In this document: piece by piece, positions 1 to 64,000 of the stretch
Layout of the letters: each line of letters begins with the position of its first letter
Position numbering within the stretch: the stretch's first letter is position 1
Source of the DNA: an uncultured delta proteobacterium
GTDB taxonomy: Bacteria; Desulfobacterota; BSN033; UBA1163
DNA length: 64,000 bases
Reading direction: 5' to 3'
Assembly: GCA_963827685.1 (NCBI GenBank)
Contig: CAWHBU010000003.1
Coordinates: forward strand, 608,001 to 672,000
The notes under the pieces: model-generated
Database searches by the model: none
What the model saw: the letters and a program-made list of their open reading frames with translations, nothing else
What the model was told of the DNA's origin: nothing
Position numbers and translations under genes: made by a program

Positions 1-894
1 CCTGATAAAGCTCTCGCTATTCTTAGGGAAAATTATATCGGAATAATCAACCTCAAGTCTCCCTAACACATTTAACTCTTTATCCTTGCTTGTCGTTATC
101 GTTACCATTCCTTCTTTCCCATTCTTACTTGCCTTAATTATTATATTCTCCTGCAAAACTTCATCCTTGTCGAAAATACCCTTCCTGGACTCAAAAATGT
201 GAATCCTCGTGATTCTTGCCTTCCGCAGAAACCATTTCCTGAAATTCTTATAGTAAAGACCCGAGCAAAAGCTCCGTGGCGTAATAAAAACCATCTCGCC
301 CTTATCGGCAAGCATGCTTGCAGCCATGGTCATAAAAAAAGCGTAAATATTAGGTTGCCCGCATATTAACTCTGCCATCATTCTTGAATAGGGAGATTCT
401 GTACCTACCTTGTAATAAGGAGGGTTCGAAATTACGAAATCGTAGAACTTTTCGCTCCTTTCAAATAGGCCGGGCCCGCTAAGATATGGCTTATTTGTGA
501 GTATGAAATCTTTGGTTAATACGTTAAACTCGAGCTTCAAGCCCTTTTCTTCCAAGTCCTTCTTGCACTCCTGTAAGACCTTTTTTAGGAGTGGAATTAT
601 TTCAGGGTCGTTCTCGTATGTGTCTATTACCAGAGAAACTGGCTTCTTTCTGCTCAGTAGCTTTTCACAAAACGCAGCTGACAGCACGCCTGTTCCAGCC
701 CCCGGGTCGAGCAGGGTTATCTTATCTCGGTTAATATCAAACAGCTCTGCCATAAAGATACTGACTTGCTTTGGGGTGAAAAACTGTCCCTCAGGTTTTA
801 TATCTGTTGGCCTTAAGACATTAGAGTACAAAGCGGAAAGTCTCTCCGCATACTCTACCAGCCCTTCGTTCTTTTGTCTTTCTGGAATCTTCAT
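1..894 (-). CDS. N6-adenine DNA methyltransferase (Eco57I/BsuBI-PstI-like R-M methylase), runs off the left edge
   Basis: Manual translation from ATG at 894: MKIPERQKNEG...GQFFTP...LLDPGAGTGVL (motif I)...DFVISNPPY (motif IV)...FITPRSFCSG. Absent from the ORF track because it has no stop in the window. Confidence 0.85.
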   Translation of the reverse strand, partial: MKIPERQKNEGLVEYAERLSALYSNVLRPTDIKPEGQFFTPKQVSIFMAELFDINRDKITLLDPGAGTGVLSAAFCEKLLSRKKPVSLVIDTYENDPEIIPLLKKVLQECKKDLEEKGLKLEFNVLTKDFILTNKPYLSGPGLFERSEKFYDFVISNPPYYKVGTESPYSRMMAELICGQPNIYAFFMTMAASMLADKGEMVFITPRSFCSGLYYKNFRKWFLRKARITRIHIFESRKGIFDKDEVLQENIIIKASKNGKEGMVTITTSKDKELNVLGRLEVDYSDIIFPKNSESFIR

Positions 895-1198
895 GGTTAT
901 TTCTTGATGGCTATTTTCTATTTAGAAAACCTTTTCTTCTAATTGAATTTTGGAATGAAATGGTCAACTTTGTCAACAAAATTCTGTCAAATATCCTTAA
1001 CCCCCTTATTCATATTTACCGCACACAGAAAATAATCAACAGGTTTATATTTCTTCAAATAAGTCAAGGGAAGTTGACTTAAAATTAACATGAGGTTTCT
1101 AAGTCAACCTTGCTTGTTGCACAGCACAGAGCCCTAAAGAATCCTGGAACACCTGTTTCTGTATGTCCAAGTTTCCTGATCACAAGCGCACCAGGTAC

Positions 1199-1243
1199 AC
1201 AAAAAAAGGCCCATTCTACGTACTACAAGAATGGGCCCTTTTC
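1199..1243 (-). terminator. Rho-independent terminator after rpoC
   Basis: Stem GGCCCATTCT (1208-1217)/AGAATGGGCC (1228-1237) followed by a T-run on the minus strand. Confidence 0.85.
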
Positions 1244-1270
1244 TCTTATAATTATTTTTTGGAGTAAAGA

Positions 1271-4200
1271 TTAAGCAGCGCTTTCGGCGGAACCCGCTTC
1301 TCCACCTTCCGTCCCTACCTCTTCTTCGGTATACCCCTCCACCCAGAGCTCCAATTGTTTGTACTTAGAAAGACCCGTCCCTGCAGGAATCAGGCGTCCC
1401 ATGATCACATTTTCCTTCAACCCTTTTAGATAGTCCATCTTTCCTGCTACGGCCGCCTGCGTGAGTACTTTGGTGGTCTCCTGGAAGGAGGCGGCAGAGA
1501 TAAAACTATCTGTAATGAGCGAAGCCTTCGTGATGCCCAGGAAAAGAGGTTCTCCCACAGCGGGCTTTCCTCCTTCCCTCATGACTCGGGCATTCTCTTC
1601 CTGAAAGACATATTTTTCCACTTGGTCGTCCACCAAAAAGTGTGTATCTCCAACCTCTTTGATCTTTACTCTTTTCAGCATCTGGCGAACGATGACCTCG
1701 ATATGTTTATCGTTAATCTTGACCCCCTGGAGTTTATAAACTTCTTGGATTTCATCGACCAAATACCGGGCCAGGGCCTTGTCCCCCAATACTCTCAAAA
1801 TATCATGGGGATTGGAAGGGCCATCCATTAAGGCCTCCCCTGCCTTCACAAAATCGCCTTCATGGACGCTGACGTGTTTTCCTCTGGGAATCATATATTC
1901 CTTGGATTCACCTACGTCGGGTCGAATGACTACCTTCCTTTTCCCTTTGAGGTCCTTTCCAAATTCAACCATGCCGTCAATATCGCTGATCAAGGCATAC
2001 TCTTTGGGCTTTCTGGCTTCAAAAAGTTCAGCCACTCGAGGAAGACCTCCTGTGATGTCCTTCGTCTTGGTCGTCTCTCGCGGGATCTTCACGATGACAT
2101 CCCCGGCTTCCACCATATCTCCCTCGGAGATAAAAATGTTCGCCCCGACCGGAAGGAGATACCGAGCTTGGGAGGTAGAAGCAGGAAGATTCATGGTCCT
2201 GCCTTTTTCATCTTTGATGGAAATCCTCGGCCGAAGCTCTGCATCTTTTGATTCGGTGATCACTTTTCTCGAAAGGCCGGTAAACTCATCCACCTGTTCC
2301 TGCATGGTCGCCCCCTCGATGACGTCCCCGAATTTCACCCTCCCTGAGACCTCCGTCAAAACGGGGATGGAGTAAGGATCCCACTCTGCCAGGATCTCTC
2401 CTTCCTTTACCTTTTGCCCATCCTTGACCCTCAGTTTGGCGCCATAGATCACGGAATACCGTCTTCGTTCTCTTCCGTTTTCATCCAAGATGGCAATCTC
2501 TCCATTGCGGTTCATGACGATCAGGTTCCCTTCGCGGTTTTTGACGGTCTTGAGATTGATAAATTTTACCCTCCCGTCAATCCGGCATTCCAGCGTAGTC
2601 TGTTCTGCTCGCCGGCTGGCTGTTCCACCGATGTGGAATGTCCTCATCGTCAACTGGGTTCCCGGCTCACCAATCGACTGGGCAGCGATAATGCCGATCG
2701 CCTCCCCCACACCGACCAGTCTCCCTCGGGCCAAATCCCTTCCGTAACAGAGGGCACAGACACCTTGTCTCGATTTGCAGGTAAGCACCGATCGAATCTT
2801 GACCTTATCAATGCCGATATCCTCAATACGATCGGCCAAGGTCTCGTCAATTTCTTCATTCCCTTTGGCGATCACCTCATTAGAAAAAGGATCTCGGATT
2901 TCTTCCAAGGCCACACGGCCCAGAATTCTTTCTTTCATCGATTCGATGATCTCCCCTCCCTCGACGAGCGATTCGACTTCGATCCCGTCCAGGGTCCCAC
3001 AGTCATTCTCCCTGATCACGACGTCCTGCGCGACATCCACTAATCGTCGGGTGAGATATCCCGCATTGGCTGTTTTCAATGCGGTATCAGCGAGCCCCTT
3101 TCGAGCCCCATGGGTAGAGATGAAGTACTGCAGAACCGTCAGCCCTTCCCGAAAGTTCGCGGTGATAGGAGTTTCGATGATCTCTCCGGAAGGTTTGGCC
3201 ATCAAACCCCGCATCCCGGCTAATTGCCGCACCTGTTGGGCGCTGCCTCGAGCTCCGGAGTCGGCCATGATGTAAATGGGGTTTAAACTCTCCGTCGTCT
3301 GTTTCTCTCCGGAAGGGGCCACCACCTCCTCGCTCCCCAGTTCCTTCAACATCACCCCCGCAATGTTTTCAGTGACCTGAGCCCAGATGTCGATGACTTT
3401 ATTGTATCGCTCTCCATCTGTAATCAATCCCTCCGTATATTGTTCTTGAACCCTCTCGATCTCCTGCTGGGCTTCTTGAAGGAGTTTTTCCTTGTTGGAA
3501 GGAATCAGCATGTCATCGAGGGAGATGGAAATCCCGGCCAAGGTCGCATAATAATAACCCAGACCCTTCAACCGATCGGAGAGAAGGACCGTTTTCTTAT
3601 CTCCCCCATACCGGTAGCAATAGTCGATGAGATTGGCGAGCTCGCTCTTCTTCATCACCTTGTTGATCAATCGAAACGGGATCTCCTCAGGGAGAATCTC
3701 CTTCAGGAGGACTCGGCCTACGGTTGTCTCGACGAGCTCCCCATCCAATCGGACTTTCATCCGGGCATGGAGGTCGACTTCATTCGCATCGTAAGCGATT
3801 CGGACCTCTTCTGGATTGGAGAACACTTTTCCTTCCCCTTTGACATAGGGGCGCTCCCTGGTCATGTAATAAATTCCAAGGACGATGTCTTGGGTGGGGA
3901 TAATGATGGGTTTCCCATTGGCAGGGGAAAGGATGTTATTGGTGGACATCATCAGAATCCTCGCCTCTGCTTGGGCCTCCACGGAGAGGGGAACATGGAC
4001 AGCCATCTGGTCCCCATCAAAATCTGCGTTAAAGGCAGCACAGACCAACGGATGAAGTTGGATGGCCTTGCCCTCAATCAAAACGGGTTCGAAGGCCTGA
4101 ATCCCTAAACGGTGAAGGGTGGGAGCCCGGTTGAGGAGCACAGGATGTTCCCGAATCACTTCATCCAGAACATCCCAGACCTCGGGCCTCTCTTTCTCCA

Positions 4201-5401
4201 ACATCTTCTTAGCGCTTTTGATCGTGGTCACCAAACCTTTCTCTTCCAAACGGTGGTAGATGAAAGGCTTGAACAGTTCGAGGGCCATCTTCTTGGGAAG
4301 TCCGCACTGATGCAGTTTCAGCTCGGGACCGACGACGATCACCGAACGGCCGGAATAGTCCACGCGCTTCCCCAAAAGGTTCTGACGGAAACGGCCCTGC
4401 TTCCCTCTGAGCATATCGCTCAATGATTTGAGAGGTTTCTTATTCGCCCCCAAGATCGTCCTCCCTCTCTTTCCGTTATCGAACAGGGCATCCACGGCTT
4501 CCTGAAGCATTCGCTTCTCGTTACGGATGATGATCTCCGGAGCGTTCAATTCGAGAAGCCGTTTGAGACGGTTGTTTCGATTGATGACCCTTCGGTAAAG
4601 GTCGTTGAGATCGGAGGTGGCAAACCGACCCCCATCCAAGGGGACAAGAGGGCGAAGATCAGGCGGGATGACGGGAACGACTTCCAAAATCATCCATTCC
4701 GGTTTGTTCCCTGATTCCAAGAAAGACTCAATAATTTTGAGTCGTTTGGCTAATCTCTTTTTTTTGGCCTCCGAGCTTGTCTCTTTCATTTCAGTCCGGA
4801 GCTTCTGCGAAAGTTCTTTCACATTGGTGTTTCTTAACAGCTCGCGAATCGCATCCGCCCCCTGGGACGCCGCAAATTCATCCCTGTATTTCTCCCTGGC
4901 CTCCCGATATCGATCTTCAGAAAGAATTTCACCCTTCTTCAGAGGCGTTTTCTTCCCATCGAGAACAAGGTAGGCTTCGAAGTAGAGAATCCGCTCTAAT
5001 TCTCTTAGTGTCATGTCCGAAAGGATCCCGATCTTACTGGGGATGCTTTTGAGGAACCAGATATGCGCCACAGGGGTGGCCAGCCGGATATGCCCCATCC
5101 TCTCTCTGCGCACCTTGGACTGGATGACTTCCACCCCGCACTTCTCACAGACAATGCCTCGATGTTTCATCCGTTTGTATTTACCGCAATTGCATTCATA
5201 ATCTTTGGTGGGACCAAAGATTTTGGCACAGAAGAGCCCATCTTTTTCCGGCTTGAAAGTCCGATAGTTAATGGTCTCCGGCTTCTTCACCTCTCCATGG
5301 GACCACGATTCAATCTTTTCTGGAGAGGCGATGGAGATCCGGATGGCATTATAACTAATCGGGCTTTTCGCCTTTTCAAAGAATGATAGATAATCTTCCA
5401 A
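1271..5401 (-). CDS. rpoC: RNA polymerase beta' subunit
   Basis: NADFDGD catalytic motif and N-terminal Zn finger. Start reassigned to TTG at 5401 (AGGAGG 7 nt upstream); the ORF-track extension to 5458 is translated repeat DNA. Confidence 0.98.
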
Positions 5402-5420
5402 TGTCTTCCTCCTTTTTTGA

Positions 5421-5525
5421 GACGATGAACGACGAACGATAAACGATGAACTGTTCATAGTTCATTGTCATTGCTCATGGTTCATTGTTCATCGTTCATA
5501 GTCCATAGTTCATCGTTCATGGTTC
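5421..5525. repeat. Inverted heptamer array (CGATGAA / TTCATNG) between rpoB and rpoC
   Basis: gacgatgaacgacgaacgataaacgatgaac followed by about 10 TTCATNG-like units. Confidence 0.85.
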
Positions 5526-5527
5526 CG

Positions 5528-8500
5528 TTAGATCTCTTCCCTCTTCTCTTCAATCAGTTCTGTATCGAGACAAAGGCTCTGTAACTCTTTGACCAAAACA
5601 TTAAACGATTCTGGCAATCCGGGCTCCAACGTGTGTTCCCCTTTGACGATCGCCTCATAGACCCGAGTCCTTCCCGCGACATCGTCCGACTTTACGGTCA
5701 AGAATTCCTGCAAGGAGTGGGCTGCCCCATAGGCCTCCAGAGCCCACACCTCCATCTCCCCTAACCGTTGTCCTCCGAACTGAGCTTTGCCGCCCAACGG
5801 TTGCTGTGTCACCAAAGAATAAGGACCGATGGACCGGGCATGAATCTTATCGTCTACCAGGTGGTGCAATTTGAGGAGGTACATATAGCCTACGGTCACC
5901 TTCTGGTGAAAAGGTTCTCCGGTTCTTCCGTCATAAAGGATCGTTTGCCCAGTCGTCGGAAGCCCGGCTTTCTTCAATAGGTCTTTAATCTCTTCTTCTG
6001 AAACGCCATCGAACACAGGAACCGAAACAAAAATCCCCTCGCCCAGTTTACGAGCCAACTCGATAATCTCTTCGTCGGTCGCTTGCTCCAGATATTCATT
6101 CATCTCTTTTGAGGAATAGATTTCTTTAATCTTTCTTCGAAGCAATTTGGGGTCGAAATGTTTCTGCAAAAACTCCTCAATCTTCCATCCGAGACCCTTG
6201 GCAGCCCATCCCAGGTGGGTCTCAAGAATTTGGCCCACATTCATTCGTGAGGGGACGCCTAATGGGTTGAGGATGATTTCGACCGGGGTCCCGTCTTCTA
6301 AATGAGGCATATCCTCCTCAGGGAGAATTCGGGAGATGATCCCTTTGTTCCCATGACGTCCGGACATTTTATCCCCAACAGAGAGTTTCCGCTTTATGGC
6401 AATGTGGACCTTGACGGTCTTGATGACGCCCGGAGCCAGCTCGTCTCCCCTCTTCAGTTTAGCCAATTTATCTCCAAAAACTCCCTTGACCACATTGATC
6501 TGGAGCTCTGCATGATCGAGAAAACGGTGAACGTCAGGAAGAACTCTCTTCCCCTCCGTCACATCAATCTCCTTGAGTCGATCCAAGGGAATGGCATAGA
6601 GATGCTCTTCTTTGATCCGTTCTTTGGCATCCAAATAGACCCGGTTTTTCTTCTCATCCGCAATTTTATGGGCGGCTTTTTTACCGATCAGATATTTTCC
6701 GATCTTTCTCCGCGTACTATTCTGGATGATTCGGATCTCATCGGCTTGATTTTTTAACAACCTTACTTTCTCTTGGTCCTCAATCGCCTTCGTCCGCTCG
6801 TCCCTTTCCTGCCCTTTCCGGGAGAAGACCTTGGCATCGATCACGATCCCTTCAATCCCGTGAGGGACTTTCAATGAGGTATCTCGAACATCTCCCGCTT
6901 TTTCACCAAAGATGGCTCGAAGGAGTTTCTCTTCCGGAGAGAGTTGGGTTTCCCCCTTGGGGGTCACTTTTCCGACCAGAATGTCACCGGACTTCACCTC
7001 GGCTCCGATCCGGATAATCCCGCTCTCATCAAGATCCTTCAAGGCTTCTTCCCCTGCATTGGGAATATCACAGCTAATCTCCTCTTTTCCCAATTTCGTG
7101 TCCCGAGCCACACACTCCAATTCTTCGATATGAATCGAGGTATAGGTATCTTCTTTCAGCAACTTTTCGCTAATGAGAATGGAATCCTCAAAGTTATATC
7201 CTCCCCAAGGCATAAAGCCGACCAGGACATTCCTTCCCAATGCCAGCTCTCCCATATGGGTCGCTGGCCCATCCGCAATCACTTCACCCTTTTTGACCCG
7301 TTCCCCGATACGGACGATCGGTCTTTGATTAATGCAGGTATTCTGGTTGGATCGCTTGTACTTGATCAACGTATAAATGTCAACGCCAGGATCGTCCTCC
7401 TTCTGCCCATCTTCATCGGCACGGATGACGATACGCGAAGCATCCACGTCTTCTACAACACCGTCCCTTTTGGCAACCACCGTCACTCCAGAATCTCTCG
7501 CCACAATGGCTTCCATTCCCGTTCCAATCAACGGGGCATCCGTCCTGAGGAGAGGAACGGCTTGTCGTTGCATATTCGATCCCATCAGGGCTCGGTTGGC
7601 ATCATCGTTTTCCAAAAAGGGAACCAGGGAGGTGGCCACGCTTACCAACTGTTTTGGAGAAACATCCATGTACCGAATTTCCTCGGGTTTCACCATCATA
7701 AATTCGCCCCCTCTTCGGGCAGAGATGAGCGGGGCGATAAATCTCCCTTCTCTATCCAGAGTGGCATTGGCTTGGGCGATGGCGGGCTTCTGTCCGTCGA
7801 TTTCTTCCTCTTCATCCAGAGCAAAAAGATATCGGATATGATTCGTGACCTTCCCATTGATCACTTCCCGATAAGGGGTCTCAATAAATCCATAGTCATT
7901 GACGCGGGCATAGGTGCTGAGAGAGGTGATCAAGCCAATGTTCGGACCCTCTGGGGTCTCGATGGGACAGATTCGGCCATAATGAGTGGGGTGGACGTCC
8001 CTCACCTCAAACCCTGCCCTCTCTCGGGTGAGCCCTCCAGGGCCCAGGGCGGAGAGCCGACGCTTGTGAGTAATCTCGGAGAGAGGATTCGTCTGATCCA
8101 TAAACTGGGAAAGCTGACTCGAGCCAAAAAACTCTTTGATCACAGCCGAGAGGGGTTTTGAGTTGATGAGATCATGGGGCATTAAGGTTTCCACATCTTG
8201 GAGGCTCATTCGCTCCTTGATCGCCCTTTCAATCCTCACCAGCCCAATGTGATATTGATTTTCCAAGAGCTCCCCAACAGTCCTCACCCGTCGGTTTCCC
8301 AAGTGGTCAATATCGTCAACAGCACCCTGACCATCCTTCAGTTTGATTAAGTACTTGACGACCTCGAGAATATCCCTCCTTCTCAGGGTGGTCTTCTCAT
8401 CTTCCAGAATCTTTCGAACCTTGCCTTGAACATCATCCGTGATGCTTCCGTCCTTCAAGGTAGGCATGAGCCCGATGGGATAAAGGATCTTGGCAATGCG

Positions 8501-9994
8501 TTGAATCTCTTCGGCCATCTCCGGCGTAGCAATCGCTTCGTCAAAATCAAGCCATCCCTCCGAGATGCGATCGACCAGCTCTCTCCCTCCTGCATAGGCC
8601 GCTCCAGCCGCTAACGCCTCTTTCTTCCATCTTTCGGTCAACACCAACACTCTGGGAGGGTTTCCCTTCAGACCGATTTTATGGTTCAACTTCATCCTTC
8701 CCACTTTGGAGAGGTCGTAGCGTTCCGCGTTGAAGAAAAGATTGTAGAAGAGGCCGATGGCTGTCTCAATGGTAGGAGGATCTCCAGGACGGAGCCTTTT
8801 GTAAATGTCAATCAAGGCCCTTTCGGATTCCTTTTCACGAAGGGACTTGCCAGACTCGAGAACGGGCAATTTCTCTCTTTCTTCTTGGGTCAACCCAATC
8901 TTATCCACCACCAAGGTATCCCGCAATGAGGAGCTGACATTAATGTTATCGATGAACAGGATTTCGAAGACCTCGATCTTCCTCTCTTTCATCTCGTTCA
9001 GAAGCTTCTCCGTAACCTCATCGTTACATTCGGCAATGACTTCTCCTGTTTCGGGGTCGACCACATCCTTCGCCAGGTATCGACCGATCAGATCCTGAAC
9101 CTCCACCGAAATGGTATTGATCTTGGCCAATTCCAATTTTTTAAAAGCGTCTTCTGTAATGCGACGATGTTTCTTGAGGATGATCTTATGGGTTTCCGGA
9201 TCTAAGATATCGGAGGTCGCCTTCTGTCCCACCAACACGTCTTTCGAAATCTCTTTTTGGAATCTCCCTCTCCGGATGAGAACCTTTTCCCTATGATAGA
9301 AATAGTCCAGAAGTTCTTCTCCAGTGTATTTGAGAGCCCGAAGGAGGACGGTGACAGGAATCTTTCGACGTCGGTCGATCCGAACATGGAGAAGATCTTT
9401 CTGATCAAATTCGAAGTCAATCCAAGATCCCCGGTAGGGAATGATGCGTCCATAATAGAAAACCTTCCCACCGCTATGGGGTTTGATTTGATCCTGATCA
9501 AAAAAGACTCCCGGGGAGCGATGAAGTTGGCTGACGATCACCCGTTCGGTCCCGTTTACAATAAACGTTCCGTTTTCGGTCATGAGAGGGATTTCACCAA
9601 AATAGACTTCTTGCTCTTTGACGGCTTTGATGCTCTTGGCCTTGGTCTCTTCATTCACATCCCAAACCACTAAGCGAACCGTCACCTTAATGGGTGCCGC
9701 ATAGGTCATCCCCCTTAACAAGCATTCTTCTACATCATATTTCGGCTCGGTGAGACGGTAGTTCACGAAATCGAGAGAAGCGGTTTCATAAAAATCTTTG
9801 ATCGGGAAGACGGTTCTAAAGACCGCTTGCAGGCCGACGGGCTCCCGTTTGTCCGGATCCACATTGGCCTGTAGAAACTGTTCGTAGGATCTTTTCTGAA
9901 CCTCGATCAGATTGGAGATCTCTAACACTTCTTTAATTTTTGAAAAGTTCTTCCGATACCTTCGATAGATAGGGACAACGCTCGGCATAATCAC
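5528..9994 (-). CDS. rpoB: RNA polymerase beta subunit carrying an L1-domain-II-like insertion
   Basis: Motifs [42 protein letters not shown]; 1488 aa. Confidence 0.98.
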
Positions 9995-10185
9995 TCCTCT
10001 CCCTTAAGAGAGCTCTCAAAAACTACTGCACGCTCTCTTTGGAGATTTCTGAGCTTTTTCGGAAATCTCCCTTAAATAGAAAGTCTCCTCCCGCTCGGAC
10101 TGTCACCTAACATTCTCTTTGTCCTTCTGGGAAGAGACCACAATATTCCTTGCCCGGCGTAGCCGGAACCAAACAGGGTTTGCGA

Positions 10186-10265
10186 TCACAAATTCCAAAT
10201 GACCGAAACAATCTTGCTTGGAATTCGATTTTTGTTCATTGGAGCTTATTTGTAATTTGGTGCTT
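10186..10265. repeat. Degenerate inverted heptamer array (AAATTCC/AATGACC vs TTGGAAT/TTGGTNC)
   Basis: Same repeat class as 40163-40330. Confidence 0.5.
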
Positions 10266-10344
10266 CGCTTAACAAGAGAAATCTATTATTGCCAATTTGG
10301 TAACAATCTAATTTCTAAGCGCCAGAATACCTCTGAATGTTTCC

Positions 10345-10734
10345 TCACTTAACTTCGACCGTCCCCCCGCCTTCTTCAAGCTTTTTCTTCATCGTTGCGG
10401 CTTCGTCCTTCGAAACCCCTTCTTTAACTGGCTTGGGGACACCTTCAACAAGGTCTTTGGCTTCCTTCAAACCCAACCCGGTCAGTTCCCTGACCACTTT
10501 GATCACCTGGATCTTCTTATCACCAAAACCCGTCAGGATCACATCAAATTCTGTCTTCTCTTCAGACGGGGCGGCTTCCGCCCCGGCGACTGCCCCAGCA
10601 ACTGGCATGGCCGCCATTGTCATCGGCACAGAGGCCTTGATTCCCAATTTTTCTTCCAAGACCTTCACCAAGTCACGCGCTTCCAACAAGGTTAACCCAC
10701 CGATCTCTTCAGCAATTTTTTGGATGTCTGCCAT
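10345..10734 (-). CDS. rplL: 50S ribosomal protein L7/L12
   Basis: [10 protein letters not shown]...[24 protein letters not shown]. Confidence 0.98.
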
Positions 10735-10821
10735 TTTGAAAATCCTCCTATCTTATTAATTAGAAAGTGGAATGTGGAAAGCGGCCCAAAAGCCTATCCT
10801 CTCTCCTCCACTTTTTTAACG

Positions 10822-11358
10822 TTATGTTTCAGATCCTGTTTGTTTCTCCAGTTGATCGACACGGGCCTGAAGGATTCCAAGCGTCCGCTGAATCGCATTG
10901 TACAGAACTGCTCCAAGTTGACTGGCTGTCCCCTGAATCCCTCCCAGGACTTGCCCAAAAAGCACTTCACGAGAAGGCATCGTTGCCAGGGCCTTAACCT
11001 CTTCAGGAGACGCCACCTTTCCTTGAATCAACCCGACCTTAATTTCAAGGTTGGGTTGTATTTTGACGAATTCCAATAAGATCTTTGCCAAAAGGACGGG
11101 ATCTCCATAAGAAATCGCCATCGCTGTGGGTCCTTCAAAATAGTTATCCAGTTTCTCCAAGTCCGTCCCTTTAGATGCCAGTTTCATCAGCGTATTTTTG
11201 ACCACGTGATAGGAAATCTTCTCTTCCCTTAACCGTTGCCTCAAACGACTCATCTGCTCAACATTGAGCCCCCGGTGATTGGTCAGGACAACAGCCCGAA
11301 ACCCCTTTACCCGTTCACCAAGATCTGATACGACCTGTGCTTTCTCTTTCCGATTCAA
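10822..11358 (-). CDS. rplJ: 50S ribosomal protein L10
   Basis: VVKNTLMKLA, FEGPTAMA; conserved operon position. Confidence 0.97.
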   Translation of the reverse strand: MNRKEKAQVVSDLGERVKGFRAVVLTNHRGLNVEQMSRLRQRLREEKISYHVVKNTLMKLASKGTDLEKLDNYFEGPTAMAISYGDPVLLAKILLEFVKIQPNLEIKVGLIQGKVASPEEVKALATMPSREVLFGQVLGGIQGTASQLGAVLYNAIQRTLGILQARVDQLEKQTGSET

Positions 11359-11395
11359 CGAACGCTACCTCCTCCGATGAAGTCCGTCGCCTTTC

Positions 11396-12103
11396 TTAGG
11401 ACTTCAAAACATTTCTCACATCAAGTGGGTCAATTTTAATTCCAGGCCCCATGGTTGTGGATAAGGCAATGCTACGTAAATAGATCCCTTTGCTGGTCGG
11501 TGGTTTTGCCCGCATGATCACTTCCAGAAGCGTTTTGATGTTTTCTGACAATTGACCAAATCCAAAAGAGACCTTTCCTACAGGGACATGGATCACCCCG
11601 GCTTTCTCGACTTTAAACTCCACCTTGCCTGCTTTGATCTCTTTGACGGCCCTTTCCAGATCGAAGGTAACGGTTCCCACTTTGGGGTTGGGCATCAAAC
11701 CACGAGGCCCTAAAATCTTCCCCAATTTGCTGACCAAACCCATCACGTCCGGCGTAGCAACCGCTTTGTCAAACTCCAACCACCCTTTTGAAACTTTCTC
11801 AATGAGGTCTTCTCCTCCCACGAAATCGGCACCCGCATCCAATGCCTCTTTCTCTTTCTGACCTTTTGCAAAGACCAATACCCGGACCTTCTTGCCCGTT
11901 CCATGGGGGAGGACAACGGTTCCTCGAACCATTTGGTCTGCTTTCTTAGGATCGACCCCAAGGCGAATAGCGAGGTCCACTCCTTCATCAAATTTAGCGT
12001 ACGCCGTCTCCAAAAGAAGTTTAACGCCTTCCTCCAGTTCGTACCGTTTGTTTCGATCAACCTTGCCTCTTGCCTCTAAATATTTTTTCCCTCTCGTTGC
12101 CAT
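11396..12103 (-). CDS. rplA: 50S ribosomal protein L1
   Basis: [26 protein letters not shown]. Confidence 0.98.
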
Positions 12104-12112
12104 AATCTTCTC

Positions 12113-12535
12113 TTATTCAATCTCCAGACCCATGCTCCTTGCTGTCCCCTCGATCGTGCGGATCGCACCCTCCATGTTCACGGCGTTAAGATCTTTGAAC
12201 TTAATTTGGGCAATCTCCCGAATCTGGTCTCTGGTGACTTTGCCCACTTTGTTGCGATTGGGTTCCCCAGAACCTTTCACAATTTTTGCCGCCTTCTTCA
12301 AAAGAATGGAAGCAGGCGGAGTTTTGGTCACAAAGTTGAAGGACCGATCTGAATAGATAGTGATCACCACGGGGATGATCATTCCTTCTTGTCCCTGGGT
12401 CCGACCGTTAAAGGCTTTGCAAAACTCCATGATGTTGACCCCGTGTTGTCCCAGGGCCGGCCCGACCGGGGGAGAAGGGTTGGCTTGCCCTGCCTGAATT
12501 TGAAGCTTTACCATTGCCGCCACTTTCTTTGCCAT
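12113..12535 (-). CDS. rplK: 50S ribosomal protein L11
   Basis: [23 protein letters not shown]. Confidence 0.98.
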
Positions 12536-12559
12536 TGCTCACTCCTCAAATGAGGACCA

Positions 12560-13090
12560 TCAATTCTTTTCCACTTGGATAAAATCCAGTTCGACTGGAG
12601 TCGCTCTTCCAAAGATAGAGACTAAAACCTTCAATTTCCTTTTTTCAGGTTTGACCTCTTCAATGGTCCCAATAAAGTTGACGAAAGGACCGTCGATGAC
12701 TCGAACGCTATCTCCGACGCCTAAAGAAACTTTAGGTTTTACCCTCGAAACACCTTCTTTCATTTGAGACAAGATCTCATCAACCTCTCCCTCTGAGATG
12801 GGGATCGGTTTGGTACCATCGCCGGCAAAACCCGTGATTTTTGGGGTGTCCTTGACGATATGCCATGTCTCCTCGTTCAATTCCATTTTCACCAATATAT
12901 ATCCAGGGAATATCTTTCTCTGGGAGGTCTTTCTCTTTCCCTTCACCAACTCCACCACGGTCTCCATGGGGACTAATATGTTGGAGAAAAATTCTCCCTT
13001 GCCCAAGTTTTTAATTCGTTCTTCTAAATTCTGTTTGGCCCTGTTTTCGAAACCTGAATAGGTGTGGACCACATACCACTGTTGCGTCAT
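12560..13090 (-). CDS. nusG: Transcription elongation factor NusG
   Basis: [21 protein letters not shown] (VIDGPF...[12 protein letters not shown]). Start likely ATG 13090 (ORF track 13129). Confidence 0.96.
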
Positions 13091-13134
13091 AATGTTTACC
13101 ATTTGAATGGAGGAGGAAGTCCATTCCATCCCTT

Positions 13135-13353
13135 TTAACTCACTGCCCTCTTCAATAATTGCTTGATGAGATTTGACAGCCCAGAATCAACAATCCCTAA
13201 GAAGATGGCAATGATAAAAACAGCCACCAAAACAACAAGGGTACCCGAAAGGGTATCCTTCCTTGAAGGCCAGGTTACCTTTTTCAGTTCGGTTTTAACC
13301 TCCCTTAAAAATTGTATTGCCGCTTCAAATTTGTCTTTAATTGAAAATTCCAT
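13135..13353 (-). CDS. secE: Preprotein translocase SecE
   Basis: [17 protein letters not shown] plus one TM helix. Confidence 0.96.
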
Positions 13354-13380
13354 CTATTCTATTCCATAAGTAATATGGCA

Positions 13381-13462
13381 GCCGTGAACCATGTAAGATT
13401 CCTGGCTTGCCATGAACCTAGCATGGTACATGGCTTGCCACGTACCGAATATGGTTCATGGC
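13381..13462. repeat. Three tandem 28-bp palindromic units abutting the tRNA-Trp 3' end
   Basis: Consensus GCCATGAACC-N6-GGTTCATGGC-TT at 13381, 13409 and 13437. Confidence 0.85.
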
Positions 13463-13535
13463 AGGCCAGGAGGGATTCGAACCCCCATCACCCGGATTTG
13501 GAGTCCGGTGCTCTATCCGTTAGAGCTACTGGCCT
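13459..13535 (-). tRNA. tRNA-Trp (CCA)
   Basis: AGGCCAGTAGCTC...CCGGA-CT-CCA-AA-TCCGG...GGTTCGAATCC...GCCTGCCA. Confidence 0.96.
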
Positions 13536-13618
13536 GTATCTCTATCTGGACAGTAGAGAGCAGAGAGTGGAATGTCGATAGAAATATAAAACAACCCTCC
13601 ACTTTCTACTTTCCATGT

Positions 13619-13768
13619 CTATTTCGTCTCTTTATGAACGGTATGTTTACGACAGAACCGGCAATATTTCTTGAACTCCAACTTATCCGGAGTGGTCCGC
13701 TTATTCTTAGTCGTAGAATAGTTCCTCCGCTTACACTCTGTACAGGACAAAGTCAAAATATTCCTCAT
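13619..13768 (-). CDS. rpmG: 50S ribosomal protein L33 (Zn-ribbon, C+ type)
   Basis: Manual translation: [49 protein letters not shown] (49 aa, below ORF-track cutoff). Confidence 0.95.
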
Positions 13769-13802
13769 CAAATACTCCTAAACGGGAGGTTTACCCTCTC
13801 CG

Positions 13803-15002
13803 TTATTCGAGGACATCACTGATGACGCCTGCCCCCACGGTACGACCCCCCTCCCGAATCGCAAACCGCAACTCCTTCTCCATCGCGATCGGCGTAATCA
13901 ACTCCACCGTCAACGCCACATTGTCCCCTGGCATCACCATCTCCACCCCCTCCGGCAATGCCGCCACCCCCGTCACATCCGTCGTCCGAAAATAAAACTG
14001 CGGCCGATATCCATTAAAAAACGGCGTATGCCGACCCCCCTCCTCCTTCGTCAAGATATACGCCTCCGCCTTAAACTTCCGATGCGGTGTGATCGACCCA
14101 GGCTTGGCCACCACCTGACCTCGCTCCACCTCCTCACGCTTCACCCCTCGAAGCAACGCCCCGATGTTATCCCCCGCCTGACCCTGATCCAACGTCTTAC
14201 GAAACATCTCCACCCCCGTACACACCGTCTTCATCGTCGGCCGTATCCCTACCACCTCCACCTCATCACCCACCTTGATCACCCCTCGCTCTACCCTCCC
14301 CGTCACCACCGTCCCCCGACCCGAGATGCTAAACACATCCTCTATCGGCATCAAAAACGGCTTGTCAATATCCCGAACCGGCTCCGGGATATACGTGTCC
14401 ACTGCATCCATCAGCTTCCAAATCCCACTACACCACTGACAATCCGGCTTCCCACAACCACACTCCAGAGCCTTCAAGGCACTGCCCCGTATCACCGGCG
14501 TCGACTCCCCAGGAAAATCATACCCCGATAGTAACTCCCTGACCTCCAACTCCACCAAATCCAATAACTCCGGATCTTCCACCATGTCCACCTTGTTCAA
14601 AAACACCACGATGTAAGGCACTCGCACCTGCTTGGCCAACAACACATGCTCCCGCGTCTGCGGCATCGGCCCATCCGCCGCCGACACCACCAAGATCGTC
14701 CCATCCATCTGCGCCGCCCCCGTGATCATATTCTTGATATAATCCGCATGCCCCGGACAATCAATGTGCGCATAATGACGCTTCGCCGTCTCATACTCCA
14801 CATGCGCAATCGCTATCGTCAACCCACGCTCCTTCTCCTCCGGCGCCTTATCAATCTGATCAAACGCCATATAGGAGGCCAAATGCTTCGTCGCCAATAC
14901 CTTCGTGATCGCTGAGGTCAACGTCGTCTTCCCATGATCCACATGACCGATCGTCCCCACATTGACATGCGGCTTCGTCCTCTCAAATTTCGGCTTCGAC
15001 AT
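13803..15002 (-). CDS. tuf: Elongation factor Tu
   Basis: [31 protein letters not shown]. Confidence 0.99.
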
Positions 15003-15053
15003 GGCTCAAACCCTCCTTATCTCTCGAAAAGATCTTTCAATCCACCTTTTCCT

Positions 15054-15129
15054 TGGAGCCCACGATCGGATTTGAACCGATGACCTCTTCCTTACCAAGG
15101 AAGTGCTCCACCGACTGAGCTACGTGGGC
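15054..15129 (-). tRNA. tRNA-Thr (GGT)
   Basis: GCCCACG...CTTCC-TT-GGT-AA-GGAAG...GGTTCAAATCC...CCA. Confidence 0.96.
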
Positions 15130-15212
15130 CAAAAATAAAGAAAAACCTGTCAATCAAAAAGACAGGCTGGCCGAATTATTTAAAGATAAATTAACAATAC
15201 AATTTATCACAA

Positions 15213-15288
15213 TGGAGCGGGAAACGGGGATCGAACCCGCGACCCTCAGCTTGGAAGGCTGATGCTCTACCAACTGAGCTACTCCCGC
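15213..15288 (-). tRNA. tRNA-Gly (TCC)
   Basis: GCGGGAG...TCAGC-CT-TCC-AA-GCTGA...GGTTCGATCCC...CCA. Confidence 0.96.
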
Positions 15289-15504
15289 GTATGAATAAGA
15301 AGCAATCTTCACCAATCGCAGATATCCAATCACCAAATTTTCTTCTCGCCTTATTTAAGTCAAAACCCTTCCGGTGAAGATCAAACTCTCCCCCTGTCAT
15401 GCCTGACAGAGGTAGATAATGAACCACGCTTACGGCGTTTGAATTATTCAATTTGAATTTAATAATAAGGTTGAATGGTTCAGACAATCGCCCGCTGGCA
15501 AGCC

Positions 15505-15589
15505 TGGTGGAGAGGGGAGGATTCGAACCTCCGAAGGCATCGCCAACAGATTTACAGTCTGTCCCCTTTGGCCGCTCGGGAACCTCTCC
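15505..15589 (-). tRNA. tRNA-Tyr (GTA)
   Basis: GGAGAGG...ACAGA-CT-GTA-AA-TCTGT, long variable arm, CCA end; 85 nt. Confidence 0.96.
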
Positions 15590-15701
15590 GACTCTAAATC
15601 CTCATTTTTTTGATTGAACATTTCCTCCTGGTATAGAAAAAGAATGGGAAATCAATGAGTTACATTAGTGGAATAAGGATCACAAAGAATTTAACTTATT
15701 A

Positions 15702-15730
15702 TTATTAACAAAATAATTCCTTTTTGTCAA
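15702..15730 (-). promoter_or_regulatory. Putative sigma70 promoter of the tRNA-tuf operon
   Basis: TTGACA-N17-TAATAA on the minus strand, with AT-rich upstream DNA. Confidence 0.55.
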
Positions 15731-15769
15731 GAAATTTTTTAAGAATTTTGAAAAAAAATAAATAATTCC

Positions 15770-15798
15770 TTGCCCCTAACTCTGCTTACCCATATACT
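15770..15798 (+). promoter_or_regulatory. Putative sigma70 promoter of the cytochrome gene
   Basis: TTGCCC-N17-TATACT, 50 bp before the start. Confidence 0.4.
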
Positions 15799-15847
15799 AT
15801 ATTTCAGCCTCATTCCAAATCTAAATCAATGATGGGGGGTACTCGCT

Positions 15848-17680
15848 GTGAAAAAATTGGGAGGGTGCTTTTTGACCATTTCAGTCGCACTGTCTTTCTC
15901 TCTGTTTTATGCCACTTCAATCCTTTCCCAAGATACATTCCATCAAAAGATTACCCTTAAGGGATTCGATGGGCGTTCACTTACCTTTGAGAGTAAAATG
16001 CCTTACAGCCCTAAAAAAACCTGTGGGGGCTGCCACGATTATAATCAAATTACTAATGGTTACCATTTCCAGCAAGGCCGGACGGATGGAACGGGTAAAA
16101 TCGTCGTGAGTGATACATTCGACCCCAAATATCCTTGGAGTCTGTCCTCAGGCATGTATGGCAAGTTTATGCTGGCTTCTATGGATTCAAGCCAATTGGC
16201 TAAGAAAGTTAATCAACATCCCTCTGAAATTGACAAATCCTCTTTTTCTTTTGTTCAGAATTGCGGGGTCTGCCACCCCGGAGGGGGATGGGGTGAATAT
16301 GATCGGAGCGGTCACCTTTACTATGACGAAGAAAGTAAGAAGTTCGGTTATGAAGATTCAGAAGGAAGTCATCTGTTGGATGGAGACTATACTCCGTTTA
16401 GTAATGGGGATGCTCAATACGGAGCTCCCTGGGACCAAAGCGGCGTGAGCGAAGCCGACTGTCTCATCTGCCACTTAAAGGGGTATCAATGGAAAGAACG
16501 GGCCGCGACCTTGAGAGGAAAGTTTTTTAAGTACGGGCCTACGGTTGGAGTCGGATGGGCGAATATTAAACTCTCTCAGGATGAATCGGGAAATTCAAAA
16601 GTGGATGAGGTAACAGTAGATTATGCCAAAAAAGACGTGGCTGATTTCGAAAATCTTCACCTTCAGATTGTAAGAAGACCCCCTGACGAGAATTGTTGGT
16701 CCTGCCATGCCACGGCTGACGGAAAAAGGAGAGGTCGTCAGTGGAATCCAGAAAAGGATGTCCATAAAGCTAAAGGCCTCCACTGCCTCTCCTGCCATCC
16801 CAGCGATAAGGAGCATCATTTTGCTAAAGGAGATACCATCCAGCAGACAGTGCGAAATGACTTGAACAATAGCATGTATTCCTGCGAAGACTGCCATTAC
16901 AAAGGCAAGGACAAGAAAGCGCCCAGATACAAACATCCTTTCTCCCCACGTCATTTGAAGCTTATCGCCTGTCAGACTTGCCATATTCCCTTTCTGACCA
17001 CCCCAGCAGACCTCGTTTATGAATATGCCTCAACGGGAAAGCCTCTTGTCTATGATACCTCAAAATTTCTCTCCAATGATCCTCTGAACCCCAAAAAGCC
17101 AGTCCCTGGAGTAGACCCAAACATCTGGTATCCTGCTACAACAAAATGGAAGGGTAGAATCGTTCCTGTTAAATCATTAGCGGTTAGCTACTGGGGAGAC
17201 GTGGATCCAAAGACCAATGTGGTGAGACCAATCCCCCTTTGGAAGATACAGGAATTGAAAAAACCCCCTCTCAAAGATGACAATGGAGATGGAATTCCCG
17301 AAGTGAATTCTCTTGATGAAATCAAAGCCTTTTTGAAGGCACTGAAGGGGAATGATAAATATGGGAATCCTGTAGCCTTACATCCCGTGTTGATGAAAGG
17401 CGGTTTTCTTTACCAGCTGGATAAAAAAGGAGAGGTGGAAAAGATGAAACACGAGCAGGCTGAAGTTCTTGACTTCTCTCTCAGCCATAATGTGATGTCC
17501 GGACCGGATGTCATCGGTGCTCGGGGTTGCAAGGAATGCCATGCTAAGAACTCTTCGTTCTTCTTAAGAAAAGTTCTGATCGATCCTTACGATGAGAAAG
17601 GGAAACCCGTCTATATTGAAAATTGGGAACGTCTCGGAATCGATAAAGAAAAATTGAGCCGACTTTTACTGGATCAATAA
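15848..17680 (+). CDS. Exported octaheme cytochrome c
   Basis: Signal peptide and eight CXXCH motifs (CGGCH, CGVCH, CLICH, CWSCH, CLSCH, CEDCH, CQTCH, CKECH). Confidence 0.9.
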   Translation: MKKLGGCFLTISVALSFSLFYATSILSQDTFHQKITLKGFDGRSLTFESKMPYSPKKTCGGCHDYNQITNGYHFQQGRTDGTGKIVVSDTFDPKYPWSLSSGMYGKFMLASMDSSQLAKKVNQHPSEIDKSSFSFVQNCGVCHPGGGWGEYDRSGHLYYDEESKKFGYEDSEGSHLLDGDYTPFSNGDAQYGAPWDQSGVSEADCLICHLKGYQWKERAATLRGKFFKYGPTVGVGWANIKLSQDESGNSKVDEVTVDYAKKDVADFENLHLQIVRRPPDENCWSCHATADGKRRGRQWNPEKDVHKAKGLHCLSCHPSDKEHHFAKGDTIQQTVRNDLNNSMYSCEDCHYKGKDKKAPRYKHPFSPRHLKLIACQTCHIPFLTTPADLVYEYASTGKPLVYDTSKFLSNDPLNPKKPVPGVDPNIWYPATTKWKGRIVPVKSLAVSYWGDVDPKTNVVRPIPLWKIQELKKPPLKDDNGDGIPEVNSLDEIKAFLKALKGNDKYGNPVALHPVLMKGGFLYQLDKKGEVEKMKHEQAEVLDFSLSHNVMSGPDVIGARGCKECHAKNSSFFLRKVLIDPYDEKGKPVYIENWERLGIDKEKLSRLLLDQ

Positions 17681-19122
17681 TCTTTTAGCGAAAAGAGTTC
17701 ATCGGGGATGCCCCCGAGACCCCCCGCTGATCTAAGCTTATTTTGAATCGTGGTCCCAGCCCTCGAACCCTCGACCCCTTTCAAGACATTGGAATGATGT
17801 TGAAGGATATTCCCTGACCGGCTGCGCCAGAATTGGTAGTTATGCCCAGACTTTCCATTAAAAGGTTGAACAGGAACCTGATGGTTTCCTTCTCTTAATA
17901 GCTTCTCAAATTCTTTATTCCCTTCCGCAATCCCGTCAAACCCTTCGTTCGATCCGTAGTCAAAATAGAGCCACTGGGGTAACTCACTTATTCCTTCCTT
18001 TTTGATCAGGGTAAAGGGATTGTTGGCTCGGATATATATTGGGTCAAGAGAAGAACTGGAAGGAAGTTTATGAGGCTCGAGGCGGCCGAACACCCCTAGA
18101 AATTCAGGCAGAACCATCTTCAGCATCCACTTATCTTGAAAGAGTCCGATGTCGAGAAGTCCGCTCTGGCTGCTCAGGGACTGGAAAAGATGGGGATATT
18201 TCAGTCCAAGCTTTATCGCTCCGAATCCCCCCATTGAAATACCACCCAGACCCCTTCTCCGAAGAAGCCTCTCCCTGAATGGAGATTGAGATTCTATGTA
18301 TTGCAGAAATTCAAGAAAATAGGATTCATGTTTTCCCAGGGCGCCAGGCTTCATATAAAGGAAAGGAAAGAGCGAATAATTCAGGGCCTCTCCAGGGTAA
18401 AAATCATCACAAGCCTTTTGATTCTTTGTTTCAGGGAAAAGTTTCTTCCCCTCATTCGCATCCGTATAAAACCCATTGTCTCCGTCGGGAAGGACGATGA
18501 CCATCTTCTGAAGGGGATGAAATGGATCGTTCATATTTCTTTGGGGATGAAGGTTATGGGAAACGATCGATTGGGCAATCTCCTTCGGAGTATAATCACT
18601 TTTGGAGAGACCGCCGTATTGAGAGAGTTCTTGGAACCTCATCTCAAGCGATTTTTCCAGATCCCGATAAGTCTGATTTTTCAAATCCATCATCGCATAG
18701 GCAATGACAGCAATACCTTCGTGGAAGAGCCAATGATATTCTTCCTCCTTCACCTCACAAAGTAGCCTCTTTGCTTTTTCAGGAGAGTGGACCTTCCACC
18801 AAATTCCTGTCCGATGAAAGTTATACCCATGGAGAAGAAAGAGAATTGGATATTTGGTGTTCAGATTCTGGAAAAAATCTTCTGGCAGGACGATGAAAAA
18901 ACTTTTCTCCTTACCCAGCGCCGTCGAAAAGAATGTCTCATATCGAACCAGATATTGAAACCTCTGGGACGCCTTTGGGAAAAGGAAATAGGAAAACTCT
19001 GGATCTTCAGGACAACAGGGCGGTTGAGCACTGGAGGAGAGAAAGGAGCCTACGAAGAGGACAACGACGCAAAGCCCCATTACCAGGAACGAATACCATC
19101 TTGTAGTCTTCATCAAAGGCAA
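17674..19122 (-). CDS. Exported alpha/beta-hydrolase (putative esterase family)
   Basis: YPILFLLHG, GISMGG nucleophile elbow, GHNYQFW; N-terminal hydrophobic signal. Confidence 0.8.
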   Translation of the reverse strand: MPLMKTTRWYSFLVMGLCVVVLFVGSFLSSSAQPPCCPEDPEFSYFLFPKASQRFQYLVRYETFFSTALGKEKSFFIVLPEDFFQNLNTKYPILFLLHGYNFHRTGIWWKVHSPEKAKRLLCEVKEEEYHWLFHEGIAVIAYAMMDLKNQTYRDLEKSLEMRFQELSQYGGLSKSDYTPKEIAQSIVSHNLHPQRNMNDPFHPLQKMVIVLPDGDNGFYTDANEGKKLFPETKNQKACDDFYPGEALNYSLFPFLYMKPGALGKHESYFLEFLQYIESQSPFRERLLRRRGLGGISMGGFGAIKLGLKYPHLFQSLSSQSGLLDIGLFQDKWMLKMVLPEFLGVFGRLEPHKLPSSSSLDPIYIRANNPFTLIKKEGISELPQWLYFDYGSNEGFDGIAEGNKEFEKLLREGNHQVPVQPFNGKSGHNYQFWRSRSGNILQHHSNVLKGVEGSRAGTTIQNKLRSAGGLGGIPDELFSLKDY

Positions 19123-19300
19123 TATATCTTTAAAAATGATTCATGACAATAACAAATGGATAAAAATCTATTAAGACTGTTTGAACATCCTCTGGGATTG
19201 GTTTAGAGTATAGGGGATGGGGGAAAGGGTGAAAATGAATTCCTCCTGCCCTGGATCGGCAATTCGTATCCCAGAACCGAGAGTTAGAAGGAGAAAGGAT

Positions 19301-20689
19301 ATGGAGAGAGGTTTAGCGGGAATCGAGGCGATCTTCAATCCAGGATCTGTTGCAGTGATCGGGGCTTCGGACAATCCGGGGAAATTGGGATCTCATGTCA
19401 TGAGAAGCCTGACGGAAGGGCGATATCCTGGCAGAATCTATCCTGTCAATCCAGGAAAAAATGAAATCCTGGGGATCAAAACCTACCCTTCCCTTCCCCA
19501 GGTCCCTGATACCGTTGATTTGTCCATCATCGTCCTCCCAGCCGAACAGGTGCCGCGAATAATAAAGGAATGTCGGGAAAAGAACGTCAAGGGAATCGTC
19601 CTCATCACCGCCGGATTTAAAGAAATTGAAGATAAAAGAGGAGAGATATTACAGAAAGAGATAACAGAATTGGCATGCCAGTCCAACATCAAGATCATCG
19701 GCCCGAATACCTTTGGAATTGTAAATCTCCATCTTCCCCTTAATGCATCGTTTACACCGGAATTCTCCTTGATGGAGAAAGGGGGAATCAGCTTTGTCAG
19801 CCAGAGCGGAGGGATGTCTCACCTGATGGCCTTTCTATCTCTTCAAAACAAAGTTGGATTCAGCAAAATCGTCGGATTAGGAAATCGCTGTAACGTTGAT
19901 TTCGCGGAGATGGTCGAATACCTCCTCCGCGATGATCAAACCAAGGTCATTGCCCTGTATATGGAAGGAATCGATTTCCCGAAGAAATTGATGGAGGTGG
20001 CCAAGAGTGGAAATCGGGAAAAACCTATTCTCGCCTACAAGGTCGGTCGCTCCTCCACAAGTGATAAGGCGTCCCAGTTTCATACGGGTTCCCTCGCAGG
20101 GAGACATGAGATCTACGAGGGCGCCTTCAGGCAGGCAGGTATTCTAACGGTAGGAAGCTCGGAAGAACTCCTGGATGCGGCAAAGGCTTTGGCCATGTGT
20201 CCATTTCCCGGAGGAGCCAAAGTGGCTGTGCTTTCGGGTCAGGCCGGTCCCGGGATGGCGGCCTGCGATGTCTGCGAGATGGAAGGGCTAACGATTCCTC
20301 CTTTCTCGGTAGAAACCCAAAGGAGAGTGGACGAGCTCCTTCCTCCTCTTGCCATCAGAACAAACCCGGTGGATATGGGACCGGCATGGTATGACTCAGA
20401 AGCCATCAAAGGGATTGTACAGGCTGTTCTCGAAGATAAAAGGATTGATGCCGTAATTCTATGCCTCATGTTCGCATCGGCCAACAGGTCTGCTGTCGGA
20501 GTCTTGGGCGACCTATTATCGGAAAGGAGAACAAAGAAGCCGATCCTCTGCTGTCTTTCCTCCCCTCCGGGAATCTGGAATGATGAAATTAAACGGCTCG
20601 AAGGATCGGGTATTCCAAATTATCCTACCCCGGAAAGGGCTGCCAAAACTCTTGTCAACCTTTACAGGTTCAAGAATACGAGAGGTTAA
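19301..20689 (+). CDS. Acyl-CoA synthetase (NDP-forming) alpha-subunit-like CoA-binding protein
   Basis: SVAVIGAS, IIGPNTFG, SQSGG, HTGSLAG, NPVDM. Start likely ATG 19301 after AAAGGA. Confidence 0.88.
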   Translation: MERGLAGIEAIFNPGSVAVIGASDNPGKLGSHVMRSLTEGRYPGRIYPVNPGKNEILGIKTYPSLPQVPDTVDLSIIVLPAEQVPRIIKECREKNVKGIVLITAGFKEIEDKRGEILQKEITELACQSNIKIIGPNTFGIVNLHLPLNASFTPEFSLMEKGGISFVSQSGGMSHLMAFLSLQNKVGFSKIVGLGNRCNVDFAEMVEYLLRDDQTKVIALYMEGIDFPKKLMEVAKSGNREKPILAYKVGRSSTSDKASQFHTGSLAGRHEIYEGAFRQAGILTVGSSEELLDAAKALAMCPFPGGAKVAVLSGQAGPGMAACDVCEMEGLTIPPFSVETQRRVDELLPPLAIRTNPVDMGPAWYDSEAIKGIVQAVLEDKRIDAVILCLMFASANRSAVGVLGDLLSERRTKKPILCCLSSPPGIWNDEIKRLEGSGIPNYPTPERAAKTLVNLYRFKNTRG

Positions 20690-20773
20690 GCTTGGAAGAA
20701 GATACTCTCATTCTTACCACGGGGAGACGAATAGGACTTCTTCAGGATTCATGTTTAAAAACCTTTAACAGGA

Positions 20774-21133
20774 TTATTTCTTGGGATTCAAGATTTCCTC
20801 CACCAAACTCTTCATGCTCGAGAGATCTAAGGGTTTTGTTAAGAAGGCATCGGCCCCTGCCTCTCTAAAAAAGGCTTCGCCCACACCGGATCCAGACATG
20901 ATCAAAATCGATAAGGAGGGGTAATACAGCTTTATCTTTTTTGTTAAATCAAGACCATCCATTTTAGGCATTGCAAAATCAGCGACGACAAGATCATATT
21001 GTTTTTTCTCTACCAGCCTGATTGCCGCTTCGCCATCTTCCACACTCTCTACCTCATACCCGTTCAAAAGAAAGAATTTAGACAAGAGATCCCTTATTTC
21101 TTTTTGATCATCGACAAGCAAAATTCTTTTCAT
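20774..21133 (-). CDS. Single-domain response regulator (REC)
   Basis: ILLVDD, DFAMPKMDG, KP. Confidence 0.9.
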   Translation of the reverse strand: MKRILLVDDQKEIRDLLSKFFLLNGYEVESVEDGEAAIRLVEKKQYDLVVADFAMPKMDGLDLTKKIKLYYPSLSILIMSGSGVGEAFFREAGADAFLTKPLDLSSMKSLVEEILNPKK

Positions 21134-21238
21134 TTCGCCCTCGTTTGATGTAAGAATTTAGAAATTGAGTAGATAATTACAACCATTAATTGTAAAAGTC
21201 AAGAGGAAAATACAACCAGTGGTTTATAGACATTCCCG

Positions 21239-21682
21239 ATGCACCCTTATATTCGTTTACTTAAGGATGGGCGAACGAGTTTGGAGCAATCAGTGACGAA
21301 GAGCCACAAACAGATAGGCATCGAAATCAAGAGAATTCGAGAGACCCGTGGAATGTCTCAAATGGAATTAGCCGAAGAGGTGGGGGTTTCGTTTCAGCAG
21401 ATTCAGAAATATGAAAAAGGCATCAATAAGATTTCTGTGGAGAGGATTCAGCAAATAGCAAAAGCCTTAGGGACTTCAGTGAATACTTTTTTTGAAAAAG
21501 AAAAAGTTCCCATGGTGTCAGAACCTCCCGATGAATATTTCCCCAAGGGGACATTGATGGACGTGACTCGGGAGGAGGCCAAACTGCTCCAACTTTTCCG
21601 GAAGATTGATAATAAGAAAATAAGGGAAGGTCTTCTTCAGCAACTGAGGGGACTCGCAGAGTTACTGGAAAGAAAGGAATAA
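21239..21682 (+). CDS. XRE-family HTH transcriptional regulator
   Basis: MSQMELAEEVGVSFQQIQKYEKGINKIS. True start may be downstream. Confidence 0.9.
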   Translation: MHPYIRLLKDGRTSLEQSVTKSHKQIGIEIKRIRETRGMSQMELAEEVGVSFQQIQKYEKGINKISVERIQQIAKALGTSVNTFFEKEKVPMVSEPPDEYFPKGTLMDVTREEAKLLQLFRKIDNKKIREGLLQQLRGLAELLERKE

Positions 21683-21737
21683 GGATCTCTTATGGATTGA
21701 ATAAATTCAGATTTTTGTATACGATAAGCTCATCTCT

Positions 21738-22178
21738 TTGGAGGAAAGGATGGGCTTTTTCAATTCCCTTCTGATACGGATCACTTTGGCAGTTATCGGA
21801 GGAATCTTCTATGCCTTTCTTACCTATTTGATCGTCGTGTTCCTTAATCTTCCCTATGAATTTGCCTTCCTCGCAGCGGTCTTTGTCTACCTCTTCTACC
21901 TGAGTTCAAGGCTTCTTCTCCTCTTCTCTGGAATCGACTCCCCCTATTATTCCAAAGGAAGAAAAATGCCTTCAAAAACATCTATTAGAGAAAACTATTT
22001 CTATGACACGGCCCAATGGGTCGGAAAATTTTATCATCGACATGACCTTATCCTCTTTGTTTTTCTGGGTATCCTATCCATTGTTTTTCTCATCTCCCTC
22101 GTCATGGATGGGTTGAATGGAAACCCTTTTGGAAATACGATTCAAAATCTGTGGAATACCCTATTGCCTATTCGCTGA
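21738..22178 (+). CDS. Hypothetical membrane protein (about 3 TM helices)
   Basis: Hydrophobic segments. Start probably ATG 21750 after GGAGG. Confidence 0.7.
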   Translation: MEERMGFFNSLLIRITLAVIGGIFYAFLTYLIVVFLNLPYEFAFLAAVFVYLFYLSSRLLLLFSGIDSPYYSKGRKMPSKTSIRENYFYDTAQWVGKFYHRHDLILFVFLGILSIVFLISLVMDGLNGNPFGNTIQNLWNTLLPIR

Positions 22179-22300
22179 CGCTCATCTGTTCTACCAAACC
22201 CACTGAGTGGTGGAATGTCTCAAAGCTCATTAACCAAAAGATAAAAATGGGCGTAGGCCTAAATCACGGATAATTTATCATCAACGGAGAACATGGTAGG

Positions 22301-23644
22301 TTACAGTCTCTGAATGAGATAAACAAAAGTAGGAAGACGGCTCTGGGTTTTTAATTTAAGGAATCTCCTCAGTAATTCCCTCTTACCCTCCTTATCTCTC
22401 ATCCCTTCCTCCATAAGGGGAGACAGATAGACAGCTCCTTTGTTGCGAGAGAGATCTGATCTGTCTCTGGTCAACTCTAAAAGTGAGGGTAAATGACCTG
22501 AAGGAAGATCTTTTCCGAAAACGAAGTTCGCAGTCACTTCAATCTTTTCATACCCTCTATTGATGTCTAAAATCCTGGTAAAAGCCTCGCGAACCTTTTC
22601 GACAGGAACAGGTTTCTTCAACGCCTCCAACGTGGCTGGATCATTCGACTCAAGTCCTATGTTGATATAAGTAGTAAAAGGGAGGTCGTTGAGTGACTCA
22701 AAAAGCTTTTCTTCAGAATGAATCATCGAATCGACGCTCCCAAAAAGAAAAAGACAGGTTCCTCTCAGATAAGACCGTTCAAATTCTAATATGTCGTAGG
22801 CTTTTTGGGCTGCCACCTCAAGGAGTTCTCGGCCTGCGGAAAGAGCGTCGTGCTGTCCCAAAAAAATGGCATTATAGTTGTGAAGGTCCTTCCCATAGAA
22901 CCGCTTCAAGTTTTTGATCTGTCCTATGATGTTTTTTGGAGTGTGAGGAGCGAAATCATGGCCTGTCTTCACTCGACAAAAGCCGCAGTTGTAAAGACAC
23001 CCGTCCGCCACAACGATGGGAATGACTTCGTAATCCACATGCCGGGTATCAGGCGGAAGAACGGTCACCTGGCCCCCAACGAAATGATGCAATCGGTCTG
23101 ATCTCGATCTCAGAGTCTCTTCATCGTTCTTCTTGATGATACGAGCTAAGAAATCCTTAAGGCTCCTTGGCTTAGCACCTAAAACCATTTTCTTTATTTT
23201 GACCTGAACCAACGGCCAGGACTTCAGGGCAAAATTTACGGCATCGTCGCCAAAAGGATTGTCGCCAATAATGGAGTTACTTGAATAAGAAAGACATGGG
23301 AAATAATATTCACCAAAGTAGTCGTAAATATCCTTATAATTACCAGCCGAGTAGTAAATCCAATCATGACCCACGGTTCGCTTCAGCCATTCTGCCGGAT
23401 GAGGCCAGTTCTTACCAATTCCCTGGATGTATTTGATCTCTCCATCCAGATTGAATTGAAAAATGTATTCTGGAGTCTTTATCTCTGAAAAACGACCATA
23501 CCGGACTGGAAAGCTGACCTTAGAGAACTCCTTTGATCCTTCTTTATCAAGGGTGATGATGAGATCATGAAACTGATAGGATTCCATATGATCAAAGTAG
23601 TCCGATTTTGAGCTAATGTTAAATCTCACATGCTTGTTTTTCAA
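22301..23644 (-). CDS. Radical SAM protein with N-terminal extension
   Basis: CLYNCGFC (CxxxCxxC), NIGLES. Start uncertain. Confidence 0.82.
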   Translation of the reverse strand: MKNKHVRFNISSKSDYFDHMESYQFHDLIITLDKEGSKEFSKVSFPVRYGRFSEIKTPEYIFQFNLDGEIKYIQGIGKNWPHPAEWLKRTVGHDWIYYSAGNYKDIYDYFGEYYFPCLSYSSNSIIGDNPFGDDAVNFALKSWPLVQVKIKKMVLGAKPRSLKDFLARIIKKNDEETLRSRSDRLHHFVGGQVTVLPPDTRHVDYEVIPIVVADGCLYNCGFCRVKTGHDFAPHTPKNIIGQIKNLKRFYGKDLHNYNAIFLGQHDALSAGRELLEVAAQKAYDILEFERSYLRGTCLFLFGSVDSMIHSEEKLFESLNDLPFTTYINIGLESNDPATLEALKKPVPVEKVREAFTRILDINRGYEKIEVTANFVFGKDLPSGHLPSLLELTRDRSDLSRNKGAVYLSPLMEEGMRDKEGKRELLRRFLKLKTQSRLPTFVYLIQRL

Positions 23645-23699
23645 GCCCGCTTTCTGTGTTATCGTTAATAACTAATACAAACACACTAATTCATAGAAT

Positions 23700-23766
23700 C
23701 CCCCCCCGCCCCTCCCCCTCAACGGGGGAGGGTGAGCCTGCCTGCCGGTAGCCAGGGGAGGGGGTG
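23700..23766. repeat. REP-like CCCTCCCCC/GGGGGAGGG palindrome with nested CCTGCCTGCCGGTAGCCAGG
   Basis: Direct reading; same family as 24745, 26228, 40227, 44061, 58854 and 59221. Confidence 0.7.
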
Positions 23767-23821
23767 ATGCCTAGGAAAATGTGGAGATAATGCAAAATTA
23801 GAAACTGGAGGAAGAGGATTA

Positions 23822-24586
23822 ATGAAATCAAAAATTAAAGAATTTGTTTTGAGTCTCGGAATAGACGATGTAGGTATCGCTGCGGTTAAAGACTATAAAA
23901 GCCCAAGGTCTCCAGATCTCCAGGCCATTTTCCCCGGGGCCAAGGCATTCGTTGTCCTCGCTTATAAAGAGCCCTCAAACTGCGAGAGCGAAAATATGCA
24001 GATCGCCATGGGTGGGCGATTGGATACAATGGAATTCTCCCGCTCGTCCAATTACAGAGTGGCGCGTTTTCTGGAAAGGGAATTTAAGGCAAAGGCGATG
24101 ACCGTACCCACATCTTATCCTCTTCATATGAGCTATGAAACCAGAGGAACAGTGGGAGATGTCTCTCTCCGTCATGCAGCTGTCGCCGCAGGTCTGGGTA
24201 ACTTTGGCCGACACAATCTGGTGATCCATCCAAAAATGGGGACAAGAGTTGTCTTTACAGCAGTGATCACGAATCTGGAGTTGCCTTCAGATCCCGCTGC
24301 TACGGAGAAGCTCTGTACGGATTGCAATCTCTGTGTCGACAATTGCCCTGTCCATGCCCTGGAGGAGGAAGGCAAAACCGATGATATGAAGTGCCTTAAA
24401 AATAGCCAGCCTTATGGCATTGGGAGTGTTATCCGTTTTTGGACCAAGTTTGCAGAGAGCACGCCGGAAGAGCAGAAAAAGATGGTGAGGGATGTGAACT
24501 TCTGGCGCTTATACCAAGCAGGGTTTATTGGGTTTCAATATTTCTGCTTCAACTGCATGAAGTCCTGTCCGGTCGGCCAAGAATAG
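23822..24586 (+). CDS. QueG/epoxyqueuosine-reductase-like 4Fe-4S dicluster protein
   Basis: SLRHAAVAAGLGNFGRHNL, CTDCNLCVDNCP, CFNCMKSCP. Confidence 0.8.
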   Translation: MKSKIKEFVLSLGIDDVGIAAVKDYKSPRSPDLQAIFPGAKAFVVLAYKEPSNCESENMQIAMGGRLDTMEFSRSSNYRVARFLEREFKAKAMTVPTSYPLHMSYETRGTVGDVSLRHAAVAAGLGNFGRHNLVIHPKMGTRVVFTAVITNLELPSDPAATEKLCTDCNLCVDNCPVHALEEEGKTDDMKCLKNSQPYGIGSVIRFWTKFAESTPEEQKKMVRDVNFWRLYQAGFIGFQYFCFNCMKSCPVGQE

Positions 24587-24744
24587 AGTTTACAGACAAA
24601 AATAGAATACTTCCGTTTAATCTCTAATAATTGTATGTGCCTTTGCGCTCTTGCCTTGAACGCTTAACCTCACGCTCAACAAAATAATAATTTTTTTGGA
24701 ACCAAATCGGGGCGGTTGTTGTCTTTAATACTATAAAACAAATG

Positions 24745-24785
24745 CCCCTCACCCTTCCCCTCTCCCCACAGGGGAGAGGGAGGGA
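24745..24785. repeat. REP-like palindrome
   Basis: CCCCTCACCCTTCCCCTCTCCCC-ACA-GGGGAGAGGG. Confidence 0.75.
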
Positions 24786-24808
24786 TTAGAAGAAAGGAGG
24801 ATTTTCCA

Positions 24809-26224
24809 ATAAAAAGGCTTATCGTTTTAATTACCCTCATCTTTTTCATCTTTTCTATCCAAATAGGTGATGCAGCACAGTTGACCAGTTCGCTCAAGGA
24901 TCAGCAGGATGTGGCGGTCACCATTTACAATTCGAATGTCGGTTTGGTTAAGGATATTCGCCTTATTGATTTTAGACCCGGTATCCACGAATTGAAGTTC
25001 ATGGATGTCGCAGCAAAGATTGACCCCACGACTGTTCACATTAAATCCTTAATCAACGGATCCAGTCTCAACATCTTGGAACAGAATTATGAATACGATC
25101 TTCTCAGCCCTCAGAAGCTTCTTGAAAAATTCGTAGGGCAGAACGTCCAACTTGCCACGAATAACCCCGAAACGAAAAAAGAGGAGATTGTTGAAGCAAC
25201 CCTTCTCTCCACTCAGGGTGGAAATATATTTCAGATAGGAGACAAAATCTCCATCAGCCATCCAGGACGCATTTTGCTTTCAAAGATCCCTGAAAACCTC
25301 ATCGCTCAGCCCACCTTAGTATGGATGTTGGAAAATAAACTTTCAAAACCTCAGAAATTAGAAGCCTCTTACCTCACCTCAGGGATTAACTGGAAGGCTG
25401 ATTACGTAGCGGTCGTGAATAAATTGGACACGATGACTGATTTGACCGGCTGGGTGACCATAGACAATCGGAGTGGCGCCACTTACCAAAATGCACTGCT
25501 TAAATTGGTAGCCGGCGATATCCATCGGGTTCAAGCAGAGGTGCAGATGGATTACGCAAGGGCAAAAGTGGCTGCTAAAGAAGCTGCCAGTCCTCAGTTT
25601 AAAGAAGAATCTTTCTTCGAATACCATCTCTATACTCTGGATCGAAGAACCACAATCAAAGATAATCAAACCAAGCAAATGACTCTTCTTGACGCTAATC
25701 AGGTCCCCATCAAGAAACTCTTTATCTTTTCAGGCAACCCCCAATACTATTATTACCAGGATCAGAGCTCAAATAAGCAAAAGATTGGGGTCTTTCTCGA
25801 ACTGGAGAACTCGAAGAAAAATAACCTGGGAATTCCCCTCCCCAAGGGAACAATCCGTGTGTATAAAGAAGACAAAGATGGAAGCCTCCAATTTGTGGGA
25901 GAGGACAGCATCGATCATACTCCAAAGGACGAAAAATTTAAGATCAAGATCGGAGAGGCCTTTGACGTGGTTGGAGAGAGGGTTCAGACGGATTACAAAC
26001 GGCTGGGCCGAAACCTTTTTGAGGTGGCCTTTGAGGTGAGTTTAAGAAATCACAAGAACGAAGACATTAAGGTTTTCGTCGAAGAACCCATCCCTGGCGA
26101 TTGGGAGATGCTTTCGAACACCCATCCGTTTGAGAAACTGAGCGCTCATCTGATGCGTTTTGAAGTACCCGTAGCTAAAGATAAGGAAGTGAAAGTGAAA
26201 TATAGGATTCGGTTTAAATATTGA
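24809..26224 (+). CDS. DUF4139-type exported protein
   Basis: VAVTIYN, EQNYEYDL, YLTSGINWKADY, FEYHLY. The frame extends to an ATA at 24809 behind AGGAGG and adds a signal peptide. Confidence 0.8.
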   Translation: MKRLIVLITLIFFIFSIQIGDAAQLTSSLKDQQDVAVTIYNSNVGLVKDIRLIDFRPGIHELKFMDVAAKIDPTTVHIKSLINGSSLNILEQNYEYDLLSPQKLLEKFVGQNVQLATNNPETKKEEIVEATLLSTQGGNIFQIGDKISISHPGRILLSKIPENLIAQPTLVWMLENKLSKPQKLEASYLTSGINWKADYVAVVNKLDTMTDLTGWVTIDNRSGATYQNALLKLVAGDIHRVQAEVQMDYARAKVAAKEAASPQFKEESFFEYHLYTLDRRTTIKDNQTKQMTLLDANQVPIKKLFIFSGNPQYYYYQDQSSNKQKIGVFLELENSKKNNLGIPLPKGTIRVYKEDKDGSLQFVGEDSIDHTPKDEKFKIKIGEAFDVVGERVQTDYKRLGRNLFEVAFEVSLRNHKNEDIKVFVEEPIPGDWEMLSNTHPFEKLSAHLMRFEVPVAKDKEVKVKYRIRFKY

Positions 26225-26291
26225 AAGACCCTGTCACCGCGCCGTCGCCAAAGCGGCTATGGCGCGTCGGCGACCTTCCCCTCTCCCCTCA

Positions 26292-26545
26292 GAGACTGTG
26301 TCGTAATCGCAGTGAGGGACAGGTGACCAGCTTCGGAAGCTTTAGAATTGCGGGTTTTTGAAAGGTATGGTCAATCATTCTTGCCATCAGGAATGATGTC
26401 TTCATGAAGTATATGCGTATGAATTTACATGATAAAAGGTTCCGCTCTAAAGCTTTCTCAGCCAGCCCCCTGTCCCCTAACAATCTTGTATTCTCTAACA
26501 TGAAGGATTCATCTCTTTGCGTAGTCACCATTGCGACACAGTCTC
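26292..26545. mobile_element. 254-bp MITE, copy 1, inserted in the loop of a REP palindrome
   Basis: TIRs GAGACTGTGTCGTAAT / ATTGCGACACAGTCTC; homologous inverted copy at 44076-44362. Confidence 0.85.
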
Positions 26546-26605
26546 CCAGGGGAGAGGGCGGGGTGAGGGGAACTCTGCATTCCGCATTCTGCAATCCAAA
26601 ATCTG

Positions 26606-27373
26606 TTAAATTACCGGTTTTTGTTTCTCTTCCATTCCTTTCTTCTCATTCACCGTCCGTAGGATTGCCATTCCGACAATGAAGAAGAGAAGGACGGAAA
26701 GGATACCCGATTGGACACTTCCCGTGATGGCAATTAATATTCCGTAGATCAGAGGTCCAAAGATAGAGGCAAATTTTCCGGAAACACCGAAGAAGGCAAA
26801 AAACTCCGCGCTATTGACATCCGGAGTAAAGATGCCTTGGAGGAAACGAGAGGCGGCCTGACTTCCGCCCATCACTAATGCGGCCAACACCCCCAATATC
26901 CAGAATTCTGTCTTTGGATCCCATAAAACGCCCAACCGGAAGGCCCACAGGACAATGAAGGACCAGATCCCTAATGTAAAAGACGTTTCCCTCCGCAAAA
27001 CCGATATTAGCAATGATGAAAAAGATCGCGCCCATCCAATAATCACCTGCATGGACGAAATAAAGGAGGCCGGAGAAAAGGACGCCGCCAAAACAAAAGG
27101 CCATCAAAAACCGTTTCTTTGATCCGAAGGCGTCGGCTATCGCACCTAAAAAAGGCGAAAAGATGGCTGAGATGGCCATGCTGAGAGCCACGGAGAAAGT
27201 GAAAAAGGAGGCACCGTGGAGACGGAATCCCAAAATTCAACCCCTTTCTCTCCACCTGCTACGACCGTGGCAAAATATTGATTGAAGATGACGGCGAGAA
27301 TGGTGGTGGCAAAAGCAGAGTTGGCGAAATCATACATCGCCCACCCAAAGATCTCTCGTTTTTGCACCGGCAT
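26606..27373 (-). pseudogene. MFS transporter (UMF1/Atg22-like) pseudogene
   Basis: GWAMYDFANSAF, SPFLGAIAD...GNVFY and MGGSQAASR...GKFASIFGP lie in three separate ORFs. Total 768 bp implies frameshifting plus a large internal deletion. Confidence 0.85.
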
Positions 27374-27481
27374 GGTTAAATGATGGCGTGACGCGCAGAA
27401 ATAGATGATGGCATGACGCGGAGATTGGGAGATAAGGTGATTTTTTATCTCTCTGTCTCCGCGTCTCCCTATCTATCTTGA

Positions 27482-28453
27482 TCAGACTGCCCTGATCTCC
27501 TGCCGCATAAAGACGAGGTAACAAACTCCAAAACAGAGGAAAGTCATGGCGACAATAGAAATCAGATACGGGGCGACGATAAGGAGGCTCTGCAAAAGGG
27601 GAAGCGGGTTTTGAAAACGAGACGCAGAAAGTTTCTCCAAGGGTCCCATTAAAGCATAGGCTATGGGTCTTGTTGTTTGATTCATCGGGTTGAGGACCAA
27701 GGAAGTAGCTTCGCTATAAAGAGTCACGGGAGAAAAAAGGGAAACAGTGTGCTGTATTTGTTCATTTAGAATAACGACATTGCGGTCAACTCCAGCGCCG
27801 CTTTGACTGATCGGAGCAATCGCATTTGCAAGGGCGCCTGCCCCCAAGCTCACGAAGAATGAGAAAAATATCCAGACCGCTAAGGAGGCCAGCGCGGAAG
27901 TGGCCGTACTGCGAAAGACCACTGAAAAGAGGATAGATATCCCTAACCAGAAAGAAACGTAGAGAATACTCGTGATCACATAGATCGCAAGACGCCAGAC
28001 CTCTTCCGAACCAGGCACCACACCGATCAATCGAATGCCCAAGCCTGAGATGATCAGGATAATGGCGACCAATACAATAGAGATAATCGTAACACCTGCC
28101 AGAAACTTTGCATTGATAATCGAGTCACGATAGATGGGCTGGGAGGCCAGCTTGCTCAGCGTCCGGGAGACTCTTTCCCGATTGATCGAATCGAATCCAA
28201 GAAAGATGCCGATGAGGGGACCAAAAAAGCCGATGAACTGGACAAAGGAGAAGAGTTTTCCTGTGGAGGTAAACAGCCACAAGAAGAGGAGGGTGGGTTT
28301 CGCCGCTCCTTTCGCTTCTTCCTGGATGCCCATGCCCACCATGGCGGCAATAATCACGCCTACCATCACAATCAATGCAGAGATAAGAAGAAACCGTACA
28401 CTGCTGAAATGGTCCTCCAGCTCTTTTCTCAATAAGGTGAATATCCCGCGCAA
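27482..28453 (-). CDS. ABC-2 type exporter permease
   Basis: LGFDSINRERVSRTL...SQPIYRDSIINAKF; multiple TM helices. Confidence 0.88.
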   Translation of the reverse strand: MRGIFTLLRKELEDHFSSVRFLLISALIVMVGVIIAAMVGMGIQEEAKGAAKPTLLFLWLFTSTGKLFSFVQFIGFFGPLIGIFLGFDSINRERVSRTLSKLASQPIYRDSIINAKFLAGVTIISIVLVAIILIISGLGIRLIGVVPGSEEVWRLAIYVITSILYVSFWLGISILFSVVFRSTATSALASLAVWIFFSFFVSLGAGALANAIAPISQSGAGVDRNVVILNEQIQHTVSLFSPVTLYSEATSLVLNPMNQTTRPIAYALMGPLEKLSASRFQNPLPLLQSLLIVAPYLISIVAMTFLCFGVCYLVFMRQEIRAV

Positions 28454-28454
28454 G

Positions 28455-29207
28455 TTAAGCCTCCTTGAAATATTTCATATAGATTTCTTCAAGCGTGTAA
28501 TGTTCTTTATCCACACCCAATTTCTTTTTGGCGAGATCTTCGATAGGACCCACCGCTACCAAACTTCCTTTGATCATGATGCCAACCCGATCGCAAATCC
28601 GTTGAACCTGATCGAGGAGATGGGAGGACAGAAAAATAGTGATATGCTGTTCTCGACTGAGATTGTGGATAAGGTCGAGCATTCGATTCGTTCCGTCTGG
28701 GTCCAGACCAATGGTCGGCTCATCGAGGAAGATGAGCTTCGGTTCCTTGATCAAAACCTCCGCAATTCCAAGGCGCTGTCTCATTCCCTTCGAATAGGTC
28801 CCCACCTTCTTCTTTACTTCTTCAAAAAGACCAACCTCTTCGAGCAACTCGTCAATCTTCTTGGCAGAGACTTTATCGGGGATGCGGTTCAAACGGGCGA
28901 TGAACCGGAGATTCTGCCTGGCATCCATATCATCATAAAAACCCACATTTTCAGGCAGATACCCAACCTTCTCCTTCACGCGGAGTGGTTCGCGTGCTGG
29001 ATCGAATCCAATAACTCGGACCTTCCCTGAGGAAGGCTCGGTTAGGCCCAAGAACATGAGAAGGGTCGTCGTCTTACCTGCTCCATTGGGACCGAGAAAT
29101 CCAAACACCTCCCCTTCCCGAATCTGAAGAGCGAGGTTATTCACGGCGAACTGAGTTCCATACTTCTTCGTCAGCCCTTCGGCTTCGATGATGATCTGCT
29201 CTTCCAA
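28455..29207 (-). CDS. ABC transporter ATP-binding protein
   Basis: GPNGAGKTT, YSKGMRQR, LDEPT, SSH. Confidence 0.95.
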   Translation of the reverse strand: MEEQIIIEAEGLTKKYGTQFAVNNLALQIREGEVFGFLGPNGAGKTTTLLMFLGLTEPSSGKVRVIGFDPAREPLRVKEKVGYLPENVGFYDDMDARQNLRFIARLNRIPDKVSAKKIDELLEEVGLFEEVKKKVGTYSKGMRQRLGIAEVLIKEPKLIFLDEPTIGLDPDGTNRMLDLIHNLSREQHITIFLSSHLLDQVQRICDRVGIMIKGSLVAVGPIEDLAKKKLGVDKEHYTLEEIYMKYFKEA

Positions 29208-29208
29208 T

Positions 29209-30420
29209 TTATCGTCTCCCCAACCAGATGAACAAGCCGCTCAACCCGGCAATTACAAAAATAATGACAAAGATTGCGATCCAGCCCCATTTGGCAGAGG
29301 CCTTCACCGTCACTCTCATTTCAATTGTCTTATCCGTTTTTTCTCCATTGACTAAGACCCCTACTGAATAATCCCCAACCAAGGCCTGTGCTGCCGGCTT
29401 GACTGTGACCTCAATCTGTTTCAAAGCGTCGGTTACTAAAGCATCGATTTTTTCCGGTTTGAAAGTGACTTCCCAATTCTCAGGTTTGAAGGAAGAAAAA
29501 GTAATGTTCCGGTTCACCGCAGAGCCCGTGTTCTTTACGAAGAATGAAAAATTGGCCGTTTTACCTGCAACGGCTTCCAGAGAGAGGATCCCCGAAGGCG
29601 TTCCCGCATCGAGCTTGTAAATACCTGTCAGGACCACCATCAACTTTACCTCAGCCCTTTTCTCTCCCGAAGTCACCCTTACCAGTATGGGATATTCCCC
29701 GGCGGGAGCTTCTTTCGCAGGAGTGACTTCAACAGCCACCGACTGACTCGTTCCTCCCTTGATCCGGAAACTGGAGATCTGTTTCTGTTCATAAGAGGGC
29801 TTGAAATTGATCTCCCACTTTTCTGGCCCGACCGCAGCTAAGTTGAATGTCCGATCCGTCTCAATCTTGTTCATGATATCCAAAGAAAATTCGAACTTGG
29901 CATCTGTCTGTCCCCTTAATACTGGATAGGATGTCGTGATCTGGATGTCCTCCAGACCTGCGGTTCGTTCCTGAACTGTTACATTCAGCTTATTCGAAAA
30001 AGTGAACTTTCCGTCAGCCGTCTGGGCGTCGAACTGAAAGATATAATCTCCAGGCCCCACCGTTTTATCGGGTTCCAGAGTCAGAGCCAGGTTCTTCGTC
30101 TTTCCGTTGGGAACGTATAACCCTGAGACCACGTAACTTCCCCCTTTCAGCGTAGCTTTCCATCCCTTTGGAATCGTAGAAATCTTGACATCGATGATTT
30201 CATCCGTGCGGCCTTTGTCCTCCAGGATTAGATCCATTCGAACTGTCTCTCCTCTGGGCACAACCACTCCAGAAAATTCCGGAAAAACTGCGATGCCGCG
30301 CTCTGGCCTGTGGTCCTTCTTATCCTCCTGGGCAAGGATAAAGGATGGAGTGATGAGACAAAATATCAGAGCAACCAAAAAAATAGATAATGATTTTCGG
30401 CTTCGATTCACTCGCCACAT
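29209..30420 (-). CDS. Exported Ig-like (NEW3/NPCBM-associated) protein with C-terminal TM anchor
   Basis: Signal peptide, three beta-sandwich repeats (P.GW...G.Y), C-terminal TM plus RR. Start ATG 30420 after GGAGG. Confidence 0.75.
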   Translation of the reverse strand: MWRVNRSRKSLSIFLVALIFCLITPSFILAQEDKKDHRPERGIAVFPEFSGVVVPRGETVRMDLILEDKGRTDEIIDVKISTIPKGWKATLKGGSYVVSGLYVPNGKTKNLALTLEPDKTVGPGDYIFQFDAQTADGKFTFSNKLNVTVQERTAGLEDIQITTSYPVLRGQTDAKFEFSLDIMNKIETDRTFNLAAVGPEKWEINFKPSYEQKQISSFRIKGGTSQSVAVEVTPAKEAPAGEYPILVRVTSGEKRAEVKLMVVLTGIYKLDAGTPSGILSLEAVAGKTANFSFFVKNTGSAVNRNITFSSFKPENWEVTFKPEKIDALVTDALKQIEVTVKPAAQALVGDYSVGVLVNGEKTDKTIEMRVTVKASAKWGWIAIFVIIFVIAGLSGLFIWLGRR

Positions 30421-30544
30421 ATGTCTACCTCCTAAAAACATCTGTTAGAATTTCAAACCTTTTAGATTTTGTATTTTGAAAAACCCGAGAGGAATTTTTC
30501 GCACCAAAATGTAATCGTTTGACAATTGGTTGTCAAGATAAACT

Positions 30545-31651
30545 TTATAACATTTTTCCGACAGATTTCAAACCCGTCCCCGTTAAAGTGGAGACCACGG
30601 TTTCCCGTCTTCTCCTTTTTCTGAAGTACTTTTTTAATCCGGCAATCGTCGCTGCGGAGGTGGGCTCGATGAAATGACCTTTTCGACCCATTTCCATCAG
30701 GGCCTTCCTAATCTCCTCTTCCGTTACCACCAGAATCTCTCCATCCGTCTCCTGGATCGCCTCCAGTATCTGCCTTCCCCTGACAGGTTCTGAGATGGCA
30801 ATCCCCTCGGCAATGGTCTCTTCCTTTTTAGTGGGCCGGGTCTCTCTCCAACCTTTTCTAAAGGCCTGATAGAGAGGGGCGCAAAGAACAGATTGGACAC
30901 CCACCAGCCTGGGAATTCTCTTAATCATCCCTGCTTCCTTCAACTCTCTGAAGCCCATCGTGGCTCCTAAGAAAAGCGTCCCATGTCCAATGGGGAGCAC
31001 AAGTACATCCGGAGCCTTCCAACCCATCTGCTCCCAGACTTCAAAGGCGAAGGTTTTTGTTCCATGGAGAAAAAAAGGATTCCAGCAATGACTGGCATAA
31101 GGGATTTTGGAGGCAGCTTCAATCGCCACCTCCGCTGTCCTTTCCCTCGAACCCCGCACCTTTTTTAAGGTCGCCCCGTAAGCTTGGATTTGGACTGTCT
31201 TCTCTGAAGAGGTGTCCTGGGGAACGTAGATCTTACATGCTATTTCTGCTCTGGCACAGTAAGCCGCAATGGCTGATCCCGCATTGCCTGAGGAATCCTC
31301 GACCACTTTTTGAACTCCCCACTCCTTCATTTTACTGATGAGCACTGTGGCTCCGCGATCTTTATAAGATCCTGTCGGGAAAAGATAATCGATCTTTATG
31401 AGGGTGCGATACCCGTCGAACTCTATCTCCTCCAGAGGAGTAAACCCTTCATTCATCGAGAGGATAGAGGCCTCGTGATGGATTGGGATCGCTTCACGAT
31501 ATCGCCATAAGGTAGGACCTCTTATTAGAATTCTTTCAATGAAAAATTTGGATTCAAATTCGAGGTCTAGAAAGGAACCGCAATCGCATCGCCATCTGGA
31601 CGGCTGAAGAGGATAGAAACGGTTGCAATTTGAACAAAAAAATCTCTCCAT
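30545..31651 (-). CDS. Threonine-synthase-like PLP enzyme
   Basis: EGFTPL, PTGSYKDRG, DSSGNAG, EPTSA. Confidence 0.85.
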   Translation of the reverse strand: MERFFCSNCNRFYPLQPSRWRCDCGSFLDLEFESKFFIERILIRGPTLWRYREAIPIHHEASILSMNEGFTPLEEIEFDGYRTLIKIDYLFPTGSYKDRGATVLISKMKEWGVQKVVEDSSGNAGSAIAAYCARAEIACKIYVPQDTSSEKTVQIQAYGATLKKVRGSRERTAEVAIEAASKIPYASHCWNPFFLHGTKTFAFEVWEQMGWKAPDVLVLPIGHGTLFLGATMGFRELKEAGMIKRIPRLVGVQSVLCAPLYQAFRKGWRETRPTKKEETIAEGIAISEPVRGRQILEAIQETDGEILVVTEEEIRKALMEMGRKGHFIEPTSAATIAGLKKYFRKRRRRETVVSTLTGTGLKSVGKML

Positions 31652-31661
31652 GATTAAAAAT

Positions 31662-31736
31662 CAAGGGATTGAGGAATTGAGGAATTACAAATTCCTAAAT
31701 TCCAAAATCCCTGAATCCCTAAATTCCTGAATTCCC
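31662..31736. repeat. Inverted octamer array (GAGGAATT / AATTCCTA-AATCCCTG)
   Basis: Direct reading between the kinase and thrC-like genes. Confidence 0.8.
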
Positions 31737-31748
31737 TATGCGTTTTTA

Positions 31749-33563
31749 TTATTTGACGAGCGGGAACATCACTCGGAAGGTCGTTCGACCTTCCCCTGAC
31801 TCAACTTCCATCTTTCCTTTCATCTGTTTGACCAATCGGGTGGTGATATGGAGTCCTCTGCCCCTCCCCTCGCCAAGGAGGTACCGGTCTCTATCCTCCT
31901 CTCGAATTTCCCCTGTATTGGTCACCTCAGCCACTGCCCAACAATCTTTTTGATAGGATCGAATGGAGAGATATCCTCCCTCTTCAGGCATGGCGTTGGA
32001 AGCGTTGTTGAGGAGATTATCTAAAACCCTTTCGATGTGCAGGGGGTAACATCGAATCCACAGGGGAGATTCTAAGTCCCCTTCGGTCAAGTGAACATTC
32101 TCCCGCTTCAATTCCTTTATCGCCTCCTCGTTGATGAAGAAGCGTTTCTTCAGCTTCTCCGTCAAATCGACCATTTCTTCTCTTCCCTCCCCGTGGAGGG
32201 TGAGGGCTAATTCCTGAATACGAGATGTCTCTTTTAGGATAACATCCAATGCCTGGACCACCTTTTCCTTCTTTGAAGGATACTCTCCCTCTTCCAAGAT
32301 TTTTTGAATCCTTTTGGCAAATCCTGCTGCCGCGATGGCCGGATTCTTAAAATCGTGAAGGATATCGTCCATCTTTTCCAGCCTCAGTCCTTTCATCAAT
32401 TCCTTGCCGAAGAAGATAAAAATCTCAATCTCCTCGTCTGTAAATCTCCGGTGGTGAGCCTGGGCATCGAAGACTAAGAAATAGTTGACGACATCGCTCA
32501 CCTTGAGAGGGATATAGAGAACGGAATGGATTTGCTGGACCATCAGAAATCGTTTGAGGTCCGGAGGAAGGAGGCGGCTTGCCTGCGGGTTGTGGATGAG
32601 AATATAGGAAGGGAAAACCTTCTCGTTTTCAAACTCGCCGAAAGGACCGGTCTGGTTCACCACGGCATCAATATAGGGTTCACTCTTCACTGGAAAGGTT
32701 TTCCCGATCCCATGCTGAATCTCCGGATACCCCGCTTCCAAAACAACCTGATGCCGACCTTCGCTGACCGAGAAGAGTGAACACCTTTGGATCCGCATAA
32801 TGTCTAACATCTCAGGAACGACCAGGTTGAAGACCTCCCTCATCTTAATCCCTTCCCGCTTTCCTAACTTCAGGAAGATCTGTTCTACGATCTTATCTTT
32901 GGTCACATTCAATTTCTGGAGGCCCATGATCCGCTTTTGGGCAATAACATAACTCATTCTTCTGGAAAGCATCTCAGCGATCTTGGCCTCCATGGGAGTA
33001 AATGTCTTATCTCCCTCTTTATAGTAGATCTGGAAGGATCCTTCCGTATCGACATCTTTCAAAGAGAAACGGGGGATTGAAATGGGTACGGCCAACATTG
33101 AAAGGATCCCATATTTCTGAACCTTCTCCTTATTTTTGTACTTCTCCTCTTTTAAAATGTTGGGCACAAAGTAAGCTCGATGTGTTCTGACGACCTCCCC
33201 GGCGATAGTATCTTCAAAGGGGATCGCCTCCTCGCGATCCTCCATCTGAACACGGTAAGACCCAAAGGAGATCATTTCTTCTTTTCCAGGATCGTATATT
33301 CGAATGCTCGCTCCCTCTGCCCCAAGAAATTCGACCACGTTTTTGGCGACGGTCTCAAGGATTTCCTTCTCCGTTAGAGAAGGATTGATCTCGAGGATGC
33401 TCTCGGCCTGACTGATCAGCCGGTCCACATACCGGTAGATCACTTCTTCTGTAATCAAGTCCACTACTTTGGTCACCTCTTCGAGGGAAAAGGTGCAACC
33501 CTTTCCCTTCAGATCGGCCATGATGGACTCTAAAAGTTTTTGATCAATTTTAAAATGGTCCAT
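31749..33563 (-). CDS. GAF-GAF sensor histidine kinase
   Basis: Two GAF-like domains, H-box ILHDFKNP, N-box NLLNNA, GRGLHI. Confidence 0.82.
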   Translation of the reverse strand: MDHFKIDQKLLESIMADLKGKGCTFSLEEVTKVVDLITEEVIYRYVDRLISQAESILEINPSLTEKEILETVAKNVVEFLGAEGASIRIYDPGKEEMISFGSYRVQMEDREEAIPFEDTIAGEVVRTHRAYFVPNILKEEKYKNKEKVQKYGILSMLAVPISIPRFSLKDVDTEGSFQIYYKEGDKTFTPMEAKIAEMLSRRMSYVIAQKRIMGLQKLNVTKDKIVEQIFLKLGKREGIKMREVFNLVVPEMLDIMRIQRCSLFSVSEGRHQVVLEAGYPEIQHGIGKTFPVKSEPYIDAVVNQTGPFGEFENEKVFPSYILIHNPQASRLLPPDLKRFLMVQQIHSVLYIPLKVSDVVNYFLVFDAQAHHRRFTDEEIEIFIFFGKELMKGLRLEKMDDILHDFKNPAIAAAGFAKRIQKILEEGEYPSKKEKVVQALDVILKETSRIQELALTLHGEGREEMVDLTEKLKKRFFINEEAIKELKRENVHLTEGDLESPLWIRCYPLHIERVLDNLLNNASNAMPEEGGYLSIRSYQKDCWAVAEVTNTGEIREEDRDRYLLGEGRGRGLHITTRLVKQMKGKMEVESGEGRTTFRVMFPLVK

Positions 33564-33752
33564 AAATGCTTAGGATTTAAGAGACAATGCTGAAGGATAA
33601 AAATATTATAAACCTTTCCTCAAAGGTGTCAACCTATAATCCTCCTTTCTCAAAGCGACGTTTTGGGGATTTGTTAAGCTTGTGGGAGGAGCGGAAGATC
33701 AAATCCGAATTGCAGAGGTTGCCATCCGATATTCTTTCAAAAAAACGAAGGG

Positions 33753-35072
33753 TTATTCAAACTTCTTGATCAGGATGACGCTGTTGACTCCCCCGAAACC
33801 CGCTGAAATAGAAAGGCCAAGTCTGACCTCCTTCTTTCTCGCTTGGTTGGGGACATAGTCCAGGTCGCATTCTGGGTCTGGAAATTCATAGTTGAGGGTG
33901 GGATGGATAATCCCTTTCTCGATGGCGAGGAGAACAGAGATGGCCTCTACCCCTCCTGCCGCTCCCATCAGATGGCCGGTGATTGATTTGGTTGAGCTGA
34001 TGGGAATGCGGTAAGCGTGTTTTCCAAAGACGCCTTTGATCATTTTCGTCTCCACTCTATCATTTAATAGAGTGGAGGTGCCATGAGGATTGATGTAATC
34101 AATCTCTTCCGGATGGATGCCTGCCATTTCAAGAGCATCCTTGACGGCCTTACCCAATGCTTTTCCATCGGGATCGGGGTCGGTGAGATGATAGGCATCG
34201 GCTGTCATCCCCCATCCGATCACCTCCCCGTAGATGTGAGCCCCTCTTTCTTCTGCGTGATCTAATTCCTCAAACACCAACACGCCACACCCCTCGCCCA
34301 TCACAAATCCATCTCTCTCACGGTCGAAAGGCCGGGAGGCTTTATTTGGGTCATCATTTCGTGTTGACATCGCCCTTAACACATCAAACCCTCCAAACAC
34401 ATAGGGTGTGATACAGGCATCTGCTCCTCCCGTGACCATGAGATCTTCGTCTCCACCCTGAATCTGAAGGAAGCTATTGATCATGGCATGGGTACCAGAG
34501 GCACAAGCCGTCGAAACGGCATAAGAAGTCCCACGGATCGAATAATATTGGGCCACGTGAGAGGTGATAGCACTCAGGTAGATATTCGGAAGAGCAAAAG
34601 GGGAGATGCCCCTCAGCCCCCTGGATAGAAAACGCTCATGGAAGTGCTCCATCAAATCCATCGCTTCCACACCTACTCCCAAGACCACGCCTATCTGGAA
34701 GGGATCCAATTCCTTCAGGTGATACACTCCCGTATGTTTGTGCAGCCCTTCTTTTTCCAAATCGTTCTTATCGAGCTCAATTCCAGCATCCTTCAGCGCA
34801 AGCCATGCGGCAGCAATGGCAAATTGGGATGATCTTCCGAGGTGTTTGGAAAGTTTTGACCTTTCCACAAAATCAGAGAGCTCAAACCCTTCGATGGGAG
34901 CGCTAATCTGACATCGATATTGACTCATGTCTCTATTGGGAAATGAAAACCGTTGGAAGGAAGACTTCCCCTTGATCAAACTCTCCCAGTAAGCCTCTTT
35001 CCCGATCCCCACAGGAGTGACTGGACCTACTCCGGTGATCACCACGCGTTTCTTATAATTCCTCACGCTCAT
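33753..35072 (-). CDS. fabF: 3-oxoacyl-ACP synthase II
   Basis: TACAS, HGTST, KSITGHLMGAAG. Confidence 0.9.
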   Translation of the reverse strand: MSVRNYKKRVVITGVGPVTPVGIGKEAYWESLIKGKSSFQRFSFPNRDMSQYRCQISAPIEGFELSDFVERSKLSKHLGRSSQFAIAAAWLALKDAGIELDKNDLEKEGLHKHTGVYHLKELDPFQIGVVLGVGVEAMDLMEHFHERFLSRGLRGISPFALPNIYLSAITSHVAQYYSIRGTSYAVSTACASGTHAMINSFLQIQGGDEDLMVTGGADACITPYVFGGFDVLRAMSTRNDDPNKASRPFDRERDGFVMGEGCGVLVFEELDHAEERGAHIYGEVIGWGMTADAYHLTDPDPDGKALGKAVKDALEMAGIHPEEIDYINPHGTSTLLNDRVETKMIKGVFGKHAYRIPISSTKSITGHLMGAAGGVEAISVLLAIEKGIIHPTLNYEFPDPECDLDYVPNQARKKEVRLGLSISAGFGGVNSVILIKKFE

Positions 35073-35246
35073 CCCCCTTCCAGGTTATTTTGTTATTCTC
35101 ATCGATTGCCCTCCCATTTGTCAAGGTGAAAACAATTTTGATGAATAAGGTTGACCCCGCTGTTGTACCAGAAAACTTCTTGAACGAAATGAAGCCCCTG
35201 AAAAATAGGCCTTGAACCTGTGTCTCCATTTTTTTCAACAACAGGG

Positions 35247-35275
35247 TTGACATGTTTCCAATTTAGAAATATAAA
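35247..35275 (+). promoter_or_regulatory. Putative sigma70 promoter of the TPAT operon
   Basis: TTGACA-N17-TATAAA, 45 bp upstream of the start. Confidence 0.6.
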
Positions 35276-35320
35276 TTCTCTTAAGATTAATCAGTCTTTC
35301 CAAGGTGTCGAGGAACAAAA

Positions 35321-36202
35321 ATGAAAGCCTTTCAGAATCGAACCCGGATTTTCTTCTTTTTGTGGCTTCTCCTTCTTCTCTCTGCTTGTCTTCCAAACAA
35401 AAAGTTGACCGTCGGCACTACCGCGACATTATTGGAAGAGGTCACGAGGGCTTCCTCTAAACAATCAGACCTGAGAGTCCTTCGGGAAGGGACGCCTGCT
35501 TATTTAATGTTGATTGACGGAATGATCCAAGCGTGGCCGGACAATGACCAGTTACTGATGGCGGGTGCCCAGAGCTATTCTTCCTTTGCTTCGCTCTTTG
35601 TGGAGGACCAAGATAAGGAATATGCCAATTTGCTCTACGCGAGAGGAAAACGATATGCGCTGAGATCTCTCGAAACGAGAGGGTTCAAGGAACCTCTGCA
35701 GAGACCTTTCGATGAGTTTAGGGAGGGGCTGAAGCGTCTTGGGAAAAAAGACGTTCCCTATCTCTTCTGGGCTGGAACCTGCTGGGTGAACTGGATTAGA
35801 TTGAATTTGGATTCGATGGAAGCCATGTCTGAGCTTCCAAGGGTAGAATGGATGATGAAGAGAGTTTTGGAGCTCGATGAAGGATTCTACTACGGCGGCC
35901 CCCATCTCTTCATGGGGATATGGTTCGCCTCCAGGCCGAAAATAGCCGGCGGAGATCTTAAAAAAGCTCAAGAACATTTTCTGAAGGCGCTGGATCTCGG
36001 GCAAGGAAAATTTTTGATGGCTTATGTGTACTATGCAAAGCACTACGCTCGAAAGATGATGGACAAAGAACTCTTCATCTCCACCCTTCAAAAGGTTATG
36101 GAGACTCCTGCTGACACTTCTCCAGACTTAACCCTTGCCAATACCGTCGCCAAAAGAGAGGCAAAGGAATTACTCAGCCATGTGGAAGAATATTTTGAAT
36201 AG
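35321..36202 (+). CDS. TRAP transporter TatT-type TPR lipoprotein
   Basis: Lipobox LLSAC; LELDEGFYYGGPH; lies before dctP. Confidence 0.85.
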   Translation: MKAFQNRTRIFFFLWLLLLLSACLPNKKLTVGTTATLLEEVTRASSKQSDLRVLREGTPAYLMLIDGMIQAWPDNDQLLMAGAQSYSSFASLFVEDQDKEYANLLYARGKRYALRSLETRGFKEPLQRPFDEFREGLKRLGKKDVPYLFWAGTCWVNWIRLNLDSMEAMSELPRVEWMMKRVLELDEGFYYGGPHLFMGIWFASRPKIAGGDLKKAQEHFLKALDLGQGKFLMAYVYYAKHYARKMMDKELFISTLQKVMETPADTSPDLTLANTVAKREAKELLSHVEEYFE

Positions 36203-36211
36203 GAGAAAAAT

Positions 36212-37234
36212 ATGGGCAAAGCATATGTCATCAAAATTTTAGGACTCAGTTTATTGGTTTCGCTCATTCTCGTCTCATCCGTCCGTGGCGCGGAAAAGGG
36301 TTTGGTAATTAAATTGGCTACCCTTGCTCCAGAGGGAAGCTCTTGGATGAAGACGTTCAATGTCCTGAACACAGAAGTGATGAATAGGACAGAAAATAAG
36401 GTTCAGTTTAAGATCTATCCCGGCGGGGTATTGGGCGATGAGATGGACATGCTCCGAAAGCTTAAGATCGGTCAAATTCAAGGCGTCGCTCTCACTTCCG
36501 CTGGACTCTCTACACTCTATAAAGAGATGGACGTTCTCCAGATCCCTTTCCTTTTCCAAACCTATGAAGAGGTCGACACCGTTTTGAAAAAAATGGATTC
36601 TTTTTTCCGAAAGGGTTTCGAGGACAATGGATATGTGCTCTTGGGTTGGTCAGAGGCAGGATTTGTCTACCTGATGTCTACCCTTCCCATCTCCAGTGTG
36701 GCCGACCTTAAAAAGGCAAAGGTATGGATCTGGGAGGAATCGCCGATGTCCAAAGCCATTTTCGATGAGGCTGGGGTGAAGGCCATCCCACTCACTGTCC
36801 CCGATGTTCTGGTAGGGCTCCAAACCGGACTGGTGGACGTGGTCTATGCCCCTCCGACAGGAGCCATCTCTTTCCAGTGGTTCACGAAGGTCAAATATCT
36901 CACCGATGTCCCTTTGGTTTATTTGGCAGGTGGGGTAGTAGTAAAAAAAGATATTTTTAAACAAATCCCTCAAAACTACCAGAATTTCTTTTTGGAAAGT
37001 TTTCAACAACATCTGGATCGATTGAAGATCATCACTCGAAACGAAAACCGAGATGCCGTTAAGGTGATGGTCAAAAACGGGGTCAAGATCATCACCCCAT
37101 CAAAGGACCAAATCGATGAATACAAGAAGCTATCGAATAAAGCAATGGGCCATATCAGTGGACAAACCTTCTCTAAGAAAGTCTTAGATGATGTCGCTTC
37201 TCTTCTGGAAAGTGATCGAAGGGGAGGAAGATAA
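36212..37234 (+). CDS. dctP: TRAP substrate-binding protein (TatP/DctP)
   Basis: IKLATLAPEGSSW, YPGGVLGDE, LQTGLVD. Confidence 0.9.
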   Translation: MGKAYVIKILGLSLLVSLILVSSVRGAEKGLVIKLATLAPEGSSWMKTFNVLNTEVMNRTENKVQFKIYPGGVLGDEMDMLRKLKIGQIQGVALTSAGLSTLYKEMDVLQIPFLFQTYEEVDTVLKKMDSFFRKGFEDNGYVLLGWSEAGFVYLMSTLPISSVADLKKAKVWIWEESPMSKAIFDEAGVKAIPLTVPDVLVGLQTGLVDVVYAPPTGAISFQWFTKVKYLTDVPLVYLAGGVVVKKDIFKQIPQNYQNFFLESFQQHLDRLKIITRNENRDAVKVMVKNGVKIITPSKDQIDEYKKLSNKAMGHISGQTFSKKVLDDVASLLESDRRGGR

Positions 37235-37848
37235 TGAACCCCGTTAGAAATTCCAGTGGGGCATCAAACCCCGACAGAATTATTCTGGGACCCGACCCCG
37301 CCCCAGAGCAGCGGGCCATTATTTCTAACGGGGTGAATCGATGGGAGCGGGTCGATGAAGCCATTGAACGAGTGGAACAAACCCTCCTCGTCACTTTCTT
37401 AGGCTTCTTGATCGGCATCGCCTTCTTACAGATCGTCCTTCGAAATTTTTTTTCCACGGGTCTAAGTTGGGGAGATTCACTGGTAAGAAATCTGGTCCTC
37501 TGGATCGGTTTCATCGGGGCTACCCTTGCTACGAAGGAGGGAAAACATATCAACATCGATGTGGTCTCGAGATGGTTGCCCTCTTTAGGAAAGAATGTGG
37601 TCACCCTCATCACCCACTTATTTTCATTTTTTGTCTGTTGCGGTTTGACCTATGCCGCACTGAAATTTATTAAAAACGAAGTCCAGATGGAGAATATAAC
37701 CTTCTTAGATATTCCTGCCTGGATCCCGGAGATGATTCTTCCTATTACTTTCGGCCTGATGACCATTCGATTTGGGCTTCGTTCTATTAAGACTCTTTCC
37801 GAGATAGGAAAGATTGAACCCCACCATGATCGAGAGAAAGAGACATGA
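37234..37848 (+). CDS. dctQ: TRAP small permease with a translated palindromic insertion at the N-terminus
   Basis: LVLWIGFIGATLA...HINIDV; four TM helices. Confidence 0.88.
   Translation: MNPVRNSSGASNPDRIILGPDPAPEQRAIISNGVNRWERVDEAIERVEQTLLVTFLGFLIGIAFLQIVLRNFFSTGLSWGDSLVRNLVLWIGFIGATLATKEGKHINIDVVSRWLPSLGKNVVTLITHLFSFFVCCGLTYAALKFIKNEVQMENITFLDIPAWIPEMILPITFGLMTIRFGLRSIKTLSEIGKIEPHHDREKET
37239..37333. mobile_element. 95-bp miniature inverted-repeat element with TGAA target duplication
   Basis: CCCCGTTAGAAAT...ATTTCTAACGGGG flanked by TGAA at 37235-37238 and 37334-37337. Confidence 0.8.
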
Positions 37849-39104
37849 CCCTGCTCTTAATCCTTATCGCTTTTCTTATCATGTTTCTCGGAGCACCTCT
37901 GTTCACCGTTTTCTCCGGTCTGACCCTGCTTCTATTATTCTTTGCCCACATCGATTCCTCAGCCATGATCATAGAGATGCATCGAATTGCCACCACTCCC
38001 ATCCTGGTCGCCATCCCCCTCTTCACCTTTGCCGGATATCTCCTTTCAGAAAGCAAGGCACCCAGAAGGTTAATCGGGCTGACGGATGCCTTCCTGGGTT
38101 GGTTGCCTGGTGGGTTAGCCATCATCGCCCTGATCACCTGCTCCGCCTTTACTGCCCTGACAGGGGCTACCGGTCTCACCATCATTGCCTTGGGAGGCAT
38201 CCTTCTCCCTGCACTGTTGCATGGGAAATATCCCGAAAAGTTCTCGCTCGGGTTGGTGACCAATTCAGGGACATTAGGCCTCCTCTTTCCACCGAGCCTG
38301 CCCATTATCATCTATGCGATTGTGTCCAAGGTGCAGATTAATCAACTTTTCCTTGCTGGTCTCTTGCCCGGCCTCCTGATGGTCGTCCTGCTCTCCGCGT
38401 TCAGTGTACAGAAGGCAATCGCTGCCGAAATCCCGAGAACCAAGTTTAATGCATCGCGGATGTTTAAGGCATTGAGAGAAGCCATCTGGGAGCTTCCTCT
38501 CCCCCTTGTCGTACTGGGCGGCATTTACAGCGGATACTTTGCCGTGAGTGAGGCGGCAGCCATTACGGCGGTTTATGTTTTTCTGGTCGAGGTGGTCATC
38601 TACCGGGATATCAAATGGCGGGAACTGCCCCAAGTCATGCGAAAAAGTATGGTGCTGGTAGGAGGGATCTTGATCATTCTGGGAGCCGCCCTTGGTTTCA
38701 CGAATTATCTGATTGATGCGGAAGTCCCGATGAAGCTGTTTAATCTATTCAAGGCTTATACCGACAGCCCTTTCGTCTTTCTGATCCTACTGAACCTCTT
38801 TCTCTTGGTGGTGGGCTGTCTGCTGGACATCTTCTCTGCCCTGATCGTTGTCGTACCTCTCATCACTCCAGTCGCCAATGCTTATGGGATCAACTCGGTT
38901 CACCTCGGCATTATCTTCCTTGCCAATCTCCAGATCGGGGCCTTGACCCCTCCTATTGGAATGAGCCTTTTTATCTCAAGCCTTCGTTTTGAGAAACCCA
39001 TATCGAAGATTATACTGGCTTCTCTCCCATTTATTGTCGTCCTCCTATTTGTATTGGCCATCATCACCTATGTTCCATGGTTCAGCCTGGCACTTATAAG
39101 ATAA
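37845..39104 (+). CDS. dctM: TRAP large permease
   Basis: AIPLFTFAG, GTLGLLFPPS, LTPPIG. Confidence 0.92.
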   Translation: MTLLLILIAFLIMFLGAPLFTVFSGLTLLLLFFAHIDSSAMIIEMHRIATTPILVAIPLFTFAGYLLSESKAPRRLIGLTDAFLGWLPGGLAIIALITCSAFTALTGATGLTIIALGGILLPALLHGKYPEKFSLGLVTNSGTLGLLFPPSLPIIIYAIVSKVQINQLFLAGLLPGLLMVVLLSAFSVQKAIAAEIPRTKFNASRMFKALREAIWELPLPLVVLGGIYSGYFAVSEAAAITAVYVFLVEVVIYRDIKWRELPQVMRKSMVLVGGILIILGAALGFTNYLIDAEVPMKLFNLFKAYTDSPFVFLILLNLFLLVVGCLLDIFSALIVVVPLITPVANAYGINSVHLGIIFLANLQIGALTPPIGMSLFISSLRFEKPISKIILASLPFIVVLLFVLAIITYVPWFSLALIR

Positions 39105-39107
39105 TTC

Positions 39108-39203
39108 AAAGTTCGGAGTTCAGAGTTGGGAGTTCGGAGTTTTAAGAATTTGACACCAAAATATTAATCAAACTCTCCGAACTCCGAGCTCATTACTCCG
39201 AAC
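39108..39203. repeat. Inverted heptamer array (CGGAGTT / AACTCCG)
   Basis: Direct reading between convergent genes. Confidence 0.8.
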
Positions 39204-40131
39204 TATTTTCCAGAAAGGAAAGGATCGCTTGATTGACTTCATCTGGAGTTTCCCACATGGGAATGTGGCCGCTTTTTTCAATCCTTAGAAACTTCGAACT
39301 TGCGATGGCCTGATGGAGCGTCTCCCCCACTTGAGGAGGGAAGATGAGATCCCTCTCCCCCCAGACGAATAAGGTAGGTTGGTGAATAAGAGGGAGCTGA
39401 TCCTTTAGCTTCAAGGCTTCCTCAGCATGTTTGAAGGTGGAGTAAAGGACCCAGGTCGTCCCTTTGATTTTAGAAAGTTGATATTGCCGATTCACCACCT
39501 CCGGCGCGATCAGTTTGATATTCGAAACGCACTCCAGAAGGATCCACCTGACCGAATTTTTGCTTCGAGCTGCAATGACCAGATGAGGGAGGATTGGAAT
39601 ATCTTTGATGGCTACTAGGCTTCGAAAGGATTCATTTTTGACTTGGTGGAGAACATCCGGAGGGACACAATTGATCAATATGAGTCGATCCACTCGTTCA
39701 GGGTAGAGGATCGCCATAGCCCAAGCGATCCCACCTCCCATCGAATTTCCGATCAGGGTGGCCTTCTCAATCCCCACCCCATCCATGAAGTCTCTCAAAA
39801 AATGAATGTAGGTCTCCGGGGTGTACGAAATCTTCGGCCTGTCTGAGAAGCCATGGCCAATGAGATCTAAAGCATAAACCCGGTAGGATTGGGAGAGAGC
39901 TTCGATCTGTTTCTCCCATACCCAGATCCCAGCGCCATAGCCATGGATCAGCAGGAGAGGTTTGCCTTCTCCTTTCACAGTATAAAAAATCGTATGGCCA
40001 TCAATCTGAATCGTCTGCGGAGAAAGAGAAGGGTTCCAGTCAATCCGAGTTGGCCGAACCAACGGAGTGCTACATCCCCACAAAAACGGCATCAACAAAA
40101 TGGAAACGATCCAACGGAATTGAACCATCAA
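39193..40131 (-). CDS. Alpha/beta-hydrolase lipoprotein
   Basis: Lipobox LWGC, LIHG, GNSMGG, GERD, GH. Confidence 0.88.
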   Translation of the reverse strand: MMVQFRWIVSILLMPFLWGCSTPLVRPTRIDWNPSLSPQTIQIDGHTIFYTVKGEGKPLLLIHGYGAGIWVWEKQIEALSQSYRVYALDLIGHGFSDRPKISYTPETYIHFLRDFMDGVGIEKATLIGNSMGGGIAWAMAILYPERVDRLILINCVPPDVLHQVKNESFRSLVAIKDIPILPHLVIAARSKNSVRWILLECVSNIKLIAPEVVNRQYQLSKIKGTTWVLYSTFKHAEEALKLKDQLPLIHQPTLFVWGERDLIFPPQVGETLHQAIASSKFLRIEKSGHIPMWETPDEVNQAILSFLENSSE

Positions 40132-40162
40132 TTTGTGCTCACTCTATCAATCATTCGGTGTG

Positions 40163-40368
40163 AAATCAAATTCCAATGACCAAGTTCCAAGCTCCAAATA
40201 AATTCCAATTACCCAATATCCATGTTACCCCCTCACCCCACCCTCTCCCCTGTAGGGAGAGGGTGGGGTGAGGGGAACCGTTGAGATTTTTGGTTCTTAT
40301 TCGGTTATTGGTCGCTGGAACTTGGTTATCAACTTATTACCCGCCATTCCATCATTCCACCATTCCAG
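40163..40368. repeat. Inverted heptamer array with a REP palindrome (40227-40275) in its centre, then CCATTCCA octamers
   Basis: Direct reading. Confidence 0.7.
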
Positions 40369-40381
40369 ACTTCCTATTCTT

Positions 40382-40972
40382 TCAAAACTCCGTGACTTCT
40401 CCTCCTTGGATGGGTCGTCGGGTTTTGGTATTGATGTCAAGGGTAAAACCGGTCTCGATGACGCCGGAACGCGTATATCCTCTATCCTCCCAATACCCTC
40501 CTTCTTCTTGATTGATGAATTCAATCCTGCCTAACCATTTGCAACTCTTATATCCCCATAAGTTCGGGATGACCATTCTCGAAGGCCCTCCATACTCAGC
40601 TTCAATTGGATTCCCATTCACTCCATAAGCCAAAAGAACTCTGGGATTCTCTAAATCTTTTAATGAGACGGTTGTGCAGTACCCTCCTCCCACAGAGGTG
40701 AATCGGACATGATTGGTTTCAGATTCAATCGGAACCCGTTTCAGGAAGTCATTCCATTGAACGTCTTCCCAATCCGCTCGAACCGACCAGCCCGACACCG
40801 AAGTCAGACGGTAGTTTATCCGGCTCTTCGGCATCGCCAAGATCTCCTGCCATGAAAAATGTTTTTCTTCTTTGACCAGACCTCCTACGAAAAGAGAATA
40901 ATTTTGAAGATCAATGACAGGCATCCCACCGGCTTTAAAAGCGGGAACGCGGAGGTCTTTGAGAATACTCAC
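40382..40972 (-). CDS. Sulfite-oxidase-family molybdopterin-binding domain protein (MsrP/YuiH-like)
   Basis: GGP.RMVIPNLWGYKSCKW, GGYWEDRGY. Confidence 0.82.
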   Translation of the reverse strand: MSILKDLRVPAFKAGGMPVIDLQNYSLFVGGLVKEEKHFSWQEILAMPKSRINYRLTSVSGWSVRADWEDVQWNDFLKRVPIESETNHVRFTSVGGGYCTTVSLKDLENPRVLLAYGVNGNPIEAEYGGPSRMVIPNLWGYKSCKWLGRIEFINQEEGGYWEDRGYTRSGVIETGFTLDINTKTRRPIQGGEVTEF

Positions 40973-42099
40973 CTCTTCTTCTCCTTCTTTTTCTTGAAGA
41001 GTTCCTCCAACGATTGCAGCCCCTCGACAAATCCCTTTTCTCCCTTTAGGGTGCCTTGAAGAGCCTCTTCACCCACCACCTTAATCGGAATTCCCAGAGC
41101 CTGTGCAAGAGAGATCGCGACCTGAGTCAAAAACGTCTCCTGAAGGTTGAACTGAGGGTCCTCCATATTGCCTTTCACATGAAATTTAACTTTGATCTGA
41201 TGTCCTTTCTTCTCCAATAAAGAGACCAGGGCCTCCGCTGGAATCCAAAGGACCATTCCCCCTCCTTCTTTGACATGGAGATTGATCAGATCGAGCCCCC
41301 CAGGGGCATCGATCCTCTTCTCTTTCAGAGCAATTTTGGAATCCACATCCATAGTACCGGACTCAATCTCTGCGGTCACCCTTTTGCGATAGTAGGGTTC
41401 AAAGGTCTTGACCTCTATTTCTCGAACCTTCAGGGAAGTTTCCATGTCCATGGTTTTTGCATCTATCCATCCTTTTATATCAATGGTCCCTTCCTGAATC
41501 TTCCCCTTCATCTTTGCTTTTAATTGGACGGGAGAATGTGCAGAGGCAATGGGGTATTCAATATTCCTTATTTCAAAATATATGTCTCTCAATTCGATTT
41601 GGGCGGGAGGGTCTCCCACTTTTCTATCTTCAAAATCGACGGAGCCTTTCTGGATTTGAATTCGATCGATCTGAATTTGAATGGGCTCTCCTTTCTTCTT
41701 CTCTACCTCTTCAGAAATCCCTTTCTCTTCACTTTCTTTTTCTATTCTTATCCACGGACAAATGAGGTGCCCCTCTCGAGATCGATAGAAGAAAAAGGAT
41801 GGCTGGAGGATGGTAAATTTCTTGATGTGTAAAGATTTTTTCAGAAGAGAGAGGAGAGAAGGATAAATCCTCATCTCTTCGATCCGAAGGAATCTTTGTT
41901 TTAAATGAGGGTCCTCATATTGAATTCCCTTTGCGGAGAGGCAGGTGGCCTTGAACCTCACCTCCTCCAGGGTAAATCCAAGCCCCATCGCCTTTTGAAG
42001 GCGGGGCTGAATCAATTTCACGGCGTAAAAGGAAAGGATGAAATACCCCCCGATCAATAGGACTACAAGAATTCCAATCAGGATGAACCATTTCTTCAT
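40969..42099 (-). CDS. DUF748/AsmA-like membrane-anchored protein
   Basis: N-terminal TM, beta-rich body, VKGNMEDPQF. Confidence 0.7.
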   Translation of the reverse strand: MKKWFILIGILVVLLIGGYFILSFYAVKLIQPRLQKAMGLGFTLEEVRFKATCLSAKGIQYEDPHLKQRFLRIEEMRIYPSLLSLLKKSLHIKKFTILQPSFFFYRSREGHLICPWIRIEKESEEKGISEEVEKKKGEPIQIQIDRIQIQKGSVDFEDRKVGDPPAQIELRDIYFEIRNIEYPIASAHSPVQLKAKMKGKIQEGTIDIKGWIDAKTMDMETSLKVREIEVKTFEPYYRKRVTAEIESGTMDVDSKIALKEKRIDAPGGLDLINLHVKEGGGMVLWIPAEALVSLLEKKGHQIKVKFHVKGNMEDPQFNLQETFLTQVAISLAQALGIPIKVVGEEALQGTLKGEKGFVEGLQSLEELFKKKKEKKR

Positions 42100-42776
42100 C
42101 CCTTCACCTCCTCTTCCGCAACTTCCTTATAGCCAAAGGGAGTGATGGTGGCAAAATAGAATGGCGGTCCGACTTCCTCCCCTTCAGCAGACCTTTTCTT
42201 GAGAAAGGACTTGCAGAGGGTGAGAAGTTGATCAAGGGGGAATCCGCCCTGATGCTGAACCTCCAACCTCCTCTCCATGGATAGGGATCGGGGAACAACA
42301 ATGATCTGAAAGGTCGGGATGGCTTTTATAGAAATCCTCTCTCCCTCGCTGCTAAAGAGATGGAGATGATAGGGTTGAGCACGATCCCTGAAGGAATATC
42401 CAGCTAAGATAAGATAAACCTCATTGAGAGGAGCAGCCTCTTCGGATGCCCCATCGGGTGTCGGAGGTGAGAAAGAATGCTGCATCCCCCGCTGTCCCAA
42501 CCATTTTCCATATTGATCGGTGAAAAAGGATAAAGCCATGCTGACGATATCCTCAATCGCCTCCGTTCCCTGCCTCTGAAGAAAATTCTGAAAAGCTAAA
42601 CTCATTTCCACTCCTATTCCCGCCCCAGCGCTCAACATGGCGGCGTGGGAGTTCAGCCGGAGAAGCTTCTTCAGACTGAAATGCCTCATCTCTCCTGTTT
42701 CGTCAAACCAGGTCGCCCGGCTATCGGTTGCTAACACAATTCCTTCATGGGTGGAACAAGCAATGACTTGAGTCAT
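42096..42776 (-). CDS. Proteasome-beta-like Ntn hydrolase
   Basis: M-T-QVIA...GIVLATDSR...KK...SAG...LILAG...VGPP. Confidence 0.6.
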   Translation of the reverse strand: MTQVIACSTHEGIVLATDSRATWFDETGEMRHFSLKKLLRLNSHAAMLSAGAGIGVEMSLAFQNFLQRQGTEAIEDIVSMALSFFTDQYGKWLGQRGMQHSFSPPTPDGASEEAAPLNEVYLILAGYSFRDRAQPYHLHLFSSEGERISIKAIPTFQIIVVPRSLSMERRLEVQHQGGFPLDQLLTLCKSFLKKRSAEGEEVGPPFYFATITPFGYKEVAEEEVKG

Positions 42777-42785
42777 AACCTTCCA

Positions 42786-42882
42786 TTGCGGAATGCAGAA
42801 TGCGGAATGCGGAACACGAAACCTAAATTCATATCTCTAATTTTTATTTTATTCCGAAATCCGCAATCCGAAATCCACATTT
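42786..42882. repeat. Inverted heptamer array (TGCGGAA / TTCCGCA-ATCCGAA)
   Basis: ttgcggaatgcagaatgcggaatgcggaa ... attccgaaatccgcaatccgaaatcc. Confidence 0.85.
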
Positions 42883-42885
42883 GGA

Positions 42886-44028
42886 CTACGGTTTTGCAAT
42901 CAAAGAGACTTCCTTCGATTTCTTCTCATAAGCCACTGCCAGCAGGCTAAAGATCGACTTGGTTACCAATTGAAATAGGAAGGGATTGGGTTGAATTGGA
43001 TTGAGAGGTTTTTCGAGATCCATCGCTACAGACAGGGAAATTTTTGCCTCCTCTTCTCTTCCCAGCTTGAGGAGAACATAAGCCATCTCCTCCAACCTTC
43101 GCTGATAAAGAAATTTCCTCTGTCCTGAAAAAAGGTCCATCAATGCCTTTTGATAGATCCCCTGGAATCGCACTTCCTTCTGAGCTGGGTTGAGAACGAT
43201 CTTCGACTCCTCTGCCTCCCAGACTTCATCCGCATAGGGCTGGATTTGTTCTTCCTCAATCCTCCAACCGGAAAAGATATCTGCTTTAAGAAGGTCTCCC
43301 CCCTTCCTTAACATCCGGTCGTCTCCTGCAATGGCACCGGCTTGAAGATGGGAATAGATTAATGGTTTCGCATAATCTTTCTTGATATTTTCTATCTCCC
43401 GTTTCGCACGGAGATAGTCCTGCGGAGGGTTTGGTTTCTTTTCAAGGCTTAATTGATAAGCTTGTGTGAAGAGAAAGGCAACATAAGAAGGTTCGATCTC
43501 AACAATTGGAAATGGATTTTTTTCTTTGAATTCTTCAAAGAAACTCCTGAACCCCTTCCTGGTCATCTCCTCCCGGGAGAAATCAACGATCCCCTCGCCA
43601 TCACTGACAACTCCGCGCATGACCGTTAAACCTCGCCCTGGACGAGGGACGATGAGCCACAAAAGCCGGTACCCAAGAAAATCAATCCCGCTCGCTAACC
43701 CTTCTTTGGGATCCTCCTGTAAAGGACGAAGAATGGGTTTCACTTTATCAGATAGGATCTCCTCAACAGCAATTCCTTTGCCCTTCAGTCGGTAAAGGGA
43801 TCGCTTGATGATTTTTCGAACCTTCTTGTCCCGGGTCACTTCAAACATTCGATGGAGAAGTCTGCCGATCACCCTATCGGGAATGGTGACCATTAACTCA
43901 GCCAATCTTCCGGCGGTTTGCGGGTCTTTTCCCAACAGAGGGAGGAGAGATTGAAAGATTTCCTCTTCTGATTTTCCATTTGAAATATCAGTTCTTATCT
44001 GTTCAATGAGAGTCTGAATGTCTTCCAT
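42886..44028 (-). CDS. Hypothetical helical protein
   Basis: Long ORF. Start reassigned to ATG 44028 because the extension to 44136 is MITE/REP sequence. Confidence 0.7.
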   Translation of the reverse strand: MEDIQTLIEQIRTDISNGKSEEEIFQSLLPLLGKDPQTAGRLAELMVTIPDRVIGRLLHRMFEVTRDKKVRKIIKRSLYRLKGKGIAVEEILSDKVKPILRPLQEDPKEGLASGIDFLGYRLLWLIVPRPGRGLTVMRGVVSDGEGIVDFSREEMTRKGFRSFFEEFKEKNPFPIVEIEPSYVAFLFTQAYQLSLEKKPNPPQDYLRAKREIENIKKDYAKPLIYSHLQAGAIAGDDRMLRKGGDLLKADIFSGWRIEEEQIQPYADEVWEAEESKIVLNPAQKEVRFQGIYQKALMDLFSGQRKFLYQRRLEEMAYVLLKLGREEEAKISLSVAMDLEKPLNPIQPNPFLFQLVTKSIFSLLAVAYEKKSKEVSLIAKP

Positions 44029-44075
44029 TTTACCTCTGTACTTTTTCCGCAAACAAAAAATCCCCTCTCCCCCAG

Positions 44076-44362
44076 GAGACTGTGTCGCAATGGTGACTAC
44101 GCAAAAAGATGAATCCTCCCATGTGAGAGAATGCAAGATTGATGGGGGACAGGCGACTGGCTGAGGAAGCTTTAGACCTGCCTGCGCGAAGCCGCTTCGG
44201 CGAAGGCAGGGCGGAACTTTGATCGTGTAAATTCATACGCAAATACTTCATGAAGACATCATTTCTGATGACAAGAATGATTGACCATGCCTTTCAAAAA
44301 TCCGCAATTCTAAAGCTTCCGAAGCTGGTCACCTGCCCCCACCGCGATTGCGACTCAGTCTC
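44076..44362. mobile_element. MITE copy 2 (287 bp, inverted relative to copy 1) with a nested 34-bp palindrome, inside a REP loop
   Basis: TIRs GAGACTGTGTCGCAAT / ATTGCGACTCAGTCTC; insert at 44177-44210. Confidence 0.85.
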
Positions 44363-45316
44363 TCAAGGGGGAGGGATTAGATGGGGTGCTGCGCCAATGA
44401 CTGTAAATCGAATAGTCAAGAGCATGGTCATGGAAAGATTCACAAAAAAGGTATTTCGACAGATGAGTTCAAGTTTTTGCGTATTGTGATAATTCCCTTT
44501 CCAGACGTGGGCAAGATTCCATAGGATAAGAAACGTTGGAACTCCCGAAAGAGCAAGGAGCCAGAGTGGAGTATGCCCCAAACCCCACATCATTTTGATA
44601 AAGGAGAATCCCGTCAATATGGAGAACCCGATGTAGAGATCTCCCATCCTCTCTTTCCCAAACCGGACGACGAGGTTCTTTTTTCCAACGGCCCGATCTG
44701 CTTCTTCATCAGGAAACTCGTTGATTAAGATCACATTGAAGATGGAAAGCCCAACAGGGATTGAGAGCAGTAAGATCTGTGGACTGAAGAATCCCGTGAA
44801 GAGAAAAAAACCAGTGGCAATAGGCAACCATCCATAACAGAAACCAATGAGAATCTCTCCTAAACCATGATAGGACCATCGAATCGGTTTGCTTGAATAA
44901 AAAAATCCAAAAAAGATGCCCAGACCTCCTAGCAAAAGGGTTCGAAGATCGGTCTGATATTGGAGATAGATATAGATACCAATGAGGATCGCTCCTGCCA
45001 GACATCCATATCCCAAAAGAAGTGACACCCAGGCGGGAAGGATCTCTGTGACCAAAACCCTCGATCCCCCTGAAAACCGGTTAAAATTATGATTGATACG
45101 ATCCCCTTCCAGATCGTTCCATTCCCCCAGGTAATAGGTCATCCACATGATGAGGATGGCCGCCGCTGTAGAAAGCAGATAGAGTCCGAAGGGTCCTCTG
45201 TAACCCCAGCGCCATGCCAAGATAAATCCTAATATCAATGGGAGAATGCCCACGGAAAGAAAAGGAATCCGTGAGAGCCTCCACCAGGCTAATAGATAAG
45301 AACCCAATTTCTTCAA
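44363..45316 (-). CDS. menA: UbiA-family prenyltransferase (MenA-like)
   Basis: FSGGSRVL, GLGE, INEFPDEEADRAVGKKNLVVRFG. Confidence 0.8.
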   Translation of the reverse strand: MKKLGSYLLAWWRLSRIPFLSVGILPLILGFILAWRWGYRGPFGLYLLSTAAAILIMWMTYYLGEWNDLEGDRINHNFNRFSGGSRVLVTEILPAWVSLLLGYGCLAGAILIGIYIYLQYQTDLRTLLLGGLGIFFGFFYSSKPIRWSYHGLGEILIGFCYGWLPIATGFFLFTGFFSPQILLLSIPVGLSIFNVILINEFPDEEADRAVGKKNLVVRFGKERMGDLYIGFSILTGFSFIKMMWGLGHTPLWLLALSGVPTFLILWNLAHVWKGNYHNTQKLELICRNTFFVNLSMTMLLTIRFTVIGAAPHLIPPP

Positions 45317-45338
45317 TATGATCCCTTCTCTTACAATC

Positions 45339-45369
45339 AGTAGGCAGAAGGCAGTATGCAGAAAGCAGC
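45339..45369. repeat. Heptamer array, left arm (AGGCAGA/T)
   Basis: agtaggcagaaggcagtatgcagaaagcagc. Confidence 0.8.
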
Positions 45370-45370
45370 A

Positions 45371-45742
45371 TTATAAGATTTCAAATTTCTCCGGGGTTGA
45401 CATCATACTACCTAACATCTTGCCGATTTCTTCATATCCTTTTGCAAGTTTTTCATAAGATTCTCGTGACAAATAACCACAATCTAAAGAAAAATCAAGC
45501 CAAACCTGCGTCTCGGTTGCCTCTGCGTCAGAATCAGATAATTTATTAACAAACATATTACGATAACGTCTTTTCCGAAAGGCTTCTGCAATATTTGTGG
45601 CCACACTTCGTGACGAACGACGTATTTGATCGGTTAAGGAGTATCTTTCTTCTATAGGAAATGTTTTAGACTCATTGAATATTTCCATCGCCAATTTATA
45701 AGCCAACTGATATACCTTTAAATCCTTATGGCCTTGTAGCAT
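45371..45742 (-). CDS. Four-helix-bundle protein (23S rRNA IVS protein / TIGR02436, Avd-like)
   Basis: DLKVYQLA...FP.EERYSLTDQIRRSSRSVATNIAEA...EATETQVWL. Confidence 0.92.
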   Translation of the reverse strand: MLQGHKDLKVYQLAYKLAMEIFNESKTFPIEERYSLTDQIRRSSRSVATNIAEAFRKRRYRNMFVNKLSDSDAEATETQVWLDFSLDCGYLSRESYEKLAKGYEEIGKMLGSMMSTPEKFEIL

Positions 45743-45776
45743 TTCCCCTCCATTCTGCCATCCCCCTTCTATTTTT

Positions 45777-48700
45777 TTACCGCCTACTGCCTACTGCTTT
45801 CTGCCTTCTGCCTTCTATTTTATCGCACCACTCTCTCGCATTTTGAAACATTTGAATCCATGGGGATTCCTTGACCCCATCGTTCAGATAACCAGGTAGC
45901 CATGCCCATTGCCATTTCAGAAACGATCGCTCCGGATGCGGCATCATGGCCAGATGTCGTCCATCGGGCGAACAAAGTCCCGTCATGCCGAGAGGTGATC
46001 CGTTCGGATTAAAAGGATAGCTTTTTGAAATCTTCCCGTCCGCCCGGCCCTCATCGTCCACGAAGACCACCGGAACAAGTTTTTGGTTGATCACCTCGTC
46101 CATCAGTGTTGGGTCTGGGAAGTAAAGCTTGCCTTCTCCGTGAGCTACCCAAATCCCGAGTGTCGAATCGGCCATGCCTTTGAACATGATCGCCGGACTT
46201 TCTAAAATCTTAACGGTCACCCAGCGAGATTCAAAACGCCCGGACACATTCTGAACGAACCTGGGTTGCCTGTTGTCAGAGATCCCCAACCAGGGAACCC
46301 ATCCGAGGAGCGCGAAGAGTTGGCAACCGTTGCACACACCCAAAGAAAATGTATCGGGCCGATGATAAAAATCGTCAAACGTTTTTCTCAGCCTTTCATT
46401 AAATCTGATCGCTGCCGCCCACCCTTTGGCGCTTTCCGGAACATCGGCGTAAGAGAATCCCCCCACAGCAACCAGTCCTCTGAAACGGTCCAACGTCATT
46501 CGCCCACTGATCAGATCGGTCATCGTCACGTCCCACGGGCTGAAACCCGCCTGATAAAAGGCAGAGGTCATCTCGCGGTCACCATTGCTTCCCTCCTCCC
46601 GGAGAATGGCAACTTCCGGTTTGTCTTTGACTTCGAGAAGATGTGCCGGTGTCGGTTTAGTTTTAAAGGGAATGATATAGCTTGGACCTTTGCGGTCGAA
46701 GATATTCTTTCGCTCCTCATCGGCACATTGGGAGTTCATTTGAAGACGCTCGATTTGATAGGATGTTTCTTCCCACCATCCGCGGAGAACACACATGCTC
46801 GATTCAAGAACCTTCTGCGAATTGTGGGTTACAAGAATCTTCTTCTCTTCTGTTGTCTCCCCGATCACGGTCGAGGGGAGGCGAAAAGAATCAAGAATTC
46901 CCAAGACCTTACGAACGTCACTCACACGGCACTCGATGACGGCCCCTAACTCTTCAGCAAAAAGTCTTTCGATGGGGCTCCACGGACCCTCCGTTCGGAT
47001 TCTCAAACCACAGTTTCCGGCAAAGGCCATTTCGAGAAACGTCGTGATGATGCCTCCATCGCTGATGTCGTGTCCTGCGAGAATTAAATTCTCCGATATT
47101 AACTTTTGGATGGCATGGAATACACGTTTAAGCATTTCGGGATCATCCACGTCAGGAGATTCGTTTCCGACTTGCCCGTAAACCTGCGCTAGAGCCGAAC
47201 CTCCGAGCCGGGCCTTTTGCTTGGCCATTTCAATGAAGATGAGCTGGCTGTGCCCTGGGTTTTTGATATCAGGAGTGACCACCTTCGTGATATCGGGCAT
47301 TGTCGCGTAAACAGAAATAACAAGCTCACGGGGAGATTTTACCACTTCATCTCCCACGCGAGTCGCCATGGAAAGACTATCTTTTCCGCCGTCCACCGCA
47401 ATCCCCAACTGGATCATGAGATCCCGCATCGCGCAAACCGCATCGTAAAGGGCCGCCCCTTCGCCGGGAAGTTTCGGTGCCCACATCCAGTTGGCCGAGC
47501 ACTTGATGTCTTGCAAGCGATTGATTTGGGCCCACACGATATTGGTCAGCGCCTCTCCAACGGCCATCCGGGCACCCGCCTTTGGATTGACAAGCATCTT
47601 GATCGGTTGCTCGCCAACCGAAGTGGCTGCTCCCGTTAAACCGAAATGGCTCTGAGCGATCACAGCCACATCGCCAACCGTGAGTTGATGCGGACCACAA
47701 CATTGCTGTCGCGCAATCAAACCGGTAACACTTCGATCCACCTTATTGGTAAGGAATCTCTTTGAACCGACGGCCAGGTTGCGAAGCACACGGGACAACG
47801 CCTCTTCCACTGACAAACCGTCCGGCAATTGAAGAGGTGTGAGTGAAGATTCCATCCTCTCATCCTTGAACGTTTTCTGGGGCATGTTGCCCAGAACCTT
47901 CGCAAGATTGAGATTGACAGGCGTTGAATCATCTTTCTCATCGTGCACAACGAAGCGACTATCTCCTGTCACTCCTCCGAGGATTTCGCAATTGACTTTT
48001 TCCCTTTCGCAGATGGATTTGAATTCCTCCATTCTCTCAGGGTCAATCAAGAAACCGCATCGCTCCTGGTATTCGGCAATCCAAATCTTGAGTGCCGATA
48101 AGGTCGGATCGCCAAGTTTTATACGCCTCAGCTCGATTTTGCCTCCGGCTTTTTCGACAAGCTCCTTAAGAACATTGGCAGGTCCGCCAGCTCCTTGATC
48201 GTGGACACTGACAATAGGATTGTTTTCTCTCATTTCAATGCAAGCCCGGATCACGCGGTTCATCTTTTGTTCCATCTCCGCATCGCCGCGCTGGACAGCA
48301 TTGAAATCGAGCTCTTCTTCATTCTCCCCTTGAAGCTTACTGGAAGCCGAACCCCCTCCAACACCAATGCCATAAGCGGGGCCACCTACTTGAACAATCA
48401 GCATCCCTTTTTTTGCCTCATCCTTCTCAACATGTCTGGCATCGATTTGTCCGATGCCGCCTGTGAACATAATCGGCTTGATCCATCCCCAACGTTCGCC
48501 ACTGGGAAGCTTTTGGTCGAAAGACCTTGTAAAACCAACAATAACGGGCTCGCCGAACTTATTGCCATAATCGCTGGCCCCGTCGCTTGCCCTGATTTCA
48601 ATGGTGAGAGGAGAAGCCAGACTCGATAGATATACAGAACTCTTATCTTCCCAAGGCAGATCGTAGCCGGGGATAAGTAAGTTAGCTACACAGTACGCTG

Positions 48701-49628
48701 CTGTTCCCGCAACCACCAGACCCCCTTTTCCCGTCGCCTGGACATCGCGAATCCGTCCGCCCGTGCCTGTTTCAGCACCGGGGAAAGGAGCCACTCCGGT
48801 GGGAAAATTGTGCGTCTCCGCAGTAAAAATGATATGGTACTGTACCTTCTGCTTCTTGAAAGACGCTGGTTTCCCGGGTTGTTCGGGGAGAATCGTCCAG
48901 CAGTCATATCCTTTAATACCGCTCGAATTGTCCTTGAACGCGATGATGCTGTTTGATGGATTCGCTTTTAAAGTCGACTTGACGATATCCATAAGCGTTT
49001 CTGGCATCACGACACCGTCGATCATCTGCTTCCCTTTGAAATAGCCGTGCCGCGAGTGCTCGCTGTTGGCGTTATCCAGATCCCTTATCTCAACGATCGT
49101 AGGATTTCTTCCTTCTTCCTTGACAAAGTAATGATAGTAGAGATTTCTGTCCCACTCATCCATTGCAAGACCCGGTATTTCCAAAAGAGCGTTCGGGCCC
49201 TTTTCTAACATAGGAATCTCAAAAACAGGCTCCGGCAGGATTCCGGTTTCGAAAGTCTTCAAAGGTTGATCGTACAAGCATTCAGTCATTCGATCATGAT
49301 GTTCCCGAATAAAGCGGCCCATATCCACCTCTGGCGAAAGGAGATATCGCCGGGAACGTTCGATGCGAGTCACCTTTTCGAGCCCGCAGGTTTGGCAAAT
49401 GGCGACGATATTTGTTGAATAGGCTGTCGCAAAATTCATTCGCGGACCCAGTTCCACCACATCGCGTCCCTCAGGGTTGATCGGATTCGCAGATAGAGTT
49501 TCCGATACAAAGCCGTCGGCCAAGAGCTGCCTTAAAATCGAAAGCTCATTAGAATTCAAAGGGGCGGACGTGTCTACATTGAAGCAGTATTGCAGTGTCC
49601 CATTTCTGCGCAAGAAAAAGTGCAACAT
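45777..49628 (-). CDS. purL: Phosphoribosylformylglycinamidine synthase, large single-chain type
   Basis: NSEHSRH, ETHNFP, HDQGAGG, GGKDSLS, LGVCNGCQ, MMPHPER. Confidence 0.95.
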   Translation of the reverse strand: MLHFFLRRNGTLQYCFNVDTSAPLNSNELSILRQLLADGFVSETLSANPINPEGRDVVELGPRMNFATAYSTNIVAICQTCGLEKVTRIERSRRYLLSPEVDMGRFIREHHDRMTECLYDQPLKTFETGILPEPVFEIPMLEKGPNALLEIPGLAMDEWDRNLYYHYFVKEEGRNPTIVEIRDLDNANSEHSRHGYFKGKQMIDGVVMPETLMDIVKSTLKANPSNSIIAFKDNSSGIKGYDCWTILPEQPGKPASFKKQKVQYHIIFTAETHNFPTGVAPFPGAETGTGGRIRDVQATGKGGLVVAGTAAYCVANLLIPGYDLPWEDKSSVYLSSLASPLTIEIRASDGASDYGNKFGEPVIVGFTRSFDQKLPSGERWGWIKPIMFTGGIGQIDARHVEKDEAKKGMLIVQVGGPAYGIGVGGGSASSKLQGENEEELDFNAVQRGDAEMEQKMNRVIRACIEMRENNPIVSVHDQGAGGPANVLKELVEKAGGKIELRRIKLGDPTLSALKIWIAEYQERCGFLIDPERMEEFKSICEREKVNCEILGGVTGDSRFVVHDEKDDSTPVNLNLAKVLGNMPQKTFKDERMESSLTPLQLPDGLSVEEALSRVLRNLAVGSKRFLTNKVDRSVTGLIARQQCCGPHQLTVGDVAVIAQSHFGLTGAATSVGEQPIKMLVNPKAGARMAVGEALTNIVWAQINRLQDIKCSANWMWAPKLPGEGAALYDAVCAMRDLMIQLGIAVDGGKDSLSMATRVGDEVVKSPRELVISVYATMPDITKVVTPDIKNPGHSQLIFIEMAKQKARLGGSALAQVYGQVGNESPDVDDPEMLKRVFHAIQKLISENLILAGHDISDGGIITTFLEMAFAGNCGLRIRTEGPWSPIERLFAEELGAVIECRVSDVRKVLGILDSFRLPSTVIGETTEEKKILVTHNSQKVLESSMCVLRGWWEETSYQIERLQMNSQCADEERKNIFDRKGPSYIIPFKTKPTPAHLLEVKDKPEVAILREEGSNGDREMTSAFYQAGFSPWDVTMTDLISGRMTLDRFRGLVAVGGFSYADVPESAKGWAAAIRFNERLRKTFDDFYHRPDTFSLGVCNGCQLFALLGWVPWLGISDNRQPRFVQNVSGRFESRWVTVKILESPAIMFKGMADSTLGIWVAHGEGKLYFPDPTLMDEVINQKLVPVVFVDDEGRADGKISKSYPFNPNGSPLGMTGLCSPDGRHLAMMPHPERSFLKWQWAWLPGYLNDGVKESPWIQMFQNAREWCDKIEGRRQKAVGSRR
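45781..45816. repeat. Heptamer array, right arm (CTGCCTA/T), inverted relative to the left arm
   Basis: cgcctactgcctactgctttctgccttctgccttct. Confidence 0.8.
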
Positions 49629-49642
49629 CCCTGTCCTCCTTC

Positions 49643-50308
49643 TTAGTAAAAAAGTCTTTTAGGCGTACCGCTTTTGTAAAAGACCTGCCCATCTTTGAGG
49701 TAAATATGCCGATGGACGACCAGGTTCAAAATATGGCTTTGCCAAGCGCGTTCTTTTTCGTTAACTCTTTTGGCCAGTGTCTCGGCATCATCATCAGGTC
49801 TGATCAGTACCGGCATTTGGAAGATAATGGGACCATTATCATAGCCGACGTCGTCAACAAAATGCATCGTCACTGCGCTCTGAATTATTTCACCGCGATG
49901 ATAAGCTGCCATGACGGCTTCGTGTACATAATGCCCGTACATCCCTGTTCCTCCAAACCGTGGCAGTGGTCCCGGATGTATGTTGACTGTTTTCGCAGGG
50001 TCGAGTCCTCTTACAAACTTCAACCACCCGGAGCACATGACAAAGTCGGGCTGGTATTTGTCAACGAATGCCCGGTAACCTTTGGCATCAAAGGGTCCGG
50101 ACCAATACTCAAAAGGAATATGAAGGGCGTCCGCTCTCCTACGTACTCCCCCATTTTGATGGTTAGAAATGACTCCGATGATTTGAGCGTCAAGGACCGG
50201 CGGATTGGTTCGGGAAAACTCGACCAATTCTTGAAAACCAGAGCCTCCACCTTTGGGATCGCCACTCGCAAAAACTAAAACCCTGACGGCTCCGCCGTTT
50301 GACTCCAT
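49643..50308 (-). CDS. purN: Phosphoribosylglycinamide formyltransferase
   Basis: FASG..GGGSG, NIHPGPLPRFGG.GMYG, HFVD...YDNGPI. Start likely ATG 50308 after AGGAG. Confidence 0.88.
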   Translation of the reverse strand: MESNGGAVRVLVFASGDPKGGGSGFQELVEFSRTNPPVLDAQIIGVISNHQNGGVRRRADALHIPFEYWSGPFDAKGYRAFVDKYQPDFVMCSGWLKFVRGLDPAKTVNIHPGPLPRFGGTGMYGHYVHEAVMAAYHRGEIIQSAVTMHFVDDVGYDNGPIIFQMPVLIRPDDDAETLAKRVNEKERAWQSHILNLVVHRHIYLKDGQVFYKSGTPKRLFY

Positions 50309-50534
50309 CTCTATCTCCTGATTTAGGAATTTGGATTTTATTACCGTCACACCTGAAAACCCCATTCTGTGGACGGGGTTCTTTATTACTATCAACTCAC
50401 CTTTCTGATGTTTCAAGAATAAGAGGACTGACTCCCCATCTTCATATGCAGAGTAAATCATTTGTAAAAAAAGTCAATAAGGAAAATCCGGCTTGTCCTC
50501 CCCCACCTTTTCATTTTCTACTCCGGCGGTTTGG

Positions 50535-51641
50535 TCAACGAACTCCCAGGGTCGAACCAAGATACTCAAGGCCCAACGGATGAATGGTGACTCTCTTAAC
50601 CTTACTGGACTCAATAGTGCCAGCTCGTGAAGCGAACATACCATGGGAACGAGCAATGGGTAGTATTTTTGCCACATCGTATTCTCGCACATAAAGTGCG
50701 AATCCGGCTCCCATGTTCAGGTTTGCGTAAGCCTCCTGATCATCCACCGGCCCATACTCTTGAATCACGGAGAAAACAGGCTGCGGGACGGGAATATGGT
50801 CGATAATGTACGCGAATGGCTGTGTTGCCCGCATCAACTTACGCCAACCATGGCCTGTAATATTCACAGCGTAATGAATATCTACGCCTTCATGAAAGCA
50901 ATCCTCAACCAAGGGAACATAGATCATCGTGGGGTCAAGCAACGCCTCGCCGTACATTCGTCCGTCGCTGAGCTTCGTCAGATAACCCTCTGGCAACTTT
51001 TCGGCGATCTCTCGCGCAAGCGTAAGCCCATTGGCGTGAATGCCGGAACTACTGATGATGACAATCGCATCCCCGTGTTGAATGTTTGCCGCATTAATAA
51101 GGCGGCTCTTGGGTTTCACGACTCCGACAGCCGAGCCGCTCAGAACGACTGCATCTGGATGAACCACGTCCTTTAAAGTTGGCGTTTCCCCGCCGCCCCA
51201 TGCACAACGCGCCAATTCACAGGCCTTTTTCCACCCATGGATAAGATCCCCACAACGTTTTTCATCGCTGAACCAGCTGGAAACACCAACGGCCAGATGC
51301 ATGGCGACTGAAAGCGGTAATGCACCAAGCGTGACCATGTCATTAACAATCATGGCAACGGTACACTGCGCTATACGATCATAGTAAGACTCCCCGGTTA
51401 ACCTATACATCGCGTCCGCCACCAGATCTTTGGTACCCAAACCCTCTTCCACATGCGCCACATAGTGATCCCCGGCATCCATGAGATAGGCGCTTTCTCC
51501 CCTGCTCATCTCCACTTCAGAAAAACCGAGGCGCAAGATGTGTGTGGCCGTTTCTCGCCCGGCCATCTGCGCAAGCCGCTTAAACGGGTCCATGGCCTCA
51601 TAGTCGACACCGACGCCTGCATAAGTCATCTTCTCGGTCAT
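50535..51641 (-). CDS. purM: Phosphoribosylformylglycinamidine cyclo-ligase (AIR synthase)
   Basis: TYAGVGVD, EGLGTK, VNDM, GGET, SSGIHANG, NITGHG, NMGAG. Confidence 0.9.
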   Translation of the reverse strand: MTEKMTYAGVGVDYEAMDPFKRLAQMAGRETATHILRLGFSEVEMSRGESAYLMDAGDHYVAHVEEGLGTKDLVADAMYRLTGESYYDRIAQCTVAMIVNDMVTLGALPLSVAMHLAVGVSSWFSDEKRCGDLIHGWKKACELARCAWGGGETPTLKDVVHPDAVVLSGSAVGVVKPKSRLINAANIQHGDAIVIISSSGIHANGLTLAREIAEKLPEGYLTKLSDGRMYGEALLDPTMIYVPLVEDCFHEGVDIHYAVNITGHGWRKLMRATQPFAYIIDHIPVPQPVFSVIQEYGPVDDQEAYANLNMGAGFALYVREYDVAKILPIARSHGMFASRAGTIESSKVKRVTIHPLGLEYLGSTLGVR

Positions 51642-51813
51642 AGCTCTTGGTCCTCCGTCATAAGTGCATAAAATGTATCGTAGATAATGATGAATATTTT
51701 GAACTACGTCCGATGGGTCGGAATGCTGCGATGGCGATAAAAAAGGAGGAACGCATTAAGGAAAATTGACAATTGGGACAACCTCCCCATGATTCATCAA
51801 TAGACGCATGACC

Positions 51814-52782
51814 TTAATGGAAGAAATTCTTCAAATCTTCTTCCGTCGGATAACAATCCCTCCCATATCCCATCACACTCCCCGCCGCAACAGTGGTTGC
51901 GAAGAGAGCGCTTTCCTCCAAAGACCTCCCCAAAAAGAGACCTGCCAAGAATCCGGCATTGTAAACATCACCGGCCCCGGTATTATCTACCACTTCCACC
52001 TGGACAGCCGGCACTTCAAAATCCCTCTGCTCGGTAAATACATGGGACCCTTGACTGCCCCGTTTGCAAATGACGACAGACGGTCCAGCCTTTATTAATG
52101 ATTTGATCCCCGTATGAAGATCCTGATGGGTCAATACCCACACTTCCCTCTCTGTGAGGAAGAGGAGATGACATCGCTTGATGAGAGGACGAATTTCATT
52201 CAATCCTTTCTTGGCATAAATTTCTCCTGGGTCCATGGACACTTTCACTGATGAGCCAAGATGATTCAACAAAACCTTTTGAGCTTCGAAAGGAGATTCT
52301 CCAATAAAGGAAGTAAGGTGTACCCAAGAAATATCTTTAATCGCATCAAAATTGATCTCTTCGGCTGTCAGAGTGCTGTTGGCATTGCCCCGGACGAAAA
52401 GGAATCGATCCTGGTGACGATCCAAAATTACCAAACAGACACCACTCTTCTGCCCCCGGCGTATCGTGTCAATCTGGGCAGGTTTCAAATTTTCTAGAAG
52501 AAAATCTCCTTCTTCATCTTCCCCGACCTTTCCAATAAATTTTGTCGGAAATCCCATACGGGCCAAGGCAACGATTGTATTGGCCGCCGAGCCACCTCCG
52601 CTCTTTGACTTCATGGTTCCAAATTGCTTTAACTGATCTAAAAGGGAATCGAACTCTTCATCAGAACCAAAACCCTCCTTCCCCGGTTCCAGACGAGACC
52701 TCTTTGAGGAGATCGATTTCAAATCCCTCACTTCAAAAATCAGATCCAGGTTGAGAGCTCCAAACCCGACAACGGGTTTCAT
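51814..52782 (-). CDS. PfkB-family carbohydrate/nucleoside kinase
   Basis: GGSAANT, DNTGAGD. Confidence 0.92.
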   Translation of the reverse strand: MKPVVGFGALNLDLIFEVRDLKSISSKRSRLEPGKEGFGSDEEFDSLLDQLKQFGTMKSKSGGGSAANTIVALARMGFPTKFIGKVGEDEEGDFLLENLKPAQIDTIRRGQKSGVCLVILDRHQDRFLFVRGNANSTLTAEEINFDAIKDISWVHLTSFIGESPFEAQKVLLNHLGSSVKVSMDPGEIYAKKGLNEIRPLIKRCHLLFLTEREVWVLTHQDLHTGIKSLIKAGPSVVICKRGSQGSHVFTEQRDFEVPAVQVEVVDNTGAGDVYNAGFLAGLFLGRSLEESALFATTVAAGSVMGYGRDCYPTEEDLKNFFH

Positions 52783-52843
52783 TTTCTTGAATATAATTTA
52801 GAATTGAAAGACTAAGCAATTATAGTGAATGCCAAAAGACAGT

Positions 52844-52954
52844 TGTCATTGCGAGGAATCCTGCTTTGGCGGGACGACGTGCCTGCGCGCTGAAGCGCTA
52901 CGGCGCGCAAGCGTGGCAATCTCAAGAGATTGCTTCACTTCGTTCGCAATGACA
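52844..52954. repeat. TGTCATTGCGA...TCGCAATGACA palindromic element (RPE-like) with nested GC-rich hairpins
   Basis: 11-bp terminal inverted repeat, internal GCAATCTC/GAGATTGC stem, and an insert at 52882-52911 flanked by CGTG. Confidence 0.8.
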
Positions 52955-53207
52955 CCTTATGCCTGCGAACTTACCTACGAGGTCTACTGTAACAATTCCG
53001 ATCCCCTAAATCTGTAATCCCTTAATCCCTAAATTATCTTCGTTTTACAAATAGAACATATTGGTTTAAAATTCAACATCAAAGTCTCTTCCTCTTTTTT
53101 CGTCCCTTCGACCCACTCCGCCTGTGGCGGGCAGGTGCCAAGCAGGGACAATTGGGGGAGGATGGGAGGAAGGGGTTGTATCATAAAAATTCAAGGGAGG
53201 AGCATGG

Positions 53208-53768
53208 ATGGATCTGTTGTCGCGAATTGAGAGAGAAAAAGCAGTTCTTGTAATTGTCGATGTTCAGGATGTCTTGATGAGGAAGATGAATCAAGAGGTA
53301 GGGGAAAAGCTGATCCGAAATATTCGGATTCTTCTCGCCTTCGCAAAAGACATGGCCATCCCCATTATGATCACGGAACAGTATCCCAAGGGATTAGGCA
53401 AGACGGTCCCTGAAATCAGAATGGGACTGGGGTCCATCCTTCCCATTGAAAAGGTCTCCTTCAGTTGCTGCGGTGTGGAGACCTTCAATAATAAATTGAA
53501 TCAATTTGGAAGGAAGCAGGTCATTCTTACTGGGATCGAAACCCATGTGTGTGTTCTGCAGACAGCCGACGATCTGATACAGAAAGGCTATGAAGTCTAT
53601 GTGGTGGCCGATGCCGTCTGTTCAAGGAGAAAATTGGATTGGGAGATTGGTCTAAGATGGATGGAAAAAAAAGGGGCGATGATCTCGACCACCGAGATCA
53701 TCGCCTTTCGACTATTGAAGGAGGCTGGGACTGAAGAGTTTAGGGGGTTGTCAAAATTATTAAAATAA
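53208..53768 (+). CDS. Isochorismatase-family hydrolase
   Basis: IVDVQ, TEQYPKGLG, GIETHVCV. Confidence 0.9.
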   Translation: MDLLSRIEREKAVLVIVDVQDVLMRKMNQEVGEKLIRNIRILLAFAKDMAIPIMITEQYPKGLGKTVPEIRMGLGSILPIEKVSFSCCGVETFNNKLNQFGRKQVILTGIETHVCVLQTADDLIQKGYEVYVVADAVCSRRKLDWEIGLRWMEKKGAMISTTEIIAFRLLKEAGTEEFRGLSKLLK

Positions 53769-53787
53769 GCAAAACACTTTAAATCCC

Positions 53788-53937
53788 TTAAATCCAATGA
53801 AACAGTTTGGCGAAGAAATAGGGGACGAAGAACGCATTGGTAAAGACCAATGTCCAAAGGACTACTCTTTCAAAACTAATCTCGATTTTTCTTCCCTCTT
53901 CTGTTTCCTGAATCCCCAATATTTCTTTACCACTCAT
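53788..53937 (-). CDS. Putative 49-aa small membrane protein
   Basis: Manual translation: MSGKEILGIQETEEGRKIEISFERVVLWTLVFTNAFFVPYFFAKLFHWI. Confidence 0.45.
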   Translation of the reverse strand: MSGKEILGIQETEEGRKIEISFERVVLWTLVFTNAFFVPYFFAKLFHWI

Positions 53938-54000
53938 CTTTCATCCCGTCGACAATTTTGTAAAAAAAGAGCAAATTTGTGAAGTTACTGAAGTAATTTA

Positions 54001-54111
54001 CTAATCTTCAAATCGGTTTTTCACTATTTTTAAAAACGCAAAACCCCCGAAAATGATTAGGCAAATTATAAATAAATTGGATAGGGCAAATTCTCTTATT
54101 GTCGAACTCAT
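54001..54111 (-). CDS. Putative 36-aa small membrane protein
   Basis: AAGGAG RBS, then MSSTIREFALSNLFIICLIIFGGFAFLKIVKNRFED. Confidence 0.55.
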   Translation of the reverse strand: MSSTIREFALSNLFIICLIIFGGFAFLKIVKNRFED

Positions 54112-54144
54112 TACCCACTCCTTTTAGTATCTGTAAGAACATAG

Positions 54145-54161
54145 AGCAAGTCTTGTGCCAA
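54145..54161 (-). promoter_or_regulatory. Sigma54 (-24/-12) promoter
   Basis: TTGGCAC-AAGAC-TTGCT, matching the TGGCAC-N5-TTGCW consensus. Confidence 0.7.
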
Positions 54162-54484
54162 TGACTGGACAGAAAGGGAGTCAATTGAAATTTAAATAGA
54201 ATTTGATATTAGAGGGACTTAATGATAGATTTACTGCAAGGCATAAAATGTCATATGTCTGTAGAAATTTATTTAGCCCCTAGAATCTGATTAAAATGAT
54301 TAAAAACCGAATCCAGCTATGAAACGGTATCTTGGGTTTAAGAAACGATAATCTGAAACCCGTTGTGGTCTTCGCCCTACATTCCGCAATCCCTGCCTGT
54401 GCCTGCCTTTGGTGGGCAGGGGGGCAGACGAATTCCTCATTTATTTTGATATCCACTCCAAGCTTGGTGTTAATCAATCCGGAC

Positions 54485-57172
54485 TTACTTGTCCAGTACT
54501 TCCCTAACTTTTCTCGCCAACCCTTCCACTGTAAATGGCTTCTGAATAAACTTCATCCCTCCTCCTAAAACACCGTGATGGACGATTGCATTGCCTGTAT
54601 AGCCCGACATATAGAGCACTTTTATCTCCGGACGAATTTCTGCTATACGATCCGCCATTTCACAACCGCTTATCTTAGGCATCACCACATCGGTCACCAA
54701 AAGATGGATAAGGTCTTCATATTCCTCAACGATAAGGAAAGCATCCAATCCTTGCGATGCCTCTAAAACTTTATACCCTTGTTTTTCTAAGATTCGAACA
54801 GCCAGCTTACGAACCTTCTCTTCATCCTCGACGATGAGAATCGTCTCCGTGCCACGAGGGATTTCCTTGACCTCCACCCTCTCCCCCAATTCCTCAAAAG
54901 GTTCATCCACAATAGGAAGGTGGATTTTAAATGTAGTGCCTTTGCCAGGTTCGCTGTAAACCCAGATGTTTCCGCCGCTTTGCTTCACAATCCCATAAAC
55001 TGTCGACAAACCCAATCCCGTCCCTTCACCCTCCTCTTTGGTCGTAAAAAAAGGCTCGAAGACACGATCCCTCAACTCCGAGGTCATCCCCGCTCCGGTA
55101 TCACTCACCGAAAGCATCGCATAACGACCTGGTTTCACGGCAATATGATTCCGAGCATATTTTCCATCCAATCCTACATTAACCGTTTCTATAATAAGCT
55201 TTCCTCCTTGAGGCATCGCATCTCTGGCATTGACCGAAAGATTCATGACCACCTGTTCGATTTGGCCTGGGTCTGCTTTTACCCTTCCTAAATCCTCTGC
55301 CAATATAGTAACCAGCTCAATATCCTCACCAATGACCCGGCGAAGCATCTTGTCAAGATTTCTTAATATGGTGTTGAGATCTAATACCTTCATCTTCATG
55401 ATTTGACGACGGCTGAAAGCTAAAAGCTGGTGGGTTAGATCTGCTGCTTTGTCTGCAGCCCTTCTGATTTCCTCGATATTTAATTTTAATGGGCCATCTT
55501 CTTTTATCTCTTGGAGGGAGAGTTGGCTATAGCCTTTGATGACGGTTAATAGGTTATTGAAATCGTGGGCAACACCACCTGCCAGTTGTCCAATGGCTTC
55601 CATCTTCTGAGACTGGCGAAGCTGCTCTTGAAGGATCGCCATCTCTTTATCCGCCTGCGTGCGCTCGGTGACATCCCGGACAATGCCTCTAAACCCTATC
55701 CGGTTACCTGATGAATCCTTCATCAAGGATACAGAAGCATCAATGCATCTTTTTGTCCCATCTTTTCTTATAATCTCCCAATCGAATCCTTTGGTGGGTT
55801 CTCCCGTTCTATAGACTTTGTTAAAGGTTTGAAACAATTTCTTCGCATTCTCTTGATCCGTGTACTGCCGATCATCCATGCCCATCAATTCCTCTCTGGG
55901 ATATCCATATATTCGGCAGAATGAATCATTGAAGAAGGTAAGATTACCGGCAATGTCAACCTCATAATAGCCGTCCTCGATGTTTTCAAGAATGGTTCGA
56001 TATTTCTCCTCACTACTTCTTAACGCTTCTTCTGCCTGTTTACGCTCCGTAATGTCCTGAATGGTAGCTCGGAGGCCTTTGATGCCGCCCTTTTCATCCC
56101 GAAGGAGCCGATCCTCAATTATGGCTGGGAAGGTTGTCCCATCTTTTCGTCGGTAGGTTCGCTCAAGACCTCGAGCAGGGGGCATGGCACCAGATAACTT
56201 AGCTAATATCTGTTGACGGGCTACTTCTCCTTCAACAATGAACTCCCAGACAGGCTTACCAACCATATCATCGAGAGTGTAGCCCAGCATTTCTATCTCT
56301 GTGCGATTGACGTTGGTGATGCGTCCCTCAGTATTGTATTCGAAGTATCCAACTGGTGCATTGTCATAAAGTTCTCTGAATCTTTCTTCACTTTCCCGCA
56401 ACGCTACTTCTATTCGCTTCCGCTCGGTAATGTCGCGGGCAATGCCTAACATACCGATCATAGAGCCATTCTTGGTATGAGGGGTAGCCATGAATTCAGT
56501 CACCAGATAATCACCCGATTTCCTGAGAACCCTCAATTGGAAAGGCGCGATCTTTTCCCCTTTCATGATACGCTGGAAGAATTCCAGACCTCGGGACAAA
56601 TCGTCAGGATGGAGTATGGAGGTAAAATGTTTGTACAACCAGTCAAATCCAGGCCACCCGGTAATTCTCTCAAAGGCGGGGTTGAGAGAGGTGATCTTTC
56701 CGTCGGGAGCTAAGGTAAAGATGACGTCGGGTGCATTTTCAACAAGATTTCGGAAACGTTGTTCCGAATCAAGCAACGCCTCCTCCGCCCTCTTACGCTC
56801 GATGGCATAATGGATCGCGCGGATTAGTAGATTGCTATCTATTTGATTCTTTACGAGATAGTCCTGAGCCCCTCCCCCGACCGCTCTCAGGGCAAGGGTG
56901 TCATTGGCAAGACCTGTTAGCACAACAATTGGGATCTGCGGTGCCTGGTCATGTATCTTTTTGAAAGTATCGATTCCCTGGTTGCCAGGGAATCCAAGAT
57001 CCACAAGGAGCCCATCAAAAGTTCCTTCTTTTAGGTATGCCAACCCGCTCGAAAGCTCTTTGGCCCACTTCAGTTCGACGTTGGCCCTCGACTCTTTAAA
57101 CATCTCTTGGATGAGCCTGAAGTCACCTGGATTATCCTCAATGAACAATACTTGAAGAGGCTTTTCTCCCAT
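54485..57172 (-). CDS. Hybrid sensor kinase REC-PAS-PAS-PAS-HisKA-HATPase-REC
   Basis: LAGGVAHDFNN, NARDAM, DTGAG, FFTTK, GTGLGL. Start likely ATG 57172. Confidence 0.92.
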   Translation of the reverse strand: MGEKPLQVLFIEDNPGDFRLIQEMFKESRANVELKWAKELSSGLAYLKEGTFDGLLVDLGFPGNQGIDTFKKIHDQAPQIPIVVLTGLANDTLALRAVGGGAQDYLVKNQIDSNLLIRAIHYAIERKRAEEALLDSEQRFRNLVENAPDVIFTLAPDGKITSLNPAFERITGWPGFDWLYKHFTSILHPDDLSRGLEFFQRIMKGEKIAPFQLRVLRKSGDYLVTEFMATPHTKNGSMIGMLGIARDITERKRIEVALRESEERFRELYDNAPVGYFEYNTEGRITNVNRTEIEMLGYTLDDMVGKPVWEFIVEGEVARQQILAKLSGAMPPARGLERTYRRKDGTTFPAIIEDRLLRDEKGGIKGLRATIQDITERKQAEEALRSSEEKYRTILENIEDGYYEVDIAGNLTFFNDSFCRIYGYPREELMGMDDRQYTDQENAKKLFQTFNKVYRTGEPTKGFDWEIIRKDGTKRCIDASVSLMKDSSGNRIGFRGIVRDVTERTQADKEMAILQEQLRQSQKMEAIGQLAGGVAHDFNNLLTVIKGYSQLSLQEIKEDGPLKLNIEEIRRAADKAADLTHQLLAFSRRQIMKMKVLDLNTILRNLDKMLRRVIGEDIELVTILAEDLGRVKADPGQIEQVVMNLSVNARDAMPQGGKLIIETVNVGLDGKYARNHIAVKPGRYAMLSVSDTGAGMTSELRDRVFEPFFTTKEEGEGTGLGLSTVYGIVKQSGGNIWVYSEPGKGTTFKIHLPIVDEPFEELGERVEVKEIPRGTETILIVEDEEKVRKLAVRILEKQGYKVLEASQGLDAFLIVEEYEDLIHLLVTDVVMPKISGCEMADRIAEIRPEIKVLYMSGYTGNAIVHHGVLGGGMKFIQKPFTVEGLARKVREVLDK

Positions 57173-57346
57173 CTTATTTACTCCGGTGGTAGTTTTACAA
57201 TGCTCAACCAAAAATCCTCGATCGATTTTATGACTGTGGCATATTGATCTAAATCTCCGGAATATCACCCCCAGAGGCAAATCCCGTGGAAGTGATGACT
57301 CCCATGATGATCACACATATCCATCGACACATCGCCTCTCACCTCC

Positions 57347-58441
57347 TCAAGAGCATTGCAGACTGCTATTGGATCTCTTTCTATTTTCTTTCCCAGAAAT
57401 GAGTAAAGCTTTATGCCTAATTTTATCCTGATACATGTTGGCGTCCGCCTGGTTCAGGGCATCGATCAAACTGGTTCCGTCCCGCCTGCATGCATATCCA
57501 AAGGCGAGATTCAATGTTAGGCCTTGGTCAGAGTTATGCGCATTCCATTCATTTACCGCCTTCCGCAGGGTATCCGTGACGGAGGAAGCTCCCTTTTCGG
57601 TCGTCTCAGGTAAGAGGATCACGAATTCGTCCCCACCATATCTGGCTACAATGTCCGAAGTCCTACAGGTATTTCGAAGTAACCTGGCAGTTTCTTCAAC
57701 GACAAGATCCCCTTTAAGATGTCCGAAATGGTCGTTGATATATTTCAGGTCATCGATGTCCACCATTAGGATGGCAAGGGAGCGTTTATATCGCTGGTAT
57801 CTGATCTCCTCCCTTGCTAAAATTTCATCAAAGTAGGTACGGTTGTAGAGCCCTGTAAGCTTATCAGTAATGGACAGCTTCGCCAGTTTCGTGTTCTTCC
57901 TCCTGAGTCTTTCCAGCAATTGCATCTGCCTCAGGAAAGCATTCTGTTTTGTAAAAGCTGTGCCTACAACGTTTAATAATCCTTTGTTGCTAAAAGGCTT
58001 AGTGAGATAGCTGAACGCCCCGTTATTGAGGGCTGTAACGGCTGTTTCCGTCTCAGGAAACGCGGTGAGGATGATAACCACCGTATGGGGGGAAATCTTC
58101 TTGGCCCTCTCCAACAGCTCGATGCCGCTCCTATCCGGCAGTCTCATATCAGTAATCATCAGCTCATAGCGAGTGTTTCTTATCTTTTCTATCGCTTCGG
58201 AGACTGTGAAGGTCATATCCGCCAGATATCCATTGTCCCGGAGGACTTGTGCAAGAATCTCACATAGATCTTCTTCATCGTCCACGATTAATATTTTAGC
58301 TTTTTTGCAATTTGGTCTTCCGGTTGGCCTCTCGGTATGAACCGTCGATTGTAGAAATAACGCTTTTTGCCTCCCGTTCACCTCAATATCTTTCTGGGTA
58401 GATATATTAGTTCCCATTCTTTCTCCTCCAACCTCATCCAC
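57347..58441 (-). CDS. Response-regulator diguanylate cyclase (REC-GGDEF)
   Basis: DKLTGLYNR, RTSD I-site, RYGGDEF. Start may be 58417. Confidence 0.92.
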   Translation of the reverse strand: MDEVGGERMGTNISTQKDIEVNGRQKALFLQSTVHTERPTGRPNCKKAKILIVDDEEDLCEILAQVLRDNGYLADMTFTVSEAIEKIRNTRYELMITDMRLPDRSGIELLERAKKISPHTVVIILTAFPETETAVTALNNGAFSYLTKPFSNKGLLNVVGTAFTKQNAFLRQMQLLERLRRKNTKLAKLSITDKLTGLYNRTYFDEILAREEIRYQRYKRSLAILMVDIDDLKYINDHFGHLKGDLVVEETARLLRNTCRTSDIVARYGGDEFVILLPETTEKGASSVTDTLRKAVNEWNAHNSDQGLTLNLAFGYACRRDGTSLIDALNQADANMYQDKIRHKALLISGKENRKRSNSSLQCS

Positions 58442-58501
58442 GGATTGTTACCTACCGCTTGCTACCGATGAAGAATTTGGTCAGTTCAACTATGACAATA
58501 G

Positions 58502-58807
58502 CTATTCCGCTTTCACTCTCATCTCTAATTGATCCAGTCTTTCTTTGAGGATTTTGTTTTCTTTCTCTATTTCTGTCTCTTTTGCTTTTGAGGAAAGGTA
58601 GGAATCGCTCTGCCACCAATTTATCCCCATCTCCATAGCCTTATCCACAGAGGCAACCAAAAGCCTTATCTTTATAGTGAGAAGGTCGATATCAGCAATT
58701 TGAATCTTAATATCTCCCGCAATCACAATCCCCTTATCCAAAACTCTCTCTAATATGTCGGCGAGATTAGTAGCTTCCGTGGCATGCATCAGTTTTTGTG
58801 TAGTCAT
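58502..58807 (-). CDS. gvpJ: Gas vesicle protein, GvpA family (GvpJ-like)
   Basis: LADILERVLDKGIVIAGD...RLLVASVDKAMEMGINWW plus a coiled-coil tail. Confidence 0.8.
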   Translation of the reverse strand: MTTQKLMHATEATNLADILERVLDKGIVIAGDIKIQIADIDLLTIKIRLLVASVDKAMEMGINWWQSDSYLSSKAKETEIEKENKILKERLDQLEMRVKAE

Positions 58808-58853
58808 AACTCTTTCCTCTCTCTTTTTAATACAAACGCATTAAATCAAATTA

Positions 58854-58902
58854 CCCCCCACCCACTCCTCCCCCTCAAGGGGGGAGGGTTAGGGTGGGGG
58901 TG
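58854..58902. repeat. REP-like palindrome
   Basis: CCTCCCCCTCAAGGGGGGAGGG flanked by CCCCCACCC/GGGTGGGGG. Confidence 0.75.
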
Positions 58903-58928
58903 ATGTCATATTATTTGTTGCGTTTGTA

Positions 58929-59198
58929 TTAGTTATGCTTAATTTTTTTGGCCTTTATAATTAAATTCGATGTTTTTTTACGTAAGTTTGTAATGAAATG
59001 GCAATTCTTGCAATCTAATCTTTTGTCATCATAATCCCGACAGGAAAGAAGCACCTCAGCTTTTTTTTGCAATTCCTCAGCAAACTCTGCCTTCTCCAAC
59101 ACTCCTTTGGCCTGATTAATTTTAACTGTGATATCCTTTATCACAGACTCTTGTTTTTGAAATATGGGGCAGCCTATCTTGGATTTATTTTCATCCAC
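58929..59198 (-). CDS. Hypothetical Cys-containing protein within the gvp cluster
   Basis: 89-aa ORF with GCPIF, SC and CKNCH. Confidence 0.6.
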   Translation of the reverse strand: MDENKSKIGCPIFQKQESVIKDITVKINQAKGVLEKAEFAEELQKKAEVLLSCRDYDDKRLDCKNCHFITNLRKKTSNLIIKAKKIKHN

Positions 59199-59220
59199 CT
59201 GAAAATACCTCTTTCGTCTT

Positions 59221-59258
59221 CCCCCTCACCCTAACCCTCTCCCGCAAGGGGAGAGGGG
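59221..59258. repeat. REP-like palindrome
   Basis: CCCCCTCACCCTAACCCTCTCCC-GCAAG-GGGAGAGGG. Confidence 0.8.
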
Positions 59259-59269
59259 ATATCTGAGGA

Positions 59270-59824
59270 TTACATCAGATTCCCCAGAGGACCTAAATCT
59301 AAATTTAACTCTTCATCTTCGATGCCAAAGATTGCCTGGATCTCTTTTATCTTCTTCTTTATCGCCTTGAGACTCAATCCCAATTTTTGAATTTCCACAG
59401 GCGAAAGCACCCCCCTTTTCACCCTTCTGTAAGATTCCTTTTCCAAAAGTTTTCTGATCAGCTCAACCAAAGTTAAAACTAATTTAGCTAAGCCCTGCTC
59501 TGCCTTTTGGGGATTCCCCAAGTCAATAAGTTTAGGAATATTTTCTTCGGCTCTTTTTATCTCCCTTTTTAATTTCTGTATATATTGCATATCTTCTGGG
59601 GAAAATTCCTTATCTGGATTACTGAAATTCTTACCGGATAGCTCTTCTGCCTTAGAAATTGATGTAAGAATGAGTCTTAGACCCAGAAAAACAAGGTCCA
59701 CATCCGCTACCCTTATGACTACATCTCCATTGATGACCGCGCCTTTCTCTAAAACCTTATCCAGAGCATCTACTAAAGTTACATTTTCGTTTTTATTGAT
59801 TGTATGATTTAATAAATGAGACAT
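59270..59824 (-). CDS. gvpK: GvpA-family (GvpS-like) domain fused to GvpK
   Basis: TLVDALDKVLEKGAVINGD, then GLAKLVLTLVELIRKLLE...LNLDLGPLG. Start likely ATG 59824. Confidence 0.82.
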   Translation of the reverse strand: MSHLLNHTINKNENVTLVDALDKVLEKGAVINGDVVIRVADVDLVFLGLRLILTSISKAEELSGKNFSNPDKEFSPEDMQYIQKLKREIKRAEENIPKLIDLGNPQKAEQGLAKLVLTLVELIRKLLEKESYRRVKRGVLSPVEIQKLGLSLKAIKKKIKEIQAIFGIEDEELNLDLGPLGNLM

Positions 59825-59829
59825 ATTTT

Positions 59830-60639
59830 TTAATAAGCGCTGAAATTGTAAGCTGGCCAGGGGCCACTGCACTCAAGACAAAATCCATTCGCTTGAATCT
59901 CTTGATTCAATCTTTGAGCCTCTTTATTAAAATCTTCAATTTTCTCTTCCGGGATTAAATAGGCGACGTTTAAAACCATCGGTTCCTGTCTTCCCGTTAA
60001 CTCTTTTTCCAAAATTTTATTCTTAACTGAGGCTATCGATTGTTTTTCTAAATCCACAAAAAGACCCTCTACGATATTGTTTAATTCTTTGTCGAGCTCT
60101 TCATAAATAGCCTCTTTCAACTCCTCTTCCATAAAAAAGGCTAATCCTTCAGGTAAATGTGCAATTTCCCTCTCTTTCTCTTTTATTGTTTCATTTTTCT
60201 CTTTTATTACTTGCTCAAATTTTCTTCTATCCTTTAGATATACCTTTACAGACCACTCATGTTTTCCTCGAATTCTCTCCAAGGCTTCTCTAATCCTAAG
60301 ATAATTTTTTTCTAATACCTCTTCTAATCTTGCTCTATCATTAAAAATGGTGCCGAATTTCATGGGGATCAGGTCTAAGAGGATAGGGCCCCTTCTCATC
60401 GCTTCCTGAACGACTCTTGCGTGGGTAACAGCCTTCTCCTTAATCCAGTTCAGGTCTTCCTGCGCTTTTCTTTGAATCTCTTCACTGGCGAATGCTTCGA
60501 ATGCCACTTCGCTAACGATTGCCTCTATATCGCGAAAGGGAAGAATAAAGACTTCTCTGTTTCCATCAACACCTTTTGTTGGTGTCGCCAAATAGCCCGG
60601 AGCGCTTTCCCTGAGGCAGTAAAGGTATAATCCCGTCAT
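59830..60639 (-). CDS. GvpL/GvpF family gas vesicle protein
   Basis: LYLYC, IPMKFGT, LNVAYLI, GPWPAYNF. Confidence 0.88.
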   Translation of the reverse strand: MTGLYLYCLRESAPGYLATPTKGVDGNREVFILPFRDIEAIVSEVAFEAFASEEIQRKAQEDLNWIKEKAVTHARVVQEAMRRGPILLDLIPMKFGTIFNDRARLEEVLEKNYLRIREALERIRGKHEWSVKVYLKDRRKFEQVIKEKNETIKEKEREIAHLPEGLAFFMEEELKEAIYEELDKELNNIVEGLFVDLEKQSIASVKNKILEKELTGRQEPMVLNVAYLIPEEKIEDFNKEAQRLNQEIQANGFCLECSGPWPAYNFSAY

Positions 60640-60644
60640 CCTGG

Positions 60645-60908
60645 TTATCTCTTTTCTTCGCCTTTACGTTCGAAGGACTGAACTTCCAAGTGTTCATCCA
60701 GCTTCACGGTGTAGACATTTCGGTCCATGACTCTGGTGGGAAGACCGAGGGCTTTGATAAATGAACTCTCTTCGTAAGCCTCAGCTTCGGCCTCCCAATC
60801 GTCGCCAACCCTTGCGGCTTTAATGACCTTCACATCTTTCACATTGAGGGTCTTTCTTAAAAATTCACTGGAAATTTTTCTGGCCTCTTCTATATTAGCC
60901 ATCTTCAC
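60645..60908 (-). CDS. GvpO/GvpR-like gas vesicle protein
   Basis: DDWEAEAEAYE...YTVKLD...FER pattern and operon context. Confidence 0.6.
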   Translation of the reverse strand: MKMANIEEARKISSEFLRKTLNVKDVKVIKAARVGDDWEAEAEAYEESSFIKALGLPTRVMDRNVYTVKLDEHLEVQSFERKGEEKR

Positions 60909-61153
60909 ACCTCCTCTTTTTCCTCTTCATTAGCGCCTCTTGCGGCATCCAAACGTGCCAAAAGCTCTTTTTCCTGCCGATTATACTCCTCTTCGTTGAT
61001 CTCATCTAATTCGAAACGGAGCCTCAAAGCCATCAGTTTTTCCCGGAGATACGTTTCGTCGGACAATTCCTGCTCGGCCATCTCATGAATTTTCTTAAAG
61101 ATACCCAGGAATCCCTTGACTGGTAGCGCTAACAGATCATCGATCAGAAACAT
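60905..61153 (-). CDS. gvpG: Gas vesicle protein GvpG
   Basis: MFLIDDLLALPVKG...EINEEEY...ELLARL. Confidence 0.85.
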   Translation of the reverse strand: MFLIDDLLALPVKGFLGIFKKIHEMAEQELSDETYLREKLMALRLRFELDEINEEEYNRQEKELLARLDAARGANEEEKEEV

Positions 61154-61923
61154 TAATAGTCCTCTGTATTTATTTCTATATTGACAAAATTAAATGGCGG
61201 CACCGTCCCTACGTATTTGAAGTTGATCTTATCGTCGTGCTTGCTAACCATTTCGTTCACTTTCTGGTCGAAAGGAGCTTCTTGATTCTCTTCTACCAAG
61301 AAGGCAGCATTGAGAACCATCCTTTCCCCGTAGGTATTGTTAAGCTTAAATTCTATCGCTAAAGGCGTAAGGGAACTCAATATATACTCCTTGTACTTCT
61401 TCTTCTCTTGCTCTAAGGCAGCCTCAACCTGTCTGCCGATTGCCACGAGGGCAAATTCTTTAGTCTGACCTTTTGCGATCCTCTCCTTTCCCACTCTGAT
61501 CTCATCATAATTGGACAAAATCTCCTTGTAGATTGCGTCCTCCTTAAACACAGCCTTCAGTCCAAGCTCTTTTTTCCCTTCCATTTTCCTCAATAAATCG
61601 ATGAACCGATCATGCTCTTTTTCTAATATCTTCCTCACTTTATCTTCATTTTCAGCGATCGTAGCAAATCTTACAGGCAGAACGGTATAAGACTTCATCA
61701 CGACTTCCACGGCCTGTTCGTGGGGGATGAGATTCTCTCTTGCCACAGAATATTTCTTGATCGGTGCGTCGCTGACCACGGCTGCGATAGCGTCGAAACA
61801 GATCGCATACAGTTCATCTCCCCTGCCACCTATTCCCAAGGGGCCAAATCTCTCCTCTTTTCCTTTTGTTTCTATGATGCAGTAAATGTATTTCCCTTCC
61901 ATGGCCATCGTCATTTTTCCCAT
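61153..61923 (-). CDS. GvpL/GvpF family gas vesicle protein
   Basis: YIYCII, TVLPVRF, LNAAFLV, PPFNFV. Confidence 0.9.
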   Translation of the reverse strand: MGKMTMAMEGKYIYCIIETKGKEERFGPLGIGGRGDELYAICFDAIAAVVSDAPIKKYSVARENLIPHEQAVEVVMKSYTVLPVRFATIAENEDKVRKILEKEHDRFIDLLRKMEGKKELGLKAVFKEDAIYKEILSNYDEIRVGKERIAKGQTKEFALVAIGRQVEAALEQEKKKYKEYILSSLTPLAIEFKLNNTYGERMVLNAAFLVEENQEAPFDQKVNEMVSKHDDKINFKYVGTVPPFNFVNIEINTEDY

Positions 61924-62753
61924 TCTTCAGGATAAATCGTTAGATTGACGAAGTTGTAAGGGGGTAAGGGGCCTGCATACACAAATCTAATTCTCTCTTT
62001 GCCTCCTTCGTTAAGATCCTCCATGATATTGTCAAACTCCTTCTCTCTCCCCTTATCCACCAAAAAAGCTGCATTGATAAACATTTCATCGCCAATAGTT
62101 TTATTGAGTTTATAATCAAGGGCTGTCCTTCGTAATGCATCTACAATTTTTTCTGCCTCTTTCTCTTTTTTCTTTGCTAATGCCTGCTCAACCATCTTAC
62201 CGATTTCCGTCTTAGCCTGGAGTCCGTTAGAAAATCCCTCCGGTCCCCCTTTAAAATGCCCCCCGGCCCCCCTTTTATAAAGGGGGGTGGGGGGGCATTC
62301 GGGGGGATTATTCTGAATTTTCTCTTTTGCCTTCTTAATCTCTTTACTTTCTTTTACAATCTCCTTAAAAATGATATCCATATTTTTCCATAACCCTTTT
62401 ACCCCAAGTTCTATTTTATGGTCCATATCTCTTAGAAGATTCTTAAACTCCCTGTACCTTCTATCTAAAAGGTTTCTTATTTCATCGGCACTTGAGGCAA
62501 TGGTGCAAAATCTAACTGGAAGGACTGTAAATTCCTTCATGACCTCCTCGATCACCATTTCATGCGCGAGCATATTTCCCTGGCTGACCACATATTTTGC
62601 CATCGGAGAATTGCTGATGACCATGCTCAGGTCCTTGTGGCTGAGAGTGGTTACCTCGTCACCCCTTCCACCGATGCCTATGGGTCCGAAATTCCTCTCA
62701 GCCTTTGTTTCGATAATGCAATAGATGTATTTACCTTCTTCCATTAAACCCAT
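61911..62753 (-). CDS. GvpL/GvpF family gas vesicle protein with a translated palindromic insertion
   Basis: YIYCII, TVLPVRF, NAAFLV, GPLPPYNFV; insert at about 62222-62310. Confidence 0.9.
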   Translation of the reverse strand: MGLMEEGKYIYCIIETKAERNFGPIGIGGRGDEVTTLSHKDLSMVISNSPMAKYVVSQGNMLAHEMVIEEVMKEFTVLPVRFCTIASSADEIRNLLDRRYREFKNLLRDMDHKIELGVKGLWKNMDIIFKEIVKESKEIKKAKEKIQNNPPECPPTPLYKRGAGGHFKGGPEGFSNGLQAKTEIGKMVEQALAKKKEKEAEKIVDALRRTALDYKLNKTIGDEMFINAAFLVDKGREKEFDNIMEDLNEGGKERIRFVYAGPLPPYNFVNLTIYPEEWEK

Positions 62754-62786
62754 TCCTCATACCCCACTCACCATAAACGCCAACCA

Positions 62787-63437
62787 TCACCTTCCCTCTA
62801 ATTCCCCACTGTATTCTTTTGCCTTATTAAAAACCTGTTGAATATAAACTTGATTTGAGTCAATATCTTTATTTCCGCTTACATAAATGCTCAATACTCT
62901 ATTCCAATCCTTTTCTTTTTTTATTAAATCTCCGAGATAAGCCATTCCTGTCCTTATATTTAATGTTGGGATATAGCTATTTCCTATCTCCTCTTTCAAT
63001 TTAGGATCGTCCATATATTGATTCCATGTTCCTGGCATCAACTGCATCAATCCTCTCGCACCTTTCTCACTTACAGCACTATTTCGATATGAAGATTCTT
63101 GATTGATAATGGCCAGAACCATCGATATGGGTATTTCTCGATGTTTTGATTCCTCGAAAACTACATCTGCAATTTCTAACGCATGGCCAACACTCATCGG
63201 CTTCGTCCTCAATATCTCTAATAGTTTAACTTTTGCTCTTATTTCAATAACATGGCCTTTAACTACCTCATAACTATGCTTGGCTAAATCCTTTTCTATT
63301 TTTAGAATCACTTCCTCACACATTAAAAATAGAGATAATAAAAACGTAAAACATATTCCTAACGTATGAATTTTAAAAGACCTCTTTTTTATTTTTCGAA
63401 TCGCTTCCTCATGGTCATCCTTTAATATTACCGTCAT
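62787..63437 (-). CDS. Membrane-anchored lytic transglycosylase (SLT domain)
   Basis: AIINQESS, AVSEKGARGLMQLMP, NIRTGMAYL. Confidence 0.88.
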   Translation of the reverse strand: MTVILKDDHEEAIRKIKKRSFKIHTLGICFTFLLSLFLMCEEVILKIEKDLAKHSYEVVKGHVIEIRAKVKLLEILRTKPMSVGHALEIADVVFEESKHREIPISMVLAIINQESSYRNSAVSEKGARGLMQLMPGTWNQYMDDPKLKEEIGNSYIPTLNIRTGMAYLGDLIKKEKDWNRVLSIYVSGNKDIDSNQVYIQQVFNKAKEYSGELEGR

Positions 63438-63648
63438 GGTAGTTCTCCTCCTTTTGTTTTAATCCATAAGGTCCATGAAGATGACTTATATTAATCTCCC
63501 AATAAGATTTTTCAATAAAATCAAAAGCCTTCTTCATTTCCGCATGGTTTGACCTAACAATATTCGGCCCAATAACTATGATCATTCCATCGAACGATTC
63601 AAGAATTGTGCACTTTGGTTTTTGGCTCGATAATCTGGAATCTTTCAT
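63415..63648 (-). CDS. Small hypothetical protein (phage-like region)
   Basis: Overlapping small AT-rich ORF in an apparent chain. Confidence 0.45.
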   Translation of the reverse strand: MKDSRLSSQKPKCTILESFDGMIIVIGPNIVRSNHAEMKKAFDFIEKSYWEINISHLHGPYGLKQKEENYHDGNIKG

Positions 63649-63832
63649 TATCTATCTCCTTCAATTTTTGTATTAATTCAATAATACGCCTTTTTTGTTG
63701 ACACATTATATTATCTTGCCTTTCTAAAACTCCTTGATAATATTCAATCTCACACGTCAATTCATACGAAGCGTATATTGCCAAAGAAAAAAATAGAAGA
63801 ATAAAAATGAGAAGATATTTTAAGAGCCTCAT
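63599..63832 (-). CDS. Small protein with N-terminal TM and coiled coil
   Basis: MRLLKYLLIFILLFFSLAIYA followed by a heptad-like region. Confidence 0.5.
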   Translation of the reverse strand: MRLLKYLLIFILLFFSLAIYASYELTCEIEYYQGVLERQDNIMCQQKRRIIELIQKLKEIDNERFQIIEPKTKVHNS

Positions 63833-64000
63833 CTATCTACCACGACGATATGATTTTCCGCCCCCTTCTTCATCCTCTTTCCTTCAATCATTTGAACCAT
63901 TCGTTCTGACCTCCATCAAGAGGATGCGGTCTTCTCTGGGAAAGGAACGATGCTGGTTATAATACTTCCTAAGGAACTTATAGGCCTCGGCCAATTTTTC

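What the first reader, a model, noticed from the sequence alone, without database searches (positions are those of the whole stretch)
8393..8668. RNA polymerase beta subunit contains a diverged copy of ribosomal protein L1 domain II
Seen: RpoB residues ~443-534 ([92 protein letters not shown]) sit between [11 protein letters not shown] and [12 protein letters not shown], where RpoB normally has a short loop. They align with one gap to residues ~70-160 of this window's own L1 ([91 protein letters not shown]), about 40 of 90 identical by hand count. Known: this span is L1 domain II, itself an inserted domain with adjacent termini. The site is in the beta lobe just before [10 protein letters not shown]. 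Catalogued RNAP lineage inserts are mostly BBM2/SBHM modules, and I know of no L1-derived one. Inference: a local domain duplication from rplA (3 kb away) became fixed in an essential gene. The divergence argues against misassembly. [10 protein letters not shown] has become [10 protein letters not shown], hinting at a changed role, such as a new binding surface on RNAP.
Basis: partly seen in the sequence, partly recalled or inferred. Interest (0 to 1): 0.93.

Follow-up and report, generated by a model that had tools for sequence, protein, structure and literature searches.

The report
Ribosomal L1 domain inside RNA polymerase
In one family of uncultured sediment and wetland bacteria, the essential RNA polymerase beta subunit carries a conserved copy of the middle domain of ribosomal protein L1 in a surface loop, a building block not described before for this enzyme.

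Summary
Confirmed. RpoB (window 5528-9994, minus strand) holds an 84-residue insert (aa 447-530, window 8405-8656). It is homologous to domain II of ribosomal protein uL1: Pfam PF00687 scores 58 bits against a cut-off of 32, and profile-profile probability is 99.8%. All 46 solved-structure sequences it hits are L1.

It is not an assembly error. It was found in 52 of 55 genomes (21 genera) of the window's order, which is one family. Its length is invariant and dN/dS is about 0.085. Sister families go straight across the site. In a 301-genome phylum sample, no genome outside the family has an extra L1 match that is not a split rplA.

The site is a known hot spot in the beta lobe, where Firmicutes carry their unrelated bi5/SI1 insert. 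The L1 arginine that enters the 23S rRNA groove is Ile in 29 of 29 inserts, so L1-type RNA binding is unlikely. The module more likely acts as a docking or steric element.

Capture from the neighbouring rplA is plausible but unproven: the donor tree is unstable.

In passing, Rhodocyclaceae RpoB carries a bL12 C-terminal-domain-like insert at the same site.

I found no prior description. I rate this a new variant of a known kind.

The parts
5528..9994 (-). rpoB, RNA polymerase beta subunit. 1488 aa from the GTG start; homologues on record start 2 residues later (1486 aa).
   Evidence: ORF list and translation. Six Rpb2 Pfam domains plus Ribosomal_L1. 100%-identical 1486-aa record.
8405..8656 (-). 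The insert: 84 residues (aa 447-530, PRVLVL...RKIL), derived from uL1 domain II.
   Evidence: Clean 84-85 column gap in sister-family, Binatia and Holosporales RpoBs. Coordinates. PF00687 at 58 bits. hhalign 99.8%. 84 aa in 29 of 29 carriers. AlphaFold2 model gives strand-helix-strand-helix-strand-helix-helix, block pLDDT 77-90 across the domain.
8657..8722 (-). Upstream flank, conserved RpoB segment ...[22 protein letters not shown] (aa 425-446). Corresponds to E. coli beta up to about residue 408-414.
   Evidence: PDB sequence mapping: query 5-52 to E. coli chain 361-408. Alignment.
8330..8404 (-). Downstream flank [25 protein letters not shown] (aa 531-555), leading into [10 protein letters not shown]. 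Corresponds to E. coli beta from about residue 414-420.
   Evidence: PDB sequence mapping: query 7-70 to E. coli chain 420-483. Alignment.
11396..12103 (-). rplA, ribosomal protein uL1 (235 aa). Intact and two-domain. The candidate donor, about 3 kb upstream in the same gene cluster.
   Evidence: Translation. PF00687 at 236.7 bits, profile 1-198.
11636..11890 (-). uL1 domain II (aa 72-156, KVRVLVF...AVKEI), the segment homologous to the insert.
   Evidence: Alignment of L1 proteins and extraction. Alignment A1. Domain limits agree with Thermus L1 hinge residues 66-71 and 159-160 in PMC2175363 (passages).
9035..9061 (-). VDPETGEVI (aa 312-320), matching the PcrA/UvrD C-terminal-domain interaction motif described for RpoB. 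It lies upstream of the L1 insert, not inside it.
   Evidence: Read directly. Motif VDPETGEIL (B. subtilis) and IDESTGELI (E. coli) from PMC8318588 (passages).
10345..10734 (-). rplL (bL12), immediately upstream of rpoB.
   Evidence: Pfam Ribosomal_L12 and L12_N.
10822..11358 (-). rplJ (uL10).
   Evidence: Pfam Ribosomal_L10.
12113..12535 (-). rplK (uL11).
   Evidence: Pfam L11 N-terminal and RNA-binding domains.
12560..13129 (-). nusG.
   Evidence: Pfam NusG and KOW.
1271..5458 (-). rpoC (beta prime, 1395 aa). Collinear with sister families; no family-specific insert of its own.
   Evidence: Pfam Rpb1 domains. One unbroken match each in 5 genomes of families f1, f2 and f3.

Best explanation
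SHOWN. An 84-residue module homologous to domain II of ribosomal protein uL1 sits in a surface loop of the beta2 lobe of RpoB (E. coli beta about 408-420). It was found in every genome of one family-rank clade of uncultured Thermodesulfobacteriota in which this gene cluster was assembled. It keeps the L1 domain II core, never varies in length, and is under purifying selection.

INFERRED, origin. In the ancestor of this family, a copy of the domain II-coding part of an rplA gene was inserted in frame into rpoB. The donor was most likely the cell's own rplA, about 3 kb upstream in the same cluster. Domain II is itself an insert in L1 whose two ends lie about 4 Angstrom apart, so it can be placed in a loop without disturbing the host fold. 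After capture it evolved fast (long stem branch) and then froze.

INFERRED, function. It no longer works as L1. Domain I, which carries specific RNA binding, is absent, and the arginine that enters the 23S H77 groove is now isoleucine. The module most likely enlarges the outer face of the beta lobe as a folded docking or steric element for a lineage-specific partner. This is the role proposed for inserts at this hot spot; the Firmicutes bi5/SI1 insert at the same site docks the PcrA helicase C-terminal domain.
For: Homology: PF00687 at 58.1 bits against a cut-off of 32.2. BLASTP E 2e-21. hhalign 99.8%. 46 of 46 PDB hits are L1.

Fixation:
- 52 of 55 genomes of the order (one family, 21 genera) have a match; 51 show two matches (insert and rplA) and G048 shows three pieces of a broken copy. 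The 3 genomes without any match are 69, 79 and 87% complete and also lack the rplA match.
- 35 of 37 loci from named MAG records carry it.
- All 120 RpoBs listed of 136 hits carry PF00687.

Not found outside the family:
- Families f2 (4 of 5) and f3 (4 of 4) show rplA only.
- Their RpoBs are 1394-1408 aa, with the two flanks adjacent.
- Of 301 phylum genomes, only the 12 of f1 and 4 others have more than one PF00687 match, and those 4 are split rplA genes.

Constraint: 84 aa in 29 of 29. 32 of 84 positions are invariant. dN/dS is 0.085, against 0.051 and 0.012 for the rpoB flanks and 0.048-0.054 for rplA (85 of 325 pairs used).

Not an artefact: contigs of 2 DNA runs and 2 RNA-library runs bridge both junctions with no joint.

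Fold: AlphaFold2 gives alternating strands and helices, block pLDDT 77-90, and the same elements inside the lobe model.

Loss of L1 function: R to I at the GPRG arginine in 29 of 29, plus A>T453, K>E454, K>R476, D>E492, V>I497 and N>S512 fixed. Thermus Arg135 contacts H77 (PMC3602588, passages). Domain I suffices for specific RNA binding, and domain II ends are about 4 Angstrom apart (PMC2175363, passages; PMC10931766 section 3.1).

Site: E. coli has no extra residues here. Chain 6wvj_C has 84 residues between the same flanks, an interval that contains the PcrA-docking residues around 300-310 of B. subtilis SI1/bi5 (PMC8318588, passages).

Local origin: in the tree of L1 of known placement, the split insert + 14 f1 + 5 f2 L1 has 96/88 support. 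AU test p 0.342. GC3 is 0.608 against 0.593 for the rest of rpoB.
Against: Function is inferred only; no partner is known and none was tested.

Purifying selection on a domain inside an essential protein may reflect nothing more than the need to stay folded.

The donor is not resolved:
- With 49 database representatives added, the insert groups with six unnamed L1 sequences at 98/84.
- With 12 long or oddly composed rows dropped, it has no supported place.
- Raw identity to L1 domain II is flat across groups: f1 40.0, f2 41.5, f3 39.9, phylum 39.6, representatives 38.0 identical residues.
- The bootstraps had not settled in any of the three trees.

The Arg130-equivalent basic residue is kept (K in 97%), so some nucleic-acid contact is not excluded.

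The structure model of the insert used an alignment that contains L1 rows, so it leans toward the L1 fold. The fold comparison with solved structures could not be run.
Confidence: 0.6

Rival explanations
1. The module keeps an RNA-directed role taken from the L1 stalk. It would touch tRNA elbows, nascent RNA or ribosomal RNA, and so tie the polymerase to translation or to RNA folding.
For: In the ribosome, domain II residues near the GPRG loop contact H77 and the elbow of E-site tRNA (PMC3602588, passages). The Arg130-equivalent position stays basic (K in 97% of inserts), and the GLMP...K.GT loop is conserved. Contigs from RNA libraries contain the insert in frame.
Against: Specific RNA binding of L1 lies in domain I, which is absent (PMC2175363). 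The H77-groove arginine is Ile in 29 of 29. Net charge is slightly more acidic than L1 domain II, mean -1.1 against -0.3.
Confidence: 0.13
2. The insert is a tolerated passenger. It is a stable, self-folding domain that landed in a permissive loop and is conserved only because misfolding would harm an essential enzyme. It has no partner and no effect on transcription.
For: The beta2 lobe is described as a hot spot for lineage-specific insertions whose functions are mostly unknown (PMC7749167, passages; bioRxiv 10.1101/2021.06.06.447298, passages). Domain II has adjacent ends and is excisable from L1 (PMC2175363). No matching insert appeared in beta prime.
Against: It has been kept without a single length change across 21 genera, with dN/dS 0.085. 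Seven L1-invariant positions were replaced and then fixed, including surface residues, and the stem branch is long. This fits a shift to a new constraint better than mere fold maintenance.
Confidence: 0.2
3. The domain came from a foreign L1 gene by horizontal transfer or recombination with DNA of another phylum, not from the neighbouring rplA.
For: With database representatives included, the insert groups with six unnamed L1 sequences at 98/84, away from f1 and f2 L1. A nearby representative is labelled Nocardioidaceae. The insert is no closer in identity to its own family's L1 than to others.
Against: Those representatives were picked because they score best against the insert, which biases them toward it. 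Several are long-branched or oddly composed. Without them the insert joins f1 + f2 L1 at 96/88. The AU test does not reject the local clade, p 0.342. Codon-position GC matches the host gene. At the same site in Rhodocyclaceae there is a domain resembling the product of the gene immediately upstream, rplL.
Confidence: 0.3
4. Assembly or binning artefact: a chimeric contig joined rplA sequence into rpoB.
For: Such chimeras exist in the databases. P0285 and P0380 are singleton ORFs that fuse L1 to RpoB fragments.
Against: The insert is only 47% identical to the genome's rplA. It was found in 52 genomes and 35 named MAG loci from many projects. It is bridged by contigs of four independent runs. 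It is in frame with constant length.
Confidence: 0.01

Closest known systems
Firmicutes beta-subunit insert bi5 / SI1 (beta-ln5 of B. subtilis RNAP)
   Same: Same insertion point. Between the same conserved flanks, chain 6wvj_C has 84 residues and three other solved chains have 83, 105 and 106, where E. coli has none. Both are lineage-specific and lie on the beta2 lobe (PMC7749167 and PMC8318588, passages). That 6WVJ is the B. subtilis elongation complex is my recollection; the chain length of 1193 aa fits.
   Different: No sequence relation: the L1-like insert hits no RNA polymerase chain in the PDB. The Firmicutes insert carries the PcrA-binding TGE hairpin. In this RpoB that motif lies upstream at aa 312-320, outside the L1 module.
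BBM2 / BEAN and SBHM / HABAS modules, the catalogued lineage-specific inserts of RNAP beta and beta prime
   Same: An internal, self-folding insertional domain in a large RNAP subunit whose phylogenetic distribution follows a clade. The BEAN/HABAS paper also proposes that the neighbouring nusG and ribosomal-protein genes influenced domain acquisition (PMC11515920: abstract, section 2.2 and passages).
   Different: The fold family is different. The only Pfam family matched by the insert is Ribosomal_L1. The main text of that survey names no L1-derived insert. Its supplementary tables could not be seen.
Ribosomal protein uL1, domain II
   Same: 49% identity at profile level over 82 columns. 23 core positions are shared by at least 90% of both sets. 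The predicted order of strands and helices matches. The limits coincide with the excisable domain II of Thermus L1 (PMC2175363).
   Different: No domain I, so no L1 RNA-recognition surface. The GPRG arginine is Ile. There is a one-residue deletion relative to L1. It is embedded in RpoB, not in the ribosome.
Rhodocyclaceae RpoB insert resembling the bL12 C-terminal domain (seen here in passing)
   Same: Same loop of RpoB (after GRMKFNRR, before LSPRDI), and the inserted piece resembles a ribosomal protein encoded just upstream of rpoB.
   Different: Different donor (bL12, not uL1), a different phylum with cultured species, and much weaker similarity: Pfam 27.4 bits at best, hhalign 84.7%.

Membership tests
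Ribosomal_L1 (Pfam PF00687) / uL1 | Sequence match to the family profile above the curated cut-off | tested here: met
   58.1 bits against a cut-off of 32.2, E 1.2e-15. hhalign 99.8% against L1 domain II.
Ribosomal_L1 (Pfam PF00687) / uL1 | Complete two-domain protein with domain I (N and C termini), which carries specific rRNA and mRNA binding | tested here: not met
   Only profile positions 28-139 of 198 are matched, and the part before about position 43 is conserved RpoB sequence. It is an L1-derived domain, not an L1 protein.
Ribosomal_L1 (Pfam PF00687) / uL1 | Alpha/beta fold of domain II | tested here: inconclusive
   The AlphaFold2 model shows E-H-E-H-E-H-H with block pLDDT 77-90, but its alignment included L1 rows. 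The comparison with solved L1 structures was not accepted by the tool.
Ribosomal_L1 (Pfam PF00687) / uL1 | Basic residue of the GPRG loop that enters the 23S rRNA H77 groove (Thermus Arg135) | tested here: not met
   Ile in 29 of 29 inserts against Arg in 57 of 57 sampled L1. The contact is taken from PMC3602588 (passages).
Lineage-specific insertion of bacterial RNAP beta at the bi5/SI1 site | Extra segment in the beta2 lobe between the GRxKxN segment and the segment preceding [10 protein letters not shown], present in one clade and absent from relatives | tested here: met
Lineage-specific insertion of bacterial RNAP beta at the bi5/SI1 site | BBM2/BEAN-type fold, as in the catalogued beta inserts | tested here: not met
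   By sequence only. The sole Pfam family is Ribosomal_L1, and no RNAP chain is among the 46 PDB hits.
Lineage-specific insertion of bacterial RNAP beta at the bi5/SI1 site | PcrA/UvrD C-terminal-domain docking hairpin (TGE motif) inside the insert, as in B. subtilis | tested here: not met
   The motif VDPETGEVI is at aa 312-320, upstream of the insert (motif from PMC8318588).
Intein or intron-like removable element (considered) | A form of the gene or transcript without the segment | tested here: not met
   No joints in contigs of 2 DNA and 2 RNA-library runs. Contigs cannot exclude rare forms.

The most novel reading that the evidence does not exclude
The bi5 loop of rpoB may act as a recurrent sink for domains of the ribosomal proteins encoded just upstream in the rplKAJL-rpoBC cluster: uL1 domain II in this family and a bL12 C-terminal-like domain in Rhodocyclaceae. 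The captured modules may keep part of their old partner binding (tRNA elbow or L1-stalk ligands; translational GTPases for bL12), so that RNA polymerase in these lineages is physically tied to the translation machinery through borrowed ribosomal parts.
Probability: 0.12. Interest if true: 0.9.

Novelty: new variant of a known kind. Interest (0 to 1): 0.68.

Why it matters
Lineage-specific inserts of bacterial RNA polymerase have so far been described as repeats of a few dedicated folds (BBM2/BEAN, SBHM/HABAS), and their source is obscure.

Here the source family of an insert can be named: a ribosomal protein whose gene lies 3 kb upstream in the same conserved cluster. The excised piece is exactly the self-contained insert domain of that protein.

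This gives a concrete, datable case of domain capture into one of the most conserved enzymes of the cell. It also supports the published suggestion that gene neighbourhood shaped these insertions. A second, independent ribosomal-protein-like insert at the same loop in Rhodocyclaceae suggests the event may not be unique.

The insert is also a clean molecular marker for this uncultured family. It offers a ready-made pair of natural variants (with and without the module) for asking what the beta-lobe hot spot does.

Tried and rejected
- Earlier findings of the scan were not open.
- Fold comparison of both models with solved structures was not accepted. Model coordinates are not in the script box. 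So no TM-score against L1 and no analysis of how the module packs on the lobe.
- Lane and Darst 2010 (both papers) are not held. Iyer et al. 2004 has no PMC id in the reference list I saw and was not tried. Whether their tables list an insert at this site is from other papers' words only.
- Supplementary tables of PMC11515920 could not be seen and may list architectures of this kind.
- Donor lineage: three trees and one AU test gave no stable answer.
- The whole-library representative search returned no full-length carrier among its best 150, because RpoBs cluster with insert-less ones. Its top four hits are RpoB fragments. It therefore says little about carriers elsewhere.
- L067 (Binatia) was the rplA gene and L068 (Holosporales) an RpoB without the insert. 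L066 carries the insert but with several frameshifts, as does the whole gene there.
- P0285 and the L1 part of P0380 are chimeric singleton ORFs, not inserts.
- No family-specific insert in beta prime.
- No Rfam ribosomal-protein leader at gathering score in 9900-16000; only four tRNAs.
- No compositional anomaly of the insert.
- Sequencing runs: only contigs, not raw reads, could be laid, so depth and transcript ends say nothing.
- No complex prediction was sent, because no specific partner is claimed.
Full report
WHAT IS THERE

The window's first 16 kb hold the usual cluster on the minus strand: tuf, tRNAs, nusG (12560-13129), rplK (12113-12535), rplA (11396-12103), rplJ (10822-11358), rplL (10345-10734), rpoB (5528-9994) and rpoC (1271-5458). 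RpoB translates to 1488 residues from a GTG start. An identical protein on record has 1486.

Pfam finds the six expected Rpb2 domains plus Ribosomal_L1 (PF00687) at residues 427-532, with 58.1 bits against a curated cut-off of 32.2. BLASTP against the window's own L1 gives 47 of 119 identical, E 2e-21. In the whole 5.2-Mb genome, the 92-residue stretch matches only itself and rplA (47% identity, E 3.4e-20).

A profile of 29 inserts against a profile of 57 L1 domain II segments gives 99.8% probability over 82 columns. The bare insert hits 46 distinct PDB sequences, all ribosomal protein L1 and none an RNA polymerase.

EXACT LIMITS

RpoBs of the two sister families, of a Binatia MAG and of a Holosporales MAG run from ...GRMKLN.KLGLKGVP straight into ED.TVLRR.DI. 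The carriers have 84 extra residues there: aa 447-530, PRVLVL...RKIL, window 8405-8656. The homologous piece of the window's L1 is aa 72-156.

This coincides with the central domain II of L1. Published work describes domain II as an insert in domain I whose two hinge glycines lie about 4 Angstrom apart, and which can be deleted without disturbing domain I (PMC2175363, passages; PMC10931766, section 3.1).

REAL, FIXED AND CONSTRAINED

The window's order consists of one family in the genome collection.
- 52 of 55 genomes (21 genera) have a match. 51 show two matches (insert and rplA); G048 shows three pieces of a broken copy with one TGA.
- The three genomes without any match are 69, 79 and 87% complete and also lack the rplA match.
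- In the other two families of the class, only rplA is hit: 4 of 5 and 4 of 4 genomes at least 85% complete.
- In an even sample of 301 genomes of the phylum, 299 have PF00687. More than one match occurs only in the 12 genomes of this family and in 4 others, where the extra matches are pieces of split rplA genes in open frames of at most 265 aa.

A scan of one genome per species with named records returned 37 loci. 35 are RpoB with the insert: two are cut by contig ends, and one shows frameshifts across the whole gene. All are MAGs labelled Thermodesulfobacteriota, Syntrophaceae, delta proteobacterium or similar. The other two were a Binatia rplA and a Holosporales RpoB without the insert.

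The insert is 84 residues long in 29 of 29 complete copies, with 32 invariant positions and pairwise identity 0.68-0.99.

Pairwise dN/dS (Nei-Gojobori) used 85 of 325 pairs of 26 genomes, chosen by the dS of the upstream flank. The pairs are not independent.

| Segment | dN/dS |
|---|---|
| Insert | 0.085 |
| Lobe upstream | 0.051 |
| Segment downstream | 0.012 |
| Three parts of rplA | 0.048-0.054 |

Contigs from two DNA runs and two RNA-library runs bridge both junctions. One RNA-library contig of 988 bases covers 8100-8947 in one piece at about 91% likeness. No joint was reported. These are contigs, so they show presence and continuity, not expression level.

WHERE ON THE ENZYME

Mapping the two flanks separately on solved beta chains shows that E. 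coli has no extra residues at the site: flank ends map to residues 408 and 420, and extrapolation puts the point at about 414/415. By extrapolating the table coordinates, several other solved chains leave room for only 0-4 extra residues. I believe, from memory, that these are mycobacterial, Thermus and cyanobacterial enzymes.

Chain 6wvj_C (1193 aa) has 84 residues between the same flanks. Three further chains have 83, 105 and 106 residues, and one has 20. The 6wvj_C interval, about 286-369, contains the residues around 300-310 that a published study identifies as the PcrA C-terminal-domain docking hairpin of the B. subtilis SI1 domain, also called bi5 (PMC8318588, passages). That 6WVJ is the B. 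subtilis elongation complex is my recollection.

So the L1 module occupies a known hot spot of the beta2 lobe. That lobe is described as one of the least conserved parts of the enzyme and a site of many lineage-specific insertions of mostly unknown function (PMC7749167, passages; bioRxiv 10.1101/2021.06.06.447298, passages). In this RpoB, the helicase motif VDPETGEVI lies upstream at aa 312-320, so the L1 module is an addition to an already complete lobe. Beta prime shows no family-specific insert.

WHAT IT KEPT AND WHAT IT LOST

Across 29 inserts and 57 L1 domain II segments of the phylum and one Binatia MAG, 23 positions are shared by at least 90% of both sets. These are core hydrophobics, glycines and prolines, including GW.DFD, ATP and G.MP..K.GT.T.

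Seven positions that are at least 90% conserved in the sampled L1 are replaced and fixed in the insert: A>T453, K>E454, K>R476, D>E492, V>I497, R>I507 and N>S512. R>I507 is the arginine of the GPRG loop. [quoted passage not shown] Mean net charge is -1.1 against -0.3 for L1 domain II.

An AlphaFold2 model of aa 435-542, built with an alignment of inserts and L1 segments, has mean pLDDT 78. Over the domain the 10-residue block means are 77-90, and the elements are strand, helix, strand, helix, strand, long helix, helix. A model of aa 147-625, built without L1 rows, gives the same elements for the insert at block pLDDT 60-77. The comparison with solved structures could not be run.

ORIGIN

The inserts form one clade with 100/99 to 100/100 support on a long stem: 0.85 changes per column, where the median end branch is 0.1. 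Their attachment to L1 is unstable across three datasets.
- With 49 representatives taken from the best hits of a whole-library search, they join six unnamed L1 sequences at 98/84. Those rows were selected for likeness to the insert, and several are long or oddly composed.
- An AU test does not reject holding insert, family and sister-family L1 together: p 0.342, log-likelihood difference 15.9.
- With only L1 of known placement (76 rows), the split of insert + 14 of 15 family L1 + 5 sister-family L1 has 96/88 support.
- With 12 long rows dropped (113 rows), there is no supported placement.

The bootstraps had not settled in any of these trees. Identity is flat across groups, at 38-41.5 identical residues on average. 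GC at third positions matches the host gene, and nucleotide identity to the genome's own rplA segment is 151 of 263.

Capture from the cell's own rplA is therefore the simplest reading and is not contradicted, but it is not demonstrated. I put it at roughly 0.6-0.65.

A PARALLEL SEEN IN PASSING

A search for long proteins sharing words with L1 domain II returned mostly fused gene calls and singleton chimeras. One chimera, P0380, contains an RpoB fragment with about 70 extra residues in the same loop. These match Pfam Ribosomal_L12 C-terminal domain end to end at 21.9 bits, below the cut-off of 25.9.

128 long RpoBs share this segment. All 120 listed carry it, and most are 1427 aa. The named ones are Rhodocyclus, Azovibrio, Azospira, Accumulibacter, Dechloromonas, Propionivibrio, Azonexus, Ferribacterium, Quatrionicoccus and Oryzomicrobium.

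The evidence for a bL12 origin:
- Of five full proteins scanned, one reaches 27.4 bits (over the cut-off), two reach 17.7 and 14.8, and two give nothing at E up to 0.1.
- A profile of 93 distinct inserts against 39 bL12 C-terminal domains gives 84.7% probability, E 6.7e-6, over 67 columns.
- An HMM of the inserts, searched against 3411 six-frame ORFs of my loci, hits 37 ORFs. Those I checked by position lie directly upstream of rpoB, where rplL sits.

rplL is the gene immediately upstream of rpoB. This is weaker evidence than for L1, but it suggests that the loop has taken in a ribosomal-protein domain from the same cluster more than once.

WHAT IS KNOWN

Five full-text searches found no description of an L1-derived or bL12-derived insert in RpoB (listings only, apart from the papers named here). 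The 2024 survey of insertional domains in beta and beta prime assigns the lineage-specific beta inserts to one fold group (BEAN). It remarks that neighbouring nusG, uL1 and uL11 genes may have influenced domain acquisition, and its main text names no L1 insert (PMC11515920: abstract, section 2.2, passages). Its supplements and the Lane and Darst papers could not be read. The precomputed Pfam labels in the protein collection already show PF00687 on these RpoBs, so the architecture is visible in databases even if undescribed.

VERDICT

It is a new variant of a known kind: a lineage-specific insertion at a known hot spot of the beta lobe, but built from a ribosomal-protein domain.

How it works is inferred. 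It is most likely a docking or steric module that has given up L1's RNA contacts (0.6 for the whole statement). The rivals are residual RNA binding (0.13) and a mere passenger (0.2). The origin question (foreign donor, 0.3) is separate.

Noticed in passing
Proteins P0380 and P0397-P0516 (not in the window); same loop as window 8405-8656: Rhodocyclaceae RpoBs (mostly 1427 aa) carry about 70 extra residues at the same loop. These resemble the bL12 C-terminal domain: Pfam PF00542 up to 27.4 bits, hhalign 84.7%, and an HMM of the inserts hits only ORFs at the rplL position among 3411 ORFs. No description found in one literature search.
   Followed up: partly
Protein P0155 and cluster members P0273-P0276 (not in the window): A 463-aa protein (cluster of 5, on contigs up to 42 kb) combines an L1 domain II-like segment (PF00687, 90.5 bits, aa 119-227) with a C-terminal FGE-sulfatase domain (PF03781). 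It may be another capture of L1 domain II outside the ribosome.
   Followed up: partly
window 9035-9061 (-): RpoB aa 312-320 read VDPETGEVI, matching the PcrA/UvrD C-terminal-domain interaction motif published for RpoB (PMC8318588). It lies in the lobe upstream of the L1 module.
   Followed up: no
window 8657-8760 (-) versus 11891-11983 (-): BLASTP and Pfam extend the L1 match upstream of the insert into conserved RpoB sequence: RpoB 412-446 against L1 41-71, with few identities. This may be chance, or old microhomology at the junction.
   Followed up: no
window 1-894 (-): Directly downstream of rpoC lies an ORF, open at the window's edge, with Eco57I-type and N6 DNA methylase domains. By my recollection this is where ribosomal-protein genes usually follow.
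   Followed up: no
window 8800-8872 (-), RpoB aa about 375-398: A charged segment ([24 protein letters not shown]) is shared with the sister families and partly with Binatia, but is missing from the best-matching solved beta chains (21-residue gap; alignment).
   Followed up: no
Proteins P0285 and P0380; locus L066; genome G048: Database artefacts that can mimic or obscure the finding: singleton ORFs fusing L1 to RpoB fragments, an rpoB with many frameshifts in one MAG, and a TGA-interrupted copy in another.
   Followed up: yes
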